This document shows positions 1 to 64,000 of a DNA stretch of 64,000 nt, piece after piece. A model generated the notes under the pieces. That model ran no database searches. It saw nothing but the letters and a program-made list of their open reading frames with translations, and was not told the origin of the DNA. The translations under genes were made by a program, and so were the position numbers. The stretch comes from Acidimicrobiia bacterium (lineage in GTDB: Bacteria; Actinomycetota; Acidimicrobiia; Spongiisociales; UBA5794). The DNA lies in contig JAUIIM010000001.1 in the NCBI GenBank assembly GCA_030431785.1, positions 3,323 through 67,322 of the forward strand. Reading direction: 5' to 3'. Numbering within the stretch: the first letter of the stretch is position 1; every line of letters starts with the position of its first letter.

Positions 1-463
1 CATGACGTATGACGAAATGGACGACGATCGGTTCGCGAGGGAACCGGGACTGAACCGTGCTCAGATGGAACTGATCTCATCGAGGACTTCCCTCCACAAC
101 CAGTGCTTCTACTGAACACTCAGCCACTCGTGGATGCTCCGTGCGAGCTCCCTCGCATTCGGCTACGACCTCGATGTCCGAGCGGTCGGCGACCGCACCG
201 TCGACCCCGGGGTGCCCGGTGGTGTGGCGATCCTCGACTTCGTCGATGCACTCCTCTTGCGCGATGACGCCGACCACGAGCGACGAGTCCTCCAAGATCA
301 GGTGGGTTCGGAAGGGCTCGTCGATGCAAGCGGTGTGTTTGCGAACTTCCAGATGATGAATCGCCTTGCAGAAGGGACCGGGATCCCGGTACCCGGGGCG
401 GTGATCGACCGGGAAGCCGACCTGATCGAGGCCCTGGGTTTGCATTCGATTCTCAAGAACTGA
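1..463 (+). CDS. AhpD/carboxymuconolactone-decarboxylase (CMD) family protein, 5'-partial; in-frame TGA at 113-115 (candidate selenocysteine codon; alternatively a nonsense/pseudogene)
   Basis: Frame-2 translation across the TGA reads ...AQMELISSRTSLHNQCFY[TGA]TLSHSWMLRASS..., which matches the CMD core ELIxLRVSxxNxCxYCxxxH with the TGA at the second Cys. The C-terminal FANFQMMNRLAEG resembles the family NxWNRLxxA tail. The ORF track only lists the post-TGA part (134..463). A small bulged hairpin at 132-151 lies downstream of the TGA. The antisense ORF 77..445 is judged a shadow. Confidence 0.5.
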
Positions 464-557
464 TCACCCCGCGAACGTGTCCTCGTCGCGGATTGCGTTG
501 GCGTGTCGGCGCTCCCGGGTTTGTCTACGCTGGGGTCGACGTCAGACAAGGAGCATC

Positions 558-2510
558 ATGAGCGAGTCGGGAATCGAGAATCTGCTGCAGGAAGATCGGC
601 TCTTCCCGCCCCTAGCGGATTTCGTAGCGACTGCCAACACCACCCAGGACCACTTCGACGAGGCTGCCGAGGACTACGAGGCGTATTGGATGCGTCAAGC
701 CCGCGAGCGACTCAGCTGGTTCAAGGAGCCGACGGTCGCACTCAACGACGAGAATGCCCCGTTCTACAAGTGGTTCGAGGACGGCGAACTGAACGTCTCC
801 TACAACTGCCTCGATCGACACCTCGATGCAGGGGGCGACAAGGTCGCCTACCACTGGATCGGCGAGCCCGGTGACAAGCGGACGATCACGTACAACGACC
901 TCGCCACCGAAGTGAACAAGTTTGCCAACGGCCTCAAGTCGCTCGGTGTCGAGCGTGGCGATACGGTCGCCATCTACATGGGCATGGTGCCTGAGCTTCC
1001 GATCGCGATGCTTGCATGTGCGCGCATCGGGGCCGCCCATTCCGTCATCTTCGGTGGGTTCTCTGCCGATGCGATCGTCGACCGCGTAGAAGACGCAGGC
1101 TCGAAACTGCTCATCACCTGCGACGGTGCGTGGCGACGCGGAACCATCGTCCCCCTCAAGGAATCCTGTGACGAAGCGATGTCCAGGACCGAGCTGATCG
1201 AGAACTGTGTCGTCGTCCGCAGGACCGAGCAGGACGTTTCGATGCAGGACGGTCGCGATGTCTGGTGGCACGACCTCATCGCCGACCAAGCCGATACGTG
1301 CGCGCCGGAACACATGAACGCCGAGGACCTGCTGTATCTGCTCTACACGTCGGGGACGACGGCCAAGCCGAAGGGCATCATGCACACGACCGGTGGGTAC
1401 CTCACCGGTGTGGCGACGACGCATTCCCAGGTCTTCGACCTCAAGCCGGGCTCCGATGTCTATTGGTGTGCTGCCGACGTGGGTTGGGTCACCGGGCACT
1501 CCTACATCGTGTACGGCCCACTGACGAATCATGCAACCAGCGTGATGTACGAGGGCACACCGGACTTCCCCGACAAGGATCGTTTGTGGTCCATCATCGC
1601 TGAGTACGGGGTCACCATCCTCTACACGGCACCTACGGCGATCCGGGCGTTCATGAAGTGGGGAGTGGAGTACCCGGAACGCCACGACCTCTCATCGTTG
1701 CGTCTCCTGGGAACGGTGGGAGAGCCGATCAACCCCGAAGCGTGGATGTGGTACCACGAGAACATCGGCGGCGGTCGCTGCCCGATCGTCGACACGTGGT
1801 GGCAGACCGAGACCGGTGGCATCATGATCAGCCCGATACCGGGCGTGACCGCCACGAAGCCGGGCTCGGCGACGAAACCGATCCCTGGCATCTTCGCCGA
1901 GGTGGTCGACACCGAAGGCGATCCCGTCCCCCTCGGCGGCGGTGGGTTCCTGACGATCACGAAACCGTGGCCATCGATGCTGAGGTCGATCTACGGCGAC
2001 GACGACCGATATGTATCCACGTACTGGTCGCGGTATCCCGGTCGATACTTCCCCGGCGACGGGGCCAAGTTCGACGAGAACGGCTACATCTGGGTCCTCG
2101 GTCGCGTCGACGATGTCATGAACGTGTCCGGGCACCGCATTTCGACGATGGAGGTCGAGTCGGCGTTGGTGTCACACCCCTCCGTTGCAGAAGCTGCGGT
2201 CGTCGGTGCGACCGATGATCTCACGGGTCAAGCCATCGCAGCGTTCGTCACGCTCCGCGGTGACGCTCAGGGCTCCGACGAGCTCCACGAGGAGCTTCGC
2301 CAACACGTCGCTGACAAGATCGGTGCGATCGCCAAACCCAAGTCGATCATCTTCACCCCCGATCTCCCGAAGACTCGTTCGGGGAAGATCATGCGGCGAC
2401 TGCTCAGGGACATCTCGGATCATCGGGCGCTTGGCGACGTCACGACGCTGGCGAACGCCGATGTCGTACAAGCCATCGCCGATCAGCAGACCGAGTACGA
2501 CGACGACTGA
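558..2510 (+). CDS. acs: acetyl-CoA synthetase (AMP-forming)
   Basis: YTSGTTAKPKG AMP-binding motif and full-length Acs-like sequence. AAGGAG RBS 5-10 nt before ATG 558; the track start at 477 is probably too long. Confidence 0.9.
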   Translation: MSESGIENLLQEDRLFPPLADFVATANTTQDHFDEAAEDYEAYWMRQARERLSWFKEPTVALNDENAPFYKWFEDGELNVSYNCLDRHLDAGGDKVAYHWIGEPGDKRTITYNDLATEVNKFANGLKSLGVERGDTVAIYMGMVPELPIAMLACARIGAAHSVIFGGFSADAIVDRVEDAGSKLLITCDGAWRRGTIVPLKESCDEAMSRTELIENCVVVRRTEQDVSMQDGRDVWWHDLIADQADTCAPEHMNAEDLLYLLYTSGTTAKPKGIMHTTGGYLTGVATTHSQVFDLKPGSDVYWCAADVGWVTGHSYIVYGPLTNHATSVMYEGTPDFPDKDRLWSIIAEYGVTILYTAPTAIRAFMKWGVEYPERHDLSSLRLLGTVGEPINPEAWMWYHENIGGGRCPIVDTWWQTETGGIMISPIPGVTATKPGSATKPIPGIFAEVVDTEGDPVPLGGGGFLTITKPWPSMLRSIYGDDDRYVSTYWSRYPGRYFPGDGAKFDENGYIWVLGRVDDVMNVSGHRISTMEVESALVSHPSVAEAAVVGATDDLTGQAIAAFVTLRGDAQGSDELHEELRQHVADKIGAIAKPKSIIFTPDLPKTRSGKIMRRLLRDISDHRALGDVTTLANADVVQAIADQQTEYDDD

Positions 2511-2522
2511 ACGGGTTCTGGT

Positions 2523-2572
2523 GCAACCCAGAGCTAGGTCGGGGAATATTCACCGTTCTAGCTCTGGGTTGC
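2523..2572. repeat. REP-like palindromic element copy 1 (15-bp arms GCAACCCAGAGCTAG / CTAGCTCTGGGTTGC around a GAATATTC-containing loop)
   Basis: Near-identical to the element at 47047..47096 in inverted orientation. Lies between the acs stop and the S10 peptidase start. Confidence 0.8.
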
Positions 2573-2590
2573 GAAAGGCAGAGGAGTGAG

Positions 2591-4108
2591 ATGACTGACG
2601 AGACGAAGAAGGACGCGACGGCGAAGTCCGAGGAGTCCAAGGACGAGAAGAAGCCTGAACCTCCTCACTTCGAGGATGCGCTGTCGACCACGCAGCACTC
2701 GATCGAGATCGATGGTGATCGGATCGGCTACACCGCAACGGCGGGTCGGATCGTCCTCAAGGAAGACGACGAAACGAAGAAGGCCTCGTTCTTCTTCACC
2801 GCCTACACGAAAGACGATCAGGATCCCGCGGATCGCCCGATCGTCTTTGCGTTCAACGGTGGCCCCGGTTCCTCGTCGGTCTGGCTCCACCTCGGGGTAT
2901 TCGGACCGAAGAAGGTCGTTCTGTCCGACGATGGCAACCTCGAGAAGCTTCCCGGGCAGTTGGAGGACAACCCACAGACGTTGCTGACCCATGCCGATCT
3001 GGTGTTCATCGATCCTGTCTCCACCGGCTACACCCGCGCGATCGAGAAGGACGAGGAACGTTCGTATCACCACTTCGAGAAGGACATCGAGTCCGTGGCT
3101 GCCTTCATCCGGATGTATCTCACCAGGTTCGGACGATGGTCATCACCGAAATTCCTCGGCGGAGAGTCGTACGGCACGACCCGTTCGGTGGGGCTCGCCG
3201 GTCATCTCATGTCGCGATATGGCATCTTCCTCAACGGAGTCATCCTCGTCAGCTCTGTGCTGAGCTTCCAGACCATCGGTCTCGACTCAAGTTCGTACAC
3301 GTTCCACAGAGGCAACGAACTGCCGTACGTCGTGTATCTCCCGTCCTACGCAGCGACCGCGTGGTTCCACAAGGCGCTCGATGAGGACCTCCAATCGAAG
3401 GAGCTGACGGAACTCTTGTCAGAGGTCGAGGAGTTCGCCGAGACGGACTACCTCTTGGCGCTCCAGGCAGGATCACGCCTCGATGCCGATAAGGCCGACG
3501 AGATCGCACAACGGCTTGCCCGCTACACGGGCATCGACAAGGACTTCGTGCAGAAGTCCAACCTCAGGATCGAGAAGTTCCACTTCATGAAGGAACTCCT
3601 GCGCGATGAAGGCTGGACCGTAGGCCGCCTCGACTCACGCTATCGCGGCGTCGACCGGTACACGGTCGGCTCGATGCTTGAGCACGATCCGTCTCTCGAC
3701 GTGTGGATGTCTCCGTACACGTCGATGTTCAACGACTACGTCAGACGTGAGCTCGAATACGAGAGCGACCTCGTCTACGAAATCCTCAACCCGAAGGTGT
3801 GGCCGTGGAACTACGAGAAGTTCCAGAACGCATACGTCGAAGTGTCCGAGACCCTGCGTGACACCATGTCGAAGAATCCGGGGATGCTCGTATACGTCGC
3901 AAGTGGCTACTACGACCTTGCCACCCCGTACTTTGCGACCGAGTACACGCTCGCCCACCTCGGCATTGAGGACGCACTGCGGGACAACATCGAGGTGTCG
4001 TACTTCGATGCCGGTCACATGATGTACGTGCACAAACCGTCCATCGAACGGCTAGGACCCGAGCTGCGGGCGTTCGTCGAGAAGGCGACTGCGTCGACAC
4101 AGGCGTAA
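2591..4108 (+). CDS. S10-family serine carboxypeptidase-like peptidase
   Basis: FAFNGGPGSSS and GESYGT motifs typical of peptidase S10. GAGGAG RBS before ATG 2591. Confidence 0.8.
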   Translation: MTDETKKDATAKSEESKDEKKPEPPHFEDALSTTQHSIEIDGDRIGYTATAGRIVLKEDDETKKASFFFTAYTKDDQDPADRPIVFAFNGGPGSSSVWLHLGVFGPKKVVLSDDGNLEKLPGQLEDNPQTLLTHADLVFIDPVSTGYTRAIEKDEERSYHHFEKDIESVAAFIRMYLTRFGRWSSPKFLGGESYGTTRSVGLAGHLMSRYGIFLNGVILVSSVLSFQTIGLDSSSYTFHRGNELPYVVYLPSYAATAWFHKALDEDLQSKELTELLSEVEEFAETDYLLALQAGSRLDADKADEIAQRLARYTGIDKDFVQKSNLRIEKFHFMKELLRDEGWTVGRLDSRYRGVDRYTVGSMLEHDPSLDVWMSPYTSMFNDYVRRELEYESDLVYEILNPKVWPWNYEKFQNAYVEVSETLRDTMSKNPGMLVYVASGYYDLATPYFATEYTLAHLGIEDALRDNIEVSYFDAGHMMYVHKPSIERLGPELRAFVEKATASTQA

Positions 4109-4192
4109 GTCAGAAGCCGGAACTCAGAAGTCAGACCACGGCGTCGGATCGATGATCGAGGATCGATCAAGGAGCGAGGCGACCGGTCGACT

Positions 4193-5758
4193 TCACTCCG
4201 TTCTCTGTTCTCCGTTGTCCGTTGTCTGCGACCTGAGGTAGCGAGCTACGGCCGCTGCGGCCGTCTTGCCTGAACCAACGGCGGGCGTCATACCCCCACC
4301 ACCGACCCACGCACCGGCGAGGAAGAGGTTCGGGATCGGCGTCCGGGGACTCCGTCGGAATCGCTGATTCACGACCGTCTGCTCCCGGCCGTACAGGGCG
4401 CCCTCGGGCTGGAGCATGTAGCGGGCGTTGGTCAACGGGGTTCCCACGTGGGCCGTGACGATCGAGTCACGGAGACCGGGAATACGCCGCTCGGCACGGG
4501 CGATGAGCTTCTCCGCAGCCTCCTGCTTGACACGCTGATACGACTCCTTCACCCGATAGTTCTCGAGGTCCCCGCCCGTACCCCACGCGTCACGATGATC
4601 CCACGGCGCAAGCGTCGTCAACACGAGCACGGTGCATCCGGCCGGGGCGTTGTCGGGGTCGGTCACGGTGTAGTTCGAGATGATCATGCCAGCGTCCTCG
4701 AAGCGTCCCTCGAGGGCCGCTGTGTAGTCGGCCTCGAGGTCGTACGTCGGCATGTCGAAGTACTCGTGATGGTCCCAACCCTCGGCCGCAAGATCGCGAT
4801 CAACCCCGAGGTGGACGACCAGGCTTGACAATGATGGTGTCTCCGACTGAGCGGTCTCTCCCCAGTCGCCGTCGACCAGGCCGTCGGGCAAGAGCGCGAG
4901 CGTCGATGTCGGGGAGGCATTCGAGACAACCGCACGGGCTCGGACAGTCAGCCCCTTGTTCGTCGTGACGACGACGCCTTCATCGGCCGGTTCGATGCGC
5001 TCTACATCGTTTCGGAAATGGATCTCGCCACCGTGCTCTTCGATGACCTCGGCGATGGCCCAGGTCATCGTTCCCGAACCACCGGTCGGATACCAGGCGC
5101 CCGCTGTCGTATACGAGAGGATGGTCATGGCGAACTGGCCAGCCGAGACCCGGGACGGCGGCAATCCGAGGTACCCCCACAGCGTGGAGACGAGCGCCTT
5201 CGCTTCTGGGGAGTCGAGATACTGGTCGATGAACACCGCCCATGGCACGTTGAACGCGACCGCCATGTCGGGGAAGTCGGTGAGCATCTCAGCGTCGTCC
5301 GGTCGGTGACCGCTTCGCCGGACCTCGGTGTATCGGGCGACGTCGTGCCCGACACGTTGGATCGCAGCGAAGAGCCCCCTGAAACCCGCTCCCTCTCCCG
5401 GCAGAACGTCCGAGGCGACGGCGGCGTATTGGTCGAAATCCGTGGGAATCGCCACCTCGAAGTCCGGGAATCCCACGGTGTAGAACGGATCGAGCTCGTT
5501 GAACTCGATTCGATCCATGATTCCGAGAGATTCGAACATGGGCCGAGCCCAACCGCCCTCTCCCAACCCGTCCAGTGCGTGCAACGCAACCTCGAACCGG
5601 AACTCCTCCTTGCGGAAGAAGTGTGCGTATCCGCCTGGCTTCGAGTGATGCTCGATGACGACGACCTTGTATCCGCGCTCTTGGAGATGCCGTGCGGCGG
5701 AGAGCCCCCCGAGTCCCGCTCCCACGATCACGACATCTGTTTCGATGTCGGGATTCAT
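4193..5758 (-). CDS. FAD/NAD(P)-binding oxidoreductase, phytoene-desaturase (CrtI-like) family
   Basis: N-terminal VVIVGAGLGGLSAARHL dinucleotide-binding motif. The start overlaps the upstream AI-2E gene stop (ATGA). Confidence 0.8.
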   Translation of the reverse strand: MNPDIETDVVIVGAGLGGLSAARHLQERGYKVVVIEHHSKPGGYAHFFRKEEFRFEVALHALDGLGEGGWARPMFESLGIMDRIEFNELDPFYTVGFPDFEVAIPTDFDQYAAVASDVLPGEGAGFRGLFAAIQRVGHDVARYTEVRRSGHRPDDAEMLTDFPDMAVAFNVPWAVFIDQYLDSPEAKALVSTLWGYLGLPPSRVSAGQFAMTILSYTTAGAWYPTGGSGTMTWAIAEVIEEHGGEIHFRNDVERIEPADEGVVVTTNKGLTVRARAVVSNASPTSTLALLPDGLVDGDWGETAQSETPSLSSLVVHLGVDRDLAAEGWDHHEYFDMPTYDLEADYTAALEGRFEDAGMIISNYTVTDPDNAPAGCTVLVLTTLAPWDHRDAWGTGGDLENYRVKESYQRVKQEAAEKLIARAERRIPGLRDSIVTAHVGTPLTNARYMLQPEGALYGREQTVVNQRFRRSPRTPIPNLFLAGAWVGGGGMTPAVGSGKTAAAAVARYLRSQTTDNGEQRTE

Positions 5759-7023
5759 GGATCTCCGACCACTGCGACCGGGGCTTCATCGGGGAACGGA
5801 TCGCGGTCCAAGAGTTTCGCCCACAGGTAGACACCGACGTCTCGCAGCGACGCGATGATCGGCACGGCGAGCAGGGAGCCGAGGAGTCCACCGACCTGGA
5901 AACCGACGATCAGACCGATCAGCACGATCGCCGGCCGGAGCTGAACAGCCGATCCCATGACCTTCGGTGCGATGATGTTCGCCTGCGCTTGGACCACAAC
6001 GACATAGATACCGGCCACGATCAGTGCGAACCAGTAGGACTCCAGATCCGGCCATCGCGTAGACCCCGACAGCAATGCCGCGAGGACACCAGGGATCGCA
6101 GCAAGAATCGGCCCGAACGTAGGGATCATGTTCAGGACGACCATGATCGCGCCCATGAGAAACGCACCGGGAAGTCCGACCACGAACAACACGACGAAGA
6201 CCAGAAAACCTGTGATCAGAGAGTTCACGAGCTGCCCGTACAGGTAGCCGGTCCAGACGCGTTTTTGTTTCCGCATCATGATCCACGCGTCGCGCTCGTA
6301 GCCGGGAGGGAACTGCTCGGCCATCGCACCGTGGAACCGCTCGCTGTCAGCGTTGAGGTACATCGAGATCAAGACCGTCGCAATCGCCGACGTCACCATC
6401 GCGAGGATCACGCCGGCAACCGTACGAACCCCACGGAACGAGTTCGAGACGACGTCAAGCACGACCTGGATGTCGAGCACGCCGGGTTGCTCCGTTCCAC
6501 CCACCGGATTCCCGAGGTCGTCGACCACGGCCGTCATGTCGATCGTGAGACCCCAGATCCGAAGGTGGTTGTTCTCGTCGATCTCCTCCAGGATCCATTC
6601 ACGGCCCTCGTTGACCAGCCCGACCGGGTCGAGCTCGATAACCGATTCCACGATGGAGTTCAGGACCAAGAACCCGAAGCCAAGGGTTCCGAGAAAAACC
6701 ACGAGGTACGCGACGAGCAGGGCGAGGCCACGTGGAATGTGGAGCCGGCGATGGCCAAACCGGATCAGCGGGGCAATCAGGAAGGCGATCAGGGAGGCCA
6801 GTGCAACCACACCGAGGACGTTCCTCACCAGATAAAGGCCGATCAGCGAGACGACGAACAACATGAGAATGACAGCGATCTTCGCTGCGTTGCTCCAAGG
6901 AGGAGAAGGCGGGTATGTGGCCACCTCCCCGGCCCTCTCGACGACGCCACCATCGGTGTCGGACGCTGACTCCGCCGCTGTGTTCTCGTCGGGCGTATCG
7001 CTCATGACGCTACGGTAGAGCAT
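5755..7023 (-). CDS. AI-2E family (PerM/UPF0118) transporter
   Basis: Multi-TM protein with AI-2E-like topology. Alternative start at MSDTPDEN (7005). Confidence 0.75.
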   Translation of the reverse strand: MLYRSVMSDTPDENTAAESASDTDGGVVERAGEVATYPPSPPWSNAAKIAVILMLFVVSLIGLYLVRNVLGVVALASLIAFLIAPLIRFGHRRLHIPRGLALLVAYLVVFLGTLGFGFLVLNSIVESVIELDPVGLVNEGREWILEEIDENNHLRIWGLTIDMTAVVDDLGNPVGGTEQPGVLDIQVVLDVVSNSFRGVRTVAGVILAMVTSAIATVLISMYLNADSERFHGAMAEQFPPGYERDAWIMMRKQKRVWTGYLYGQLVNSLITGFLVFVVLFVVGLPGAFLMGAIMVVLNMIPTFGPILAAIPGVLAALLSGSTRWPDLESYWFALIVAGIYVVVVQAQANIIAPKVMGSAVQLRPAIVLIGLIVGFQVGGLLGSLLAVPIIASLRDVGVYLWAKLLDRDPFPDEAPVAVVGDP

Positions 7024-7043
7024 CGACGATCACAGGGCTACAG

Positions 7044-7514
7044 ATGAACGTCTATCAACGGTTTTGGCGGCGCGCGGGCGGGTGGGCTCCCGTCCGCTGG
7101 CTGCTCTCCAAGATCCTCACACCTCTGGATGTAGCGCTACGGAACACCCGGTTTGCGCCGTCGAAGTTCGGCGTCGACATGCCGCTGTGCTATCTGACGA
7201 CCACGGGACGGCACTCGGGCGAACCACGCGTCGCCCCATTGCTCTTCGCCGACCTCGGGAACGAGGTCATCGGTGTTGCTGCTACGAACTTCGGAACGGA
7301 GTCGCACCCGGGTTGGTCGTACAACCTCGACGCACAGCCCGAAGCCACCGTCGAGATAGACGGGACGAGCCGCAAGGTCGTGGCACGACGAGCAACCGAC
7401 GACGAGGGCGCTGCTGTGATCGAACAGCTGTCACACACATGGCCGGCATACGACACGTACCAGGAGATCGCTCCACGGGACATCCGCATCTATGTGCTTG
7501 CGCCTTCGTCATAG
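7044..7514 (+). CDS. deazaflavin(F420)-dependent nitroreductase family protein (DUF385)
   Basis: MPLCYLTTTGRHSGEPRVAPLLF...HPGWSYNL...VEIDG pattern typical of the actinobacterial Ddn-like family. Confidence 0.8.
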   Translation: MNVYQRFWRRAGGWAPVRWLLSKILTPLDVALRNTRFAPSKFGVDMPLCYLTTTGRHSGEPRVAPLLFADLGNEVIGVAATNFGTESHPGWSYNLDAQPEATVEIDGTSRKVVARRATDDEGAAVIEQLSHTWPAYDTYQEIAPRDIRIYVLAPSS

Positions 7515-7535
7515 GCGAGCCGTACACTCGGAACA

Positions 7536-8255
7536 ATGAGTGACAGCTTGCAAACACCCCCTGAGTACAAGCCTCACCTCGGCGGCACTCGCCAGTACAT
7601 TCGCGACATCATCTTGGGAGTCAACGACGGACTGGTCTCCACCTTCCTCCTCGTCGCCGGTGTCGTCGGCGGTGGCCTCGACACGACCGATGTACTCCTC
7701 ACCGGTATCGCCGGATCAATCGCCGGACTCGTCTCGATGGCGATCGGCGAGTACCTGGCGACGAAATCACAGGACGAGGTCTTCGAGGCCGAGTTGACGC
7801 TCGAACGTGAGCACCTGAAATACCATCGACAGCATGAGCGGGACCAACTTGCCGGCATGTTGAGCGATATGGGGCTCGAGGGGGATGACCTCGAAACCGT
7901 CACCGACCTGATCGACAAGAACGACGAGGCGATGCTGAACATGCAGGGTGCCCTCGAGTTCGGGATCGTCGAGTCCGAGCGGCGGAGTCCCATCAAGGCC
8001 GGTTGGACGTCGGGTCTCCTGTTCCTGGCAGGTTCACTTCCATCGATCATCCCGTTCCTCTATGTGTCTGACGTCCACACAGGGTTCGTCCATGCGGCTG
8101 TCTTCGCAGGAATCGGTCTGTTCGCCGTCGGTGCCGTGAAGACCCTCGCAACCGGCAAGAACCTGTTCCTGTCGGGCGCCGAGAACCTGACACTCGGGTT
8201 CATCGGAGCAGCCGTCTCGTACTTCATCGGAACACTGTTCGAGGCGCGGATCTAG
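7536..8255 (+). CDS. VIT1/CCC1 family iron/manganese transporter
   Basis: GVNDGLVSTF motif plus two TM clusters separated by a cytoplasmic loop. Confidence 0.85.
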   Translation: MSDSLQTPPEYKPHLGGTRQYIRDIILGVNDGLVSTFLLVAGVVGGGLDTTDVLLTGIAGSIAGLVSMAIGEYLATKSQDEVFEAELTLEREHLKYHRQHERDQLAGMLSDMGLEGDDLETVTDLIDKNDEAMLNMQGALEFGIVESERRSPIKAGWTSGLLFLAGSLPSIIPFLYVSDVHTGFVHAAVFAGIGLFAVGAVKTLATGKNLFLSGAENLTLGFIGAAVSYFIGTLFEARI

Positions 8256-8287
8256 GGGCTGAACCCGCCGCCATTCCTGGTATGTGG

Positions 8288-8323
8288 ATTGTCGGAGCGC
8301 AGCGACCGTCCGATAGGGAGGGC
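8288..8323. repeat. single TGTCGGA-family octamer (GATTGTCGGA) plus related inverted copy CGACCGTCCGATAG
   Basis: Same motif as the tandem arrays at 11939, 15726 and 40683. Convergent intergenic region between the VIT gene and cobO. Confidence 0.4.
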
Positions 8324-8362
8324 GCAGCCCGATCGATCCGCCGGCCGGGCGAAGCTGAACGG

Positions 8363-8893
8363 CTAGAAATCGAGGCCTTTGCGGGCGGCGATCCCCTTGT
8401 CGAAGGCGTGCTTGACCTTGCGCATCTCGGTGACCGTGTCCGCCGCCTCGACGACCGCATCGGACGCATCTCGGCCGGTGATGATGACGTTCACACCCTC
8501 GGGCCGACCGGTGATCGACTCGACGACGTCCTGCTCATCGATCCATCCGAACGTCACCGGATAGGTCGCTTCGTCGAGGATGATCAGGTCGTAGTCACCC
8601 GAAGCAATTGAGTCCTTGGCCTGTCGCCATGCATCCGCAGCCGCCTGCTCCGTCGCCTCCATGTCGTCGGATTCCCAGGTGAACCCGTCCCCGCCGGTCA
8701 CCCACTCGACTCCGAGCTGGTCTGCCATCTTCTTCTCGCCCGTTTGCCATTTGTCGGACTTGATGAACTGGATCACCTTTACGTTCCAGCCCCGTGCCAC
8801 GGCCCTCAGCATCACACCGAAGGCTGATGAAGACTTCCCTTTGCCGTCGCCGGTGTTGACGATGAACAGGTCTCGTCGTGGTTTGTCGGTCAT
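8363..8893 (-). CDS. cobO: cob(I)yrinic acid a,c-diamide adenosyltransferase
   Basis: GDGKGKSS P-loop and CobA/CobO-like length. Last gene of the riboswitch-controlled B12 transport operon. Confidence 0.85.
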   Translation of the reverse strand: MTDKPRRDLFIVNTGDGKGKSSSAFGVMLRAVARGWNVKVIQFIKSDKWQTGEKKMADQLGVEWVTGGDGFTWESDDMEATEQAAADAWRQAKDSIASGDYDLIILDEATYPVTFGWIDEQDVVESITGRPEGVNVIITGRDASDAVVEAADTVTEMRKVKHAFDKGIAARKGLDF

Positions 8894-9672
8894 TGCGGAT
8901 TCCCTTCGGTTCGCAGGGATACGACGACGAGGCTTCCCTCGACTTCGATGACCCTGATCGTAGGTTCGAAGACATCGCCCAGTGTGGACTCTGTGAGCAC
9001 CCCCTCCGGAACCCCGGTCGCCACCACGTCGCCTTCATCGATGAGGGTGAGCTCGTCACAGAACTGGGCGGCTGCAGTGAGGTCATGGATCGCCGACAGC
9101 ACCGTGACGCCCCGCTCCTCCTGGATCCGCGCAATCAGCTCGAGCACCTCATGTTGCGCCGCTACATCGAGCGATGCCGTCGCCTCGTCGAGAACGACGA
9201 CCCGCGGCTCCTGGGCGAGAACACGTGCCAGAGATGCTCGTTGGGTCTCCCCTCCCGACAGTGACGCCACGTCGCGATTGACGAATTCGGTGAGCCCGAG
9301 GGTCGCAAGCGAGTCCCAGACGATGGCGATGTCCTGTGAACCCTCAGCGGCCAGAGGTCCCAAGTGTGGTGTCCGTCCGAGGAGGACGAAATCGAACACG
9401 GACATCCCTACCGGGAACACCGGTCGTTGTGGGACATAGGCAAGACGGAGGGCCATCGCTTTCCGGTCGTCCGGCGCATTTGCATCCCCGACCCGGATAC
9501 TGCCGTCGTAGTCGACTGCCCCGACGATCGCTTTCAGCAGGGTGGACTTCCCCGCACCGTTCGGACCGACGAGCCCCATCCACGTCCCCTCCGCGACGTC
9601 GATCGAGACATCGGTGAGGACATTCGTTCCGTTGTAGGAGACCGACACGCTCTCGACTGCGATTGCGGTCAT
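8890..9672 (-). CDS. ABC transporter ATP-binding protein (FecE/BtuD-like)
   Basis: Walker A GPNGAGKST, LSGGE signature and Walker B VVLDE. Real start is the ATG at 9672 (MTAIAVESV); the track ORF 8890..10515 is an over-extension through the permease gene. ATGA overlaps on both sides. Confidence 0.85.
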   Translation of the reverse strand: MTAIAVESVSVSYNGTNVLTDVSIDVAEGTWMGLVGPNGAGKSTLLKAIVGAVDYDGSIRVGDANAPDDRKAMALRLAYVPQRPVFPVGMSVFDFVLLGRTPHLGPLAAEGSQDIAIVWDSLATLGLTEFVNRDVASLSGGETQRASLARVLAQEPRVVVLDEATASLDVAAQHEVLELIARIQEERGVTVLSAIHDLTAAAQFCDELTLIDEGDVVATGVPEGVLTESTLGDVFEPTIRVIEVEGSLVVVSLRTEGNPQ

Positions 9673-10718
9673 GTCGCCACTCCCTTGCTCCGTCGCAACA
9701 CGAGCGCAAAGAACGGGGCACCGATGAAGGCGGTGACGACACCGATCGGTATCTCGGCAGGAGCCTGGATCGACCGGGCGAGGATGTCCGCGAACACGAG
9801 GAAAGCGCCACCGAGGAGGATCGAGAGAGGGACGATCACCCGGTACGAAGCCGAGGTCATGAGGCGGACTGTGTGGGGAATGATGATCCCCACGAAGCCG
9901 ATGAGGCCACTCACCGAAACGACGGCCGCTGTCCCGAGCGTGGCGAACCCGATGAGGATGAGCCGTATGCGAGCCGGCTTGACGCCGAGGGTGGAGGCTT
10001 CCGTGTCCCCGACCGACATGACATCGAGAAGCCGGCGGGAGGCAACGATGACGATCATCGACACGATCACGTAGGGAAGCACGAGCCGTACCTCTCCCCA
10101 TCCGGCCGTTGACAGGCTGCCGAGGATCCATCCATACACCTCCCGGATGGAGTCCGCTTCCTTCTGCTGGAGGTAGGTCTGCGCTGCTGTCAGGAACGCC
10201 GCTACGGCGACGCCGGCGAGGATCAGCGTCACGGCGGTCCTCCCGGCGCGCACGGTGTATCCGAGGACGTAGGCAAGCACCACCCCGAGGACGGCTCCCG
10301 CGAACGCAGCGACCGGGACGGGATCGATGAGCCAGTCCAGGTCCGGGCCGTAGGCGATGGCGATGGTCGCTCCAAGACCCGCACCTGCGCCGGCGCCGAG
10401 GAGGTAGGGATCGGCCAGCGGGTTGCGGAAGACCCCCTGGTAGGCCGCTCCGGAGACCGAGAGCATGGACCCGACGATCACTCCAAGAATGACCCGCGGC
10501 ATCCGGATCTGCCACACGATTGCATCGTCGCGTTCGGACAACCCGGACTCGACGTCGATGAACGGCAGCCGATCCAGCGCGGAGCGCATGATGTCAAGTG
10601 GAGCGATCGAAACGGCGCCGATCATGGCCCCCACGACGACTGCGGTCATCAGGAGCGCGGCCGCTCCACCGATCCACCACCAAGGCAGGCGGGATCCAGC
10701 GGGGCGACCGGCGTTCAT
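9669..10718 (-). CDS. FecCD-family ABC permease (BtuC-like)
   Basis: About 9-10 TM segments with FecCD-type conservation; translationally coupled to the ATPase. Confidence 0.85.
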   Translation of the reverse strand: MNAGRPAGSRLPWWWIGGAAALLMTAVVVGAMIGAVSIAPLDIMRSALDRLPFIDVESGLSERDDAIVWQIRMPRVILGVIVGSMLSVSGAAYQGVFRNPLADPYLLGAGAGAGLGATIAIAYGPDLDWLIDPVPVAAFAGAVLGVVLAYVLGYTVRAGRTAVTLILAGVAVAAFLTAAQTYLQQKEADSIREVYGWILGSLSTAGWGEVRLVLPYVIVSMIVIVASRRLLDVMSVGDTEASTLGVKPARIRLILIGFATLGTAAVVSVSGLIGFVGIIIPHTVRLMTSASYRVIVPLSILLGGAFLVFADILARSIQAPAEIPIGVVTAFIGAPFFALVLRRSKGVAT

Positions 10719-11704
10719 CAGGCGTTCGCTCCGAGGACGGTCTGCACCGCTTCGGTGACGGCCACGAGGAGGTCGACGATCCGCGGGCTCCAGCGAGAAG
10801 CGATGTCGTCATCGAGCTCGACGACGCCCCCGTCGGTGACTGCGGCGATCGTCTCCCAGCCGGGTCGGGCTGCGACGGTCTCGGCGTTCTGCCCGCAGCA
10901 AATCGTGTCCGCGAGGAGGATGAGATCGGGATTGGTGTCGATGATGTACTCGGCGGACAACTGCGGATAGCCGAACCCGTCGGGATCCGGTGCAGCGTCT
11001 GCGATGTTGACGAGCCCGGTTCCGGCGAGCAGCTGACCGATGAACGAACTTGACGTCGCCGTGAAGTATGTGTCGTCGAGCTCGTAGTAGTACGACAGGC
11101 CATCCGCCGAGTCCGGAGTGTCGTCGTAGAGGGCATCGATGGTCAACTGGGTCTCTGCCACGACGGCTGCAGCCTCGGCGATGTGGCCGGTCGCTGCTCC
11201 CGTCTGCTCCCACTGGATGTAGGCATCCTCGATACTGAAGGCGGTGCCGTGCAGGATGGTCGGGATCCCCAACGCTTCGAGTCCGGCGACGAGTTCGCCC
11301 GGATCGAACGAGAGGAACACGAGGTCCGGGTCATAGTCGGCGATCGCTTCCACGTTGGGGGTGAACGCGGACAGATCGGTGATCGGGGCCTCTTCGGGAT
11401 AGTTGGAGAAGCTGTCGACGGCGACGACCTGATCGCCCGCACCGATGGCATACAGCACTTCGGTCGAGGTGGCGGACATCGAGACGATGCGTTCTGGTCT
11501 CGACTCGATGGTCACTTCACCGGCCGCCGTGCTGATCGTGATCGGGAATCCGTCGTCGGCGGTGGTGGTGGTGGTCGTCTCGGCGACGCCCTCGGTCGTG
11601 GTGGTTGCCTCGACCATCGTGGTGGTCGTGTCACCGCCGTCGGATGACGAACAGGCAGCAGCGAACAGTGCCATCGCAGCGACGAGTAGGAACAAGCGTT
11701 TCAT
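10718..11704 (-). CDS. periplasmic-type substrate-binding lipoprotein (BtuF/cobalamin or siderophore class)
   Basis: Lipoprotein signal MKRLFLLVAAMALFAAACSS and cluster-A SBP-like sequence. Immediately downstream of the cobalamin riboswitch. Confidence 0.8.
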   Translation of the reverse strand: MKRLFLLVAAMALFAAACSSSDGGDTTTTMVEATTTTEGVAETTTTTTADDGFPITISTAAGEVTIESRPERIVSMSATSTEVLYAIGAGDQVVAVDSFSNYPEEAPITDLSAFTPNVEAIADYDPDLVFLSFDPGELVAGLEALGIPTILHGTAFSIEDAYIQWEQTGAATGHIAEAAAVVAETQLTIDALYDDTPDSADGLSYYYELDDTYFTATSSSFIGQLLAGTGLVNIADAAPDPDGFGYPQLSAEYIIDTNPDLILLADTICCGQNAETVAARPGWETIAAVTDGGVVELDDDIASRWSPRIVDLLVAVTEAVQTVLGANA

Positions 11705-11705
11705 G

Positions 11706-11935
11706 GGTTGTCTCCCTTCGGTGGAGGAGCCAACCGTTGCGAGTCGTGACCCCTCCTCCGAAGGTCGCCTCGCCTGCCGGTGTGGAGGCGACCTGGCTTA
11801 CCTCGTTGCGAGGATCACAGTTGCGGGACAGCGCCGGTTTCTCACCGGACTTCGCTCCAAAACGGCACCCGGGTCATCCCGGTACGCACGTTCAAGCATA
11901 CAGACAGTTGCCGACATCACGTCTCAGACGGACTG
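11706..11935 (-). promoter_or_regulatory. cobalamin (B12) riboswitch
   Basis: Minus-strand sequence GGUGCC...GAAGUCCGGUGAGAAACCGGCGCUGUCCCGCAACUGUGA (B12 box) followed by GGUAAGCCAGG and an expression platform where CCUCCACC can pair with the GGGAGA RBS. Ends directly at the btuF-like ATG. Confidence 0.85.
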
Positions 11936-11938
11936 GTA

Positions 11939-11968
11939 TGTCGGACTTTCGAATTGTCGGATTGTCAG
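11939..11968. repeat. degenerate TGTCGGA-family tandem array (TGTCGGAC..TTGTCGGATTGTCAG)
   Basis: Read directly. Divergent intergenic region 5' of the riboswitch. Confidence 0.6.
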
Positions 11969-12398
11969 TGCTAACCCGACATCTCGAGATTCTTGTCACC
12001 GATATCGTCCGGTCATGCGTTGTACCTACTGAGACCAACTTCGTGAGAGGTGAGGTGTGACGATTGCAGAACACACGGGCGAGCATGTCCCGATACGGGC
12101 GACGGCACGTGGCAAGGAGGACTTCTCGGTCTTCTACGAGCGCGAGGGGACGCAATCCAGGGTTGCGTCCCCTTCTCGTCTTAAACCTGATGGTGCCTAC
12201 CTCTACTCCAGCCCCTCCAGGCTCGCGGGCTCGCAGTCCCTCCTGGCGACAGCCGGTCTGCTCGACCGCCCGTCGCCTGTCCTCCCGCAAGGGGAGGACG
12301 CAAGTCAAGAGCGAATAGTGACGCCCTGCGTCCTCCCCCACTGTCCTCTGCTCGGTTCCGTGTCTTGCCAACCGGGATTCCGTTGTACCGTTCCTGTA

Positions 12399-12593
12399 TG
12401 AAGAAGATCGTCACTTTGTCGCTCGCCGTTGCTGCGGTCGTGCTCGGGGTGTTCATCGCCAAGCGTGACACCGTCGAACCCACACCTGACCACGGTGGGA
12501 CGTGGGAGCCACACGAGCCGTCCGAGCGATGAGAGTCGCGGTCGACACCAGAACCGAGGTCGGCAACCGAATGGTGCGGACGTTGCTCGCTGA
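12399..12593 (+). CDS. possible small membrane protein / leader ORF (MKKIVTLSLAVAAVVLGVFIAKRD...)
   Basis: ATG followed by a strongly hydrophobic signal/TM-like segment; the remainder is Arg-rich and overlaps the next gene out of frame. Not in the ORF track. Confidence 0.2.
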
Positions 12594-13245
12594 GGGCGAC
12601 GTTGCCTTCGTCGGAATCCTCAACGAAGCCGTGCCCTCCCGCAAGCGGTCGGGTTCGATCGATGACGTGTCCGGGTTCGACGTCCTGGTCACCGACGGTG
12701 AGGCGGACACGACGGATCTCCTCGCACAGGCCTCCGTGGCAGGGTGTCCCCTCGTCGTCTGGCCCGAACTCGCACGAATCGACTCGTCCGCAACTGTCCC
12801 GGTCGTCCACGACGCCAACGTGTCCGGCGCCCTCACCGCGGCGCTCGCGACACACCCAGCCACCGAGGTCAGCGTCGACGACACGCTGACCGTCGCGTGG
12901 ACGGAGCCAGGCAAGCCGCTGAAGCGGGGTCATCCACTGCCGTTTCCCGATCCGATCGGCGTGCTGTGGGGGAAGAAGAGAGACGACGGCCGATACGTAG
13001 CGTTCCGTGACGACGAGTGGGCCGGTGCAGTGATCGACATCGATGGAGCGAGTGGTCGCCGAATCGTCGGGGTCGCCGACCACGGGCCGTATCTCGAAGC
13101 CCTCATCCTTGCCGGTGTCACGATCGCAGCGGCTCGCGGCCACTACGCGACCGGAACCCATCCAGCGTCCTCTCAAGCCGAGCATCTCCTCCCCATCTTC
13201 GACGAACTTGAGACGGAGATCGCCGTCTGGCGTTCGGGCATCTGA
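12502..13245 (+). CDS. hypothetical protein (Rossmann-like N-terminus MRVAVDTRTEVG)
   Basis: Balanced composition and high GC3; a more likely ATG start is at 12529. The stop overlaps the next gene start (ATGA-type coupling). The antisense ORF 12181..13185 is rejected. Confidence 0.6.
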   Translation: MGATRAVRAMRVAVDTRTEVGNRMVRTLLAEGDVAFVGILNEAVPSRKRSGSIDDVSGFDVLVTDGEADTTDLLAQASVAGCPLVVWPELARIDSSATVPVVHDANVSGALTAALATHPATEVSVDDTLTVAWTEPGKPLKRGHPLPFPDPIGVLWGKKRDDGRYVAFRDDEWAGAVIDIDGASGRRIVGVADHGPYLEALILAGVTIAAARGHYATGTHPASSQAEHLLPIFDELETEIAVWRSGI

Positions 13246-15215
13246 TGCGACGACAGGTCACGCTCCTCGTCGCGGCAGTCGCGGTCGTGATGACGGCCTG
13301 TACGCCCTCATCGGACCCGGTCGAGACCACCACCACGCTGCCATCGGTCGCCGGCACGATCGATGCGCCCGAGTTCCCGCAAGGGATGGACTGGCTCAAC
13401 ACCGCAGCTCCCATCGCGATGAGCGACCTCAAGGGGAAGGTCGTCCTCCTCGACTTCTGGACCTACGGATGCATCAACTGCATCCACATCCTCCCCGACC
13501 TGCGACGCCTCGAGGAGGAGTTCGCCGAGGAATTGGTCGTGATCGGCGTCCACTCGGCGAAGTTCACGAACGAAGGTGCCACCGCGCAGCTGGCGGAAGT
13601 GGTCCAACGGTATGACATCACCCACCCCGTCGTGAACGACAAGGACTTCCTGATCTGGTCATCGTGGGGGGCGAACGCGTGGCCGACCGTCGCTGTCGTC
13701 GACCCCGCAGGGCGTGCGGTCGGGGTGCGTGCAGGCGAAGGGGTCTACGAAGCGATCCAACCGGTGATCGCACAACTCGTCGAAGAGTTCGATCGTGCCG
13801 ATGCCATTCGCCGTGAACCCCTCGAGCTGACACTTGAGGCAGAGTCCTCACCCTCGACTCCCCTCCGGTACCCCGGCAAGGTGCACGCGAGCGATGGACG
13901 TCTCTTCGTGGCAGACACCGGACACCACCGAATCGTGGAGGTCGATCCCGACACGGGCGAGGCGATCGGCGTGTGGGGATCGGGACAGCGCGGGTTCACC
14001 GACGGCGATGCCGCGACCGCTTCGTTCAGCGACCCACAAGGGCTTGCCTTCGACAGCTCCACGAGCGTCCTGTACGTCGCCGACGTCGGAAACCATTCGG
14101 TCCGATCGATCGACACTTCGACCGGGGAGGTCACGACCCTGGTCGGTGACGGCTCCCAGGGGTGGCCACCGACCGGTGGGACACTCGACGAGACAAGGCT
14201 CGCTTCACCATGGGCCCTCGAACTGGCCGAAGGACGACTCTTCGTCGCCAACGCGGGAACGCATCAAATCTGGTCGGTCGATCTCGATCGCGGCCTCGCA
14301 GAGCCGCTGATCGGCTCCGCCAGGGAGGGAACGCTGAACGGGCCGTTCGCCACCTCCGAACTCGCTCAGCCGAGTGGTCTCGCCCTCTCCGACGACGGAA
14401 AGCTCTACTTCGCCGACTCCGAATCCAGCTCAGTGCGGGTAGGGGACCTCGCCAACGGGCAGACATCCCTCGTCGTCGGCGGTGACGAAACACTCTTCGA
14501 CTTCGGAGATCTCGACGGCTCGGGCAACGAAGCCCGTCTCCAGCATCCTCTCGGTCTCGCGTTCGGTAGCGCCGGCGTCCTCTACGTGGCTGACACGTAC
14601 AACTCGAAGATCAAGCGCATCGACACAGGAACCGGAACCGTCACGTCATGGCTCGGCTCGGAACCGGGGTGGGCGGATGGAGATGCACCACTGTTCGACG
14701 AGCCCGGGGGCCTCGCTTTCGACGGCACGACCCTCTGGGTCGCCGATACGAACAATCACTCGCTCCGAACCATCGACCCGGTGACGGGAACTGTCAGTAC
14801 GTTGATCGTCACCGGCCTCGAGAAGTTCGAACCACCAACTTCCTACGCCGGTCCGGTCACCGAGATCGCAGGGTCCATCACCGCTTCGGCGGGACCGGGC
14901 ACGATCACGCTGGACTATGCGTTGCCCGACGGACACAAGGTGAACCCCGATGCGCCGTCGGCGGTGTCGATCACCGGCATCGGGATCGAACTGGCCGGAG
15001 ACGGTGACCTTACGGGCGCATCCTTGCCCATCGACGTGCCGGTCGAGTTCAGCGAGGGCTCGGGCGACGCCTACATCGACGTCAACCTCGTGTATTGCGC
15101 CGAGGAAGCGGAGAGCCTCTGCTTCATTGACCGAATGCGCTTCGTCGTGTCCCTCGTCGTAGGTCCGGCGGGCCCATCGAGCCAGATCACGATCGGGCGC
15201 GACGTGGAGAACTAG
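13245..15215 (+). CDS. secreted/lipoprotein thioredoxin-like (TlpA/ResA redoxin) domain fused to NHL-repeat beta-propeller
   Basis: Lipoprotein signal (...VVMTACTPSS), LLDFWTYGCINCIHILP CxxC redoxin motif, then about six NHL-type repeats (GHHRIVEVD, VADVGNHSVRSID, VANAGTHQIWSVD...). Confidence 0.85.
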   Translation: MRRQVTLLVAAVAVVMTACTPSSDPVETTTTLPSVAGTIDAPEFPQGMDWLNTAAPIAMSDLKGKVVLLDFWTYGCINCIHILPDLRRLEEEFAEELVVIGVHSAKFTNEGATAQLAEVVQRYDITHPVVNDKDFLIWSSWGANAWPTVAVVDPAGRAVGVRAGEGVYEAIQPVIAQLVEEFDRADAIRREPLELTLEAESSPSTPLRYPGKVHASDGRLFVADTGHHRIVEVDPDTGEAIGVWGSGQRGFTDGDAATASFSDPQGLAFDSSTSVLYVADVGNHSVRSIDTSTGEVTTLVGDGSQGWPPTGGTLDETRLASPWALELAEGRLFVANAGTHQIWSVDLDRGLAEPLIGSAREGTLNGPFATSELAQPSGLALSDDGKLYFADSESSSVRVGDLANGQTSLVVGGDETLFDFGDLDGSGNEARLQHPLGLAFGSAGVLYVADTYNSKIKRIDTGTGTVTSWLGSEPGWADGDAPLFDEPGGLAFDGTTLWVADTNNHSLRTIDPVTGTVSTLIVTGLEKFEPPTSYAGPVTEIAGSITASAGPGTITLDYALPDGHKVNPDAPSAVSITGIGIELAGDGDLTGASLPIDVPVEFSEGSGDAYIDVNLVYCAEEAESLCFIDRMRFVVSLVVGPAGPSSQITIGRDVEN

Positions 15216-15661
15216 CCGAGCGTTTGTTCGACAGTTTGCTCGTCGGAGATCGTCGACGTGGACCCGTTCGTGGGAACGTGCACGACGGGTCGTGGGCGCT
15301 GCGGCTCCGTCTCCACCGTTTCTTCGAGCGTGATGAATTCGATCCCGCCGACGACGTCAGACACCATGTTGTAGAGGATCGCAACGAGCGTGAGCAGCGC
15401 CGTCGCACCGATCACCCAGAGGATCGCAAGCATCAGCACGACCCGGAAGTACAAGTCACCATCAGGGGAGAACGCGATGGTGAGTCGACCGAGCATGTCG
15501 GCAAAGTCGTCCGGGATGCCGCGCTGGACCGCGATCGACCATGCGACCCAGATGCCGAGGGTCCAGATGAGTCCGATGACAAGGTTGATCAGGAACCCGG
15601 CCTTCAGGACGGTCCACGGATCCACCTTGCGAATGATGCGACGCACACGACGAATCGCCAT
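15212..15661 (-). CDS. DUF3566-like conserved membrane protein (Rv0007-like, downstream of gyrA)
   Basis: Start taken at MAIRRVRRIIRK (ATG 15661) with a GGAAGGAG RBS; two TM segments; conserved position after gyrA in Actinobacteria. Confidence 0.75.
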   Translation of the reverse strand: MAIRRVRRIIRKVDPWTVLKAGFLINLVIGLIWTLGIWVAWSIAVQRGIPDDFADMLGRLTIAFSPDGDLYFRVVLMLAILWVIGATALLTLVAILYNMVSDVVGGIEFITLEETVETEPQRPRPVVHVPTNGSTSTISDEQTVEQTLG

Positions 15662-15725
15662 GAGTGCTCCTTCCGACCGGAAGCCTACCGCTGTGCGCCA
15701 TATGCGCACGGAAGGTGGCGAGACC

Positions 15726-15757
15726 CGATTGTCGGATTGTCGGATTGTCGGATTGTC
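15726..15757. repeat. perfect tandem array 4 x GATTGTCG (TGTCGGAT family)
   Basis: gattgtcggattgtcggattgtcggattgtcg, between the gyrA stop and the DUF3566 start. Confidence 0.9.
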
Positions 15758-15781
15758 GGACCGAAGGGCCGGGCCGTCGGC

Positions 15782-18211
15782 CTAGTCCTCGTTCTGTGCG
15801 ATGGCGAGGGCGGTGAGGGTTGCTCCGTCGGCAAGGCTCATGACCTTGACCCCGGTGGTGTCCCTCCCCTGGCGTGAGATCTCCTTGGCGCCCTGACGGA
15901 TCACGATGCCGTCCGAGGACGTCATCACGACCTCGTGGTCCTCCGTCACGGCACGGGCCGCAGCGACGAGACCACGAACCTTCGTGAGCTTCATCGCCTT
16001 CACGCCCTTGCCGCCACGACCTTGCGTGCGGAAGTTCGAGACCTTGGTGCGCTTGCCGTAGCCACCGGTCGTCAGGATGAGCACGTCCTCCTCGTCATCG
16101 GCGACTGCCGCGGCGACCACCGAGTCCTCCTCATCCTTGAGGCGGATCCCGATCACCCCCTGGGAAGCACGGCCTGTCGGGCGGACGTCATCCTCGGAGA
16201 AGCGGATGCCTTGCCCGTTGCGGGTGAACATCATCAGATCCTTCTCGCCATTGGTGCGGCGCACGGCTACGACCTCGTCGTCATCCTTGAGGTTGATCGC
16301 AACGAGCACTTGATTTCGTGAGTCGTAGTCGGCGAACTTGGACTTCTTGACCATGCCGGACTTGGTGAACATCACGAGATACTTGTACGACTCGTAGTCG
16401 CGGGTATCGATGATCGCCTCGATCCGTTCGTCCGCCTCCAGGGGGAGGACGCTCTGGATGAGCGACCCGCGCGCAGTGCGGTCCTTCCTGGGCAATTCGT
16501 GTGCACGTACTCGGTAGACCTTGCCGCGATTCGTGAAGAACAGCAGATAGGCGTGGGCGGACGTGTGGAGCAGGTGCTCGATCACATCCTCTTCTTTCAG
16601 GTTCGAGCCCTTCACGCCGCGTCCGCCGCGTCCTTGCCTCCGGTAGGAGGATGCGAGCACAGACTTCACGTATCCGGAGGAGGTGACGCTCACGACGAGT
16701 TCTTCGTCCGCGATCATGTCCTCCAACGACATCGTCCCGGTGTCCGGGATGATCCTGCTACGCCGCGAGTCCGAGAACTTCTCCCGGATCTCCGTCAGCT
16801 CCTCGCTGATGAGCAGACGGCGCTTCTCCTCGTTCGCCAAGAGGTCGTTGAGGTAGGCGATCGTCGCTTCGAGCTCCTCGAGTTCCTCGCGCAGCTTGTT
16901 CGTCTCGAGTGCGGTCAGGCGACGAAGCGGCATGTCGAGGATGTGGTTCGCCTGGATCTCGGAGAGGTCGAAGTTCTCCATCAACGCAGTACGTGCCGCA
17001 TCGACGTTCGCCGACGAACGGATGATGCGGACGACTTCGTCGATGTTGTCCAGGGCGATGAGCAAGCCACGGACGATGTGCGCCCTCGCCTCTGCCTTCT
17101 CGAGACGGAACCGTGAGCGTCGCTCGATGACCTCGAGCTGATGGTCGACATAGTGATGGACGAGCTGTGCGAGGTTGAGTGTGCGGGGGACTCCGTCCAC
17201 GAGCGCGACGTTGTTGACCGAGAACGAGTCCTCCAGCTGACTGTGCTTGAAGATCAGGTTCTGGACGACCTGGACGTTGGCACCACGCTTGAGTTCGATC
17301 ACCATGCGCGTCCCATTACGGTCGGATTCATCGCGAAGGTCCGAGATGCCCTCGATCACCTTGTTGCGGACCGCATCCGCGATCTTCTCCATGACACGGT
17401 CGCGGGACACCTGATACGGGATCTCGGTGATGACGATGGCATGTCGGTCCTTACCGATCTCCTCGACATCGGTGACGGCACGCATCTTGATCGAGCCGCG
17501 TCCCGTCAGGAGGGCGTCCTTGATGCCCTTGTCACCGACGATGTAGGCACCCGTCGGGAAGTCTGGACCCTTGACGAACTCCATCAACTCCTCAGCCGAG
17601 GCGTCCGGATGATCGAGTGCATGGAGGACCGCGTCACATACCTCGCCGAGGTTGTGTGGAGCCATGTTCGTCGCCATACCGACGGCGATACCGGTGGAAC
17701 CGTTGACGAGAAGGTTGGGGAATCGGGCGGGGAGCACTTGCGGCTCGTCGCGCTCACCCGAGTAGTTGTCCACGAAGTCGACGGTGTCCTCGTCGATCCC
17801 ATCCATCATGTGCGCAGCAAGCTTGGCGAGCCGAGCCTCGACGTAGCGCATCGCCGCAGGCGGATCGTCGACCGTACCGAAGTTCCCCTGCGGATCGATC
17901 AACGGATACCGAAGAGCGAAGTCCTGTCCCAAACGCACCATGGAGTCGTACACGGCCTCGGGAGAGTGCGGGTGGAACCAACCAACGACATCACCGACCA
18001 CACGGGAGGCCTTGCGATAGGGGGTTCCGGGCCGGATGCCGCTGTCCCACATCGAGTACATCACGCGGCGGTGCACCGGCTTCAGGCCATCACGAACATC
18101 CGGGAGGGCACGCGAGACGATGACGGACATCGCATACTCGAGGAACGAGTCGCGCATCTCCTGGTTGATGTCGATCGCTTGGAACTCTTCTTGTATCGGT
18201 TCTTCAGGCAT
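15782..18211 (-). CDS. gyrA: DNA gyrase subunit A
   Basis: Full-length GyrA homology ([23 protein letters not shown]; C-terminal beta-pinwheel). Confidence 0.97.
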
Positions 18212-18241
18212 TGATCTTCCCTGTGTTGTCCGTGTCGGCGC

Positions 18242-20206
<1,965 letters not shown>

Positions 20207-20279
20207 TTATGACACGCTTGTAAGTATAGCCGGTACAGCAGCGTATCCCTTTATTCCCATGGCTTTTCGGGTCGATGGG

Positions 20280-20633
20280 CTAGCGGACGATCTTGATGCG
20301 GACATGGGCAACCAGCCCATCCTCGAAATGCTCGCCGATCGCTGTTTTGAGGTCTTCGATCTGGTACTTGAGGACGGTCGCCGCAGTGCCGTCGGGGACC
20401 TCGACGAGCAGTGTTCGATCCTTGACGCCGACCGGGGTCCCATAGGTCACCCAGTCCGGAGGAGCGATCGATTCCCAGTCGTTGACGATGTCGCCATGTC
20501 GGATGTCGACGCCGACCGAGGCCTTCTCGATGATGGTCCCGAGCAGCGACCGGATCTGCTTCGGCTGTCTGGGTTCGTTGTCGCGGAGATACTTCGCTCT
20601 CACGTCGTCACCTTTCCGTCGTCGACGAGCCAA
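20280..20633 (-). CDS. DUF721/DciA-like protein (Rv0004-like)
   Basis: Conserved position between recF and gyrB; overlaps the recF 3' end; start uncertain. Confidence 0.7.
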   Translation of the reverse strand: MARRRRKGDDVRAKYLRDNEPRQPKQIRSLLGTIIEKASVGVDIRHGDIVNDWESIAPPDWVTYGTPVGVKDRTLLVEVPDGTAATVLKYQIEDLKTAIGEHFEDGLVAHVRIKIVR

Positions 20634-21691
20634 CGCCGTCCTCCGATCGGAACTTCATCTTCGCGCGCCGTAGTGACAAATACCTGACCGCTCGGCATGA
20701 GATCGAGGACTCGTTCGGCCCGGGACTTGTCCAATTCGGAGAAGACATCGTCGAGCAGCAACACCGGGACATGGTCGCCCAAGTGATCAACCAGCCGGTA
20801 CGCACCGATACGCAAGGCGAGCGCCGTGGTCCGTTGCTCACCCTGGGAGGCCCGGTAGCGCGTATGGCGACCATCGAGATGGAGTTCGGGTTCGTCCCGA
20901 TGAGGACCGACGGTCGTCACGCGCAACCGGAGATCGTCCGGACGCGCCTGGCCGAGGGCCTCGACGAAGGCTCCGACGAGGTCGTCGTACTCGAGGACGC
21001 CGTCAGAGCCCCATGTAGAGCGATACGCCCACCGCAGCGTCCCTTCTCCCCCGACGACCGTGTACGCCTCTTCAAGATGGGGCTGAAGGGCTGTGGCGAC
21101 GTTCCGTCGGTGGATCAACACGTTGGCGCCGGCCTGGGCGAGTCGCTCGTCCCAGACCTCGAGCGTCACCGGATCGGTCTCACGCCCCTCCTGCCGCAAC
21201 AGCGTGTTGCGCTGACGAACCGCCCGGTCGTAGTCGGACTGGTCGGCGACGGCGCGAGGCCACAGTCGGGCAGCCAGGTCGTCGAGGTAGCCACGGCGTA
21301 TCGCCGCACCCCGTTTGATGACATCGAGGTCATCGGGCAGAAAGGCGACGATCGGGACGAGCCCGAGGAGGTCTCGCATCCGCTTCGGCTTCTTGCCGTT
21401 CACCAGGATCGTCCTGCGTCCTTCTAGCGGAAGCTCGCACTCCACCAATGTCTCAGAGGCCTTGCCGACATACTCAGCACGGACGATGGCTCGATCCGCA
21501 CCGGTACGGACCAGTGCGTCATCGGGCACACCGCGGAAGGAGCCGGTCAGACCGGTGTACCCGATCGCCTCGAGAATCGATGTCTTTCCTTCACCGTTGT
21601 CCCCGACGAGGACGTTGATCCCGGGCTCCGGTTCGAACCGCAGGCTGTCCCAGGAGCGGAAGTCCCTCAGCTCGATCCAGCTGAGCTGCAT
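20600..21691 (-). CDS. recF: DNA replication and repair protein RecF
   Basis: N-terminal Walker A VLVGDNGEGKTSILEA and C-terminal LLLDDVFSELD. Confidence 0.95.
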   Translation of the reverse strand: MQLSWIELRDFRSWDSLRFEPEPGINVLVGDNGEGKTSILEAIGYTGLTGSFRGVPDDALVRTGADRAIVRAEYVGKASETLVECELPLEGRRTILVNGKKPKRMRDLLGLVPIVAFLPDDLDVIKRGAAIRRGYLDDLAARLWPRAVADQSDYDRAVRQRNTLLRQEGRETDPVTLEVWDERLAQAGANVLIHRRNVATALQPHLEEAYTVVGGEGTLRWAYRSTWGSDGVLEYDDLVGAFVEALGQARPDDLRLRVTTVGPHRDEPELHLDGRHTRYRASQGEQRTTALALRIGAYRLVDHLGDHVPVLLLDDVFSELDKSRAERVLDLMPSGQVFVTTAREDEVPIGGRRWLVDDGKVTT

Positions 21692-21697
21692 CGCCGC

Positions 21698-22777
21698 CTA
21701 CAGACGGACGGGCATCAAGAGGTAGCGGAAGTCCTCGTCCGACGCACCGTGGATGAGCCCGGGCTTCAGTGGATCCGATGTCTCGATCACCACCTGCTCG
21801 TCGGCGACGGCGCTGATGCCATCCATCAAGTACCGGGTGTTGAACGCGATCGTCATCTCGTCACCCGAGTAGTCGGCCTCGAGGAGTTCGGACGCTTCAC
21901 CGACCTCTTGACGGATCACCGAGAGCTCAACACCACCCGAGTGCATGGCGAGCCGGACCGGGATGTGGTCCTCGGCGACGAGCGCAGCTCGTCCGACGGC
22001 CTCGATCAACCCTGCCTTGTCGACGGTGAGGCGGTTCGAGTGTCCATCGGGCAGCAGCTGGCGATAGTTCGGGAACGACGCATCGATGATCCTCACCGTC
22101 AGGCGACCCTGATCCGTGACGAAGGAGGCCTCCCGTTCACCGAGGATGACCTGCATCGAGCCTCCGCCGACCGTTCGCCCGAGTTCGCGCAATGCCCGGT
22201 ACGGGATGAGACGTGATCCCTCCGTTGCGACACCCGGCACCTCGCGGACCGCAAGCCGATACGAGTCGGTGGCGACGAGGCGCAGGCTTTCCTCGTCGGC
22301 CTCGAAGAGCACACCGGTGAGCGTGGGACGTGCATCGTCGGCAGACGCAGCGACGCCGACCTGACCGAGTGCTTTGATGAGCGCATCGCCGTCGACCGTG
22401 ATCTCCTCGCCCCCGGAACCGTCCGAGACCTTGGGGAAGTCCTCGGCAGACATCTCCCTGAGTTTGAACTCTGGTCCGTTCCCGGTGATGACCACGTGGC
22501 CGTCTTCGGTGGAAAGGGTCACGGCACCGGAGGGAAGTTTCCGAACGGCATCGGCGGCGAGCTTTGCCGGGATGACGGTCGATCCTTCCTCGGTGACCTC
22601 GACTTCGAGATACGTTCGGACCGTGACTTCGTTGTCGGTACCGGTGACCGTCAAACGGCCGCCAGCTACCTCGCACAGGACACCCTGAAGGATCGGCAAG
22701 GGGGACCGGGTGCCCACTGCTCGACCGGCTCGGGTGAGCACATCTGCCAGATCGTCTCGTTCTGCTCTGATTCGCAC
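21698..22777 (-). CDS. dnaN: DNA polymerase III beta sliding clamp
   Basis: Three-domain clamp with DnaN homology. Confidence 0.95.
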   Translation of the reverse strand: MRIRAERDDLADVLTRAGRAVGTRSPLPILQGVLCEVAGGRLTVTGTDNEVTVRTYLEVEVTEEGSTVIPAKLAADAVRKLPSGAVTLSTEDGHVVITGNGPEFKLREMSAEDFPKVSDGSGGEEITVDGDALIKALGQVGVAASADDARPTLTGVLFEADEESLRLVATDSYRLAVREVPGVATEGSRLIPYRALRELGRTVGGGSMQVILGEREASFVTDQGRLTVRIIDASFPNYRQLLPDGHSNRLTVDKAGLIEAVGRAALVAEDHIPVRLAMHSGGVELSVIRQEVGEASELLEADYSGDEMTIAFNTRYLMDGISAVADEQVVIETSDPLKPGLIHGASDEDFRYLLMPVRL

Positions 22778-22791
22778 GTCGGTCCTATCCC

Positions 22792-22970
22792 TGAACTTCT
22801 ATTGCTGCTGTCTGGATCATTTGAAAGAGTAGTAGTGGTAGTAGGCCCTGTGGATTGTGGATGAACGTCCGAAAGCCTTGCGGTGTCGGCGTTTCTCTAC
22901 CCACAGGGGGTGTGGATGGATCAAGGGTTGTCCACGGCGCGTTCCGTCGGTGCGTTCAGCGTGTGGATAT
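22792..22970. other. oriC (dnaA-dnaN intergenic): AT-rich DUE candidate, DnaA-trio TAGTAGTGGTAGTAG (22830-22844), GC spacer, and at least six DnaA boxes
   Basis: Boxes read as TGTGGATTG, TGTGGATGA, TACCCACAG, TGTGGATGG, TTGTCCACG and TGTGGATAT. The trio sits immediately 5' of a tandem box pair, as in the basal unwinding module. Confidence 0.8.
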
Positions 22971-22973
22971 CGA

Positions 22974-24362
22974 TCATCTTGTCCTCAGCTGTTGGGTGAT
23001 CTCCGTGACCTGGTCATAGATGTCCTTGTCGGTCTGGAGGAGATTGGTGATCTTCTCGACGGCGTGCATCACCGTCGTGTGGTCCCGGCCGCCGAAAGCT
23101 GCACCGATACGTGGCAGAGAGAGACCCGTCTGCTCACGACAGATGTACATGGCGACCTGGCGATGCCGAGCGAGAGGCTGTCGACGTGAGGGCCCCAGAA
23201 GCTCGGAGCGTGGGACCTCGTAGTACTGGCTCACGGTCCCGATGATCGAGTCAGCGGTCAGCGGGGCTGCCTGCTGGAGCTGGACGACGTCACGGAGAAC
23301 GTTCGCCGCGAGGTCGACCGTGACGGGCTCGGACGTCAGCTTGGCGAACGCCGTCACTCGGGTGAGTGCTCCCTCGAGCTCTCGGACGTTCTCGGCGATG
23401 TTCTCGGCGATGAAACCCAGCACCTCCTCGGGGATGCGCTGGTCACCCATCGCAGCGTTCTTGCGGAGGATGGCAAGGCGTGTCTCTACGTCAGGTCGTT
23501 GGATGTCCGTCGTGAGACCCCACTCGAACCGGCTGCGGAGTCGATCCTCGATCGTACGCAACTCCTTTGGAGCGCGGTCGGACGAGATCACCAACTGATT
23601 GCCGGCCTCGTACAACGAATTGAACGTGTGGAAGAACTCCTCGAGCACCATCTCCTTGCCCTCGAAGAACTGGACGTCGTCGAGGAGCAGGATGTCGACC
23701 TTGCGGTAGCGCGCCTTGAAGTCGTCCATCTTCTTGCGACGGATCGAATTGATGAAGTCGTTGAAGAACGTTTCCGAGGTCACGTACTTGACGACGGCAC
23801 CGGGAGACAGTTCGAGGCGGTGTTGACCCACGGCGTGGAGTAGGTGGGTTTTGCCAAGCCCGGATCCTGCGTAGATGAACAGAGGGTTGTAGTGGCGACC
23901 GGGTTTCTCGGCGACGGCCTGGGCGGCTGCGTGGGCGAATCGATTCGACGATCCGACGACGAAGTTGTCGAACGAGTAGCGGGCGAGCAGGTTCGAGGTG
24001 TCAGAGGGGGACGGCGGTTCGTCGATCCGGGAACCGATGTGATCGTCGAGGGAGGGTTGATATGGGCCCTCATCCTCAAGGGCCTCGGTTGCTTTCTTCT
24101 CGTTGACCGAGATCGTGACCTCGAACTTTCCCGACCACACCGATGAGGCGATCTCCCCGATCTGGTGGGTGTAGTTGTCCCGAACCCACGAGGCGTTGAA
24201 GCGATTCGGGGCTTCGAGCCTCAGGACGTCGTCGTCCCGCTCGACATCGAGCGGTTTGATCCAGGTTTCCCACTTCGCAGCGCCGATCACGTCGCGCATT
24301 CTGCTGTGGAAAAGCTCGATCTTCGAGTCCACCGTCTCGGGACTCGCTTGTGTAGCAGCCAC
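22974..24362 (-). CDS. dnaA: chromosomal replication initiator DnaA
   Basis: AAA+ Walker [13 protein letters not shown]; C-terminal DNA-binding domain. Confidence 0.97.
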
Positions 24363-24404
24363 CTTGTAATCCTCCGTGCCTCTTTGTCTTCAACAAGCCA
24401 AGCA

Positions 24405-24690
24405 ATTCACCTGTCCACACACCTATCCACAGGATGTGGAGAAGATGCGCCCACGGGGCTCGTTCGGTCGAGCCCGTGAGCTCAGCTCCGTGGGAAGAGC
24501 GGGTGGCGAACCCGTCAAGAGCGACGGCGAGTGTATGCACCGTTTGCGGAGCACTTCAAGAGTGGCAAAACCGCCGCAAGACCGTCCTGTGGATAGCGAC
24601 CGAATCGGCGGAGAACCCTTACGCCCCTTGACTTGTACGCCGAGCGAGATACCCCTCGGGCGGCTGTTGTGCACAGCGATTTCCACAAAA
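24405..24690. promoter_or_regulatory. DnaA-box cluster upstream of dnaA / rpmH promoter region
   Basis: TGTCCACAC, CTATCCACA, TGTGGATAG and TTTCCACAA read directly. Confidence 0.6.
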
Positions 24691-24834
24691 CCGCCTTGAA
24701 CGGAATTTCGCGACCGCTCCCGACTTTTCGCGGACCGGATCACTACTGACGGTTTGATGGACTCGGGACCTAGACTGCTCCCGACCCGTCATACGGCGGG
24801 TTCACCGCGTCCCGCATCTCAGGGGTACCTCATC

Positions 24835-24969
24835 ATGAAACGTACGTATCAGCCGAACAAACGGCGTCGCAAGCGCAAGCACGGATTCCGGTCGCGCATG
24901 CGCACCCGTGCCGGTCGTGCGACGATCAAACGTCGTCGCTCGAAGGGCCGTCAGGAGCTCTCTGCCTAG
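24835..24969 (+). CDS. rpmH: 50S ribosomal protein L34
   Basis: [28 protein letters not shown]... Confidence 0.92.
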
Positions 24970-25309
24970 GCAGGGACATATCTCCCTTCCGGGAGGTGGG
25001 TTCGCTCGTGTGTATCGGACGGGAATCCGTACCAGGAAGGGCTCGATCCTGGTGATCGAGACGCCGAGCGACCAACCCGATGCGACGCCGAGGGTCGGTG
25101 TGGTAGCAGGACGAAAGGTAGGACATGCCGTACAACGCAACAGGGCGAAACGTCGCCTGCGTGAGGCTGTCCGTCGCTGTCCACCGGATCCCGGGCTCGA
25201 CATCGTCATCACGGCACTCGATGACCTGTCTTCGGTCTCGTTCGACCGCTTGTGTTCCGACCTCACCCGTGCGTTCGAGGCAGGACGCATGAAGCGGGTG
25301 GCCCGATGA
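24908..25309 (+). CDS. rnpA: ribonuclease P protein component
   Basis: RnpA-like LP..R....FARVYRTG and [10 protein letters not shown] motifs. No ATG downstream of the rpmH stop, so the gene starts inside rpmH (ATG 24908 or GTG 24917) or at a non-canonical codon. Confidence 0.7.
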
Positions 25310-25596
25310 GCGAGCACACCGTGTCGTCCCCCCGACCGTCACTGGCGCGCCGCATTCTCTTGGCACCGATCCGTTGGTACCAACGATTTCTCTCCCCCCT
25401 TCTGGGGGCAAATTGCCGATACCACCCGACCTGTTCGCGGTACACCTATGAGGCAATCGAGATCCACGGCCTCAAGGGCGTGTGGATGGGCATCCGAAGG
25501 ATCGCCCGCTGTCATCCGTTCCACGACGGAGGATTCGATCCGGTCCCCGGGTCGCAGTCGTCCGTCCCCGACTCGATCGAGGGGAGTTCGGCGTGA
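25306..25596 (+). CDS. yidD: membrane protein insertion efficiency factor YidD
   Basis: [24 protein letters not shown] motif; ATGA overlap with rnpA. Confidence 0.85.
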
Positions 25597-26531
25597 GTTT
25601 CGCCCCCTGGGAGTGGTTGTTGAGCCTGCTCGGCACCCTGCTCTCGTTCTACTACGACCTAATTCCAGAATATGGAGTTTCCATCATCCTGCTGACTTTG
25701 ACGGTCAGCCTTCTGCTCTTCCCGCTGACGCTCAAGCAGACGCGTTCCATGAAGGCGATGCAGGAGGTCCAGCCTGAGGTCAAGCGTCTCCAGAAGGAAC
25801 TCAAGGGAGACAAGGAAGAACTCAACAAGCAGCTCATGGCGCTCTATCAGGAGAAGGGCGTCAACCCGGCCGCTGGATGTCTCCCCCTCCTCGTGCAGAT
25901 GCCGATCTGGTTTGCCCTCTATCGCGTGCTCTGGCAAGGAAACGGTATCCCCGAGGATTCGACGCTCAAACAGGTCCTCGACGCCGCCAACGACATGCTC
26001 TACACACGCGGTGATGACGGGAACCTCACCGGCACCCTGAAAGCCGGTGTCGACATCACCTCGGATGCCTTCGAGCACGTGCGCTTTCTCGGGATGAACC
26101 TCTTGGTGCGACCGTCACAGGCGGTCGATTTCGGAGACATCATCGGATCTCTTCCGTACATCGCCTTGATCGGCGTGATCGTAGTTGCCGGATTTTACCA
26201 GCAAGTCCAAACGACCCGCCGCAAGAAGACCGATCAGAATGGCGATCAGAACAACCAGATGCAGGGCGTACAGAACGCCATGAAGATCATGCCCGTGGTC
26301 TTCGGGTTCATCTCCTGGAACTTCGTCACTGGTCTCGGTCTCTACTTCGCCACCTCCAACCTCTTCCGCGTCGGACAACAGGCGATCATCCTCGGCATGG
26401 ACGACGATGATCCGGACGATGCCGGATCGACCGCAAAGGAGAAGTCGGACCCGGACACCCCGGATGCCCCGAAATCCAACGGTCCCTCGCCAAACGCGAG
26501 CAAGAAGCGCAACCGCAGACGAAGGAAATAG
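25593..26531 (+). CDS. yidC: membrane protein insertase YidC
   Basis: GTG start overlapping the yidD stop (GTGA); YidC/Oxa1 TM core with a basic C-terminal tail. Confidence 0.9.
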
Positions 26532-26540
26532 AGAAGCCTC

Positions 26541-27404
26541 ATGGAATGGGTAGAAGTCGAAGGCAACACAGTCGACGAGGCTGTGTCATTGGCCATGAAC
26601 GAACTCGGCATCGCCGATCGCGGCGATGCCGAGATCCAGGTCATCCAGGAACCGAAAGGCGGTTTCCTCGGGATGGGAGGTCGCACAGCGATCGTCAAGG
26701 TCTCGAAGGCGAAGCCAAAGTCGCGACGCCGACGCCGATCTCGCGGTGGACGAGGCGGGCGATCTGGTTCCAAGGACAACACCAGGGCCGACAACGAACA
26801 GCAGTCCAAGAACAAGGACGGCGGGTCGGCCAACGGACAGAAGAAGAAGTCCGACAACAAATCATCTCGTACGAACCGGAACTCCGGCGGCGGGAAGCCC
26901 AAGGGAGAGAAGAAGATGGACCGACAGGACCGGCCAGAGCAGGCTCCGATCGAGGAGCAAGCCAAGGTGGCGAAGGAATTCCTCGAAGGGCTCCTCGGTG
27001 CGTTCGGGCTCGAGGGTTCCGTCGAGACGAGAATCGAAGAGGAAGTGCTCTATCTCGACGTGAAGGGCGAGCAGACCGAGGCACTCATCGGGTCGAAGGG
27101 ATCCGTGATGTATGCGGTCCTGGAGCTGACCCGTACGGTCGTACAGCGCAAGACATATGGCGCTCCACGGATGCGCATCGACATCAACGGCTACGCAGAG
27201 CGACGTCGTGAGGCGCTTCGCATCTACACCGGAAAGCTCGCCGATCAAGTGATCGAAGAGCAGGGCGAGATCATGCTCGAGCCGATGAATGCGGCAGATC
27301 GCAAGGTCGTCCACGATGCCGTCGCCGAACTCGACAATGTGCGCTCGTACTCGGAAGGCGACGAGCCACGGCGAGCCGTGGTCATCGCATACGAGGAAAG
27401 CTGA
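26541..27404 (+). CDS. jag: Jag/KhpB RNA-binding protein (KH + R3H)
   Basis: N-terminal Jag_N, basic linker, KH and R3H regions. Confidence 0.85.
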   Translation: MEWVEVEGNTVDEAVSLAMNELGIADRGDAEIQVIQEPKGGFLGMGGRTAIVKVSKAKPKSRRRRRSRGGRGGRSGSKDNTRADNEQQSKNKDGGSANGQKKKSDNKSSRTNRNSGGGKPKGEKKMDRQDRPEQAPIEEQAKVAKEFLEGLLGAFGLEGSVETRIEEEVLYLDVKGEQTEALIGSKGSVMYAVLELTRTVVQRKTYGAPRMRIDINGYAERRREALRIYTGKLADQVIEEQGEIMLEPMNAADRKVVHDAVAELDNVRSYSEGDEPRRAVVIAYEES

Positions 27405-27440
27405 GCGACTCAGTACGGAGTACTCAATACCAGTACACAG

Positions 27441-27468
27441 AAGGGGCCCCGGGAAACCGGGGCCCCTT
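27441..27468 (+). terminator. GC-rich hairpin AAGGGGCCCCGG-gaaa-CCGGGGCCCCTT after jag
   Basis: Perfect 12-bp stem followed by cttctgcttgtttc. Confidence 0.5.
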
Positions 27469-27473
27469 CTGCT

Positions 27474-27489
27474 TGTTTCACGTGAAACA
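27474..27489. other. parS centromere-like site (TGTTTCACGTGAAACA, perfect consensus)
   Basis: Matches the ParB-binding palindrome read directly; upstream of rsmG-parA-parB. Confidence 0.85.
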
Positions 27490-27543
27490 CTGCTGAGTAC
27501 ACAGTGCCCAGTACTCAGGTCCCCAGAACCCAGAGGCAGCCGT

Positions 27544-27559
27544 TGTTTCACGTGAAACT
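27544..27559. other. parS site (TGTTTCACGTGAAACT, 15/16)
   Basis: Second copy about 70 bp from the first. Confidence 0.8.
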
Positions 27560-27567
27560 TCGTGGAG

Positions 27568-27603
27568 ACGAAGGGATGAAAGGACGAAGGGACGAAGGGA
27601 CGG
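27568..27603. repeat. octamer tandem array ACGAAGGG x4 (GAAGGGAC family)
   Basis: acgaagggatgaaaggacgaagggacgaagggacgg; reverse-complement family of the array at 48700. Confidence 0.85.
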
Positions 27604-27610
27604 CATGCTA

Positions 27611-27676
27611 GCCAGGAGCCAGGAGCCAGGAGCCAGGAGCCGGGAGCCGGGAGCCGGGAGCCAGCAGCCAGGAGCT
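27611..27676. repeat. heptamer tandem array GCCAGGA/GCCGGGA, about 9-10 copies
   Basis: gccaggagccaggagccaggagccaggagccgggagccgggagccgggagccagcagccagga. Confidence 0.9.
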
Positions 27677-27698
27677 CTGGCGGAGCTAGGATCGGGTT

Positions 27699-28331
27699 AT
27701 GGCCTCGTATCAGCAACTTTCGGATGATCTCGGGCTCGACCTTGAGCCCGTTCAGCTTGAGCAGCTGGAGCGATACGAACGATTCCTCAGGGACGAAGCG
27801 ATGGCGGCAGGCGGTATCGGGCCAGACGAAACCACTCGACTCTTTGACCGCCACGTAGGGGATTCCCTTGCCTACCTTACCGTTCTGCCGGATACCGACT
27901 CGGTCGTCGATGTCGGGTCCGGTGTCGGACTACCGGGGATCCCAATCGCTATCGCTCGGCCCGACACCGAGGTAGAGCTCCTTGATCGCGCCGGACGAAG
28001 GGTGGACCTTGCTCGTCGTGCGGTGCGTATCAGTGGCGCCAGGAACGTTGCGGTCACACTGGGAGATGTGCATTCCCGTACGAGGCCAGCATCGGTCCTC
28101 GTGTTCCGGGCCTCCCTCCCACCAGAGGCCGCGGCGAGGGTCGCGGGAGACCTGCTCGCCCCCGGAGGTACTGCCCTGGTCGGATTGTCACGCCTACCGG
28201 AACCTCCGGCGGTACCATCTCCCCTCGCGGACCTCGATTACGCAGTCGTGGATGCCTCGCGTGGGGCCTTGGCCTCCCCGTCGTGGATCCTCGTCATCAC
28301 CAAACGGACCGAAAGTGAGAACGCAGGATGA
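27699..28331 (+). CDS. rsmG: 16S rRNA (guanine527-N7)-methyltransferase RsmG/GidB
   Basis: VVDVGSGVGLPGIPIAI SAM-binding motif. Confidence 0.9.
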   Translation: MASYQQLSDDLGLDLEPVQLEQLERYERFLRDEAMAAGGIGPDETTRLFDRHVGDSLAYLTVLPDTDSVVDVGSGVGLPGIPIAIARPDTEVELLDRAGRRVDLARRAVRISGARNVAVTLGDVHSRTRPASVLVFRASLPPEAAARVAGDLLAPGGTALVGLSRLPEPPAVPSPLADLDYAVVDASRGALASPSWILVITKRTESENAG

Positions 28332-28337
28332 GACGTC

Positions 28338-29117
28338 ATGTCTGACGGCAAAGTCGTTGCCATCGCCAATCAGAAGGGCGGTGTCGGCAAGTCGACGACT
28401 GCCATCAATCTGGGTGCGGGCCTTGCCATACAAGGAGAACGCGTGTTGGTCGTGGATCTGGACCCCCAAGGCAACACGAGCTCCGGCCTCGGGATCGACC
28501 GTGGCGCTATCGAGCAATCCACCTACGATCTTCTCGTCGAGGATGATGTGTCGATCACGGACATCCTCGAGCCGACCTCCGTGCGAAACCTGCACGTCGT
28601 CCCGGCGACGATCGAGTTGGCGGGCGCCGAGATCGAACTGGTTTCCATGTTCTCGAGGGAACAACGGTTGAAGACCACGCTGTCCGAGGTCCTCGATGAC
28701 TACGACGTCGTGCTCATCGACTGTCCCCCATCTCTGGGATTGCTCACGATCAACGGGTTGACGGCAGCGGATGAGGTGTTGATCCCGATCCAATGCGAGT
28801 ACTACGCACTCGAGGGGGTGAGTCAGCTGACACGCAACATTTCGCGCGTCAAGCAAAGCATTAACCCTGAACTCGAGGTCGAGGGTGTGGTGTTGACGAT
28901 GTTCGACGGCCGGACGACGCTGGCGGCCGATGTGGCAGCCCAAGTCCGCGAACACTTCGGTGAGACGACCTACAAGACAGTGATCCCGAGAACCGTGCGT
29001 TTGAGTGAGGCCCCGTCCTACGGGGAGCCGATCGAGGCGTTCGATCCGATGTCACGAGGTGCCATTGCATATCGTGAGTTGGCCAGAGAGTTCAGGAGGC
29101 GACATGGCCGCGCGTAA
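28338..29117 (+). CDS. parA: chromosome partitioning ATPase ParA/Soj
   Basis: KGGVGKSTT deviant Walker A. Confidence 0.95.
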   Translation: MSDGKVVAIANQKGGVGKSTTAINLGAGLAIQGERVLVVDLDPQGNTSSGLGIDRGAIEQSTYDLLVEDDVSITDILEPTSVRNLHVVPATIELAGAEIELVSMFSREQRLKTTLSEVLDDYDVVLIDCPPSLGLLTINGLTAADEVLIPIQCEYYALEGVSQLTRNISRVKQSINPELEVEGVVLTMFDGRTTLAADVAAQVREHFGETTYKTVIPRTVRLSEAPSYGEPIEAFDPMSRGAIAYRELAREFRRRHGRA

Positions 29118-29961
29118 GAGTGGACTGGGTCGAGGGCTCGATGCCCTGATCCCGCAGGAACATCCAGCCGCCGGCTTTGCCGACGTCAAGGTCGATGCGA
29201 TCGATCCAAACCCCCAACAACCGAGGTCGGAGTTTGACCCGGCCGCGATCGACGCCCTTGCAGACTCCATCGCATCCGTCGGTGTCCTACAACCGATCGT
29301 GGTGCGGGTGGATGGCGACCGGTATGTCCTGGTGGCAGGCGAACGAAGGCTTCGAGCAGCGAAGCAGGCAGGTCTGGACTCGGTCCCGGCGGTGATCCGC
29401 TCTGAAACCGATGAGCAGACGAACCTCACGGAGGCGCTGATCGAGAATCTCCAGCGTGAGGACTTGTCGCCACTCGAAGAGGCGGCGGCCTTCCATCAGC
29501 TTATGGAAGAATATGGCATGACGCACGAGGCCGTGGCCGACAGTGTCGGGCGATCCCGGAGCGCAGTGACGAACACGGTGCGTCTGTTGAACCTCCCGGC
29601 CCCGATCCAGGCGATGGTGGCGAACGGCAGTCTCACGGCGGGTCATGCGCGTGCCCTGTTGGGGTCGGAGGACGAGACGTATGCGGTCCACATCGCTGAG
29701 CGCGCCGTTGCCGAGGGATGGACGGTGCGTCGGGTCGAGGAAGCGATTCGTCTCCGTGGCACCCAACAGACCGGCACCCGTGCTCCCTCCATCAAGGAGG
29801 TGCGCCCCGCTGCCATCATCGAGCTGGAGGACCGGCTTCAGGAGCGTCTCGGGACGAAGGTCAAGATCGACTACAAGGGCAAAGGTGGTCGGATCACGAT
29901 CAAGTACGCCTCCTCCGACGATCTTGAGCGGATCTACCGCCACCTGTTCGGCTCTGAATAG
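29104..29961 (+). CDS. parB: chromosome partitioning protein ParB
   Basis: Start taken at MAARKSGLGRGLDALI (ATG 29104); ParB box GERRLRAAKQAG; HTH. Confidence 0.9.
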   Translation: MAARKSGLGRGLDALIPQEHPAAGFADVKVDAIDPNPQQPRSEFDPAAIDALADSIASVGVLQPIVVRVDGDRYVLVAGERRLRAAKQAGLDSVPAVIRSETDEQTNLTEALIENLQREDLSPLEEAAAFHQLMEEYGMTHEAVADSVGRSRSAVTNTVRLLNLPAPIQAMVANGSLTAGHARALLGSEDETYAVHIAERAVAEGWTVRRVEEAIRLRGTQQTGTRAPSIKEVRPAAIIELEDRLQERLGTKVKIDYKGKGGRITIKYASSDDLERIYRHLFGSE

Positions 29962-29986
29962 CAAGTAGCCCATCGTCGATTGCGTG

Positions 29987-30008
29987 AACCCGATCGATGA
30001 TCCATGAT
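29987..30008. repeat. GATC-rich heptamer array ATGATCC x3
   Basis: cgatcgatgatccatgatccatgatcagg; shares 20 nt with 40658-40680. Confidence 0.8.
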
Positions 30009-30046
30009 CCATGATCAGGTGTCTGTAGGCGGTAAGCCGGTCGACC

Positions 30047-31021
30047 CTAGCTGCCTTCTCGATGCCCTCCGCGATACATCTCTGCAAGGGCTTGGGCCAC
30101 ATCGTGGCCGACTCGTCGGTCGAGGGTGCGTAGTGACAGGACGACGGCCGGAGCTCTGGTCTCTTTGAGGATGGGGAGGACTCGACCTGCGGGACGGACG
30201 ACGGCGAGGCGCGTCCCAAGATGTTCCGCGATTGCACGGCCCGCTTGCGATTCGCTGTGCTCTGAGCTGAAGTAGAAGATCCCTTCTTCGGACTGCTCGG
30301 CGATGGCAAAGCCGACGACGATGTCGACGTCCATCCGGCGGGACTTCTGCGCACGGAACAGTGGTGGGGGTGTGGTGTCCACGGAACGGCTGATCGTGGG
30401 CCGGCCTCCCATATTCTGGATGTCCGTTCTCGCCTCTGCCGCAGCAGACCAAGTCTGTGCCGCTTCCTCGGGCGAACGACACTCGGGGTCCAGATAGATG
30501 TGCTGTCCGGCGATCGAGCGGGGCAAGGTTTCGAGCCATTGGCGCTCCCGCACGGCTTCGCGGCCCTGCTTCTGCGTTGCCATGTCGACGAGCCTGAGTT
30601 CCTCGGCGACGGTGACGCCAGCAATACCATCCTCGGCCATGTGACGGTTGTGCTGAAAGTCGAGGAGTCCCTTCAACGTGTCAGGCCCGAAGACGCCGTC
30701 GACTTTCCCACTGTCGAATCCGAGCGAGTTCAGGCGGGCCTGGAGCTCGGCGACGTCGTCGCCCCGCATCATCGGCACACGGTGGTACAGCATTCGGTCT
30801 CCGAGCCGGTAGCCGGCTTCGACGAGCGACTTCCAGGTTTCGGGTCCGACGATGCCGTCGGGAGGGATGCCCCGCGACGACTGGAACTCGAGAACGGCAT
30901 CGAAGGTTGCGGCACCGAAGACGCCGAGTTCGTCTGGCGCACATTCAAACCCGAGCGCGGCAAGACGCTCCTGGACATCACGTACAGGTGCGCCTCGGTC
31001 GCCTTGGTGGTAGAGCCTCAC
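30047..31021 (-). CDS. cwlM: CwlM-like N-acetylmuramoyl-L-alanine amidase with two peptidoglycan-binding domains
   Basis: Two PG_binding_1-like repeats (VQERLAALGF...DGIVGPETW; LQARLNSLGF...DGVFGPDT) followed by an amidase_3-like C-terminus; conserved actinobacterial position next to trxA/trxB. Confidence 0.75.
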   Translation of the reverse strand: MRLYHQGDRGAPVRDVQERLAALGFECAPDELGVFGAATFDAVLEFQSSRGIPPDGIVGPETWKSLVEAGYRLGDRMLYHRVPMMRGDDVAELQARLNSLGFDSGKVDGVFGPDTLKGLLDFQHNRHMAEDGIAGVTVAEELRLVDMATQKQGREAVRERQWLETLPRSIAGQHIYLDPECRSPEEAAQTWSAAAEARTDIQNMGGRPTISRSVDTTPPPLFRAQKSRRMDVDIVVGFAIAEQSEEGIFYFSSEHSESQAGRAIAEHLGTRLAVVRPAGRVLPILKETRAPAVVLSLRTLDRRVGHDVAQALAEMYRGGHREGS

Positions 31022-31045
31022 AGCCTCATGCTGGCAGACGCGCTG

Positions 31046-31372
31046 CTAGTTGGTGAAGTCCTTGAGCTCTGACGCCAGTTGGGCCTTCGAGCGAGCTCCG
31101 ACGAGTCGACGCTTCTCTTCGCCCCCTTGGAACACGATCAGCGTAGGGATGCTCATCACGGAGTAGGCCGCTTGGAGCGACGGGTTCTCGTCGATGTTCA
31201 GCTTTGCGATGGTGAGCTTGCCGTCATAGTCAGCGGCGAGTTCCTCGAGCGGACCCTCCATCGCCTTGCACGGACCGCACCACTCGGCCCAGAAGTCGAC
31301 GAGCGTCGGTGTGTCCGAGGCGATGACCTCGTCGAAGCTGCTTTCGGTAACGGTCTTCGTGTTCTGACCCAT
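31046..31372 (-). CDS. trxA: thioredoxin
   Basis: WAEWCGPCK; ATG 31372 with GAAGGAGAA RBS (the track ORF is over-extended). Confidence 0.9.
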   Translation of the reverse strand: MGQNTKTVTESSFDEVIASDTPTLVDFWAEWCGPCKAMEGPLEELAADYDGKLTIAKLNIDENPSLQAAYSVMSIPTLIVFQGGEEKRRLVGARSKAQLASELKDFTN

Positions 31373-31427
31373 GGGTTCTCCTTCTCTTGGTGACCAATCG
31401 ATGAACGGTGATCGGCCACGAGTCTCT

Positions 31428-32348
31428 TCAGTGTTGTGATTCGAGCCAGCGTTCGGCGTCAAGGGCCGCCTGGCACCCGAGACCCGCGGCCGTGATCGCT
31501 TGCCGGTAAACCTTGTCTGTGACATCTCCCGCGGCATAGACGCCCTCGACCGATGTGCGTGTCGTTCCCGGCGCTACGAGGATGTAGCCGGCTTCATCGA
31601 GATCGATCTGATCGGCGAACACCTTCGTGTTCGGGTTGTGGCCGATCGCCACGAATACACCGTCGGTCGCGAGTTCACTCGTCTCACCCGTCTTGATGTT
31701 CTCGAGCTTGACCCCCTCGACGACGGTCTCACCGAAGATCTCGGTGAGCACCGTGTCCCAGATGACTTCGATCTTCGGATGGTCGAGCACGCGCTGGGCC
31801 ATGATCGTCGACGCTCGGAATTCGTCGCGGCGGTGGATGACGGTGACCTTCGAGGCGAACTTCGTGAGGAAGAGGGCTTCCTCCATCGCTGAATCGCCGC
31901 CACCGACGACGACGAGTTCCTTGTCCCGGAAGAAGAATCCGTCACAGGTGGCGCAGGCGGAGACGCCGAATCCGGTCAGGCGTTGCTCGCCTTCGATTCC
32001 GAGCCATCGTGCGGATGCACCGGTCGAGATGATCACTGACTCGGCCGAGTACTCGTCTTCTCCCACCCAGATCTTGAACGGACGCTCGGAGAAGTCGACC
32101 TTGGAGACATCGGAACTGAGGATCCTGGTACCGAAGCGTTCCGCCTGTTTCCTGATCTGTTCCATGAGTTCGGGACCCATGATCCCATCGGGGAATCCGG
32201 GGAAGTTCTCGACGTCGGTCGTGATCATGAGCTGGCCACCACGTTCGAACCCCTCGACCATCAATGGATCCAGGCCGGCGCGTGCCGCATAGATCGCAGC
32301 GGTCAACCCGGCAGGACCACTGCCGATGATGATCAACTTCTCTGTCAT
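31428..32348 (-). CDS. trxB: thioredoxin-disulfide reductase
   Basis: [23 protein letters not shown] motif and CATCDG redox-active disulfide; start at MTEKLIIIG (32348). Confidence 0.9.
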
Positions 32349-32653
32349 GAAGACTCCTGGTTGTTGCGGTCTTGCGGATAGCGGCGGATCCACAGGATGG
32401 CGCCACCGACCACAAGGAGGAGGCCGACGACTGCGTACGCGACCTCCACGCCCATAAGCGTTCCAAGGGCTCGGAATATTCCCACCAGAAGCCAGAACAC
32501 AGCCATGCAGATGGCGGTGAGCAGCACGATCGCAATCGCCGCCCAGGTGACGCCGACGGCGACCCGGTCGACCGTCATCTCGCGGATGCGCGTAGCGAGG
32601 TCTTCGAGAAGGTTTGCGACTCGTGCGGACAGTGGCGGTGTGGGTTCCGGCAT
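32345..32653 (-). CDS. small membrane protein (2 TM), hypothetical
   Basis: Start taken at MPEPTPPLS (ATG 32653); the N-terminal extension in the track ORF is low complexity; ATGA overlap with trxB. Confidence 0.5.
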
Positions 32654-32684
32654 GACCGGCAGACTAGTCGTGCGAGGGGTTCGG

Positions 32685-33515
32685 TTAGCGGTCGAGGTCG
32701 ACCACGGCGCAGGAGTCGAGATCGACCGCAAGGGTGGATTGGACGCCGTTCTGTCCGGCGATTCCGAGAACAACGACCTGACCGTCGCTACCAGTTCCGT
32801 CGTATGCCCCGAGTACGAACACGTCGGTCGTGTCCTCGGGGAGTGTCGGTGCCAGGAGTTCGAGACATGCCTCGATGGCGACCGGATCGAGCGAAACGCG
32901 AGACGAGTAGCCGATGTCCTCGATCGACTCCGCTGCCATCTCCTGCGAGTCGTCCTCGGCGGTCGCGCTCATCAGCTCCGCCGATGAGGTTCCGGAGAGA
33001 TCGGGCACGGAGATCCTGTCGTTCGTCGGCGACACCTCGACGATGCGCTCCAGGTCCTGTGGTGTGAACGGGACCTCCGACGGTGCAGAGCCTGCTTCTG
33101 CGCCGTCGTCACCTGTTGCTTCGTCGGTGGTGATCTCGGAGAACGCTGCCTCGTCGCCACCGGACCCGAGGGTGCCGGGGACGACGATCACGGCGACGAC
33201 TGCTGCGGCGGCTGCAAGACCGGTCATCGGCTTCCACCATCTCGCAAACAGGCCCGTCGACGCTGCACGGGGAGTTGCGACTGGCTCGTCGAGTGCGAGC
33301 TGTTGCGTGAGGCGCTGTCGGAGATCCGAGGATTCGTCGGCGGTCATCGCAACAGGTCCGAGACTGGAGAGTGTGTCAGACACGGAGACCTGTTCGGCGT
33401 AAGCCGTGGCGAATGCAGGGTCGGTCTCCAGACGCGCACGAGCCGCTGCCGCGTCATCCGGTGGCAGCGTCTGGTCGATGAGACCGATGATCAGTTCGAG
33501 GTCGCGGTCGTTCAT
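32685..33515 (-). CDS. anti-sigma factor (single TM), cognate of the adjacent ECF sigma
   Basis: ATGA-coupled to the sigma gene; one TM near residue 100; acidic extracytoplasmic domain; no zinc-finger motif seen. Confidence 0.55.
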   Translation of the reverse strand: MNDRDLELIIGLIDQTLPPDDAAAARARLETDPAFATAYAEQVSVSDTLSSLGPVAMTADESSDLRQRLTQQLALDEPVATPRAASTGLFARWWKPMTGLAAAAAVVAVIVVPGTLGSGGDEAAFSEITTDEATGDDGAEAGSAPSEVPFTPQDLERIVEVSPTNDRISVPDLSGTSSAELMSATAEDDSQEMAAESIEDIGYSSRVSLDPVAIEACLELLAPTLPEDTTDVFVLGAYDGTGSDGQVVVLGIAGQNGVQSTLAVDLDSCAVVDLDR

Positions 33516-34096
33516 GGTTCTCCGTCTACGTCTGTTGGATGCTCGGAGTCCGGATTCAGGTTCCCAAGTTTTCGGGCAAGCTGTTTGCGCGCTCGAAACA
33601 GGCGGCTCTTCACCGTGCCGCTCGGGACCTCGAGGATATCTGCGGCCTGCTCAACAGAAAGGCCCTGGAGATCGACGAGAACGACTGCTGCGCGGAACTC
33701 TTCGTTGAGGTCGTCGAGGGCAGCCTCGATACTGGGCCGCACGTCCACCGACTCGAACGCATCGCCTGCGGCGACGTCTTCGGGATCGTACGATTCGGGC
33801 AACTGGTCGGCCTGTTTGCGCTTCTTGCGGCGGAGGTGGTCGTAGCAGGTGTTCATCGCGACGCGGTACAGCCATGTGGAGAACGCTGCCTTTGCCTTGA
33901 AGCGGTCTGCCTTCCGGAACACGGTGAGGAACGTGTCCTGCGTTGCATCGAGGGCGGCTTCGCGATCTCGCATCATGCGCAGACAGATCGCAAAGACCCG
34001 GTCCTCGTGTGCATCCATCAGCTCGTTGAACGCGTCGATGTCGCCAGTGAGGTACCGGTCGATCAGCGCAACGTCGAGGTCGGCACGGTCTGTCAT
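33512..34096 (-). CDS. sigM: ECF RNA polymerase sigma factor (SigM-like by synteny)
   Basis: Region 2 (LYRVAMNTCYDHLRR) and region 4 (LSVEQAADILEVPSGTVKSRLFRARKQL). Confidence 0.9.
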   Translation of the reverse strand: MTDRADLDVALIDRYLTGDIDAFNELMDAHEDRVFAICLRMMRDREAALDATQDTFLTVFRKADRFKAKAAFSTWLYRVAMNTCYDHLRRKKRKQADQLPESYDPEDVAAGDAFESVDVRPSIEAALDDLNEEFRAAVVLVDLQGLSVEQAADILEVPSGTVKSRLFRARKQLARKLGNLNPDSEHPTDVDGEP

Positions 34097-34180
34097 CTCG
34101 GTGCGAGGTTAGGCGGGCCGGGGATCGGAGGACCGAGGAGCGTTGGAGAAGGACGTCGTCTGGCGGCATGCGAGAATGCC

Positions 34181-35470
34181 CTAGCCGCCAAACGATACGT
34201 CGTTGATGATGGCCTGATACGAACCGTCGGCGCGCTCAGGGAGATCGATGAGCCACAGTTGCCAGAGCCCGCCGCCGCGGACGGGAACTGGGAGCATCAC
34301 CTGGGATTCGAGGAGCGTGCCGCGAGCGATGTGCTCCCACTCTTCTGGATCGTCTGGGACGGCCGGCGCCCACCCGATGATGAAGGTCGTGCCCGGAGAG
34401 CCGCGGACACCGATGGTCGTGGGGGTGCCGTCGACGTCGAACACCAGCCCCACACCGTCCTTGAACTCTCGGATCGGCATGGAGTACGCCTCGGTCTGCC
34501 ACGTCGTACCGAGGTCGCCATCGACGACGCTGCCCACGGAATCGTCGCTCTCGGTTCCGTCGCCGAGAGGGTCGTAGACCTCGACCGACGCGGCGAGGCC
34601 ATCACCCGGATCTGGGCCCTCTACGACGATCGGTGCCGTCGTCGAGGACGAACTGCCTGAGTTGCCTGCGACGGGGTACAGGAACGGGGAGTCCGGGTCG
34701 AAGTCGGCAGCCAACCCGACCGCAGCGATCGCACAGATCAGGACGGTGATCACGCCGATGGTCGCAAGCGTGCGCCACGGTCTCGGGGCCGCCACCTCGG
34801 TCGGGGCCGACGACTTCTCGGCCTCGAGCTGGGCAGCCAGTGCGGTCGCGTCGAGGGTTCCGTCCATGGCAGCTGCCAGTGCCTCATCCACACCTGGCCC
34901 CACGCCTTCGAGCACGACCGAGGGCATGACCGTCTGATCATGCGATCCGGTCAGGGCCGCGCGGATCACCTCCGCCAGCGCCACCGTGTCTGCTGCCTGA
35001 TCCCTCCAGCGAGCTTCACGACCGAACGCACCGATCTTGGCCGGATGCGCCGCTGAGTAGTGGACGGCGGTGGTGTCGATGGCGCCGTGGACACCACCTG
35101 TGTCATGGAACCGAGCAAGCGCATTGCACAACCCGGCGGCGTTGCTGATGAACTCGCCGGGTGGGATCCCCTCGCCAGCGCGGATCCGGTCCTCGATGGT
35201 GACTCCGCCGTCCCACTCACTCACCGAATACGCGGATGCAGTGGTCTCAGCGGCGGCGAACACCTTCTGGAGGTGCAGCTCGGTGAGGGCTGCCGCAGAC
35301 CGTACGCCCGTCAGGAACTCGGTGTGGCGGTCATGGGATGCCTCCGGAGCGAGATAGCGGACCAGCACCGGACGATCGAGCGACGCATCCTGGGCGAGCC
35401 ATTCCTCGACATCCCCGTCACTTCCGAGCCGTATGTGAAGGCGGTATCGCTCAGGAAGCCGGGGGGGCAT
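34181..35470 (-). CDS. stand-alone pseudokinase - TM - extracellular domain protein (MviN/MurJ C-terminal module-like)
   Basis: N-terminus YRLHIRLGSDGDVEEWLAQDASLDRPVLVRYL mirrors a Ser/Thr kinase N-lobe, but the catalytic residues are substituted (VAIK Lys to Arg; HRD to HGA; DFG to AFG). Single TM, then an extracellular domain of roughly 190 aa. Confidence 0.75.
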   Translation of the reverse strand: MPPRLPERYRLHIRLGSDGDVEEWLAQDASLDRPVLVRYLAPEASHDRHTEFLTGVRSAAALTELHLQKVFAAAETTASAYSVSEWDGGVTIEDRIRAGEGIPPGEFISNAAGLCNALARFHDTGGVHGAIDTTAVHYSAAHPAKIGAFGREARWRDQAADTVALAEVIRAALTGSHDQTVMPSVVLEGVGPGVDEALAAAMDGTLDATALAAQLEAEKSSAPTEVAAPRPWRTLATIGVITVLICAIAAVGLAADFDPDSPFLYPVAGNSGSSSSTTAPIVVEGPDPGDGLAASVEVYDPLGDGTESDDSVGSVVDGDLGTTWQTEAYSMPIREFKDGVGLVFDVDGTPTTIGVRGSPGTTFIIGWAPAVPDDPEEWEHIARGTLLESQVMLPVPVRGGGLWQLWLIDLPERADGSYQAIINDVSFGG

Positions 35471-35472
35471 CG

Positions 35473-36207
35473 CTACTCAGCCCGGAGTACGGCCAACGTC
35501 TCCGGGAGGAGGACATACCCCTCACTGTCGTACAAGGAGATGGCCGGGGTGTTCTCTGCTTGCGTGTTGAGCAGCATTGCTTTCGACCCTGAACGCTTTG
35601 CCGCCCGTGCAGCCGCCCTGATGAGGCTTCGTCCCATGCCTTGACCTTGCCAGTCCGGATGCACGGCGACCCGTTGGAGGTACGAGATGGCGTGCCCGTA
35701 TCCGACGATCGCATAGCCGGTGCACCCGCCAGCACCGTCGGCGATGACGAACAGGTCGGCTTTCGCTGTGGCATTGAGCGCCTCAGCTATCGCCGTGCCG
35801 TCGAACTGCCAGAACGAGGCGAACGCTGCCATGTCGATTTCGAGCAACTCTGCGGTGGAGACCTCCCGGTCCCGGTGTACGAGGTGGTCGGGACCCGGGA
35901 TGTCTCGGTCGAGGGACAGACGAAGCAAGGCCAGGTCGATCGAAGGGACAAAGCCTGCTGCTTCCCACGCTTTGCGGGCCGACATCGCGAGTGGCGTGGA
36001 GAGGATTGCGGGTGCGCCCAGATCCCGGAGACGATTGACACAATCCTCCAAGAACGCCGAGCCGCCGCGGATCAGCCGGAGGTGTGCCTCCGGGTGCGAC
36101 GCGTTCCATGGACGCGCCTCGGACCGAGCCCAGCCGCGTCGAAGCGAGACGGCACCGGGCCAGGTACCACGTTGGAACACGCGATGTGAGGTGTCTGTCA
36201 GAGCCAT
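35473..36207 (-). CDS. GNAT family N-acetyltransferase
   Basis: C-terminal acetyl-CoA binding fold (QRVAVHPDWQGQGMGRSLI); start at MALTDTS (36207). The rest of the 531-aa track ORF is a shadow of the plus-strand HDAC gene. Confidence 0.75.
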   Translation of the reverse strand: MALTDTSHRVFQRGTWPGAVSLRRGWARSEARPWNASHPEAHLRLIRGGSAFLEDCVNRLRDLGAPAILSTPLAMSARKAWEAAGFVPSIDLALLRLSLDRDIPGPDHLVHRDREVSTAELLEIDMAAFASFWQFDGTAIAEALNATAKADLFVIADGAGGCTGYAIVGYGHAISYLQRVAVHPDWQGQGMGRSLIRAAARAAKRSGSKAMLLNTQAENTPAISLYDSEGYVLLPETLAVLRAE

Positions 36208-36261
36208 GGGCCCCCTCCGTCGGACTTGGCGCTGTGCCGGTAGCGTAGCGACCGTTGCGAG

Positions 36262-37299
36262 GTGCCTCATCCGTGGCACAATCAGACGATGCCTTTGCAT
36301 CTTGCGACGCACTCCTCCAGTTTGGAGCACCACACACCGCGAGGTCACCCCGAACGCGTCGATCGGATCACGGCGGTCACCGGGGCGCTGCGGTCGGGTG
36401 CGGTTGATGTCCTCGAGCTGGATGCTCCGAAAGTGCACGAGGACCTGCTTGCCTCCGTGCATTCCCGTTCCTATCTGGAGTCGGTCCGCACCTTCTGCTC
36501 CTCCGGAGGAGGGTCCCTCGATCCTGACACCTACGTCGTCCCTGCCTCCTATGAGGCAGCGCTCCACGCAGCAGGTGCAGGACCCGCACTCGTGAACCGG
36601 ATGCGAACCCATTCCGGCCCCGGATTCGTGGCGGTCCGCCCTCCGGGTCATCACGCCGAGCGCGATCGTGCGATGGGGTTCTGCTTGTTCAACAACATCG
36701 CAGTCACCGCCAAGTTCCTTGCGGAGATGGGTCAGCGGGTTGCGATCGTCGATTGGGATGTCCACCACGGCAACGGCACCCAGAACACCTTCTTCAAGGA
36801 TCCTTCCGTCATGTATGTGTCGTTGCACGAGTTCCCGTTCTATCCGGGGACAGGGTGGGTCTCTGAGCTTGGAGAAGGGGACGCCGTGGGGACGACGATC
36901 AACATCGCGCTCCCGAACGGCACCACGTCGACCGACTACCTGGCTGCGTTTCGACAGCTTGTGCTGCCTCCCGTTCGCCAGTTCGATCCGTCCTGGATCC
37001 TCATCAGCAACGGTTACGACGCCCACGTCGATGATCCACTCGGTGGCCTCCGGTTGGAGTCGGAGCACTACGGGTGGATGGCGGCAGCACTCTGCGACAT
37101 CGTCCCGAGTGACCGCATTGTCGCCTTCCTCGAAGGAGGCTACGACCTCGGTGCGCTTGAGAGCGGATCGATCGCTACTGCCCGGGGTCTACTCGGTGCC
37201 TATGGCGACTTCGAGCTCCCCGACGAGGTCGTCGGGCAGGCGCGGCGTGTGACCGACATGGCAGCCGACCTGATCTCCCGGCACTGGGATCTCGGTTAA
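36262..37299 (+). CDS. histone deacetylase/acetoin utilization (HDAC/AcuC) family protein
   Basis: PPGHHAE...GFCLFNNIA...DWDVHHGNGTQ...LEGGY motifs; the ATG at 36288 is an alternative start. Confidence 0.85.
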   Translation: MPHPWHNQTMPLHLATHSSSLEHHTPRGHPERVDRITAVTGALRSGAVDVLELDAPKVHEDLLASVHSRSYLESVRTFCSSGGGSLDPDTYVVPASYEAALHAAGAGPALVNRMRTHSGPGFVAVRPPGHHAERDRAMGFCLFNNIAVTAKFLAEMGQRVAIVDWDVHHGNGTQNTFFKDPSVMYVSLHEFPFYPGTGWVSELGEGDAVGTTINIALPNGTTSTDYLAAFRQLVLPPVRQFDPSWILISNGYDAHVDDPLGGLRLESEHYGWMAAALCDIVPSDRIVAFLEGGYDLGALESGSIATARGLLGAYGDFELPDEVVGQARRVTDMAADLISRHWDLG

Positions 37300-37362
37300 G
37301 GAGGGGCGAAGCTCCGCCGATACATCGGCATAGCACTGTTCGTCGCGAGAAAGCCACCCTCA

Positions 37363-38448
37363 ATGTCACAGGAAACCCCCACGCTCGAAGAGATGCTCGA
37401 GCGTTTGCTCAAGGTCGGGGGTTCTGACCTCCACCTGAAGGTCGGCTCACCTCCGACGTATCGCATCGACGGCTCGCTTCAGAGGGCCGATCTGCCGTCC
37501 CTTACCGCAGATCGCACCGAGCAACTCCTCGAAGCGATGCTTCCCGCACACCTCGAGCGTCCGGGTCCGGGCCACGACATCGACTTCTCCTGGGGACGGT
37601 CGGATCTCGGCCGGTTCCGCGTGAACTCCTATACACAACGCGGTTCGGTGAACATCGTCGTGCGCTCGGTTCCACAGGTGACAGAACGGTTGCCCGACCT
37701 CGGCCTTCCTCAAGCGGTTGCGAAACTGTGCAACGCCCAAAGTGGACTGATCGTCATCGCTGGTCCGACAGGTGCAGGCAAGACGACGACCTCCGCTGCC
37801 ATCCTCGACGAGATCAACCGGACGCGGCCGGCAAGCATCATCACGATCGAGGATCCGATCGAGGTCCTCCACACCGATCAGCAGTCGATCGTGTCCCAGC
37901 GCGAGGTCGGACTCGACATCGGTTCTCTCGCCGAGGGGATGCAGAGTGTCGTGCGCCAGGACTGCGATGTTGTCTACCTCGCAGAGATGCGGGACCGTGC
38001 AACCATCGAGGAAGCCCTCGTCGCGGCCGAGACCGGTCACCTGGTCATCACCACGATGTACACGATGGATGCGGTCGAGACCGTGCATCGCATCCTTGAC
38101 TCCTTCCCGCCGTACCTCGAGCGCCGCATCCGCCAGATGCTCGGGACGTCACTCACCGCGATCGTTGCCCAGCGGCTGCTGCCGAGCAACGACGGATCCG
38201 GGCGGGTACCCGCCGTTGAGCTGATGCTCAACACGGAGGCGACCCGAGATCGCCTGCTCGGTGTCGAGCCGATGGACACGTTGTACGAGACGATCGCGGA
38301 AGGCGGCTTCTACGGGATGCAGACACTCGACCAGGCGATCGTGCAGCTGTACGAGGCAGGAAGGGTCACGTTCTCGGATGCACTCATGTACGTTGCATCG
38401 CCACGCGAGTTCAAGCTAGCGACCGGTTCACTCACCTCCATGGGGTAG
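37363..38448 (+). CDS. pilT: type IV pilus twitching-motility ATPase PilT
   Basis: GPTGAGKTTT Walker A and PilT signature; about 360 aa. Confidence 0.9.
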   Translation: MSQETPTLEEMLERLLKVGGSDLHLKVGSPPTYRIDGSLQRADLPSLTADRTEQLLEAMLPAHLERPGPGHDIDFSWGRSDLGRFRVNSYTQRGSVNIVVRSVPQVTERLPDLGLPQAVAKLCNAQSGLIVIAGPTGAGKTTTSAAILDEINRTRPASIITIEDPIEVLHTDQQSIVSQREVGLDIGSLAEGMQSVVRQDCDVVYLAEMRDRATIEEALVAAETGHLVITTMYTMDAVETVHRILDSFPPYLERRIRQMLGTSLTAIVAQRLLPSNDGSGRVPAVELMLNTEATRDRLLGVEPMDTLYETIAEGGFYGMQTLDQAIVQLYEAGRVTFSDALMYVASPREFKLATGSLTSMG

Positions 38449-38534
38449 AAGACTCGATCTACGACCGCGAGCCTCGAGTGTTGCGGACCGAGACGAAGCA
38501 GGTCGTGCGCCGGTAGCGGAACTATCGTCCGTCC

Positions 38535-39137
38535 ATGCCTGATTTCTCTTGTGCCGATTGCGGCGACGGTTTCTCGCTGCCTCAGCACGTTCTCGACCGG
38601 TATCCGGGGTGGACACCCAACAAGTGCCGGTCGTGTCGAGACGCAAAGAAGACCTCGGCTACCGGTAGCCGCCCCCGGAAACCCGCCGAGATCGTCGATG
38701 ATCCACAGGAGGGCGTCTTCACCGACGGCAGCTCGGTCCCGAATCCTGGGCCGGGCGGCTGGGCGGCGGTTCGTGTCGTCGACGGGGTGGAGGTCGATTC
38801 GCTCTCCGGATCGCATCCGGACACGACCAACAACCGCATGGAGCTCGAGGCGCTCATTCACGCCGTGGACCTCGTACCCGAGGGCGAGTCGGCGACCATC
38901 TATTCCGACTCCAATCTTGCCGTGCAGACGATCAACGAGTGGGCCGCAGGATGGAAAAGGCGTGGGTGGAAGCGGAAGTCGGGACCCGTGGAGAACCTGG
39001 ATCTCGTAAAGGTGGCATTCGAGAAGTACCAGGAACGACCCGAGTTGGAGCTTGTGTGGATTCGTGCCCATGTCGGGTTCACATGGAACGAACGAGCCGA
39101 CGAGTTGGCCAACATGGCACGGGAGACCGGACGATGA
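38535..39137 (+). CDS. rnhA: ribonuclease HI with N-terminal CxxC...CxxC zinc-ribbon-like extension
   Basis: CADC...CRSC, then the RNase H fold (TDGSSVPNPGPGGWAAV; NNRMELEAL; YSDS; HVGFTWNERADELA). Confidence 0.8.
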   Translation: MPDFSCADCGDGFSLPQHVLDRYPGWTPNKCRSCRDAKKTSATGSRPRKPAEIVDDPQEGVFTDGSSVPNPGPGGWAAVRVVDGVEVDSLSGSHPDTTNNRMELEALIHAVDLVPEGESATIYSDSNLAVQTINEWAAGWKRRGWKRKSGPVENLDLVKVAFEKYQERPELELVWIRAHVGFTWNERADELANMARETGR

Positions 39138-40549
39138 GCGGTATTCGCCTTGCCCGCATCGTCGACGACCGGGTCCGTGAACTCGCGGCAGCGTTTGCCG
39201 ACGAAGGGTTCTCGCTCTACCTCGTCGGCGGTTCGGTGCGCGATGCGCTGCTCGGACGTGCAGTGTCGGACCTCGACTTCACCACCGACGCCAGACCCGA
39301 CGAGATCGAACGAATCGGTTCGGAGTGGGCGTCGAGCATCTTCACCGCAGGCAAGGAGTTCGGGACGATCGGCCTCGTCCGCGATGGTCAGACGTACGAG
39401 GTCACAACATTCCGGTCGGAGATGTATCGGGACGATTCGCGCAATCCGGTTGTTTCGTTCAGCAACAGCCTCGAAGAGGACCTGAGCCGGCGGGACTTCA
39501 CGGTCAACGCCATGGCACTGCGGATTCCGCCCGACGACGCCGAGGACCCCGAGATGATCGATCCACACGGTGGGTTGACCGATCTCACCGGTCGTCTGCT
39601 ACGGACACCCCAGGACCCCGAGGTGTTGTTCTCCGACGATCCGCTGCGCATGCTTCGCCTGTTCCGGTTCATGTCGACGTTGGAGTTCGACCCCGACCCT
39701 GAAGCGCTGGCTGCGGTCCGAGCCATGTCACCTCGCCTGTCGATCATCTCCCGTGAACGGATCAGGACCGAACTCGACAAGCTCATCGTCGGTCCCGGTG
39801 TAGTCGCCGCCCTGACAGAGCTGGTCGTCTCCGGTCTTGCGGACGAGTTCATCCCGGAGGTGCCGGCGTTGGCTGTCGAGCAGGACCCGATACACCGACA
39901 CAAGGACGTCCTGGAGCACTCGATCATCGTGACTGCCCAGGCCGACGCACATCTCGACGAGCCCCGACTCGTCGTCCGGCTTGCTGCGCTGTTGCACGAC
40001 ATCGGAAAGCCCGCGACCCGCGAGTACGTCAAGGGCGGGGTCACGTTCCACCACCACGAGGTGGTGGGTGCCCGCATGGCCCGCAAACGGTTGAAGGAGC
40101 TGCGGTATCCGAAGGACATCGTCGAGGACGTCTCCAAGCTCGTGTTCCTCCACATGCGTCCGCACACGTTCAAGATGGGATGGTCCGACTCAGCGGTTCG
40201 TCGCTATGTCCGGGACGCGTCACCATTGGTCGACGAGCTGAACAGCTTGGTCCGGGCCGATGTCACGACCGGAAATGAACGCCGCGCACGACAGATCTCC
40301 CGGCGTATCGACGAGCTGGAGGAACGGATCGAGATCCTTCAGCAGCAAGAGGAGCTCGATGCGCTCCGTCCCCCGATCGATGGAAACCAGGTGATGGAGT
40401 ACCTCGGGATTCCGCCGTCTCGCACGGTCGGCGACATCATGGACATGCTCCTTGAGCGTCGTATCGAGGAAGGCCCCTATTCGGAGGAAGATGCCTTTGC
40501 GATGCTCGACGACTGGTCCGACCGCCAGGAGCGGTCAGACCAGTCGTAG
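39134..40549 (+). CDS. cca: CCA tRNA nucleotidyltransferase / poly(A) polymerase family (HD domain)
   Basis: LYLVGGSVRDALLG, then DLDFTT, and an HD domain; ATG 39134 overlaps the rnhA stop (ATGA). Confidence 0.85.
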   Translation: MSGIRLARIVDDRVRELAAAFADEGFSLYLVGGSVRDALLGRAVSDLDFTTDARPDEIERIGSEWASSIFTAGKEFGTIGLVRDGQTYEVTTFRSEMYRDDSRNPVVSFSNSLEEDLSRRDFTVNAMALRIPPDDAEDPEMIDPHGGLTDLTGRLLRTPQDPEVLFSDDPLRMLRLFRFMSTLEFDPDPEALAAVRAMSPRLSIISRERIRTELDKLIVGPGVVAALTELVVSGLADEFIPEVPALAVEQDPIHRHKDVLEHSIIVTAQADAHLDEPRLVVRLAALLHDIGKPATREYVKGGVTFHHHEVVGARMARKRLKELRYPKDIVEDVSKLVFLHMRPHTFKMGWSDSAVRRYVRDASPLVDELNSLVRADVTTGNERRARQISRRIDELEERIEILQQQEELDALRPPIDGNQVMEYLGIPPSRTVGDIMDMLLERRIEEGPYSEEDAFAMLDDWSDRQERSDQS

Positions 40550-40550
40550 C

Positions 40551-40590
40551 TGCTGGCTGCTGGCTGCTGGCTGCTGGCTGCTGGCTTCTC
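40551..40590. repeat. heptamer tandem array GCTGCTG x5
   Basis: gctgctggctgctggctgctggctgctggctgctg, immediately after the cca stop. Confidence 0.9.
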
Positions 40591-40660
40591 TCTTGCAATC
40601 GCCGTGCGAGATCGGACCACGGCGGGCGACCAGCGGCGCGCTCAGACACCGATCGATGAT

Positions 40661-40681
40661 CCATGATCGATGATCGAGAAC
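40661..40681. repeat. GATC-rich heptamer array ATGATCS x3
   Basis: atgatccatgatcgatgatcg. Confidence 0.8.
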
Positions 40682-40682
40682 G

Positions 40683-40722
40683 TCCGACAATCCGACAATC
40701 CGATAATCCGACGATCCGACGT
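40683..40722. repeat. octamer tandem array TCCGACAA x5 (reverse complement of the TTGTCGGA family)
   Basis: tccgacaatccgacaatccgataatccgacgatccgacgt. Confidence 0.9.
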
Positions 40723-40781
40723 ACCGGGGTGGGAGCAAGGAGCTAGGAGCGCTCCCTGGCCAAGGATCGGCCTCGCCCCCA

Positions 40782-40810
40782 TATACGCATAACTCTGCTG
40801 TATGCGTATA
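40782..40810. promoter_or_regulatory. candidate ArgR operator (ARG-box-like palindrome TATACGCATA-N9-TATGCGTATA)
   Basis: Perfect 10-bp inverted arms with a 9-nt spacer overlapping the argC start region; argR is encoded in the same operon. Confidence 0.45.
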
Positions 40811-41842
40811 CTCGCTCACATGTATACAGCAGCCGTGCTCGGCGCTTCCGGGTACGGCGGTGGCGAGCTCATCAGATTCCTCGATGGACATCCGGAGTTC
40901 TCCGTGTCCGTCCTCACTGCTCACTCGAAGGCGGGACAACGCCTCGGCGATGTCCACCCACACCTTTCGGGAGGGGATCGGGAACTCGTCCCCTTCGATC
41001 CCGACGTATGTGACGTCGATGTCGCCTTCCTTGCCCTTCCCCACGGTGCCTCGTCGGGACCCGCGATGGCGCTCCTCGAACGGGGTGTGCGTGTGGTCGA
41101 CCTCGGTAGCGATTTCCGACTCGACAGCCCTGAGCGATATCTCGCTGCCTACGGAACGGAGCATCCCTATCCGGACCAGCTGGGGGCCTGGGCGTACGGG
41201 CTCCCCGAACTGTTCATCGACGACATCGTCGTCTCGGACCGGGTCGCTGCGCCCGGGTGCTACCCAACATCGGCGATCATCCCGATCGCTCCACTGATCG
41301 GTGGACTCGTCGAGACAAGAGGGATCGTGGTCGACTCGATGTCCGGAGTCTCCGGCGCAGGACGTGCGGCGACCGACGGGCTCCGATTCGGATCGATCGA
41401 CGAATCCGTCAAGGCATACAAGGTGCTCGAGCACCGCCACCAACCGGAGATGCGACAGGCGCTCTCGGCGGTTTCGGGTGCAGATGTCCGTCTTGTGTTC
41501 ACCCCCCATCTCGTTCCGATGCAGCGCGGCATCCTTTCGACCATCTACCTCACACCGACCGCCGGTACCTCGCTTGCAGATGTGCACGATGCGTTCGATG
41601 CGATGTACGAGGGTGCTTCGTTCGTCCGTCGCAGCGCCGTACCGCCGGAGACCAGGTGGGTCGTCGGATCGAACAATGCGCTCGTCTCGTACCACCTCGA
41701 TGCTGAGGAGGGTGTCCTCGTCGCTGTATGTGCAATTGACAACCTCGTGAAGGGTGCCGCCGGACAGGCGGTGCAAAGCGCGAATGTGATGTTCGGATTC
41801 GCACAAGAGACCGGACTCCCGACCGAAGGATGGATGCCGTGA
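40802..41842 (+). CDS. argC: N-acetyl-gamma-glutamyl-phosphate reductase
   Basis: AVLGASGYGGGELIR NAD-binding N-terminus; the start is more likely ATG 40820 (MYTAAVLG). Confidence 0.9.
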   Translation: MRILAHMYTAAVLGASGYGGGELIRFLDGHPEFSVSVLTAHSKAGQRLGDVHPHLSGGDRELVPFDPDVCDVDVAFLALPHGASSGPAMALLERGVRVVDLGSDFRLDSPERYLAAYGTEHPYPDQLGAWAYGLPELFIDDIVVSDRVAAPGCYPTSAIIPIAPLIGGLVETRGIVVDSMSGVSGAGRAATDGLRFGSIDESVKAYKVLEHRHQPEMRQALSAVSGADVRLVFTPHLVPMQRGILSTIYLTPTAGTSLADVHDAFDAMYEGASFVRRSAVPPETRWVVGSNNALVSYHLDAEEGVLVAVCAIDNLVKGAAGQAVQSANVMFGFAQETGLPTEGWMP

Positions 41843-42738
41843 CCGGTCACACACCACCGAGCCCAGCCAAGCCACGGATCGCCCAGACGATGGGGAAAGC
41901 AGGGATCTTCTCCGAGGCCCTGCCCTTCATCCGACGTTTCCGTGACACGACCGTGGTCATCAAGTACGGCGGTTCGGCAATGGTCGACGACGATCTTCGC
42001 GAGACGTTCGCGGACGATGTCGCGATGCTCCACTACGTGGGCATCAACCCGGTGATCGTCCACGGAGGCGGCCCCCACATCTCGGCGGCCATGGGGCAGC
42101 GAGGGATGGAGCCACAGTGGGTGGAGGGTCTCCGCGTCACCGACGAGAAGACCATGCGCGTCGTACAGAGCACACTCGTGGGGGAGATCAACCCGGACAT
42201 CGTGCGGTTGGTGAACAACCACGGCCCGGTTGCCGCTGGGATCTCCGGGCTCGACGCCAACCTGTTCATCGCCGAACCCGAGGACGAGCGACTCGGCTAT
42301 GTCGGACGGGTTGCCGAAGTGAACGCGTCGCTCGTAGAAGGTCTCCAACAGCAGGGGTACGTCCCCGTTGTCGCCCCGATCGCACGGGGCCATGCCGGTG
42401 ATACGTACAACCTCAACGCAGACACCGCTGCGGGCGCACTCGCTGCGGCGCTCGGGGCCTCCAAGCTCGTTTTCCTCACGGATGTCGAAGGGCTCTATCG
42501 GGACTTCGGCGACGACTCGTCCCTGATCTCGCGGATCTCGCCCCCGGAACTCAGAGATTTGGTCGCCTCCGGGGCTGCCTCTGCAGGCATGATCCCGAAG
42601 ATCCAGGCCTCGCTCGATGCGCTGGACAACGGTGTCAAGCAGGTCCACATCCTCGATGGTCGCATCCAACACTCGGTGTTGTTGGAGATCTTCACCCCGG
42701 AAGGAATCGGCACGATGGTCGCCGACGGTGTGACATGA
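41830..42738 (+). CDS. argB: acetylglutamate kinase
   Basis: [10 protein letters not shown] and VIVHGGGP motifs. Confidence 0.9.
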
Positions 42739-43193
42739 GGGGCGACACCGGGATGCGGCGCCGCCGAATACGCGCACTGATCGGCGAGATGGACATCTCG
42801 ACCCAGGACCGTCTCCGCGACGCTCTCGGTGCCGAAGGATTCGACGTGACACAGGCGACGGTGTCGCGCGATCTGTCGGCACTCGGTGCGAGACGCGTCA
42901 AAGAGGACGGCGAGTTTGTCTACCGGATCGTTGCGGAGGAACCGGGTGCGGCTGCCGTCGCCGCCCTTCGAGACGCTTTCGAAGAGTTCGTGGAACACAC
43001 CGACATCTCAGGGAATCTCATCGTCCTGCGGGTCCCACCGGGTGCTGCTCACCTCGTGGCGAGTCGTATCGATGAAGCCCGTGTGGAAGGCGCGCTCGGA
43101 ACGGTTGCCGGGGACGACACGATCCTCGTCGTGGCCGACGAGCAGGTAGGTCCGGCAGAAGTCATCAACAGAATGCAAGGAACGAGTCGATGA
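42735..43193 (+). CDS. argR: arginine repressor
   Basis: Winged-helix N-terminus (TQATVSRDL) and a C-terminal oligomerisation domain about 150 aa long. Confidence 0.85.
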
Positions 43194-44407
43194 AGAGAGA
43201 TATCAAAAAGGTGGTCCTCGCGTACAGCGGTGGACTCGACACCTCCGTGATCCTGAAGTGGATCAAGGAGGAGTACGGGGCGGAGGTCGTGGCGTACACG
43301 GCCGACGTAGGTCAGGGGGAAGAGGTCGAAGAGGCAAGGGTCAAGGCACTCGAGACCGGCGCCGTCGAGGCGATCTGTGAGGATCTCACCGAAGAGTTCG
43401 TGTCCGAGTACGTCTTCCCTGCGTTCCGGGCATCCGCGTTGTACGAGGGCTATTACCTCATGGGGACGTCACTCGCACGACCGGTCATTTCGAAGGGTCT
43501 CGTTCGCGCTGCCATCGAGACCGGTGCCGATGCCATCGCCCACGGTGCGACGGGGAAGGGCAACGACCAGGTCCGGTTCGAGTTGTCGGCCTATGCGCTG
43601 AAGCCGGACATCAAGGTGATCGCCCCGTGGAGGGAATGGGATCTGAAGGGACGCGCCGACTGTATTGCGTACGCCGAGTCGCACGGCATCCCAGTGCCGG
43701 TGACGACCGAGAAGCCGTACTCGATGGATGCGAACCTGCTCCACATCTCGTACGAGGGTGGGGTCCTCGAGGACCCGTGGAACGGTCCGCCCGCAGACAT
43801 GTTCCAGATGACCGTTGATCCGACCGATGCCCCCAATGAGCCGGAGTACGTGACGATCGGATACGAGGCCGGTGATCCGGTCTCGGTGAACGGTGTCGCG
43901 ATGTCGCCGGTCGAGATCCTCTCGACGCTCAACGAGATCGGTGGGCGTCACGGTGTCGGACGCGTGGACATCGTCGAGAACCGATTCGTCGGGATGAAGA
44001 GCCGTGGGGTGTACGAGACGCCCGGTGGAACGATCCTCTACCACGCCCATCGGGCAGTCGAATCACTCACGCTCGATCGTGAGGTCGCCCATCTCCGCGA
44101 CGAGTTGTCGAATCGCTACGCCGAGATGGTCTACAACGGCTTCTGGTTCGCACCGGAGCGGGAGGCACTTCAGCAGTTCATGGACGATCTCCAGAAGCCG
44201 GTGACCGGTGACGCTCGCATCAAGCTCTACAAGGGCCAAGCAATCGTCGATGGTCGGCGTTCGGACACTCATGCCCTCTACGACGAAGCGACCGTGACGT
44301 TCGAGGCCGATGATGTCTATAACCAAGCAGATGCAGAAGGCTTCATCAGGCTTCAGTCGCTACGTTTGCGTACCTTTGCCGAGAAGCGAATCGGAGAAGG
44401 GGAGTAG
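43190..44407 (+). CDS. argG: argininosuccinate synthase
   Basis: [15 protein letters not shown]-loop. Confidence 0.95.
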
Positions 44408-44409
44408 TC

Positions 44410-45801
44410 ATGTCACTGTGGGCTGGGGGACGATTCACCGATGGGCCGGACGATGTCCTGTGGCGCTTCACCGCGGATCCCATCGATCGCCGTCTCCTGC
44501 ATGTCGATGTCCTCGGATCGATTGCCCATGTTTCGATGCTCGGCGAGCAGGGTCTTATCGACACCGATGATGCCGCGACGCTGGCTGACGGACTCCGCCA
44601 GATCGAGGTCGAGGCAGTCGAAGGCACGTTTGCGTTCCATGACTCTGATGAGGACGTCCACACCGCTGTGGAACGGCGTCTCGGTGAACTGGTCGGTGAT
44701 ATCGCCGGCAAACTCCACACGGCGCGATCGCGCAACGACCAAGTGGCGCTCGACCTTCGTCTCTATCTCATCCGCGCCACGAAACGGAACATCGACGGGC
44801 TGCTCGGTCTCATCGATGCCCTCGTGTCCAAGGCCGAGGAGGCCGGTGACATCGTGGTCCCGTCCTACACGCACCTCCAGCAGGCCCAAGCGGTGCCGCT
44901 TGCGCATCATCTCCTCGCCTATGCGTGGATGCTGGTGCGCGACGGTTCACGGTTCACCGATGCGGTGTCGCGCATTGGCATCTCTCCGCTCGGAGCAGGG
45001 GCGTCGGGTGGCTCCTCGCTCGGCATCGATCCGTCCGCGACGGCTGCGGCGCTCGGGATGAATGCTTCGTTCTCCAACTCGATGGACGCCGTCGCGTCGC
45101 GTGACGTCGCCGCTGAGTTCGTGTGGTGTTGCAGTCAGGCGATGATCCATCTGTCACGCCTCTCGGAGGACCTGATCCTCTGGGCATCGTCCGAGTTCGG
45201 CTGGGTCACGTTCGGGGATGCGTTCACCACCGGCTCGTCTGCGATGCCACAGAAGAAGAATCCGGACATCGCCGAACTGGCACGTGGGCGAGCAGCCACG
45301 GTCATCGGGGACCTCACGACGATCCTCACGCTGCAAAAGGGGCTGCCGATGACGTACAACCGGGACCTTCAGGAGGACAAGCGGCCGGTGTTCCATGCCG
45401 ATGACACCCTCAGCGGATCGCTCGAAGCCTTGACCGGGCTCATCGGTTCGGCCGAATTTCACCCGCCGGCACCGGATGCGTGGGTCACCGCCTTGGACCT
45501 CGCCGAGGTGCTGGTCGAGCGGGGAGTTCCGTTCCGCGAGGCGCACCATGTCGTGGGGAAGATCGTCTCGAGCCTCTCGGCGGACGGTGCAACGTTCGCC
45601 GATCTCGATGGTGCCGCTCTGGTCGCCTTCGATCAGCGGTTTCATCCCGACGACATCTCACGTGTCGATCCGATTGCGTCCGTCACCCACCGAGTTTCAC
45701 CGGGTGGGGCGTCGATGGAGTCAGTCGAGGGACAGATCGCAGCGTTGCGGCAGCTGCTCGCTGGTGCCGACCCCGGACGGCAGTCGGACAACGCGGTCTG
45801 A
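44410..45801 (+). CDS. argH: argininosuccinate lyase
   Basis: Fumarate-lyase signature GSSAMPQKKNPD. Confidence 0.95.
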   Translation: MSLWAGGRFTDGPDDVLWRFTADPIDRRLLHVDVLGSIAHVSMLGEQGLIDTDDAATLADGLRQIEVEAVEGTFAFHDSDEDVHTAVERRLGELVGDIAGKLHTARSRNDQVALDLRLYLIRATKRNIDGLLGLIDALVSKAEEAGDIVVPSYTHLQQAQAVPLAHHLLAYAWMLVRDGSRFTDAVSRIGISPLGAGASGGSSLGIDPSATAAALGMNASFSNSMDAVASRDVAAEFVWCCSQAMIHLSRLSEDLILWASSEFGWVTFGDAFTTGSSAMPQKKNPDIAELARGRAATVIGDLTTILTLQKGLPMTYNRDLQEDKRPVFHADDTLSGSLEALTGLIGSAEFHPPAPDAWVTALDLAEVLVERGVPFREAHHVVGKIVSSLSADGATFADLDGAALVAFDQRFHPDDISRVDPIASVTHRVSPGGASMESVEGQIAALRQLLAGADPGRQSDNAV

Positions 45802-45818
45802 GCGTCTCACTTGTTCGC

Positions 45819-46007
45819 TCAGGCGGCCTGCGGGATCACGGTCGCCGGTGCGGCACACACCGCACATGCCGCCGTGTCGCACCCGTCGACGACCTCGACG
45901 GCAAGTCCGGCGTCTTCGAACCACGCCGTGAGTGCATCGTCGGTCATCGTCGCCAGCGATTCATCGATCACTATTCCGTTCATGTCGAGGTGAGTCATCG
46001 TCATCAT
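45819..46007 (-). CDS. possible small Cys-rich protein (MMTMTHLDMNGIVIDES...DGCDTAACAVCAAP)
   Basis: C-terminal 62 codons of the 222-aa track ORF have good GC3 and a CxxxxCxxC cluster; no clear RBS. Confidence 0.3.
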   Translation of the reverse strand: MMTMTHLDMNGIVIDESLATMTDDALTAWFEDAGLAVEVVDGCDTAACAVCAAPATVIPQAA

Positions 46008-46040
46008 GTGCACAACGTATCGACAGGGTGTGACAGATTT

Positions 46041-46065
46041 GCGGCTCCGCAGGCCTGCGGAGCCG
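46041..46065. repeat. perfect hairpin GCGGCTCCGCAGG-cc-TGCGGAGCCG
   Basis: Read directly. Confidence 0.6.
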
Positions 46066-46066
46066 A

Positions 46067-46134
46067 GACCGCTCGGCTGTTGCCTCGCTTCAAGATGCAA
46101 GACCGCTCGGCTGTTGCCTCGCTCAAAGATGAGA
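46067..46134. repeat. 34-nt tandem direct repeat x2 (GACCGCTCGGCTGTTGCCTCGCTTCAAGATGCAA)
   Basis: Two adjacent copies, about 90 percent identical. Confidence 0.85.
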
Positions 46135-46166
46135 GCGGTTGATCTGAGATCGAGGGCTATCCGACC

Positions 46167-46198
46167 ATCTGACAATCTGACAATCTGACCGTCTGGCC
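46167..46198. repeat. octamer tandem array ATCTGACA x3-4 (reverse complement TGTCAGAT; variant of the TGTCGGAT family)
   Basis: atctgacaatctgacaatctgaccgtctggcc. Confidence 0.8.
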
Positions 46199-46217
46199 GT
46201 CCGTTACTCTCGGGTGC

Positions 46218-46559
46218 ATGGAATACCGCAAGTACACCGATGCAGCACCGTTCGAGTTCGGGGATCTCCAGCTCCGCGAGTTGACACCAGATGCGTTCGA
46301 CCTCGCCTCGTTCGCCGAGATCGTGGTCCCGATCGGTGCGGACCGCGAGCCTCGTGTCTCCGCAAAGACGCACCGCATCTACATCTGTTTCGTCGGGGAG
46401 ATCGAGTTCTCGGTGGACGACGCCACGATTCGCATCACTCCGGGCGACGTGCTCCATATCTCCGAAGGCGAGACCTACGGTTTCCACAACGGCGGATATC
46501 AGGAAGGCCGACTCCTGTTGATCCGTGTTCCGGGTCCATCGCTGCCGGAGAACCTCTGA
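46218..46559 (+). CDS. cupin domain protein
   Basis: Small beta-barrel cupin-like sequence (ICFVGEIEF...GDVLHISEGETYGFHN). Confidence 0.65.
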   Translation: MEYRKYTDAAPFEFGDLQLRELTPDAFDLASFAEIVVPIGADREPRVSAKTHRIYICFVGEIEFSVDDATIRITPGDVLHISEGETYGFHNGGYQEGRLLLIRVPGPSLPENL

Positions 46560-46661
46560 GCCGAGCTGTCAGGAGTGCGGTACCCATCCGCCATCAACCG
46601 GATGTCGAGTTGGGGGCGAGTCGTTCGTCGGAAGGGTGAGAACCCGCATACGAGGAGGATC

Positions 46662-47012
46662 ATGATGGGTCACTATTTGCTTTCTGTCTGGCACGAAGAC
46701 GAGTACGAGGTCGAGTTCGAGAGCGATGAGATGCAACGCATCGTCGCCCAGGTCGATGCGTTCAATCAGGAACTCGATCGTTCCGGTGCGATGGTCTACG
46801 CCAACGGACTCCAACCCGCGTCGACGGCAAAGGTGATCAAAGGCATCGACCTGTCCGTCACGGACGGACCGTTTGCCGAATCGAAAGAGCAGATGGGCGG
46901 CTTCTGGATCATCGATGCGGAGTCCCATGAAGCAGCGATGGAGTGGGCTCGCAAGGGCGCCGCAGCCTGCGAGGGTCCCGTCGAAGTCCGAGCGATGCAA
47001 GGGCCGGAGTAG
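46662..47012 (+). CDS. YciI family protein
   Basis: Start MMGHYLL with GAGGAGGA RBS; YCII-like DGPFAESKEQMGGFWII motif. Confidence 0.8.
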   Translation: MMGHYLLSVWHEDEYEVEFESDEMQRIVAQVDAFNQELDRSGAMVYANGLQPASTAKVIKGIDLSVTDGPFAESKEQMGGFWIIDAESHEAAMEWARKGAAACEGPVEVRAMQGPE

Positions 47013-47046
47013 CCGGCAGAACGCCCCCACCGGCTCGCTGTTTTCT

Positions 47047-47096
47047 GCAACCCAGAGCTAGAACGGTGAATATTCCCCAACCTAGCTCTGGGTTGC
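47047..47096. repeat. REP-like palindromic element copy 2 (inverted relative to copy 1)
   Basis: gcaacccagagctag-aacggtgaatattccccaac-ctagctctgggttgc; one mismatch versus the reverse complement of 2523..2572. Confidence 0.8.
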
Positions 47097-47097
47097 G

Positions 47098-47754
47098 TTA
47101 GACGACGACGTAGCGCCAGATCATCACGAAATGGACGGTCGAGGCGGTCACCACCATCACGTGGAACAACTCGTGATAGGAGAACACGCGTGGCCAGAGC
47201 TTCGGTCGGTTGGTGACCAGCAGGATGATGCCGACGGTGTAGATTGCCCCACCCAGCAAGGCGAGTCCTGAAGCGAGCCAGCCGAGCTCGCTGACGAACT
47301 TCCAGGCGATGGTCAGCCCAAGCCAACCCATTCCGGCCCCGAGCGCCATCGAGAACGTCTGCTCTTCCCGCGGGAAGAAGATGTGCTGGACCGCACCGAT
47401 CAACACCGCTCCCCACGCAACGGCAAGAGCGGTCCAGCGCAGCGGTCCGTCAAGCGTGACGACGATCACCGGTGTGTAGGTGCCGGCGATCAACACGATG
47501 ATCATGGTGTGATCGAGTCGCTGCATCCGGCGCTTCCAGACTTCGCGCCACGGAATCGAGTGGTACAGCGAGCTCGTCGTGTACAAGGCGATCAGTGCGA
47601 GACCGAAGACGATGACAGCGGCCCGTGTTCCCCAGTTCGGCGCATGAAAGGCGAGGAAGATCGTGCCGAGCACGGCGGCGACCGCGGCGGAGCCGTGCAG
47701 GATCCCCCGAACAGGGTTCTGCATCTTGCCCAGTGTCCACCGTTGCGTTTCCAT
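47098..47754 (-). CDS. hemolysin III / PAQR family channel protein
   Basis: Seven TM segments; conserved His positions (HSIPW; HELFH). Confidence 0.85.
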   Translation of the reverse strand: METQRWTLGKMQNPVRGILHGSAAVAAVLGTIFLAFHAPNWGTRAAVIVFGLALIALYTTSSLYHSIPWREVWKRRMQRLDHTMIIVLIAGTYTPVIVVTLDGPLRWTALAVAWGAVLIGAVQHIFFPREEQTFSMALGAGMGWLGLTIAWKFVSELGWLASGLALLGGAIYTVGIILLVTNRPKLWPRVFSYHELFHVMVVTASTVHFVMIWRYVVV

Positions 47755-47840
47755 ACCGACGCCATCGTACCTCGCCGTACCGATAGCGAGAAGAAGGCTG
47801 GGAGTCCCCTACGATTTCCTCGGCACACCACGGAGGCCCG

Positions 47841-48623
47841 ATGTCGATGAAAGACGCTGCGCTCGGTCCGATCTATCGCGTATACACCGACCGCCTGCTG
47901 CGCGACCTCGATCGCAAGGCGTTGCCCCGCCACATCGGAGTCATTCACGACGGGCACCGTCGCTACGCCCGCGCCGAGGGTCTTCCCGACTACGCAGCGT
48001 CCTACCGGGTCGGAATGGCGAAGTTCGTCGAATTCCTCGGATGGACCGCAGATCTAGAGATCGAGGCAGTGACCTGTTGGCTGCTGTCCACGGAGAACCT
48101 GAGTCGTCCCGAGGCAGAGCTGGTTCCGTACTACGACGTCCTCAAAGAGATGTTTCGTCAGATCCCGGACTCGCCTGCCGGACAGGACGTGCGGGTCCGC
48201 TTCATCGGCAGTCTCGACCTGCTCCCGCCCGACCTCGTGGAGGCTGCGAAAGAACTCGAGGAAGCGTGTGCCGAGGGATCCAGGAAGGTCACGATCGCAC
48301 TCGCATACGGGGGCCGGCAGGAGATCGTCGATGCGGTGCGCGATCTCGTTGACGACCTGACGAGCCAAGGGGTCGCGTCGTCCGACCTTGCGAGCCACAT
48401 CGATCCCGAGGCGCTGTCGTCACGGATGTATGCGTCCGACCTTCCGGATCCGGATCTCGTGCTGCGCACCTCGGGAGAGGCACGGCTCAGTGGCTTCATG
48501 CTCTGGCAGGCCGCCTACGCCGAGTACTCCTTCGTCGACGTGTACTGGCCGGCCTTCCGATACATCGACTTCCTTCGTGCCCTGCGCGACTACACGAGAA
48601 GAGAACGTCGATACGGGAAATGA
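47841..48623 (+). CDS. uppS: isoprenyl transferase (cis-prenyltransferase, UppS family)
   Basis: HIGVIHDGHRRYA and RTSGEARLSGFMLWQAAYAE motifs. Confidence 0.85.
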   Translation: MSMKDAALGPIYRVYTDRLLRDLDRKALPRHIGVIHDGHRRYARAEGLPDYAASYRVGMAKFVEFLGWTADLEIEAVTCWLLSTENLSRPEAELVPYYDVLKEMFRQIPDSPAGQDVRVRFIGSLDLLPPDLVEAAKELEEACAEGSRKVTIALAYGGRQEIVDAVRDLVDDLTSQGVASSDLASHIDPEALSSRMYASDLPDPDLVLRTSGEARLSGFMLWQAAYAEYSFVDVYWPAFRYIDFLRALRDYTRRERRYGK

Positions 48624-48699
48624 ACCGACCTGGTGGTCGGTTCATTTGACTCGCTCGGCATAGCCTCGCTTCCGATCTCCGAGCTCTGAGCGCCCGCTT

Positions 48700-48838
48700 T
48701 GTCCTCTCGTCCGATGTCCCTCCTTCCCTTTGTCCCTTCTTCCCTTGATCCCTTCGTCTCTTCGTCCCTTTGTCCCTTCTTCCCTTGATCCCTTTGTCCC
48801 TTTGTCCCTTCTTCCCTTCCTCCCTTCCTCCCCTCGTC
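48700..48838. repeat. octamer tandem array TCCCTTNN, about 17-18 copies (reverse complement GAAGGGA family)
   Basis: tcccttctTCCCTTgatcccttcgtctcttcgtccctttgtcccttct... read directly; ends about 65 bp before the ppc start. Confidence 0.9.
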
Positions 48839-48904
48839 CTCAGTACTGCACGTGTCGCGTACCGAACTACCGTGGTTCGCATGGATGGTGTGGGTACCAG
48901 AGAG

Positions 48905-51595
48905 ATGGATGTGCGCGATCAGGCGTTGCGCGGAGACATCCGGCGTCTGGGGAATCAACTCGGTGATGCACTCGTGCGTCAGGAAGGGCGCGATCTCCTG
49001 GACCTGGTCGAGCAGGTCAGATCCGAGACACGCAAAGCGCGTAGGGGACGTACGACCGATGTCGATCCACTGGGTGAGGTTCTCGAAGGCCTCGACCTCT
49101 CGACACTTGAGCGACTGGTGCGGGCGTTCACGACGTACTTCTACCTCGCCAACGTTGCCGAGCAGATGCACCGTCTCGACGAACTCTCGGCGCGCATGCC
49201 GCGCAACCAGGGCTGGCTGGAGCGGTCGATCGACCGGATCGATGCTGCTGGCATTCCGATGGATGACGTTGCGGCGATGGCCGAACGCCTCGATGTGCGG
49301 CCGGTCTTCACCGCCCACCCGACCGAGGCGTCACGCCGCTCGATCCTGACGAAGTTGAACTCGATTGCCGACCATCTCCAGCAGCGTCTCGATCCGCGGA
49401 CGTCTGCCTCCCAACGCCGCACGATCGACCGACGCATCGCCGAGCTGATCGACCTCATCTGGCAGACGGATGAACTGCGGCGTGGACGTCCCGATCCGAC
49501 CGATGAAGCGACCTCGGTCATGTACTACTTCGACGAGTTGTTCCTGAGCGCGGTGCCGGATGTCCTCGACACGTATGCGTTCGAGATGAGCCGGATCGGC
49601 ATCGACATCCCACCGGATTCGAGTCCGCTGACGTTCGGCACGTGGGTGGGTGGCGACAGGGACGGGAACCCGTTCGTGACCGCCGATGTCACCCGTTCGA
49701 TCGTTGCGATCCAGTTCGACCATGCCCTGCGCAACTGCATCGAGAGCGTGCAACGCCTTGCGCGCGATCTGTCGACTTCTTCGCGGATCCGCGGAACGAG
49801 TGAGGAGCTCCGTACGAGTCTCGAGTTCGATCGGAGTGTGCTTCCCGACGTGTGGGACCGATACGGCGAACTCGATGCCGAGGAGCCGTATCGACTCAAG
49901 CTCGCGTACGTCCACCAGCGACTGGTGAACACCCGCAGGCGTCTGGCCGATGACGCGGAGCATGTGCCCGGCGTCGGCTACGCGTCCACGGCCGAGCTCA
50001 TGGAAGACCTCCTCGTGATCCATCGGTCTCTGGATGCACACGATGGCCACCTCGTTGCCACGGGGATGGTCGCCAGGCTCTGCCGAACCCTTGCTGCGTT
50101 CGGATTGCATCTTGCGACGATGGACATCCGTCAGCACGCGCTGAAGCATCGCGACGCCATCGTCGATCTCATGGGGTCGTTCGACCGAGACGAGCTGCTT
50201 GCGTCGCTGCGTGACGGGCTGGCGACACAAAGTCAAGACGTCGACGGCAGCACCTCCGAGGTTCTCCACGTGTTCGACGTGATCGCCGAGATGAAGGACA
50301 GCTACGGCGAGGACCTCGTGGAGAGCTTCATCATCTCCATGACGCGGGATGCCGACGACGTTCTGGCTACTGCCGTGTTGGCGACGCCTTCCGGGTTGAT
50401 CGATATCGGGAACGATGTGGCCCGGATCGGTTTCGTCCCGCTTCTCGAGACGATCGATGAGCTCCGCGCAGCCGGTGACATTCTCGAAGACCTGCTGTCC
50501 CAGGAGCCCTACCGCAAGATCGTCTCGCTTCGTGGTGACGTCCAAGAAGTCATGCTCGGCTACTCCGACTCGAACAAGCATGGTGGGATCACCACCTCGC
50601 AGTGGGAGATCTACAAGGCGCAGAGCCGACTTCGCGACGTCGCTGCCGATCACGGTGTGACACTGCGACTCTTCCACGGCAGGGGAGGAACCATCGGACG
50701 TGGTGGCGGCCCCACGTACGACTCGATTCTCGCGCAGCCGTGGGGCACGGTCGACGGTGCGATCAAGGTGACAGAGCAAGGTGAGGTCATCTCAGACAAG
50801 TACGCGATGCCCGAGCTGGCGAAGTCGACGCTTGAACTCACGTTGTCGGCCGCGCTCGATGCGTCACTGCTCCATACAACGCCTCGCCGATCGGATGACG
50901 ACCTGAAGCGTTGGTTCGATTCGATGGATGCCATCTCGAATGCAGCGTTTGGCAGCTACCGAGGTCTTGTCGAGACGGACGGCTTCTTCGAGTATTTCCT
51001 GCTGTCGACGCCTGTCGAAGAGCTTGGGTCCCTTCACCTCGGGTCCCGCCCGTCACGGCGGCCCGGAGGCACAGGATCGCTCGACGACTTCCGCGCGATC
51101 CCATGGGTGTTCGGCTGGACCCAGAGTCGGCAGATCATCCCCGGCTGGTTTGGCGTCGGTTCCGGCCTCGTCGCAGCGCGTGAGGCCGGGCACGGTCCCG
51201 TGATCGCGGACATGTTCAACCGTTGGCCGTTCTTCCGGACCTTCGTGTCGAACGTCGAGATGACCCTCTCGAAGACGGATCTGTCGATCGCCGAACGCTA
51301 TGTGCGTGATCTCGCCGGTGAAGAGCACCTCCCGGTATTCCACCGGATCCGCGACGAGTACGAGCGTACGGTCGAGGAGATCCTCGCCATCACTGGTGGC
51401 ACGGCCCTCCTCGAGTCCAACCCGGTGCTACAGAGGACTCTCCGAGTTCGTGATGCGTACCTTCATCCGTTGCACCGGTTGCAGGTGACCTTGCTCGGGG
51501 TCCATCGCGATGACTCGCCGGACGACGAGGAGCTACGACGAGCCCTGCTGCTCACCGTCAACGGCATCGCCGCCGGACTGCGGAACACCGGTTAG
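48905..51595 (+). CDS. ppc: phosphoenolpyruvate carboxylase
   Basis: Start MDVRDQALRGDIRRLG (alternative ATG at 48881; the track start 48770 reads through the repeat array). PEPC motifs VFTAHPTE and FHGRGGTIGRGGGP. Confidence 0.9.
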   Translation: MDVRDQALRGDIRRLGNQLGDALVRQEGRDLLDLVEQVRSETRKARRGRTTDVDPLGEVLEGLDLSTLERLVRAFTTYFYLANVAEQMHRLDELSARMPRNQGWLERSIDRIDAAGIPMDDVAAMAERLDVRPVFTAHPTEASRRSILTKLNSIADHLQQRLDPRTSASQRRTIDRRIAELIDLIWQTDELRRGRPDPTDEATSVMYYFDELFLSAVPDVLDTYAFEMSRIGIDIPPDSSPLTFGTWVGGDRDGNPFVTADVTRSIVAIQFDHALRNCIESVQRLARDLSTSSRIRGTSEELRTSLEFDRSVLPDVWDRYGELDAEEPYRLKLAYVHQRLVNTRRRLADDAEHVPGVGYASTAELMEDLLVIHRSLDAHDGHLVATGMVARLCRTLAAFGLHLATMDIRQHALKHRDAIVDLMGSFDRDELLASLRDGLATQSQDVDGSTSEVLHVFDVIAEMKDSYGEDLVESFIISMTRDADDVLATAVLATPSGLIDIGNDVARIGFVPLLETIDELRAAGDILEDLLSQEPYRKIVSLRGDVQEVMLGYSDSNKHGGITTSQWEIYKAQSRLRDVAADHGVTLRLFHGRGGTIGRGGGPTYDSILAQPWGTVDGAIKVTEQGEVISDKYAMPELAKSTLELTLSAALDASLLHTTPRRSDDDLKRWFDSMDAISNAAFGSYRGLVETDGFFEYFLLSTPVEELGSLHLGSRPSRRPGGTGSLDDFRAIPWVFGWTQSRQIIPGWFGVGSGLVAAREAGHGPVIADMFNRWPFFRTFVSNVEMTLSKTDLSIAERYVRDLAGEEHLPVFHRIRDEYERTVEEILAITGGTALLESNPVLQRTLRVRDAYLHPLHRLQVTLLGVHRDDSPDDEELRRALLLTVNGIAAGLRNTG

Positions 51596-51613
51596 TCGGG
51601 AAGGCGACGCTGG

Positions 51614-53356
51614 TCACGAGCAACCGTCGTTCCAGTCCGAATCGAACGAATCGAGCCATGCCGCCGTCGGTGCGCTCGCCGTCAAGCAGCCACTCTGGCC
51701 GTTGAGGGTCAGGATCGTGACGTTCGTCAGGGTTGCGAGTCCGTCGGGCACTGCACCTGTCAGGTCGTTGTCGTGGAACATGAACTGGTTGAGGTCGGTG
51801 AGATTTGCAACGGATGCGGGGATCGATCCGGAAAAGTCGTTGCCGAATCCGATGAGGTAGGCCATTTTGTGACCAGCGGGCCACTCGGGGATCGAACCAT
51901 CGAGTTGGTTGTTGGCGACGTTGAGAACTCGCATCTGGGTATTCGTCACGAAGCTCGCGGGGATCGATCCGGTGAGTTGATTCGAGTTCAGGTACACGTT
52001 GCGAAGCGTTGCGATGTCCCCGAGGTCTGAGGGAATGGTTCCGGTGAGCTGGTTGTCGCTGAGGGTCAGGCTGACGAGCATGGGGATGTCCGCCAGCTCC
52101 GTAGGGATCGTCCCCTCGAGCTGGTTCGAGTGGAGCTGTAGGAACTGGACCTGCGGGAGTTCCCCCAATTCCGTCGGGATCGTGCCGGTCAGCTGGTTGT
52201 TGCTGAGGTTCAGATAGATCACCTGATCCAAGTCCCTGAGTTCAGGAGGGATAGGACCAGAAAGGTCGTTGCTGTTCAGATACAGCCACCCGACGTTGGT
52301 CAGGTTCCCCAGCTCTGCAGGAATCGAACCGACGAGCTCGTTGTAGTCGAGCCAGAGGCGCTGGAGTCCCGTCAGGGTTGCGACATCGCCAGGAATCTGG
52401 CCCGCAATCTCGTTTTCGCTGAGGTCGAGCGTTCGCAACCCGATGCCGAGATCTCCGATGTCCGTGGGGAGTGTTCCGGTCAGGTTGTTGTCCATCAACT
52501 CAACCTCGTCGAGATGCTCAAAGTTGCAGGTGATACCGAACCAGGTGCATGGATCCGTCGTGGCGATCCAACCTGTGGAGTCGATCCATTCGGTCCCGTT
52601 CGTGGCATGGAACAGGTTCACCAGAGCGGCGCACTCCGTCTTGTCGAGGGTGGTCTGATGTCCGCACGCGTATGAGAGCGGTTGGCGATTCGAACCCGCC
52701 TCACCGACCGCCGGTTCACCGGCGAACCGCCACAAGAAGGTGGCGAACTGTGCCCTGGTCACGACATCATCCGGTGAAAAAGTCGACGGCGACGTCCCCT
52801 GGGTGATGCCTTCGTCGACCATCCAGGTGATCGGATCCGAGAACCACTGTCCATCCGGGACGTCGGAGAATCCCGATGATCCGGTCACTTCGGGTTCGCC
52901 GGCATAGCGATAGAAGAAGGTGGCGGCCTGTGCGCGGGTGAGATCTTGATCAGGCCCGTAGAGGTCTTCCGAAACACCGGCGGTGATTGCATGCAGGAGG
53001 AGCCATCCCACTGCATCGGAGAAGTAGTCCGCTTCCTCGACATCGTCGAACGATTGGTCGGCGCCGGGCAGTTCACCGCCGAAACGATGCAGGAAGGCGG
53101 CGAGATGGGCACGGGTGACCGGGTCGTGGGGTGAGAACGTCGTAGCCGACGTCCCTGACGTGATGCCCTGGTCGACCATCCAGTCCACCGGCGTCTCGTA
53201 GTACGAGCCGGGTTCCACGTCGTCGAACGCGAAGGCGACCGTTGCAGCGGCCAAGACACAGCCAAGCACCACTGCTATCACGATTCCCGACCTCTTGTTC
53301 CCAACCGTCTGCCGCACTTCCAATCCTTTCCATGGCTCAGGAGCACTATAGGACAT
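51614..53356 (-). CDS. cell-surface protein: signal anchor + three SLH domains + plant-type leucine-rich repeats
   Basis: Three repeats of FxDV..YY...VxWMVDxGITxGxS.xTFSP...VTRAQ.A.FLxRFAG (SLH), then about 12 LRRs of type LxxLxLxxNxLTGxIPxxLGxL, ending in a Cys-containing C-terminus. Confidence 0.8.
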   Translation of the reverse strand: MSYSAPEPWKGLEVRQTVGNKRSGIVIAVVLGCVLAAATVAFAFDDVEPGSYYETPVDWMVDQGITSGTSATTFSPHDPVTRAHLAAFLHRFGGELPGADQSFDDVEEADYFSDAVGWLLLHAITAGVSEDLYGPDQDLTRAQAATFFYRYAGEPEVTGSSGFSDVPDGQWFSDPITWMVDEGITQGTSPSTFSPDDVVTRAQFATFLWRFAGEPAVGEAGSNRQPLSYACGHQTTLDKTECAALVNLFHATNGTEWIDSTGWIATTDPCTWFGITCNFEHLDEVELMDNNLTGTLPTDIGDLGIGLRTLDLSENEIAGQIPGDVATLTGLQRLWLDYNELVGSIPAELGNLTNVGWLYLNSNDLSGPIPPELRDLDQVIYLNLSNNQLTGTIPTELGELPQVQFLQLHSNQLEGTIPTELADIPMLVSLTLSDNQLTGTIPSDLGDIATLRNVYLNSNQLTGSIPASFVTNTQMRVLNVANNQLDGSIPEWPAGHKMAYLIGFGNDFSGSIPASVANLTDLNQFMFHDNDLTGAVPDGLATLTNVTILTLNGQSGCLTASAPTAAWLDSFDSDWNDGCS

Positions 53357-53380
53357 GGGATTTGAGGGTTTCGGAGGCGT

Positions 53381-54067
53381 TCAGCGGCTCCGGAGGTCGA
53401 ACGGGATGTGGTCCTGATCGTTGAACGAGCGAAGACTCATCACATGATTCCCCGCAAGGGGCAGAACCTTCACACGGGCGATCGAGGCATGGAACAGCAC
53501 GAACTTCTCCCACTCCCATGGGGAGGGCGGGATGCCGAGCAGGTGGGTGAGACACACCGAGTTCGTCCCACCGTGGGCGACGATGACGATGCGACCATCG
53601 TCGTTGTCGCAGTGCCAGAGCGACGGGTCATCGGGATCCGGATAGATGCCTCGTTCGGCGAGGAGCGCATCGAGCGCAGTGGTCACCCGGTTGTGGAAAT
53701 CGCGGAACGACTCACCACCGTCCAACCCGTCCCACCATTCCTCCGGAGTCCGGTGACGGGTGGTCTTGAAGATGTCGATGACCTTCTCTTCGCTGACCCC
53801 GGTCCAGTCCGGCATCATCACCTCGACGAGGTCGTCGATCGTGTCGGGCTCAAGACCCGTGAGATTCGAGATCGGCTCCGCAGTTTGTTGCGATCGGAGT
53901 GCCGGTGAGACGATCAGCTCGGTCGCTGACCGCTTCGGGTCTTCGGCGATCCGCTTTGCGGCGAGATCTGCTTGCTTGTGCCCGAGGTCGGTGAGGAAGG
54001 GGTCGACCTGGGACAATCCGTCTACAGCCCATTGTGGCTGTCCATGTCTGATAAATACGATGTCCAT
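53381..54067 (-). CDS. histidine phosphatase (phosphoglycerate mutase-like) family protein
   Basis: IVFIRHGQ catalytic RHG motif; HGGT second His. Confidence 0.8.
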   Translation of the reverse strand: MDIVFIRHGQPQWAVDGLSQVDPFLTDLGHKQADLAAKRIAEDPKRSATELIVSPALRSQQTAEPISNLTGLEPDTIDDLVEVMMPDWTGVSEEKVIDIFKTTRHRTPEEWWDGLDGGESFRDFHNRVTTALDALLAERGIYPDPDDPSLWHCDNDDGRIVIVAHGGTNSVCLTHLLGIPPSPWEWEKFVLFHASIARVKVLPLAGNHVMSLRSFNDQDHIPFDLRSR

Positions 54068-54076
54068 CGGAGAAGA

Positions 54077-54094
54077 GTACTCAGTACTGAGTAC
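54077..54094. promoter_or_regulatory. 18-bp perfect palindrome GTACTCAGTACTGAGTAC (AGTAC-motif family) in a divergent promoter region
   Basis: Flanked by further GAGTAC/AGTACACAG copies (54070-54150). The same motif family occurs at 27407-27520. Confidence 0.5.
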
Positions 54095-54267
54095 TCAGTA
54101 CACAGTTGGGTGACGGACCCGATCGCAGCGTCTGTGTACTTTGTACTCGGCCCGAAGGGCCGGAAAATGAACTCGGGGCCGCCTTGCGGCGGCCCCGGTT
54201 CGGGCTTAGACGGGAGGTTAGGAAGGCATCCTGTCTGGCTACTGTATCGACCGGAACGAGAACGGAC

Positions 54268-54840
54268 TTGAGTACTTTCTTGAAGAATTTTTCTGACCCG
54301 AAATCGGCCCTGATCGAGCATCTGAAGGCACATGCCGTCAGAACAGACGGTCCTTTCGTCCTCCGTTCGGGCGAAACGTCGGATTGGTACATCGATGCAC
54401 GGCAGACGACGTTCTCCGGAGAAGGGGCGTTGCGAGTCGGTGCCGCAGTCCTCCAACACGTTCCCGATGACGTCGTCGCGGTTGGAGGGATGACCATGGG
54501 GGCAGATCCCATCGCCGTCTCGACAGCGATCGTGGCCGCAAGTTCCGGACGAGACCTCGCATCGTTCAGCATCCGCAAAGAAGCCAAGGACCACGGAACC
54601 GGTGGACGGCTGGTCGGACCGGTATCTGCGGGGGACCTGGTAGTCGTGGTCGAAGACACGACCACCACGGGTTCGGCCGTCGCTGAGGCGACCACTGTGC
54701 TCCTCGATGCCGGCGTTCATGTGGTGCTCGGTGTGGCACTCGTCGACCGCTCCGGTGGCAAGGCGACAGACCGCATGGCGGAACTCGGCGTCCCGTATAC
54801 CGCGCTCATCACACCGGACGAGTTGGGGGTGAGGGACTGA
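54268..54840 (+). CDS. pyrE: orotate phosphoribosyltransferase
   Basis: FVLRSGETSDWYID and VVVVEDTTTTGSA PRPP-binding motifs. TTG start at 54268 or 54279 is inferred; there is no ATG upstream. Confidence 0.8.
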   Translation: MSTFLKNFSDPKSALIEHLKAHAVRTDGPFVLRSGETSDWYIDARQTTFSGEGALRVGAAVLQHVPDDVVAVGGMTMGADPIAVSTAIVAASSGRDLASFSIRKEAKDHGTGGRLVGPVSAGDLVVVVEDTTTTGSAVAEATTVLLDAGVHVVLGVALVDRSGGKATDRMAELGVPYTALITPDELGVRD

Positions 54841-55469
54841 TGCACGCTTTCCGTTCCCCGCTGCGTCTCTTCGTCGTCGGATGTCTCGGGATCGTGTTGC
54901 TCATCGCTGCGCTGGACATCATGTTCTTCCATTGGCTCTCGACACCCCCGGACGGCTATCCGGGAGCACTGTCGACGCGAGGGCAGGCACAGCAGCGCGG
55001 TGACATCATTTGGGGAGCGACCTTTATCGGGATCGGGGTATTGCTGTTCGGGTGGGCCGTTGCCGAGCTGTTCCGCCGCAAACCGGTCGTCGACGTGAGA
55101 GACGATGGTCTTTTCGTCCAGATCGGGGCCAACCATCCGGATGTCCTCATCCCCTGGTCCGATATCTCCGACGTCCGATCGACCGTGCAGAAGGACCCGT
55201 TCGATGGGACCGAGCGTGAGCAGTTGATCGTGTCGATCACCGATGCAAAGGAGATCCCGGATGCCATCGCCGGTGCGCGGTGGGAAGGACACGACCTCTA
55301 CATCGACGCACACGATTGGACGCGACGCGTGACCGAGATCGCACTCTCCGCACGCGGAGCGAGGGAGGCAGCCCATCGTGCCGAGGAACCCCCCACCCCG
55401 ACGTCGCCGACCATGATGTGGGAGACGAGTGTCGAGATTCCCTACTCGGAACGGACGGACGACGCATGA
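54840..55469 (+). CDS. hypothetical membrane protein (two N-terminal TM, PH-like C-terminal domain)
   Basis: TGATG overlap with pyrE; hydrophobic N-terminus. Confidence 0.6.
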   Translation: MHAFRSPLRLFVVGCLGIVLLIAALDIMFFHWLSTPPDGYPGALSTRGQAQQRGDIIWGATFIGIGVLLFGWAVAELFRRKPVVDVRDDGLFVQIGANHPDVLIPWSDISDVRSTVQKDPFDGTEREQLIVSITDAKEIPDAIAGARWEGHDLYIDAHDWTRRVTEIALSARGAREAAHRAEEPPTPTSPTMMWETSVEIPYSERTDDA

Positions 55470-56224
55470 AGATCGGTGCCCATGTGAGCCCGAAGAAGCC
55501 ACTCATCGCCGCCGCCGAACGCGATGCCGAGGCGGTCCAGATCTTCCTTGCAAACCCGCAATCTTGGAAGGCGCCGCTTCCGCGCGACGATGCCGACGAG
55601 TTGAGGGCCTCGGACATCGACATCTACGTCCATTCGCCGTATCTGATGAACCTTGCCTCGCCGAACAATCGGGTCCGGATCCCGTCGCGCAAGACGTTGG
55701 CCCAGACCGTCGCTGCCGCACATGAGATCGGTGCACTCGGCGTCATCGTCCATGGAGGGAGCGTGGGCGAGGACGAGGATGTCAGCGTGGGCTTCGAGCG
55801 TTGGCGCAAGGCGCTCGACTCATTCGACGTCTCGGTACCGATCCTCGTCGAGAACACCGCAGGCAGGGGCAATTCGGTGATGCAGGATCTCACCAACTAC
55901 GGCCCGCTCTGGGAGGAGATCGGCGACTACAACGTCGGGGTCTGCCTCGACACCTGTCACACGTGGGCTGCCGGACAGGACATGACCACGGCCGTGTCCC
56001 TGATCGCCAGCCTCACCGATGGTGTAACGCTGGTACACGCCAACGACTCCAGGGATGAAGCAGGGTCGAATCGTGATCGGCATGCGAACTTCGGCAAGGG
56101 CATGATTCCCGAAGATCTCGTGCCGGCGATCATCCGGGAGGCAGGGGTGACGGCGATCGTGGAGACGCCGGACGACGACGGTAGTCAGGCAGACGACATC
56201 GCTTGGCTGCGAGCGCGCGTCTGA
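55466..56224 (+). CDS. nfo: deoxyribonuclease IV (endonuclease IV, AP endonuclease family 2)
   Basis: MKIGAHVS start (ATG 55466, ATGA overlap); VHSPYLMNLAS and CLDTCH motifs. Confidence 0.85.
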   Translation: MKIGAHVSPKKPLIAAAERDAEAVQIFLANPQSWKAPLPRDDADELRASDIDIYVHSPYLMNLASPNNRVRIPSRKTLAQTVAAAHEIGALGVIVHGGSVGEDEDVSVGFERWRKALDSFDVSVPILVENTAGRGNSVMQDLTNYGPLWEEIGDYNVGVCLDTCHTWAAGQDMTTAVSLIASLTDGVTLVHANDSRDEAGSNRDRHANFGKGMIPEDLVPAIIREAGVTAIVETPDDDGSQADDIAWLRARV

Positions 56225-56262
56225 CGGGAGCGGCCCCGAGGCTGATCCTGCGACCTGTCACA

Positions 56263-57768
56263 TCAGCCGTCCACGGTGATGCCTTCGGGTCCGATGCTCC
56301 AGCGCGTGGTGGTTGCAGCCTCGGCCAGCGCTTCGTCATGCGTGATCAGGACCACAGCTCCCGGGTAGTCCACCAACGCAGTCTGGACACGCTCGATCGA
56401 CGGAAGATCGAGATGGTTCGTCGGTTCATCGAGAACGAGGAGCCACCGCCGTGTCCCGAGCCCAAGAGCGAGAGTGAGCTTGCGGATCTCGCCCGGTGAC
56501 GGGTCGTCCGAAGCCAGCAGCGACGCCGGATCCGAACCGAGTGCGGCGACGATCGCCAGCACCGAACCGCGTTCGGTAGGATCGAGTGTGCGCACCGCGT
56601 CGAGCGTGGCTCTGGCTTCGTTTCCCGTCGTCTCCTGCGGGAGCACGAGGACCCGGTCGTGGGGGATCGTCAGATGTCCGAGCAGGGTCGTGACGAGCGT
56701 GCTCTTGCCAGCGCCGTTCAGACCCGCGACGTGGATCCTGTCGCTTCGGCGAATGACACAGTCGACGTCGAAGAGCGTGTGTGTCCCAGCGTCGACCGGC
56801 CCGCGATAGCGAGCAAGGATCTCCTTCCGCGCCGGTTCGAAGGGAAAGTCGATGCTTCCACCCTTGTCCTTCGGCACGGCAGACTGGTTGAGTTGATCCT
56901 GGACGGCAGCGGCGCGGCGGTTCATCTTCGCAACGGTTTGCGCACCGGTCTTCTGTCCACGTTCGTGTTTGTACGTGGCTGCCGAGCCGCGCGTATCCAG
57001 ATCGTGCTTCCCTGCTGCTCTTCGTTCCTTCACACGCCGAGCATCCTTCTCAGCGGTTGCCTGGTGGCGATCAGCCAACCGACGCTGCAGCTTGCGCTGT
57101 TCTGCCCGCAGCCGCTCGTTGCTTGCGGCGGTCTCTGCTGCCTCGGACTCCCACCCTGCCTTCGCCGCGGTGTATGCGCCGTTCCAGAGTTCGACGCTGC
57201 CACGGTGCACGCGGATCGTACGAGTCGTCAGCTCTTCGAGGAGCTGACGATCGTGGGAGACAACGACGCCGCACCCGTCGAACCGCCTGAGCGCATCCAC
57301 GAGCAGTCTTCGGCCGGACGCGTCGAGGTGGTTGGTGGGTTCGTCGAGGAGGAGGACATCGGGCTCGCCGGCGAGTGCGGCGCCGATCTGCCATCGTTTG
57401 CGCTCGCCCGGCGACAGAGATGCCCACCGCGACAGGTCGATCGGGTCGATGTGCAACTGGACGCGGAGCCGGTGGTCGAGAACATCCCAAGATGCACTGA
57501 ACTGTTCGATGGATTGCGTGAGGTCATCGACGCGCTGGTCACATGTCACGACGACCGCATGGCTCGGATCGATGGTCACCAAACCTTCCGACGGGCGCAG
57601 TTCGCCCGCGAGGAGGGACAGGAACGTCGACTTTCCTGCGCCGTTCGTTCCCACGAGGCCGGTCCAACCGGTCGGGATGGTGAACGAGGCGTCGTCAATA
57701 ACGGTGACCGACGTCGAATAGGAGAACGAGAGATGGGATACGAGTATCGATGACATGAACAACTCCAA
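56263..57768 (-). CDS. ABC-F family ATPase (tandem ABC domains, no TM)
   Basis: Two Walker A motifs (GTNGAGKST; GLNGAGKST) and two signature/Walker B sets with an inter-domain linker. Confidence 0.85.
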   Translation of the reverse strand: MELFMSSILVSHLSFSYSTSVTVIDDASFTIPTGWTGLVGTNGAGKSTFLSLLAGELRPSEGLVTIDPSHAVVVTCDQRVDDLTQSIEQFSASWDVLDHRLRVQLHIDPIDLSRWASLSPGERKRWQIGAALAGEPDVLLLDEPTNHLDASGRRLLVDALRRFDGCGVVVSHDRQLLEELTTRTIRVHRGSVELWNGAYTAAKAGWESEAAETAASNERLRAEQRKLQRRLADRHQATAEKDARRVKERRAAGKHDLDTRGSAATYKHERGQKTGAQTVAKMNRRAAAVQDQLNQSAVPKDKGGSIDFPFEPARKEILARYRGPVDAGTHTLFDVDCVIRRSDRIHVAGLNGAGKSTLVTTLLGHLTIPHDRVLVLPQETTGNEARATLDAVRTLDPTERGSVLAIVAALGSDPASLLASDDPSPGEIRKLTLALGLGTRRWLLVLDEPTNHLDLPSIERVQTALVDYPGAVVLITHDEALAEAATTTRWSIGPEGITVDG

Positions 57769-58031
57769 GAAGTGTGGATACGCCCTGATCGGCGCAGAGA
57801 AAGCGGGTTCTCAGTTGTTGTCTGTCATCCGTCCCTTTGGTCGACGTCCGCGATCCTACCGCTTGCCGGGGCATGCCGCGCCCCACCCGCGCTCATCGAC
57901 AGGTCGAAACAGGTCAAACAACCTACGAGATACGCCGATACGGGGGTGGGGTATTCCTAGAATCCGGCCAGCGCACGTCGGCAGAGCCCGCATCGACGTG
58001 CCATCGATTGGCACTCTTTGAGGTGGAGAAC

Positions 58032-61000
58032 GTGACATTCCGAGGCAGAGGACGGACCGCACTGCTCGTGGTGGCGCTGGTCGCCTCGCTGATCCCCTTC
58101 GCACCGGTGTTCGACGGTGCGGCAACAGCTGATGGGTCGCCCGACATCGGCGTCTCGGTCGCGGCGGACGCCGAAGTGCTCCACGGGTTGACCTCCAGTG
58201 TTGAGATCACAGCATCGAACAACAGCGGGACCGACGGGTACAACCTCTCGTACCGGGTCGTGCTGCCGGTCGGTGTCTCGTACTCGTCCGGACCCATTCC
58301 ACCGACGGTACTCAACGATGTCCCGACACTCGGTGAGACGACGCTGTTCTTCTCGAACTACTCGGACTTGCCTGACGGTGGCAACCAGCCCATCACGATC
58401 GTGGTCGCCCACGACCCCGCCGTGTACACACCGGGCGACACCTTCACCGTGTCCGCCGATGCCTACGTCAATGACGACGAACGCATCGTGCCGAAGATCG
58501 ACAACAGTGGTGTCGTGACCGATGGTCCCGGATTCGCATCCGGATCAGACAGCACCGAGGTCATCCCGTTCCAGGTCACGAAGACGGAACCGAGTCCTGA
58601 GAACGAGCTGCTGCGCGGGCTCCACGATCAGCAGACGGTGTATTCGATCACGATCACCACAGCACCGGAAGGTGGGTCATCGGACTTTGCTGTCGAGGAC
58701 TGGATTCCTGCTGGGATCGAGTTCCTCGGATGCGGCGGTGTCGACAACTCGACGGTCGGTGAGGAGTACCCGGGTTCGGGACCGATCGGTGGTGCTGCGG
58801 TCCCCGATTGTCCCGCCCCCACGCTCGTCGAGACGATCAGCACGGGACTCCCGCCAGGGCTCCCGGCCGGGACCTACACCCACGTCGTGTGGGACAACGC
58901 CGCGCTGGCGTCTGTGGGAGCTGACTCGATCGGTGCGAACTCGTCCGTCACATTCAACTACGCGGCTGCCATCCCCATGTTCGAGAACACGACCACCTGG
59001 GCGGGTTCGGAGCCGGATCCGACGAGCGGGCTCCAGGCCTCCAACATCGACAACAACAACGGTCCCTCGACCGCTGAAGGGGCCGGGGAGATCGGCTACA
59101 CCAACTACGTCGACGTGTCGGGCACCTACTCCGTCGATGCACAGGGCTACAGCGACGATGCGAACCACACGGTCACCGCCGAGGATCTCGCCATCGTCAA
59201 GACGGTGAACCCGACGCTTTCAGTCATCGGGACCGTCAGCACATGGACGCTCACAGTCCGAACATCGGAGTACGCCGCAGGATTGACCGGGGTAGCGGTG
59301 GAAGACACGGTGCCCAACGAGTTGTGTGCGGGTGCCACCCCGTGTGCTTCATCAGCAGGAGCCGCGACCCCGCCGTACACATCCTTCACGGAGAACGGCG
59401 ATGGGACCACGACGCTGCAATGGACGCTCGGTGATCTCGGAGACAACGCAACATCCACGATCACCTACTACACCGAGCAGCGAACGTTCGGTGGCGGGTC
59501 CGCAGTGTCTGCTGGTGACGGCTGGACGAACGACGTCACGGTCACGGGCACGAACGATGGGGTCGCTGTGGCGGACGATTCGAGCGCTTCGCAGCGCACG
59601 GTGCTTCCCGAGATGACGAAGGAGATCGCCGTCCCAGGCGCGATTCCGATGGTGTGCGGCGACGGGAGCGCTCTCTCGTGGGAGGACGGCTCGTCGGGTC
59701 TCTACCAGCCGGGCGACCGTGTCTGTTTCCGTCTCGCCATCGACATCCCCCAGATCACCGCCCGCGGGCAGCGACTCGTCGACTTCCTCCCTCCGGGATT
59801 CACCTATGAGTCCTGGGCTTTCGGTCAGAACAACACGGTGACCGAGGCGAACGTCGGATTCGACGGGTCCGGCGCAGGCGATGGAGTGCTGATCTGGTTC
59901 TCGACCCTCCCGGACTCTGACTTCCCGCCCGGGGACCACCTGGAGATCGTCGTTTCGACGTTCGCTGGTCCTCCTGCGGTAGGGGAACCAGGAGACCTGT
60001 TGGAGAACCTGGCGAAGTACCAGGGTGTGAGCACGGATGGTGAGGTCTACTTCAGCCGTGACGATGCAGATGTCGAGTGGGGCGAGCCAAGTATTGAGAC
60101 GGTGGACAAGTCGGCGTCGGCGACAACCGTCGTCTCGGGCGATGTGGTCGACTTCCAGATCGACGTCACGAACGACGGCAACGCTGAGGCACTGAACTCG
60201 GTTATCTGGGATGTACTGCCGGTCGGTCTCGAGTGCGGCACGGTGTCGAGCATCTCTGATTCGGGTGTCTGCCAGACCGGCCCGACACCGGATCGGATCG
60301 AATGGACGATCCCGTCGATCGGACCGGGCGCGACTGAGACGCTGACGTATCAGGTCACGATCCCATTGGGGGTCACCGCGGGTGAGTCGTGGACCAACGA
60401 AGTCGGTGTCCGCTCGTATCAGGGGCAGATCAACACCGGAATCACCGATTTCACGGACTACTTCCCCGCGAACAACATTGACGACGGCATCGATCCGGCC
60501 GACGAGAATGCCCCTGAGGCCCTGGACGACTGGACCTTGGTAACCCCGGATGTGGTCATCGACAAGTCGGGGACGACCTCACTTGTGGACCCCGGCAACA
60601 ACTTGAACGGTCAGGCGACCATCGGAGAGCAAGTCTTCTTCGAGGTCGAGGTCGACTTCCCCGGCGATGTCACGCTGTACAACCCATCCTTGACCGATGT
60701 GATCGAACCCGGGTACGTGTACCAAGGCGATGCGCTGTTCTGCGTCGGACCTTCGGGTCTACCCGACTGTACGCCAGCGCTACCGGTCTCGTGGGATGGG
60801 ACGCAACTCGAGGCCATCGGCCCAGCAGTCTTCCCTGTCCCGACAGGTGGTGAAACGCTCCGGATGACGTTCTCGGTGATCGTCGATGATGTGCCGGGGA
60901 ACACGCGTGGTACAAGGATCGACAACGATGCGACGGTGACCTGGGAGGACGTGTCCGGGAGTGAGTCGAGCTTGACGTCGAGTCACAACATCCGCGTCAC

Positions 61001-64000
61001 CGAGCCCAACCTGGTCGTCGACAAGACCAGCGATGACGCCGACGGGATAGTCGATGCCGGACAGACCGTCACCTGGACCATCGATGTCCTCAACGACGGA
61101 ACACCTACTTTCGTGTCGAGCGCCTACGACCTCGAGATCTGGGATCGGCTTCCCGCCAATCTCGCATGTGGGGATGTTTCGAACATCTCTGACGGCGGCC
61201 AATGCCAGACCGTCGACGGTGAGGACTACGTCATCTGGACTCCGTCCGAGTTCGCAGCTCTGGGTGAGGTGACGCGGAACAACTCAGTATCGGTGTCGTT
61301 CGACGTCACGATCCCCAGTCCGGTCGTCGCCGGAACTCCGTTCACGAACACCGTAAATGCGTACACGAGCAGCCTCGGTGGTACGGACCCCAACGAGCGG
61401 AGCGCCCCTTCGACTACGGCTGGCGAGGTCAACGACTCCGGCCCGGTTGGCTACTTCGCAACGGATGACGACACCCTCATCTCACCCGGTATCGACATCG
61501 CAAAGACCGTCACCCCCACCGACCAGACGGTCGGCGAGGGCGTCGAGTACACGCTTGAAGTGACGATTCCGGCCGGAGTCGTGGGATACGACCTCACGGT
61601 GATCGACGCCGTCCCGGCCGGTGTTGTCGTCACCTCTCCCGGGTACACCACGAGCAGCTCCTGTGACATGGGTGGCGCCTGTGTACCGTCGGTCGTCGTC
61701 ACCGAACTCCTCCCGAACGGATCGGACATCGGGTGGTTCCTCGGTGATCAGCCGCTTCCGGCTGTCGCCGATCGAGTCATCACCATCGTCTATGAAGCTT
61801 CAATCGATGATGTCGCAGGGAACACCGACGGGACCACCCTCACGAACACGGCGACGATCTACACGAATCAGTCCGACCAGATGGTCTCGCCACCTGGGAA
61901 TCAGGTGCCGGACGCACCGAACTACGACCTGTCGGGACCCAGCGACGACGCCACGGTGACCGTCTTGGAGCCAGACGTGTCGATCGTCAAGGAAGTATGG
62001 AACGGGTCTACCTGGGTCGATGCACGCCGTGCCGTCCCGAACGAGAGCCTGGACTACCGCCTCGTCCTCACGAATGATGGGACCTGGCCAGCCTATGGCC
62101 TCGTCGTGACCGACACGATCTCCGTCTTCTCCGGCGATGCAATGGTGCTCGGCACCGTGGCTGACGGCGCCGGCTACACCGTCTCGGACGACGATCCGAG
62201 TGACGGATCTCTGGCTTGGCTTGTCGACGGCCCGCTGGCCGGGGCAGGCGCCTCGCTCACGATCACCTACACCCTCGATGTGTGGGACGCCGATTCGGGG
62301 GATGAGGATCCAACAGGACCTGAGATCACGAACACTGCAGCCTTGACGGAGTATTGGGCGGTACCGACACCCGACCCGACGATCCACCGTGAGTACTCGG
62401 ACGGATCCGATTCAGTGGACATCGAGCTCGATCTCGCCTCGCTCGGGGACTACGTGTGGTTCGACGTGGACAACGACGGAGTGCAGGACGCAGGCGAGCC
62501 ACCGCTGGAGAACGTGGAGATCACCGTCACCTACCTCGGTGCCGATGGAGTCGCGGGCGGAGGAGACGACGAGGTCACCGTCGTGACCACTGACGTCGAC
62601 GGTCTGTACCTTGTCGAAGACCTTCCGGGAGGCAACTACACCGTGGCGGTGACCGACGGTGTCCCCTCCGGCATGGCTCCGTCGTTCGACTGGGATGACG
62701 GGACCACGAGCCCGGACGGCATATGGGTCGGTGCACTCGGTGAGGCAGAGGACACGCGAGACATCGACTTCGGCTACACGGGGACGGGCTCGGTCGGCGA
62801 CCACATCTGGTTCAACCGCAACGGCGATGGTGTCGTCGATGTCGACGAGCCGGGAATCCCGAACATCACCGGAACCGTCACCTGGCTCGGGTTCGAGAAC
62901 TCGGTCGGCGGTGGTGACGACATTGTGTATCCGTTCACGACTGATGCGAATGGCGACTACCTCGTCGACCTGCTCCCCGGAGGCGAATACGTCGTGACGG
63001 TCACGGGCGGGATTCCGGCGGGAATGGCGAACAACTTCGATGCCGACGGCGGCGACGACGACACATCCTCGCTCACGCTCGGTGCCGGCGAGGACAACCT
63101 CGATCAGGACTTCGGCTACGCAGGGGACTCGTCGATCGGTGATCTCGTATGGCACGATGACAACCGGAATGGCGTCCTGGACGGCGCAGAGGTCGGACTC
63201 GCAAACGTCGAGGTCGACCTTCTGTGGCCGGGATTCGACGGCATCTTGGGCACTCCGGACGACGACACCTTCACGGTGACCACCGACGGGAACGGGGCCT
63301 ACCTGTTCGAGGGCCTGAACCCCGGCGACTACACGGTGACCGTGAACGTCGGAACGGTGCCTGCCGGTTTTGTGAACACCTTCGACGAGGATGGGAACCT
63401 CGATGACACCGTGGATGTCACCCTTCCTGCCGCCACCGATCACCTGACCGCAGACTTCGGATATGACGGCGACGGCTCGATCGGTGACACGGTCTACTGG
63501 GACCTCAATGGTGACGGGACCCAGCAACCCGGCGAGCCCGGGATCCCGGGTGTCAACGTGTTCGTCCGCTACGCAGGCTCGGACGGGATCCTGAACACCA
63601 CCGATGACGTCGTCTACGTCCATATCACCGATGGCGATGGGGAATATCTTGCGCTTGACCTCGCTCCCGGCCTGTACTCGGTGATGGTCAGCGGGCCGGT
63701 CACGTCCTCGGGCATCAACACTGGCGATCCTGACGGGGGTGGTGACAGCATGTCGACGCTCACCCTTGCACCATCGACTTCCGATCTCGACCAGGACTTC
63801 GGCTACAGCGGCGATGCCACGATCGGTGACTTCGTCTGGTACGACATCAACGGTGACGGTGTACAAGACGCTGGGGAGCCGGGCCTGGATGGCGTCGATG
63901 TCGAACTCACATACTTCGGGCCGGACGGTCGAGAGGGCACGGCTGACGACCTTGTGTTCACCACCACGACGGCAGGTGGTGGTCTGTACGAATTCGACAT
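58032..64000 (+). CDS. giant secreted surface/adhesin-like protein, 3'-truncated by the window end: signal peptide, DUF11-type conserved repeat domains, then at least six SdrD-B/Cna-B-like repeats
   Basis: Continuous frame without stop from GTG 58032 (GGTGGAG RBS) to the window end, about 1990 codons. Signal peptide RGRGRTALLVVALVASLIPFAPVF. Repeats of GDxVWxDxNGDGxQDxGEPG...TTDxxGxYxFxxLxPGxYTVxV...DFGY. The ORF track omits it because it has no stop; the antisense ORF 62412..63866 is rejected. Confidence 0.8.
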   Translation, partial: MTFRGRGRTALLVVALVASLIPFAPVFDGAATADGSPDIGVSVAADAEVLHGLTSSVEITASNNSGTDGYNLSYRVVLPVGVSYSSGPIPPTVLNDVPTLGETTLFFSNYSDLPDGGNQPITIVVAHDPAVYTPGDTFTVSADAYVNDDERIVPKIDNSGVVTDGPGFASGSDSTEVIPFQVTKTEPSPENELLRGLHDQQTVYSITITTAPEGGSSDFAVEDWIPAGIEFLGCGGVDNSTVGEEYPGSGPIGGAAVPDCPAPTLVETISTGLPPGLPAGTYTHVVWDNAALASVGADSIGANSSVTFNYAAAIPMFENTTTWAGSEPDPTSGLQASNIDNNNGPSTAEGAGEIGYTNYVDVSGTYSVDAQGYSDDANHTVTAEDLAIVKTVNPTLSVIGTVSTWTLTVRTSEYAAGLTGVAVEDTVPNELCAGATPCASSAGAATPPYTSFTENGDGTTTLQWTLGDLGDNATSTITYYTEQRTFGGGSAVSAGDGWTNDVTVTGTNDGVAVADDSSASQRTVLPEMTKEIAVPGAIPMVCGDGSALSWEDGSSGLYQPGDRVCFRLAIDIPQITARGQRLVDFLPPGFTYESWAFGQNNTVTEANVGFDGSGAGDGVLIWFSTLPDSDFPPGDHLEIVVSTFAGPPAVGEPGDLLENLAKYQGVSTDGEVYFSRDDADVEWGEPSIETVDKSASATTVVSGDVVDFQIDVTNDGNAEALNSVIWDVLPVGLECGTVSSISDSGVCQTGPTPDRIEWTIPSIGPGATETLTYQVTIPLGVTAGESWTNEVGVRSYQGQINTGITDFTDYFPANNIDDGIDPADENAPEALDDWTLVTPDVVIDKSGTTSLVDPGNNLNGQATIGEQVFFEVEVDFPGDVTLYNPSLTDVIEPGYVYQGDALFCVGPSGLPDCTPALPVSWDGTQLEAIGPAVFPVPTGGETLRMTFSVIVDDVPGNTRGTRIDNDATVTWEDVSGSESSLTSSHNIRVTEPNLVVDKTSDDADGIVDAGQTVTWTIDVLNDGTPTFVSSAYDLEIWDRLPANLACGDVSNISDGGQCQTVDGEDYVIWTPSEFAALGEVTRNNSVSVSFDVTIPSPVVAGTPFTNTVNAYTSSLGGTDPNERSAPSTTAGEVNDSGPVGYFATDDDTLISPGIDIAKTVTPTDQTVGEGVEYTLEVTIPAGVVGYDLTVIDAVPAGVVVTSPGYTTSSSCDMGGACVPSVVVTELLPNGSDIGWFLGDQPLPAVADRVITIVYEASIDDVAGNTDGTTLTNTATIYTNQSDQMVSPPGNQVPDAPNYDLSGPSDDATVTVLEPDVSIVKEVWNGSTWVDARRAVPNESLDYRLVLTNDGTWPAYGLVVTDTISVFSGDAMVLGTVADGAGYTVSDDDPSDGSLAWLVDGPLAGAGASLTITYTLDVWDADSGDEDPTGPEITNTAALTEYWAVPTPDPTIHREYSDGSDSVDIELDLASLGDYVWFDVDNDGVQDAGEPPLENVEITVTYLGADGVAGGGDDEVTVVTTDVDGLYLVEDLPGGNYTVAVTDGVPSGMAPSFDWDDGTTSPDGIWVGALGEAEDTRDIDFGYTGTGSVGDHIWFNRNGDGVVDVDEPGIPNITGTVTWLGFENSVGGGDDIVYPFTTDANGDYLVDLLPGGEYVVTVTGGIPAGMANNFDADGGDDDTSSLTLGAGEDNLDQDFGYAGDSSIGDLVWHDDNRNGVLDGAEVGLANVEVDLLWPGFDGILGTPDDDTFTVTTDGNGAYLFEGLNPGDYTVTVNVGTVPAGFVNTFDEDGNLDDTVDVTLPAATDHLTADFGYDGDGSIGDTVYWDLNGDGTQQPGEPGIPGVNVFVRYAGSDGILNTTDDVVYVHITDGDGEYLALDLAPGLYSVMVSGPVTSSGINTGDPDGGGDSMSTLTLAPSTSDLDQDFGYSGDATIGDFVWYDINGDGVQDAGEPGLDGVDVELTYFGPDGREGTADDLVFTTTTAGGGLYEFD

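Follow-up and report, generated by a model that had tools for sequence, protein, structure and literature searches.

A strain-variable spacer of tandem repeats beside a conserved argC promoter and operator-like element in an Acidimicrobiia bacterium

Between cca and argC, a 64,000-nt stretch of DNA from an Acidimicrobiia bacterium (hereafter the window) carries an intergenic island in which three tandem arrays are concatenated. The units of these arrays are found again between other genes of the window, the segment that holds them is polymorphic between near-identical strains, and an operator-like element and the distance from the -10 box to the argC ATG are conserved. On balance, and with moderate confidence, we read the island as a dispensable, strain-variable repeat spacer set beside an independent argC core promoter with a two-part operator, of which ArgR is the likely binder. 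The island is a tidy example of known things, namely long simple sequence repeats (SSRs) of the heptanucleotide type and a repressor operator, and involves no new system. In Table 1, we report the features of the region.

Table 1. Features of the cca-argC region, in positions of the window.
Feature	Position	Strand	Remarks
cca (CCA-adding enzyme / poly(A) polymerase family)	39134-40549	+	Pfam PolyA_pol + PolyA_pol_RNAbd + HD
Strong stem-loop over last cca codons	40509-40547	+	17-nt arms 40509-40525/40531-40547, 5-nt loop, 94% complementary
Strain-variable segment, 279 bp	40522-40800		blastn blocks and alignment; unrelated 96 bp in L001 (8876-8971)
Heptamer array (GCTGGCT) x5.4	40549-40586		TRF, period 7, units 100% identical; GCTGCTG = GCTGGCT
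Heptamer array (GATCGAT/GATCCAT) x3.9	40651-40677		TRF, period 7, 90%; nearly self-complementary
Octamer array (TCCGACAA) x4.8-5	40683-40722		TRF 40683-40720, period 8, 90%; decays toward 3' end
Weak GGAGCNA x2.7 and GGGAGC...GCTCCC 6-bp stem	40731-40756		TRF score 31, repeat at 40732-40750
Distal operator arm TATACGCATA	40782-40791		in -35 region of argC promoter, inside variable segment
Proximal operator arm TATGCGTATA	40801-40810		overlaps -10 box; part of class-wide (YGCAT)ATGCGTATA
-10 box TATACT	40806-40811	+	7 nt before likely argC ATG 40820
argC	40820-41842	+	Pfam Semialdhyde_dh + dimerisation domains; NCBI product 340 aa
argR	42735-43193	+	Pfam Arg_repressor + Arg_repressor_C; third gene of operon

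TRF recovers all three tandem arrays that the initial annotation had reported, and a separate repeat search of the sequence confirms both the arrays and the perfect inverted repeat. The interval that had been given for the whole composite, 40551-40722, does span the arrays; the hairpin and the palindrome counted with them lie beyond it, both at 40731-40810. The GCTGGCT array shares its first base with the end of the cca stop codon; TTCTCTCTT comes next. The one terminator-like call, from a consensus terminator scan, is self-pairing of this heptamer array before TTCTCTCTT, which we take as weak evidence. The octamer array is unusually unstructured as RNA (fold z = +2.2). The GGGAGC...GCTCCC hairpin, which had been singled out as a feature, is rejected as one, with a fold z of +0.24 and 111 of 200 shuffles as good. 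Rfam gives no match in the window at the gathering threshold and none at E<=1 in 40300-41000, so the island is not a known RNA.

As had been claimed of the repeat families, each of the three units turns up in further intergenic stretches of the window. The octamer is found again at 15731-15761 (31 nt, 97%, opposite strand) and at 11940-11966, with a one-mismatch variant at 46160-46185. Further copies of the GATCGAT/GATCCAT block are at 29990-30016 (27 nt, 96%) and 4147-4167. For GCTGGCT, the relative is in reverse orientation, AGCCAGG x9.4 at 27610-27675. Octamer pairs at most one mismatch apart number four in the window against about 0.04 expected. Counting tandem arrays of period 6-9 with at least three copies and a TRF score of at least 40, we find nine in the 64-kb window; 20 dinucleotide shuffles of the window hold 0-1 each (mean 0.15), which makes the real arrays about 60-fold commoner. 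Only one window array is in coding sequence, making up the C-terminal tail of an amine oxidase gene. All strong arrays are confined to intergenic DNA or to the final codons of genes, as expected where units are not a multiple of three. Separately, a hairpin resembling REP elements occurs elsewhere in the window, at 2521-2574 and 47045-47097.

The arrays extend beyond this one genome. Their density is 1.3 per 10 kb in 27 Acidimicrobiia loci vs 0.48 in outgroup loci. In the argG-argH spacer of the clade L012-L020, species differ in which concatenated heptamer arrays fill the spacer, and such spacers in other Acidimicrobiia indicate that the lineage habitually forms "composite islands". The AGTACTC unit is found in the window, in L012 and in L017, and the nearest relatives of L017 carry other units at that place. 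Neutral slippage from random seeds leaves the recurrence of units at unlinked loci and across species unexplained. Several window arrays stop 9-33 nt before start codons, a position that hints at a role in mRNA. In a hand count, 17 of 18 units lack ATG, GTG and TTG against about 0.71 expected per array, a marginal result that is sensitive to base composition. Orientation relative to transcription is consistent for TCCGACAA (4/4) and opposite within the GGGACGAA and AGCCAGS pairs, so there is no general rule at the RNA level. As far as our searches of the literature reach, we found no account of such repeats in Acidimicrobiia. Scans of IMG/VR returned four stretches of (TCCGACAA)n and eleven of (AGTACTC)n, on contigs of 35-64% GC. 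A repeat vocabulary shared across phyla, at first taken up from these matches, was then rejected because the null is too weak: if heptamer arrays are generally common, any unit is expected often in 2.9 million contigs.

In the strain L001, the left flank of the variable segment is 99.78% identical over 8875 bp, and the right flank 98.87% over 6282 bp and mismatch-free for 3.3 kb. Local similarity between the two alleles is absent (score 16 vs a shuffle mean of 16.2). Because so close a strain has unrelated sequence in place of the segment, the arrays are dispensable. The initial annotation saw in the island a modular assembly of repeat cassettes in a promoter region; recurring families are indeed concatenated here, and the part of the claim that fails is the arrays belonging to the promoter or to a regulatory unit, since L001 has none of the window arrays and keeps both the two-part operator and the -10 box. 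The comparison of orthologous intergenic regions that it had called for finds other units there, or none. An 8-mer/7-mer kinship of TCCGACAA with the CGACRAA array of L001 is unsupported. A contig from a third sample (L002) begins exactly at window position 40801, and the strain comparison has a cluster of 11 mismatches at 40204-40247.

Elsewhere in the window, the AGCCAGG array has 9.4 copies vs about 2.6 in L095, where the flank is 99.97% identical, and the octamer array beside it has different units in L094 and L095. Copy number is unchanged between strains at 46159-46201 and 29992-30016 (0.03-1% divergence); with arrays unchanged at about 1% divergence, slippage is not very fast. Over the roughly 27 kb compared, three of the four structural differences between strains are inside islands. 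The comparison at the island itself is of two alleles, with the window allele known from one MAG contig. A scan of JGI metagenomes with ArgC gave no relative above 66% identity, the 90% protein clusters have only two members each, and exact look-ups of four other window proteins gave no match.

The variable segment reaches into cca. The 471-aa product of this gene matches an NCBI entry in the protein collection. Its conserved part stops at ...MLDDWS (about 40521), and the last nine codons (DRQERSDQS, followed by the stop) are within the segment. The C-terminal tails of Cca differ among the window, L001, L006, L008 and L011. The stem-loop over these last codons has an RNA fold of -30.4 kcal/mol (z = -6.1), and none of 200 shuffles is as good. 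It is stronger than the hairpin of the initial annotation, which had missed it. We regard it as a candidate transcript-end or terminator hairpin, one without a U-tract. Its right half is in the variable segment, so the stem-loop is absent from the L001 allele.

Downstream of the arrays, the argC promoter is compact. The start codon of argC is most likely ATG 40820 and not the in-frame upstream ATG 40802, and the homologues all align from MYTAAVLGASGYGG. The argC transcript would be leaderless, beginning at this ATG. In 10 of 10 sequences of the window's clade, TATACT stands 6-7 nt before the ATG; the window, L001 and L005-L011 are among them and have no Shine-Dalgarno sequence. The clade L012-L020 has instead TATATT and a leader of about 20-27 nt with GAGG or AAGG. 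A scan with the sigma-70 consensus found no full promoter. The perfect palindrome with nine intervening nucleotides that had been reported is there, as a 10-nt inverted repeat of TATACGCATA and TATGCGTATA (fold z = -4.1). It had been placed over the argC start, which holds for the first ATG of the open reading frame (40802); at the likely true start it does not, and the palindrome overlaps the -10 box instead. The arrays end 60 bp upstream of the distal arm and the -35 region.

Conservation picks out this element. The core ATGCGTATA, or a one-mismatch variant of it, is found upstream of argC in 28 of 28 aligned sequences. Exact copies of the 13-mer GCATATGCGTATA are present in 19 Acidimicrobiia loci, one per locus and each of them upstream of argC. 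Allowing at most one mismatch, TATRCGYATA has two occurrences in 64 kb, both at argC, and the operator motif is nowhere else in the window (argJ, argD, argF and carAB being outside it) or in the fetched loci. What is conserved class-wide is the pattern TGCAT(W)-N7-YGCAT/ATGCGTATA-YT (the slash marks abutting half-sites), not the perfect palindrome. The L001 allele keeps TATGCGCATA as the left arm at the same 9-nt distance, though the surrounding sequence is replaced. Both alleles have two 10-mers resembling TATRCRYATA at a centre-to-centre distance of 19 bp; in L005-L011 this distance is 17-20 bp.

The candidate binder is encoded close by, in the operon argC-argB-argR-argG-argH, and ArgR likely binds the argC operator, as far as sequence and gene order can tell. 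The initial annotation had called the palindrome an ArgR box. A conserved operator-like element with argR in the same operon is there; the canonical geometry and a match to the Streptomyces matrix are not. This matrix, derived from 15 boxes of S. coelicolor, gives the site 8.7 and 7.7 bits, which ranks it 13th in the window. Since the matrix does not single out the site, we do not class the site among canonical ARG boxes. The ARG-box geometry, an 18-20-bp imperfect palindrome TGAAT/TGCAT-N4-ATTCA/ATGCA, is missing, with no registration giving two good half-sites at N4. Two tandem elements are present, 19 bp apart where ARG boxes have about 20-21 bp, and so are the overlap with the promoter of an arginine biosynthesis gene and an argR gene in the genome.

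According to the reading that we favour, the spacer at 40522-40800 consists of the cca-end stem-loop and three arrays, of 7, 7 and 8 nt, from intergenic families present genome-wide. Replication slippage or unequal exchange may create and remodel such arrays, which would persist only where reading frames stay unbroken. They would be neutral, with no specific role in arginine regulation, and at most unstructured filler between the end of cca and the argC promoter. The population has the spacer in at least two non-homologous alleles, which are probably swapped through homologous recombination in the conserved sequence on either side. On the left this would be the stretch where the constrained part of cca ends, and on the right the operator with the -10 box. 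When arginine is abundant, an ArgR hexamer on the operator would stand in the way of RNA polymerase.

A different reading gives the arrays a function, as modules from a limited vocabulary of 7-8-nt words that the lineage uses, and takes the island as a combinatorial regulatory assembly. The modules would be multivalent sites for a DNA- or RNA-binding protein, or unstructured tuners of termination, insulation or translation initiation. We consider this rather unlikely, while recognising that chance does not account for the reuse of units at unlinked loci and in different species, that in seven species concatenated arrays are directly upstream of the argH ribosome-binding site in the arg operon, and that several window arrays end shortly before start codons. 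The lack of structure in the octamer array is also in its favour, as is the TAACTGA precedent of the Beggiatoaceae with its proposed translation control (PMC4679880). The absence of the whole island from a near-identical strain that keeps promoter and operator tells the other way, together with the unconserved orientation of GGGACGAA and AGCCAGS relative to transcription, a copy number of AGCCAGG that varies between strains with no sign of constraint, and orthologous spacers with different units or none. Being upstream of a leaderless promoter, the arrays are also outside the argC mRNA unless cca reads through. Broader and distinctly unlikely is a scheme in which Acidimicrobiia, and perhaps other lineages, share a limited vocabulary of 7-8-nt words (such as AGTACTC, AACAGCC/AGCCAGS, CGGACTA, TCCGACAA and GATCGAT) that are expanded into arrays and combined into intergenic islands. 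A conserved factor that binds DNA or RNA would recognise the islands, or selection would keep them in some other way, perhaps as unstructured standby or insulator sequence, and strains would exchange them as entire cassettes. The cca-argC island would in that case exemplify a modular non-coding layer, undescribed so far and spread through the lineage. No function for the recurring units is required by the present evidence.

The 279-bp segment might be, or have come with, a small mobile or horizontally acquired cassette, either MITE/REP-like or the footprint of repeated insertion and excision with 7-8-bp target duplications, which we judge improbable. Its boundaries are sharp, with non-homologous content between near-identical flanks, the third-sample contig breaks exactly at one of them, the nearby mismatch cluster suggests recombination tracts, and units of 7-8 bp match common target-duplication lengths, this last by inference only. 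The segment nevertheless has no terminal inverted repeats, no flanking direct repeats or target duplication, and no transposase or integrase nearby; its arrays recur elsewhere and the whole segment does not, and the left operator arm is inside it in both alleles. The alternative allele is unique sequence with an array of its own, which indicates replacement of one allele by another and not an insertion facing an empty site. We find it very improbable that the island is a contingency locus, where frequent slippage of the arrays would alter promoter geometry and tune or switch the argC operon. The fully homogeneous GCTGGCT units do imply recent expansion, a sister array is polymorphic in copy number and a promoter is downstream. 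The arrays, however, are upstream of the -35 region, neither in the -35/-10 spacer nor in the 5' end of a coding sequence, and a change of unit number in the island would alter neither frame nor -35/-10 spacing. Periods of 7 and 8 in three independent arrays define no on/off register, two other arrays keep a constant copy number between strains, arginine biosynthesis is not typically phase-variable, and the strain difference at the locus is wholesale replacement with no unit change. That the arrays or their concatenation stem from faulty assembly of metagenomic reads over short repeats is hardly to be credited, even with the window allele coming from a single MAG contig, Logan contigs repeatedly breaking inside arrays and in the REP-like hairpin, and several MAG contigs ending just upstream of argC. 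Every array is under 70 bp and shorter than a read, the cca frame runs cleanly across the junction to its stop codon, an island of the same families at 4109-4223 is reproduced at 100% in an independent assembly, most of the island at 27405-27698 is likewise recovered, and similar arrays are present in dozens of independent assemblies.

For annotation, the conserved operator and -10 box of argC are separated from the dispensable repeats next to them, and the argC start is corrected, most likely to 40820. Spacers of uncultured Acidimicrobiia hold dense heptamer and octamer arrays of recurring families that vary between strains 99.8-99.97% identical. These arrays extend into the C-terminal ends of genes and interrupt short-read assemblies, and their behaviour is useful in reading MAG fragmentation and strain heterogeneity. 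If a factor did recognise the recurring units, this would bear on the purpose of the STRR heptanucleotide repeats and of the Beggiatoa TAACTGA repeats.

The closest known class is that of the long SSRs. As relayed in PMC4679880, Mrazek et al. (2007) find heptanucleotides to be the commonest long SSR class with units of 5-11 nt in prokaryotes and propose polymerase slippage as the origin of long SSRs. By the same account (Mrazek, Guo and Shah 2007, via PMC4679880), the likeness is in tandem 7-8-nt units that exceed chance, are mostly intergenic, are abundant in scattered lineages including Actinobacteria, and vary in copy number between strains; the difference is that here several units are concatenated per spacer and the same units are used at many loci. 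Our arrays have the marks of the class, which are unit copies placed head to tail, an excess over composition, near-exclusion from coding sequence and polymorphism in unit number (AGCCAGG).

The cyanobacterial STRR repeats, also heptanucleotides, were reportedly described by Mazel et al. in 1990. In marine Beggiatoaceae, TAACTGA heptamer repeats are found upstream of start codons and are proposed to regulate translation (MacGregor 2015, PMC4679880). Both systems resemble ours in having a small set of heptamers, in few tandem copies, spread over many intergenic regions and often placed shortly before start codons; several heptamer families may share one spacer, and contigs often end in the repeats. 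They differ in their units, while here the host is a high-GC member of another phylum and octamers are found beside heptamers. Unlike TAACTGA, no comparable single unit dominates here.

For the operator, the comparison is with the ARG boxes of S. coelicolor (PMC5839063) and E. coli, where two adjacent imperfect palindromes also lie about two helical turns apart over the argC promoter. The half-sites TGCAT and ATGCG of our argC operator resemble those of S. coelicolor boxes such as argG_1, CTTTGCATGGTCATGCGTAA (PMC5839063), and here too argR is in the same cluster as argC. In contrast, the half-sites do not follow the TGCAT-N4-ATGCA layout of contiguous 20-nt boxes. The core is YGCAT/ATGCGTATA, with abutting half-sites (YGCAT/ATGCG) fused to the -10 box, and a distal TGCATW is about 10-11 bp upstream of it.

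Phase-variable SSR loci, as in Haemophilus and Neisseria, share with the island the short tandem repeats near a promoter and a sister array that is polymorphic. They differ in position, since the arrays here are outside both the -35/-10 spacer and the coding 5' end and neighbour a housekeeping biosynthetic operon, and in make-up, since the units here are long and the arrays few, with some of them stable between strains. Homologous recombination in flanking genes is said, in work attributed to Oren et al. in 2014, to replace intergenic regulatory regions. The resemblance is close in that non-homologous intergenic alleles lie between nearly identical genes in close strains. The difference is that here the core promoter and the operator are kept, and it is the upstream spacer, together with the C-terminal tail of cca, that is swapped.

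We compared the window with L001, a 15.6-kb contig of a near-identical strain from a different sample, found by an exact ArgB match. The two are 99.78% identical over 8875 bp on the left (window 31647-40521) and 98.87% over 6282 bp on the right (40801-47076), with zero mismatches from 40801 to 44160. Between these flanks, 279 bp of the window (40522-40800) correspond to 96 unrelated bp in L001; we find no similarity between the two alleles, and their local alignment scores no better than shuffles. The left breakpoint is directly past the point where conservation of the cca protein stops (...MLDDWS), so that the alleles encode different C-terminal tails: DRQERSDQS and stop in the window, EKRQTTNDERQRD and stop in L001, the latter encoded by a heptamer array, (CGACRAA) x4 (L001 8876-8915). 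The right breakpoint coincides with the start of the proximal operator arm, and the contig from a third sample, L002, starts exactly there. The sequence between the two operator arms and everything further upstream differs between the alleles, and in both the 10-mer TATRCGCATA is found exactly 9 nt 5' of TATGCGTATA. Replacement of the island in L001 with retention of this arrangement argues that the arrays are dispensable and that the two-part palindrome is under constraint. The initial annotation proposed modular repeat cassettes in a promoter region; the concatenated arrays are real, but they are separate from the promoter and operator and absent from L001.

Two further observations concern coding sequence. 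In cca, 40204-40247 has 11 mismatches to L001 in 44 bp of a region otherwise 99.9% identical. The cluster resembles a small tract of recombination or conversion and is 275 bp away from the left boundary of the island. Heptamer arrays also reach into other 3' coding ends, giving variable C-terminal tails: (CTCCGTT) x4 at 4196-4223 supplies the final 9 codons of a gene of the amine-oxidase family, whose Pfam domain stops at residue 504 of 521.

Every array and the palindrome first listed for the island are present in the sequence, and a second repeat search recovers the TRF arrays again. Relative to shuffles, the folds of the palindrome (40782-40810, z = -4.1) and of the hairpin at the end of cca (-30.4 kcal/mol, z = -6.1) are both significant. 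The proposed GGGAGC...GCTCCC hairpin is only as stable as shuffled sequence (z = +0.24).

Features of the cca-argC region and of the origin region, in window positions
Feature	Position	Description	Source
cca	39134-40549	directly before the argC operon	
Hairpin	40509-40547	17-nt arms, stronger than the palindrome; last cca codons	repeat search
(GCTGCTG = GCTGGCT) x5.4	40549-40586	units 100% identical	TRF
(GATCGAT/GATCCAT) x3.9	40651-40677		TRF
(TCCGACAA) x4.8	40683-40720		TRF
(GGAGCNA) x2.7	40732-40750	weak	TRF
Perfect inverted repeat	40782-40791 / 40801-40810	TATACGCATA / TATGCGTATA	repeat search
argC-argB-argR-argG-argH		gene order after cca	
dnaA	22974-24362	minus strand	DnaA Pfam domains on matching contig
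parS, perfect	27474-27489	TGTTTCACGTGAAACA; between jag and rsmG	
parS, second	27544-27559	one mismatch; between jag and rsmG	

When 28 sequences are aligned 5' of argC, a strongly conserved element is evident, TGCAT(W)-N7-YGCAT|ATGCGTATA-YT. Nineteen loci have an exact match to the 13-mer GCATATGCGTATA, each a single time and always 30-60 bp 5' of argC, and the operator motif occurs at a single place in the window, upstream of argC. In the window clade (window, L001, and the loci L005-L011), TATACT closes the element and the ATG comes 6-7 nt later in 10/10 sequences, none of which has a ribosome-binding site in between. The other clade has TATATT at this end of the element, and then a leader of 20-27 nt that contains GAGG/AAGG. 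The pattern across the two clades identifies TATACT (40806-40811) as the predicted argC -10 box, and argues for a leaderless mRNA with its start at 40820 rather than at the in-frame upstream ATG 40802. The 340-aa NCBI ArgC product agrees with this most likely start. With box and start so placed, the palindrome would overlap the -35 and -10 regions, and not the argC start as originally described. The perfect palindrome appears to be the form taken in the window by a two-part operator. The distal half of this operator is variable (TATACGCATA, TATGCGCATA, TATACACATA, TATATGCATA and others) and is separated by 17-20 bp from the proximal one.

ArgR, which is encoded in the argC operon, is the obvious candidate to bind this operator, and it probably controls the promoter. 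In S. coelicolor, the ARG boxes for which binding was shown by experiment come as two contiguous 20-nt boxes and contain TGCAT/ATGCG words, as in argG_1, CTTTGCATGGTCATGCGTAA (PMC5839063). The argC operator shares these words, but its half-sites lack the TGCAT-N4-ATGCA spacing, and a matrix from 15 S. coelicolor boxes places it only at rank 13 in the window. The earlier label of ArgR box thus holds for an ArgR-type operator by context, not for a canonical ARG box.

The exact cca and argC products are on record from a single NCBI contig (146,797 bp). ArgC similarity places the window in an uncultured Acidimicrobiia bacterium, with 75% amino-acid identity for the top species-representative match. 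The arginine cluster (40820-45801) is without the argJ, argD and argF of the usual actinobacterial argCJBDFR order. The window (G+C 62.4%) also includes a chromosomal origin region with dnaA, DnaA boxes, parS sites and parAB (22778-24600 and 27474-27559). DnaA-box-like 9-mers cluster on either side of dnaA, rpmH-yidD-yidC-jag-rsmG-parA-parB follow, and AGTACNC repeats surround both parS sites.

Counting only arrays with a period of 6-9, 3 copies or more and a TRF score of 40 or higher, we find 9 in the window versus 0-1 (mean 0.15) in 20 dinucleotide shuffles; the arrays are therefore not due to chance. Only one of them is in coding sequence. The island units do belong to families seen elsewhere in the window, as first noted. 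The TCCGACAA octamer array has a 31-nt 97% match on the opposite strand (15731-15761), more copies at 11940-11966 and a one-mismatch variant at 46160-46185; the GATCGAT/GATCCAT block has a 27-nt 96% match at 29990-30016 and another match at 4147-4167; and the (AGCCAGG) x9.4 array at 27610-27675 is, bar one mismatch, the reverse complement of GCTGGCT. The four TCCGACAA-type arrays share one orientation relative to transcription, the GGGACGAA pair (27567 vs 48717) and the AGCCAGS pair (27610 vs 40549) have opposite ones, and no simple RNA-level rule emerges from orientations compared across families.

Other repeats in the window include its longest array, (TCCCTTCN) x14.5 (48717-48839), which has a higher-order periodicity of 16/24/40 nt, stops 33 nt 5' of the phosphoenolpyruvate carboxylase gene (48872-51595), and has its reverse complement in the GACGAAGG array at 27567-27602. 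A REP/MITE-like hairpin of ~50 bp (GCAACCCAGAGCTAG ... CTAGCTCTGGGTTGC) has two copies at gene ends (2521-2574 and 47045-47097), the loop of one inverted relative to the other; a Logan contig breaks within this loop. The 34-bp direct repeat (AGACCGCTCGGCTGTTGCCTCGCTCAAAGATGCA, x1.9) at 46066-46131 comes after a GC-rich hairpin (GCGGCTCCGCAGGCCTGCGGAGCCG) and lies 5' of a cupin-like gene; L001 keeps it with one substitution. The long spacers 11705-12501 and 54068-54267 have conspicuous hairpins and repeat fragments, such as GGCCCGAAGGGCCGG and GGGGCCGCCTTGCGGCGGCCCC, which look terminator-like in an apparent divergent promoter region; neither spacer has an Rfam hit, and they may contain small unannotated genes or RNAs.

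Four further islands were compared with contigs of the same population. Islands 4109-4223 (within a 4066-bp match at 100%) and 29962-30046 are identical, and 45802-46217 has base substitutions only, some inside the octamer array, with copy number unchanged. In island 27405-27698, the AGCCAGG array (27610-27675) has 9.4 copies in the window versus ~2.6 in contig L095 (L095 1-60), whose flank is 99.97% identical to the window, with a small deletion beside the array; the adjacent octamer array at 27567-27602 has GACGAAGG units in the window and GATGAAGG units in contig L094 (4025-4059), with strain flanks 99.9-99.97% identical. Of the four structural differences in the ~27 kb compared, three are in repeat islands. 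This fits episodic change in simple repeats prone to slippage and not a fast switch. Short-read contigs often end within arrays or in the REP-like hairpin, and several MAG contigs end directly upstream of argC.

Across 27 Acidimicrobiia loci (167 kb) the array density is 1.3 per 10 kb, versus 0.48 in outgroup loci (272 kb). In the suggested comparison with relatives, L001 lacks the whole island, and other species have other arrays upstream of argC (AAGCYGA in L006 and L008, GCTGTCC x4.6 in L015, TCTCCTG x5 in L020, GGTAGAC arrays as an inverted pair in L007) or none. The L007 arrays, CCGTCTA and its complement GGTAGAC (14-38 and 116-147), face each other ~80 bp apart. Within the operon, the spacer that separates argG from argH in the L012-L020 clade is almost wholly made up of concatenated heptamer arrays, with units by species AGTACTC; AACAGCC; AGTCGCC + CGGACTA + CCGAGTA; AACAGCC + CGGACTA; or CAGCGAA + CGGACTA. 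The corresponding gap in the window is 2 nt. Composite islands are therefore common across the class, and the arg promoter is not a special case.

The units recur above the level of a uniform null, which we regard as the one feature that neutral slippage leaves unexplained. Among 34 arrays there are 13 identical-unit pairs, ~5 at non-orthologous positions versus roughly 0.35 expected (heptamers, uniform null); AGTACTC is present in the window, L012 and L017, and the nearest relatives of L017 have other units at that site. IMG/VR scans find these arrays in unrelated contigs as well (35-64% GC); as heptamer arrays may be common generally, this does not discriminate between readings. We consider a functional, modular reading of the units improbable. 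The island is a dispensable, strain-variable spacer of lineage-typical 7-8-nt simple repeats that adjoins, but is separate from, the conserved argC promoter and operator. The initial observation is confirmed and its interpretation partly right.

The island does not have the position of a phase-variation locus or the structure of a MITE or REP element, and it matches no Rfam family. A full-text literature search on intergenic tandem repeats in Acidimicrobiia gave no hits. On every feature tested, the island fits the description of long simple sequence repeats, which, as cited in PMC4679880, are tandem arrays of 5-11-nt units, most commonly heptanucleotides, abundant in scattered lineages including some Actinobacteria, with polymerase slippage as their proposed source (Mrazek et al. 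2007). The TAACTGA repeats of Beggiatoaceae are intergenic, often just 5' of start codons, at times occur together with arrays of other heptamers, and cause assemblies to break (PMC4679880). The island adds, in a class that has been little studied, a new case of element types already known, its remaining novelty being the recurring vocabulary of units and the cassette-like exchange of alleles; in their behaviour, its arrays resemble both the cyanobacterial STRR and the TAACTGA heptamer families.

Follow-up and report, generated by a model that had tools for sequence, protein, structure and literature searches.

An array of octanucleotide units, C-rich on the sense strand, lies in the gap between uppS and ppc. 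It is non-coding and specific to its lineage, and it belongs to an abundant class of 7- to 8-bp arrays in Acidimicrobiia whose lengths differ between relatives. We consider it probable that the tract is a long microsatellite (SSR/VNTR) that grew by slippage and needs no sequence-specific function. An initial reading of the sequence alone had offered three options (a spacer or UP-like element, a protein-binding array, or a hypermutable tract), and the last of these fared best: the array was absent in 7 of 7 sister contigs, and comparable arrays vary in copy number (8.7 vs. 5.3 units in one case; 3, ~14, and ~16 in another), which is evidence at the level of the class. Throughout, the window is the whole 64-kb stretch of DNA that we analyzed; coordinates of its features are collected in Table 1.

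Table 1. Coordinates of the features around ppc and rsmG
Feature	Position	Strand	Remarks
Octanucleotide tandem array (NTCCCTTN)n	48700..48843	+	C/T-rich on ppc sense strand; antisense = (GAAGGGAC)n
uppS (undecaprenyl diphosphate synthase), upstream neighbor	47841..48623	+	PF01255, E 3e-63
ppc (phosphoenolpyruvate carboxylase), 904 aa, ATG 48881	48881..51595	+	PF00311, E 7e-298; public gene call
Perfect inverted repeat, 13-bp arms, 4-nt loop	48618..48647	.	Overlaps uppS stop codon
Uninterrupted 31-nt pyrimidine run at array 3′ end	48805..48835	+	Complement carries one of three canonical G4 motifs
TACCGT, TANNNT −10-like hexamer	48868..48873	+	−13 to −8 from ppc ATG
Second array of the ppc-array unit family, (GACGAAGG)x4.5 = GAAGGGAC	27567..27602	+	Between jag and rsmG
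Heptamer array (AGCCAGG)x9.4	27610..27675	+	Adjoins second octamer array; ends 24 bp before rsmG ATG 27699

The Octamer Array and Its Surroundings

The 8-bp register is kept over positions 48716-48843, which hold 16 units with the consensus NTCCCTTN. The commonest unit is GTCCCTTC, with GTCCCTTT and TTCCCTTG/C also frequent, and ~12 distinct variants occur over an array length of about 130-140 bp. Two decayed units, TGTCCTCT and CGTCCGAT, precede the in-register part at 48700-48715, and the final unit fades into GTCCTCAG; such decay at both edges fits growth in place by slippage. The ~18 copies that had been counted at this site correspond to 16 in-register octamers plus the two decayed units. 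Tandem Repeats Finder (TRF) placed the array at 48717-48832 with a period of 8 (14.5 copies, 80% matches, score 106) and gave an alternative period of 40, or five units (score 171). This higher order is weak, with a mean unit identity of 6.70/8 at a lag of five units compared with ~6.1-6.4 at other lags; a 30-bp exact stretch is repeated 40 bp apart within the array. The two-unit pattern TCCCTTNNTCCCTT (at most one mismatch) had 17 matches in the window compared with 0.09 expected, a number reached by 0 of 100 shuffles, and these matches were confined within the window to the ppc array and the minus strand of 27571-27600. In makeup, the tract is thus an SSR/VNTR: a single short unit is repeated head to tail far more often than chance would allow.

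The array stands in a uppS-ppc spacer of 257 bp. The public gene call starts the 904-aa ppc protein at ATG 48881, the starts of the three closest sister orthologues align there, and residue 16 is the first one covered by the PEPcase profile. With this start, the array ends 38-42 bp before ppc; the distance of ~65 bp reported from the sequence alone fits an internal ATG at 48905. Open reading frames cross the array on both strands (48730-48966 on the plus strand; 48496-48882 and 48590-49318 on the minus strand), and they are spurious, as had been supposed: a Pfam search found no family in them, in keeping with the expectation that no translated frame would be conserved. Rfam gave no match at gathering thresholds over the whole window or at E<=1 over 48400-49000. 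With the ppc start downstream and neither a Pfam nor an Rfam match, the array is non-coding and carries no conserved peptide or structured RNA. The whole spacer folded no better than shuffled sequence (z = 0.68), and a consensus scan of 48400-49100 found no sigma-70-like promoter and no U-tract terminator. The inverted repeat at the uppS stop codon is terminator-like, lacks a U-tract, and is missing in sister genomes. For annotation, these results mean that the ORFs through the array should be disregarded, that ppc should start at 48881, and that the assembled copy number is not reliable to the unit.

The second array, between jag and rsmG, is G-rich on the plus strand and opposite in orientation to the ppc array. 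Its units at 27571-27600 (GAAGGGAT, GAAAGGAC, and two copies of GAAGGGAC) are all also present in the ppc array, so the two had correctly been assigned to one family, with identical units on opposite strands. The heptamer array described before rsmG-parA-parB was likewise found by TRF, and Pfam confirmed all three genes. The occurrence of one 8-mer unit at 2 of the window's 11 arrays would have a probability of ~1% if the arrays had independent origins (55 pairs x 16 rotations and strands / 65,536; a rough estimate). This sharing hints at a unit-specific bias or at selection and to that extent weighs against a neutral reading.

We also considered a mobile element (MITE- or REP-like) and ruled it out, since the flanks are unique at both loci and there is no inverted partner array. 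A BLAST search of the flanks of both family members against all sequences collected returned self-matches only, and no inverted partner was found within 400 bp of the ppc array. A CAGTACT motif beside the array occurred 6 times in the window compared with 1.65 expected, and 2 of 100 shuffles equaled this count, which makes the signal too weak to use. The ~140-bp composite repeat of two related loci (L031 and L032) does not occur in the window.

Arrays in Relatives and on Metagenome Contigs

By its ppc protein, the window belongs to uncultured Acidimicrobiia, and the closest relatives of that protein were 70% identical. The host species was represented by one contig in the protein collection, and length comparisons were drawn from related genomes. 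Seven sister contigs (L001-L003 and L211-L214) kept the gene order HlyIII-uppS-ppc-His_Phos_1, and in all seven the uppS-ppc spacer measured 51-65 bp and held neither array nor hairpin. Because the sister spacers are short and array-free, the ppc tract is a lineage-specific gain or expansion, and because the array is missing where ppc is kept, ppc does not need it. The term "spacer" is accurate as a description, in that the array lengthens a ~55-bp spacer to 257 bp. Other spacers of the sister contigs carried other heptamer arrays, which points to turnover: in L211, GCGTTGA x9.9 follows directly on the ppc stop, and L212 has several such arrays.

Such arrays are common in the window and in its relatives. 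TRF found 11 of them in the 64 kb, six with period 7 and five with period 8, whereas first-order Markov randomizations of the window produced no array of period 7-8 in 30 of 30 trials. Their positions are within intergenic spacers or at spacer edges, next to housekeeping genes; the neighbors are gyrA/DUF3566, jag/rsmG, parB, the CCA-adding enzyme/argC, argH/cupin, uppS/ppc, and His_Phos_1. Among 80 related Acidimicrobiia ppc loci (895 kb), period 7 accounted for 34 of ~70 arrays of at least three copies and period 8 occurred once, so the use of octamers looks like a peculiarity of the host genome compared with its heptamer-using relatives. The units are diverse (GATTGTCG, TCCGACAA, AGCCAGG, GCTGCTG, CGTCTTC, AGACGCC, and others), and on a reading of the listed units, few arrays of the window or of its Acidimicrobiia relatives contain G3 tracts. 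Arrays of the window and its relatives occupy co-directional, divergent, and convergent spacers, with no consistent link between their C/G skew and transcription. Acidimicrobiia thus carry dense, fast-turning-over intergenic arrays of 7-8 bp; a full-text literature search found no report of such tandem repeats in this class.

Copy number differed between orthologous arrays, with CGYCTTC x8.7 in L053 and x5.3 in L056 between aligned flanks that are largely conserved. A second orthologous pair (L058/L066) had exactly 4+4 units in both genomes and was better conserved than the remaining spacer, which would count against an account by slippage only.

Arrays with the same core as the ppc array extend beyond the class. 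A metagenome scan for four TCCCTTNN units returned at least 120 contigs, which varied in G+C and included eukaryote-like ones, and octamer arrays with a TCCCTT/AAGGGA core recurred across phyla among the matches listed. One contig, L145, is from a Terracidiphilus-like member of the Acidobacteria (LeuC 88-89% identical to Terracidiphilus MAGs). On contigs with identical LeuC, a TCCCTTGY array sat between otherwise matching flanks and had 3 units in four contigs, ~14 in L206, and ~16 in L207. Copy numbers of 3, ~14, and ~16 in one Acidobacteria population mean that same-core octamer arrays are genuine VNTRs in nature. The 7- to 8-bp arrays of Acidimicrobiia might be used as strain-resolving VNTR markers in metagenomes, and short-read assemblies will probably break at them; the scaffold N-gap of L201 begins inside a TCCCTTGY array, so breakage of this kind can occur.

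The orientation of these arrays relative to genes was counted on contigs with G+C >= 0.56, using crude gene calls and matches ascertained by the TCCCTT-core search. Within 120 bp after a stop codon, G3/C3 arrays among the matches listed had the G-rich strand as the coding strand in 36 cases and the C-rich strand in 16 (z ~2.8); within 120 bp before a start, C-rich was found in 22 and G-rich in 17 of the matches listed. Many spacers, again among the matches listed, had inverted pairs, G-rich after a stop and C-rich before the next start (L103, L133, L145, L153, L108, L200, and L185). Of the two halves of this pattern, the ppc array matches "C-rich before a start." The 36:16 bias appears to exceed what pure neutrality would predict and would weigh against a neutral reading.

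With these reservations, we favor growth by slippage. The array would be a recent gain of the host lineage inside the former ~55-bp spacer, a place that would tolerate it, and would have grown most likely through slipped-strand mispairing at replication, in single units and possibly in five-unit (40-bp) blocks. This would follow a habit of Acidimicrobiia, whose spacers appear to gather 7-bp arrays of many unrelated sequences and to which the host genome would add 8-bp units, with arrays turning over fast and copy number shifting between relatives. A loop of 7-8 nt exceeds the size that MutS-type mismatch repair can handle, which may partly explain why units of 7-8 bp expand freely. A passive effect would be to hold the uppS hairpin ~200 bp from ppc, and if ppc is leaderless, the array would lie at roughly −38 to −180 from its start. 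The strand-asymmetric tract could also adopt a G-quadruplex, i-motif, or triplex form, and ppc expression may shift modestly with copy number, by analogy with the octamer VNTR of E. coli clbR.

Strand Asymmetry and Competing Explanations

Among the 144 bases of the sense strand, there are 66 C, 60 T, 14 G, and 4 A (46% C), and the sense RNA is predicted to be essentially unstructured (minimum free energy −0.3 kcal/mol). The 31-nt pyrimidine run at the 3′ end could be a triplex or i-motif former. The antisense strand carries 14 G3 tracts 8 nt apart and three nonoverlapping canonical G4 motifs of the seven in the whole 64 kb, and its predicted energy goes from −6.0 to −24.5 kcal/mol once G4s are allowed. 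The minus strand by itself thus has four or more G3 tracts joined by loops no longer than 7 nt, as G4-type repeat families do; the repeat itself is the octamer GGGACGAA / GAAGGGAC and not a heptameric GGGAATC or GGGGA(C/T)T.

No Shine-Dalgarno-like sequence is evident by eye before the ppc ATG. A −10-like hexamer just before an ATG that lacks a Shine-Dalgarno sequence is an arrangement typical of leaderless actinobacterial genes, and a leaderless-type ppc promoter at TACCGT is possible; with the consensus scan empty, it is the TANNNT hexamer that places this promoter. Three other genes have this signature before their starts, namely rsmG (27699), the cupin gene (46218), and His_Phos_1 (54067), each 9-24 bp downstream of an array. 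A leaderless-type −10 signature is thus found in 4 of the 6 array-adjacent genes of the window, or 4-5 of ~9 candidates. A rough hypergeometric estimate for this association gives p ~6e-4 against ~45 genes and ~0.04 against the ~20 genes with an upstream spacer of their own. The association is not general: across 81 sequences (the window and the 80 loci), an array lay <=80 bp upstream of 5 of 182 leaderless-type starts and 11 of 872 Shine-Dalgarno-type starts. The tie between arrays and leaderless promoters in the window is suggestive, a lead and not a finding. If strand bias and promoter proximity were to hold genome-wide, they would make it testable in new lineages why some bacteria accumulate heptamer and octamer repeats.

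These features bear on several functional readings. It is possible, if unlikely, that the tract is a G4, i-motif, or triplex regulatory element, in which up to three tandem G4s on the antisense (template) strand would modulate ppc promoter opening or the passage of RNA polymerase, with the C-rich sense strand held as an i-motif or as H-DNA under negative supercoiling. The 14 G3 tracts, the three of seven G4 motifs in the window, the predicted gain in folding energy, and the pyrimidine run all favor such an element, as does the 36 vs. 16 orientation bias of G3 arrays among the metagenome matches listed. The G-rich strand is also the non-coding strand upstream of an ORF, as reported for GGGAATC/GGGGAYT repeats (PMC4692102), although the authors of that study saw no regulatory role for their repeats. 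The energies are computed predictions, the family member at 27567 is oppositely oriented with respect to its downstream gene, and most 7- to 8-bp arrays of the window and of its Acidimicrobiia relatives lack G3 tracts, so G4 potential would leave the class unexplained.

A broader reading, which we also hold to be doubtful, is that octamer and heptamer arrays with an AAGGGAC/GTCCCTT core are not debris of slippage but form a cross-phylum functional element of intergenic regions, placed by strand and acting as a tunable insulator or rheostat, whose copy number would set ppc output. The G-rich strand would be the coding strand just after stops and the C-rich strand just before starts, often in inverted pairs; G4s, R-loops, loading of Rho, or hairpins would mediate their action, and in the host the arrays would stand directly upstream of leaderless promoters. 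We retain some small weight for a strand-specific element because of the shared 8-mer, the cross-phylum core with its orientation bias, and the use of octamers where relatives use heptamers. Several of the functional readings are weakened by the opposite orientations within the family, the scarcity of G3 arrays in the class, and the absence of the array from the sister species.

Less probable still, if transcription came from uppS or from a promoter ahead of the array, the ~140 nt of C-rich RNA might act as a Rho-loading (rut-like) site that insulates ppc from uppS read-through or attenuates a long leader. With 66 C and 14 G in 144 nt and a near-zero folding energy, the RNA has the makeup of a rut site (at least 70-80 nt, C-rich, G-poor, and unstructured); a hairpin with no U-tract immediately precedes it, and the ~55-bp sister spacer, which has neither element, is compatible with cotranscription. 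However, the 51 arrays of the window and its relatives do not generally have more C than G on the sense strand when they follow a gene, and their orientations are mixed; for the array at 27567, the sense strand is the G-rich one; and if ppc is leaderless, the array would be outside its mRNA.

We regard as very unlikely the proposal that the octamers bind a transcription factor, a nucleoid protein, or, as an UP-like element, RNA polymerase alpha at the ppc promoter. The array does end near the expected −35 region of the putative leaderless promoter, its unit is shared with a second promoter-proximal site, and Geobacter annotators proposed sets of four heptamers or octamers as sites for global regulators (PMC2700814). 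Nevertheless, sister species have ppc and no such array. The UP-like role suggested from sequence is unsupported because UP elements are A/T-rich, at about −40 to −60 of a promoter, and the tract is C-rich and nearly free of A; the consensus scan found no promoter. A protein-binding array fared no better: an 8-bp period is off helical phase, the two family members are opposite in orientation, and no candidate binder was identified. Iteron-like arrays have a 10-11 or 21-22 bp phase and a cognate protein, and neither was found for the ppc array.

At the lowest end, it is most improbable that a G-rich small RNA is made from the minus strand, (GAAGGGAN)16 ending at the hairpin at 48618-48647, and acts as a sponge for a CsrA-like GGA-binding protein or, through Shine-Dalgarno-like AAGGGA/GGAGG motifs, for ribosomes. 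The minus strand does offer ~16 GGA/GGG motifs followed by the hairpin, which, as a palindrome, exists on both strands. Against this, the consensus scan found no promoter-like site, Rfam gave no match, and in the minus-strand fold, the GGA motifs are not displayed in hairpin loops as they are in CsrB/RsmZ; to our knowledge, CsrA is generally absent from Actinobacteria.

Hardly any weight falls on an assembly error or on a repetitive N-terminal extension of PEP carboxylase from TTG 48770: arrays of this kind do break assemblies (the N-gap of L201), the 30-bp exact stretch could lead to a mis-estimated copy number, and the ORF from TTG 48770 is open into ppc, but the ~12 variants of the unit speak against an artefact, as do flanks that are unique and neighboring genes that are intact, a tract of ~140 bp should be spannable by short reads or read pairs, the PEPcase profile and the orthologue starts place the protein's beginning downstream, and an 8-bp period cannot hold a frame unit by unit.

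Relation to Known Repeats

The ppc tract joins the known long intergenic SSRs, including those of the G3-tract type; what is new is that it is octameric and found in Acidimicrobiia. Among the earlier examples, the heptanucleotide repeats of cyanobacteria are named STRR. Long prokaryotic SSRs with units of 5-11 bp, these cyanobacterial repeats included, are, as cited in PMC4692102 from Mrazek et al. 2007, likewise non-coding, concentrated in certain lineages, and diverse in unit; in that citing account they are attributed to polymerase slippage and have no established function. As represented there, that literature stresses period 7, whereas the host mixes 7 and 8. Heptameric SSRs are reported to be overrepresented in many bacterial genomes, with polymerase slippage as the proposed cause (PMC4692102), and the same paper cites work that ascribes the heptamer preference to the footprint of the replicative polymerase.

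A close likeness in sequence type is that to the repeats described by Rehm et al. 2015 (PMC4692102), GGGAATC in Xanthomonas and GGGGA(C/T)T in Nostoc. Like the ppc array, these have one G3 tract per unit and are strongly intergenic. They occur in many copies per genome, vary in length and sequence between close relatives, and are of unknown function; GGGAATC and GGGGAYT repeats form G4s and i-motifs in vitro (PMC4692102). Upstream of ORFs, the non-coding strand tends to be their G-rich one, which is also the case at ppc, and the placement of arrays on the metagenome contigs echoes this reported preference (PMC4692102). In contrast, the ppc unit has 8 nt (GGGACGAA) instead of 7, its array has 16-18 units compared with ~4 preferred in those families, its host is an actinobacterium of the Acidimicrobiia, and the G3 type is a minority among the host's arrays.

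Other families resemble the ppc array in part. Geobacter metallireducens has 4x GGGACCG at 49 sites and inverted pairs of the 4x octamer GTTGCTYN (PMC2700814), which form scattered families as in our host. The GGGAC core of GGGACCG is like that of the ppc unit, and the inverted pairs resemble those on the metagenome contigs; the Geobacter elements, however, have a fixed four units, are annotated as putative regulatory sites, and also occur inside genes (PMC2700814), whereas the ppc array is long, single, and unpaired. TAACTGA heptamers in Beggiatoaceae, Cyanobacteria, and Bacteroidetes (PMC4679880) are also intergenic and cross-phylum, often ending a few to tens of nucleotides before starts. 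They consist of one dominant heptamer, proposed as the site of a post-transcriptional regulator (PMC4679880); the host units are diverse, and the ppc array may not be transcribed with ppc.

An experimental case is the (ACAGATAC)2-20 array of clbR in the E. coli pks island, an octamer array directly upstream of a gene, as at ppc, in which 20 vs. 5 copies change expression ~2-fold (PMC7364221). That tract is shown to lie in the 5′ UTR and has 2-20 copies across isolates (PMC7364221), whereas the ppc array is known from the sequence of one genome; the clbR unit is unrelated and confined to a single locus, and the host arrays are a genome-wide habit. The clbR VNTR is the best experimental precedent for a tract whose size tunes expression.

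Contingency-locus SSRs control surface or virulence genes by on/off phase variation. Those in promoters and 5′ UTRs of host-adapted pathogens, for example H. influenzae (PMC12721329), are slippage-prone and gene-adjacent, and their copy number alters expression. Unlike them, the ppc array stands beside a central-metabolism gene of an uncultured environmental bacterium, and the other arrays of this host likewise lie beside housekeeping genes (rsmG, argC, and gyrA-DUF3566).

Arrays, candidate promoters and putative chromosome-maintenance sites in the window

Besides the octamer array before ppc, its oppositely oriented counterpart between jag and rsmG and the adjacent AGCCAGG array, the window holds nine more arrays with a 7-8 bp period, whose units are unrelated. 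All nine lie in an intergenic spacer or at a spacer edge, and the 250-bp spacer before argC alone holds four of them. The argH-cupin spacer also carries a 34-bp direct repeat (1.9 copies, 46066-46131, 93% matches, TRF score 118), which neighbours the ATCTGACA array.

In the window, an array lies just upstream of each of four TANNNT hexamers, which, at -13/-12 from the ATG, form a candidate leaderless-type promoter signature. The association of array and signature was not reproduced across 80 related loci.

The replication origin is probably located around dnaA, because the cumulative GC skew of the window reaches its minimum near 20-24 kb and a tandem DnaA-box-like repeat is present there. Between jag and rsmG-parA-parB are two near-perfect palindromes, putatively parS by the consensus TGTTNCACGTGAAACA; the GACGAAGG and AGCCAGG arrays lie directly downstream of both.

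Features of the window (positions in nt)
Feature	Position	Remark
dnaA	22974-24362	minus strand
CACCTATCCACA x2	24408-24431	just upstream of dnaA; contains DnaA-box-like TATCCACA
parS-like TGTTTCACGTGAAACA	27473-27489
parS-like TGTTTCACGTGAAACT	27544-27559
TANNNT, rsmG	27687-27692	-13/-12 from ATG
TANNNT, cupin gene	46205-46210	-13/-12 from ATG
TANNNT, ppc	48868-48873	-13/-12 from ATG
TANNNT, His_Phos_1	54074-54079	-13/-12 from ATG
SLH + leucine-rich-repeat gene	51614-53356	minus strand
Array CTCCGTT	4196-4223
Array GATTGTCG	15727-15760
Array GATCCAT	29992-30016
Array GCTGCTG	40549-40586
Array GATCGAT	40651-40677
Array TCCGACAA	40683-40720
Array GGAGCAA	40732-40750
Array ATCTGACA	46159-46201
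Array AGTACTC	54076-54106

Arrays in other contigs

In the metagenome contig L108, inverted octamer arrays GGGACGAA / TTCGTCCC occupy 5509-5713, with the same unit as the window's octamer family. They are in frame within a single 872-aa HtrA-like ORF, where they separate the Trypsin_2 domain from the PDZ domain. Coding sequence can therefore harbour arrays of this sort or take them up by insertion. In L201, a contig of a Terracidiphilus-like Acidobacteria population, a stretch of N marking a scaffold gap (~1800-1900 in reverse-complement view) starts within a TCCCTTGY array and gives direct evidence that short-read assemblies are broken by such arrays.

Two related genomes (L031, 5100-6000; L032, 5300-5930) carry, ahead of ppc, a ~140-bp composite repeat that the window lacks. 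It combines a conserved ~100-bp module, in which GGGGGTCTGGGGGTCGCC occurs, with a heptamer mini-array, whose unit differs by genome (AGTCTCC versus GCGTCTT).

Gene content beyond ppc

A gene for an SLH and leucine-rich-repeat protein lies between ppc and His_Phos_1 in the window. In the sister contigs L211-L214 these two genes are directly adjacent, without the intervening gene, which makes it an insertion in the window lineage. Farther on, a very long open reading frame (57837-64000, >2,050 codons) has a high coding score and continues past the window end.
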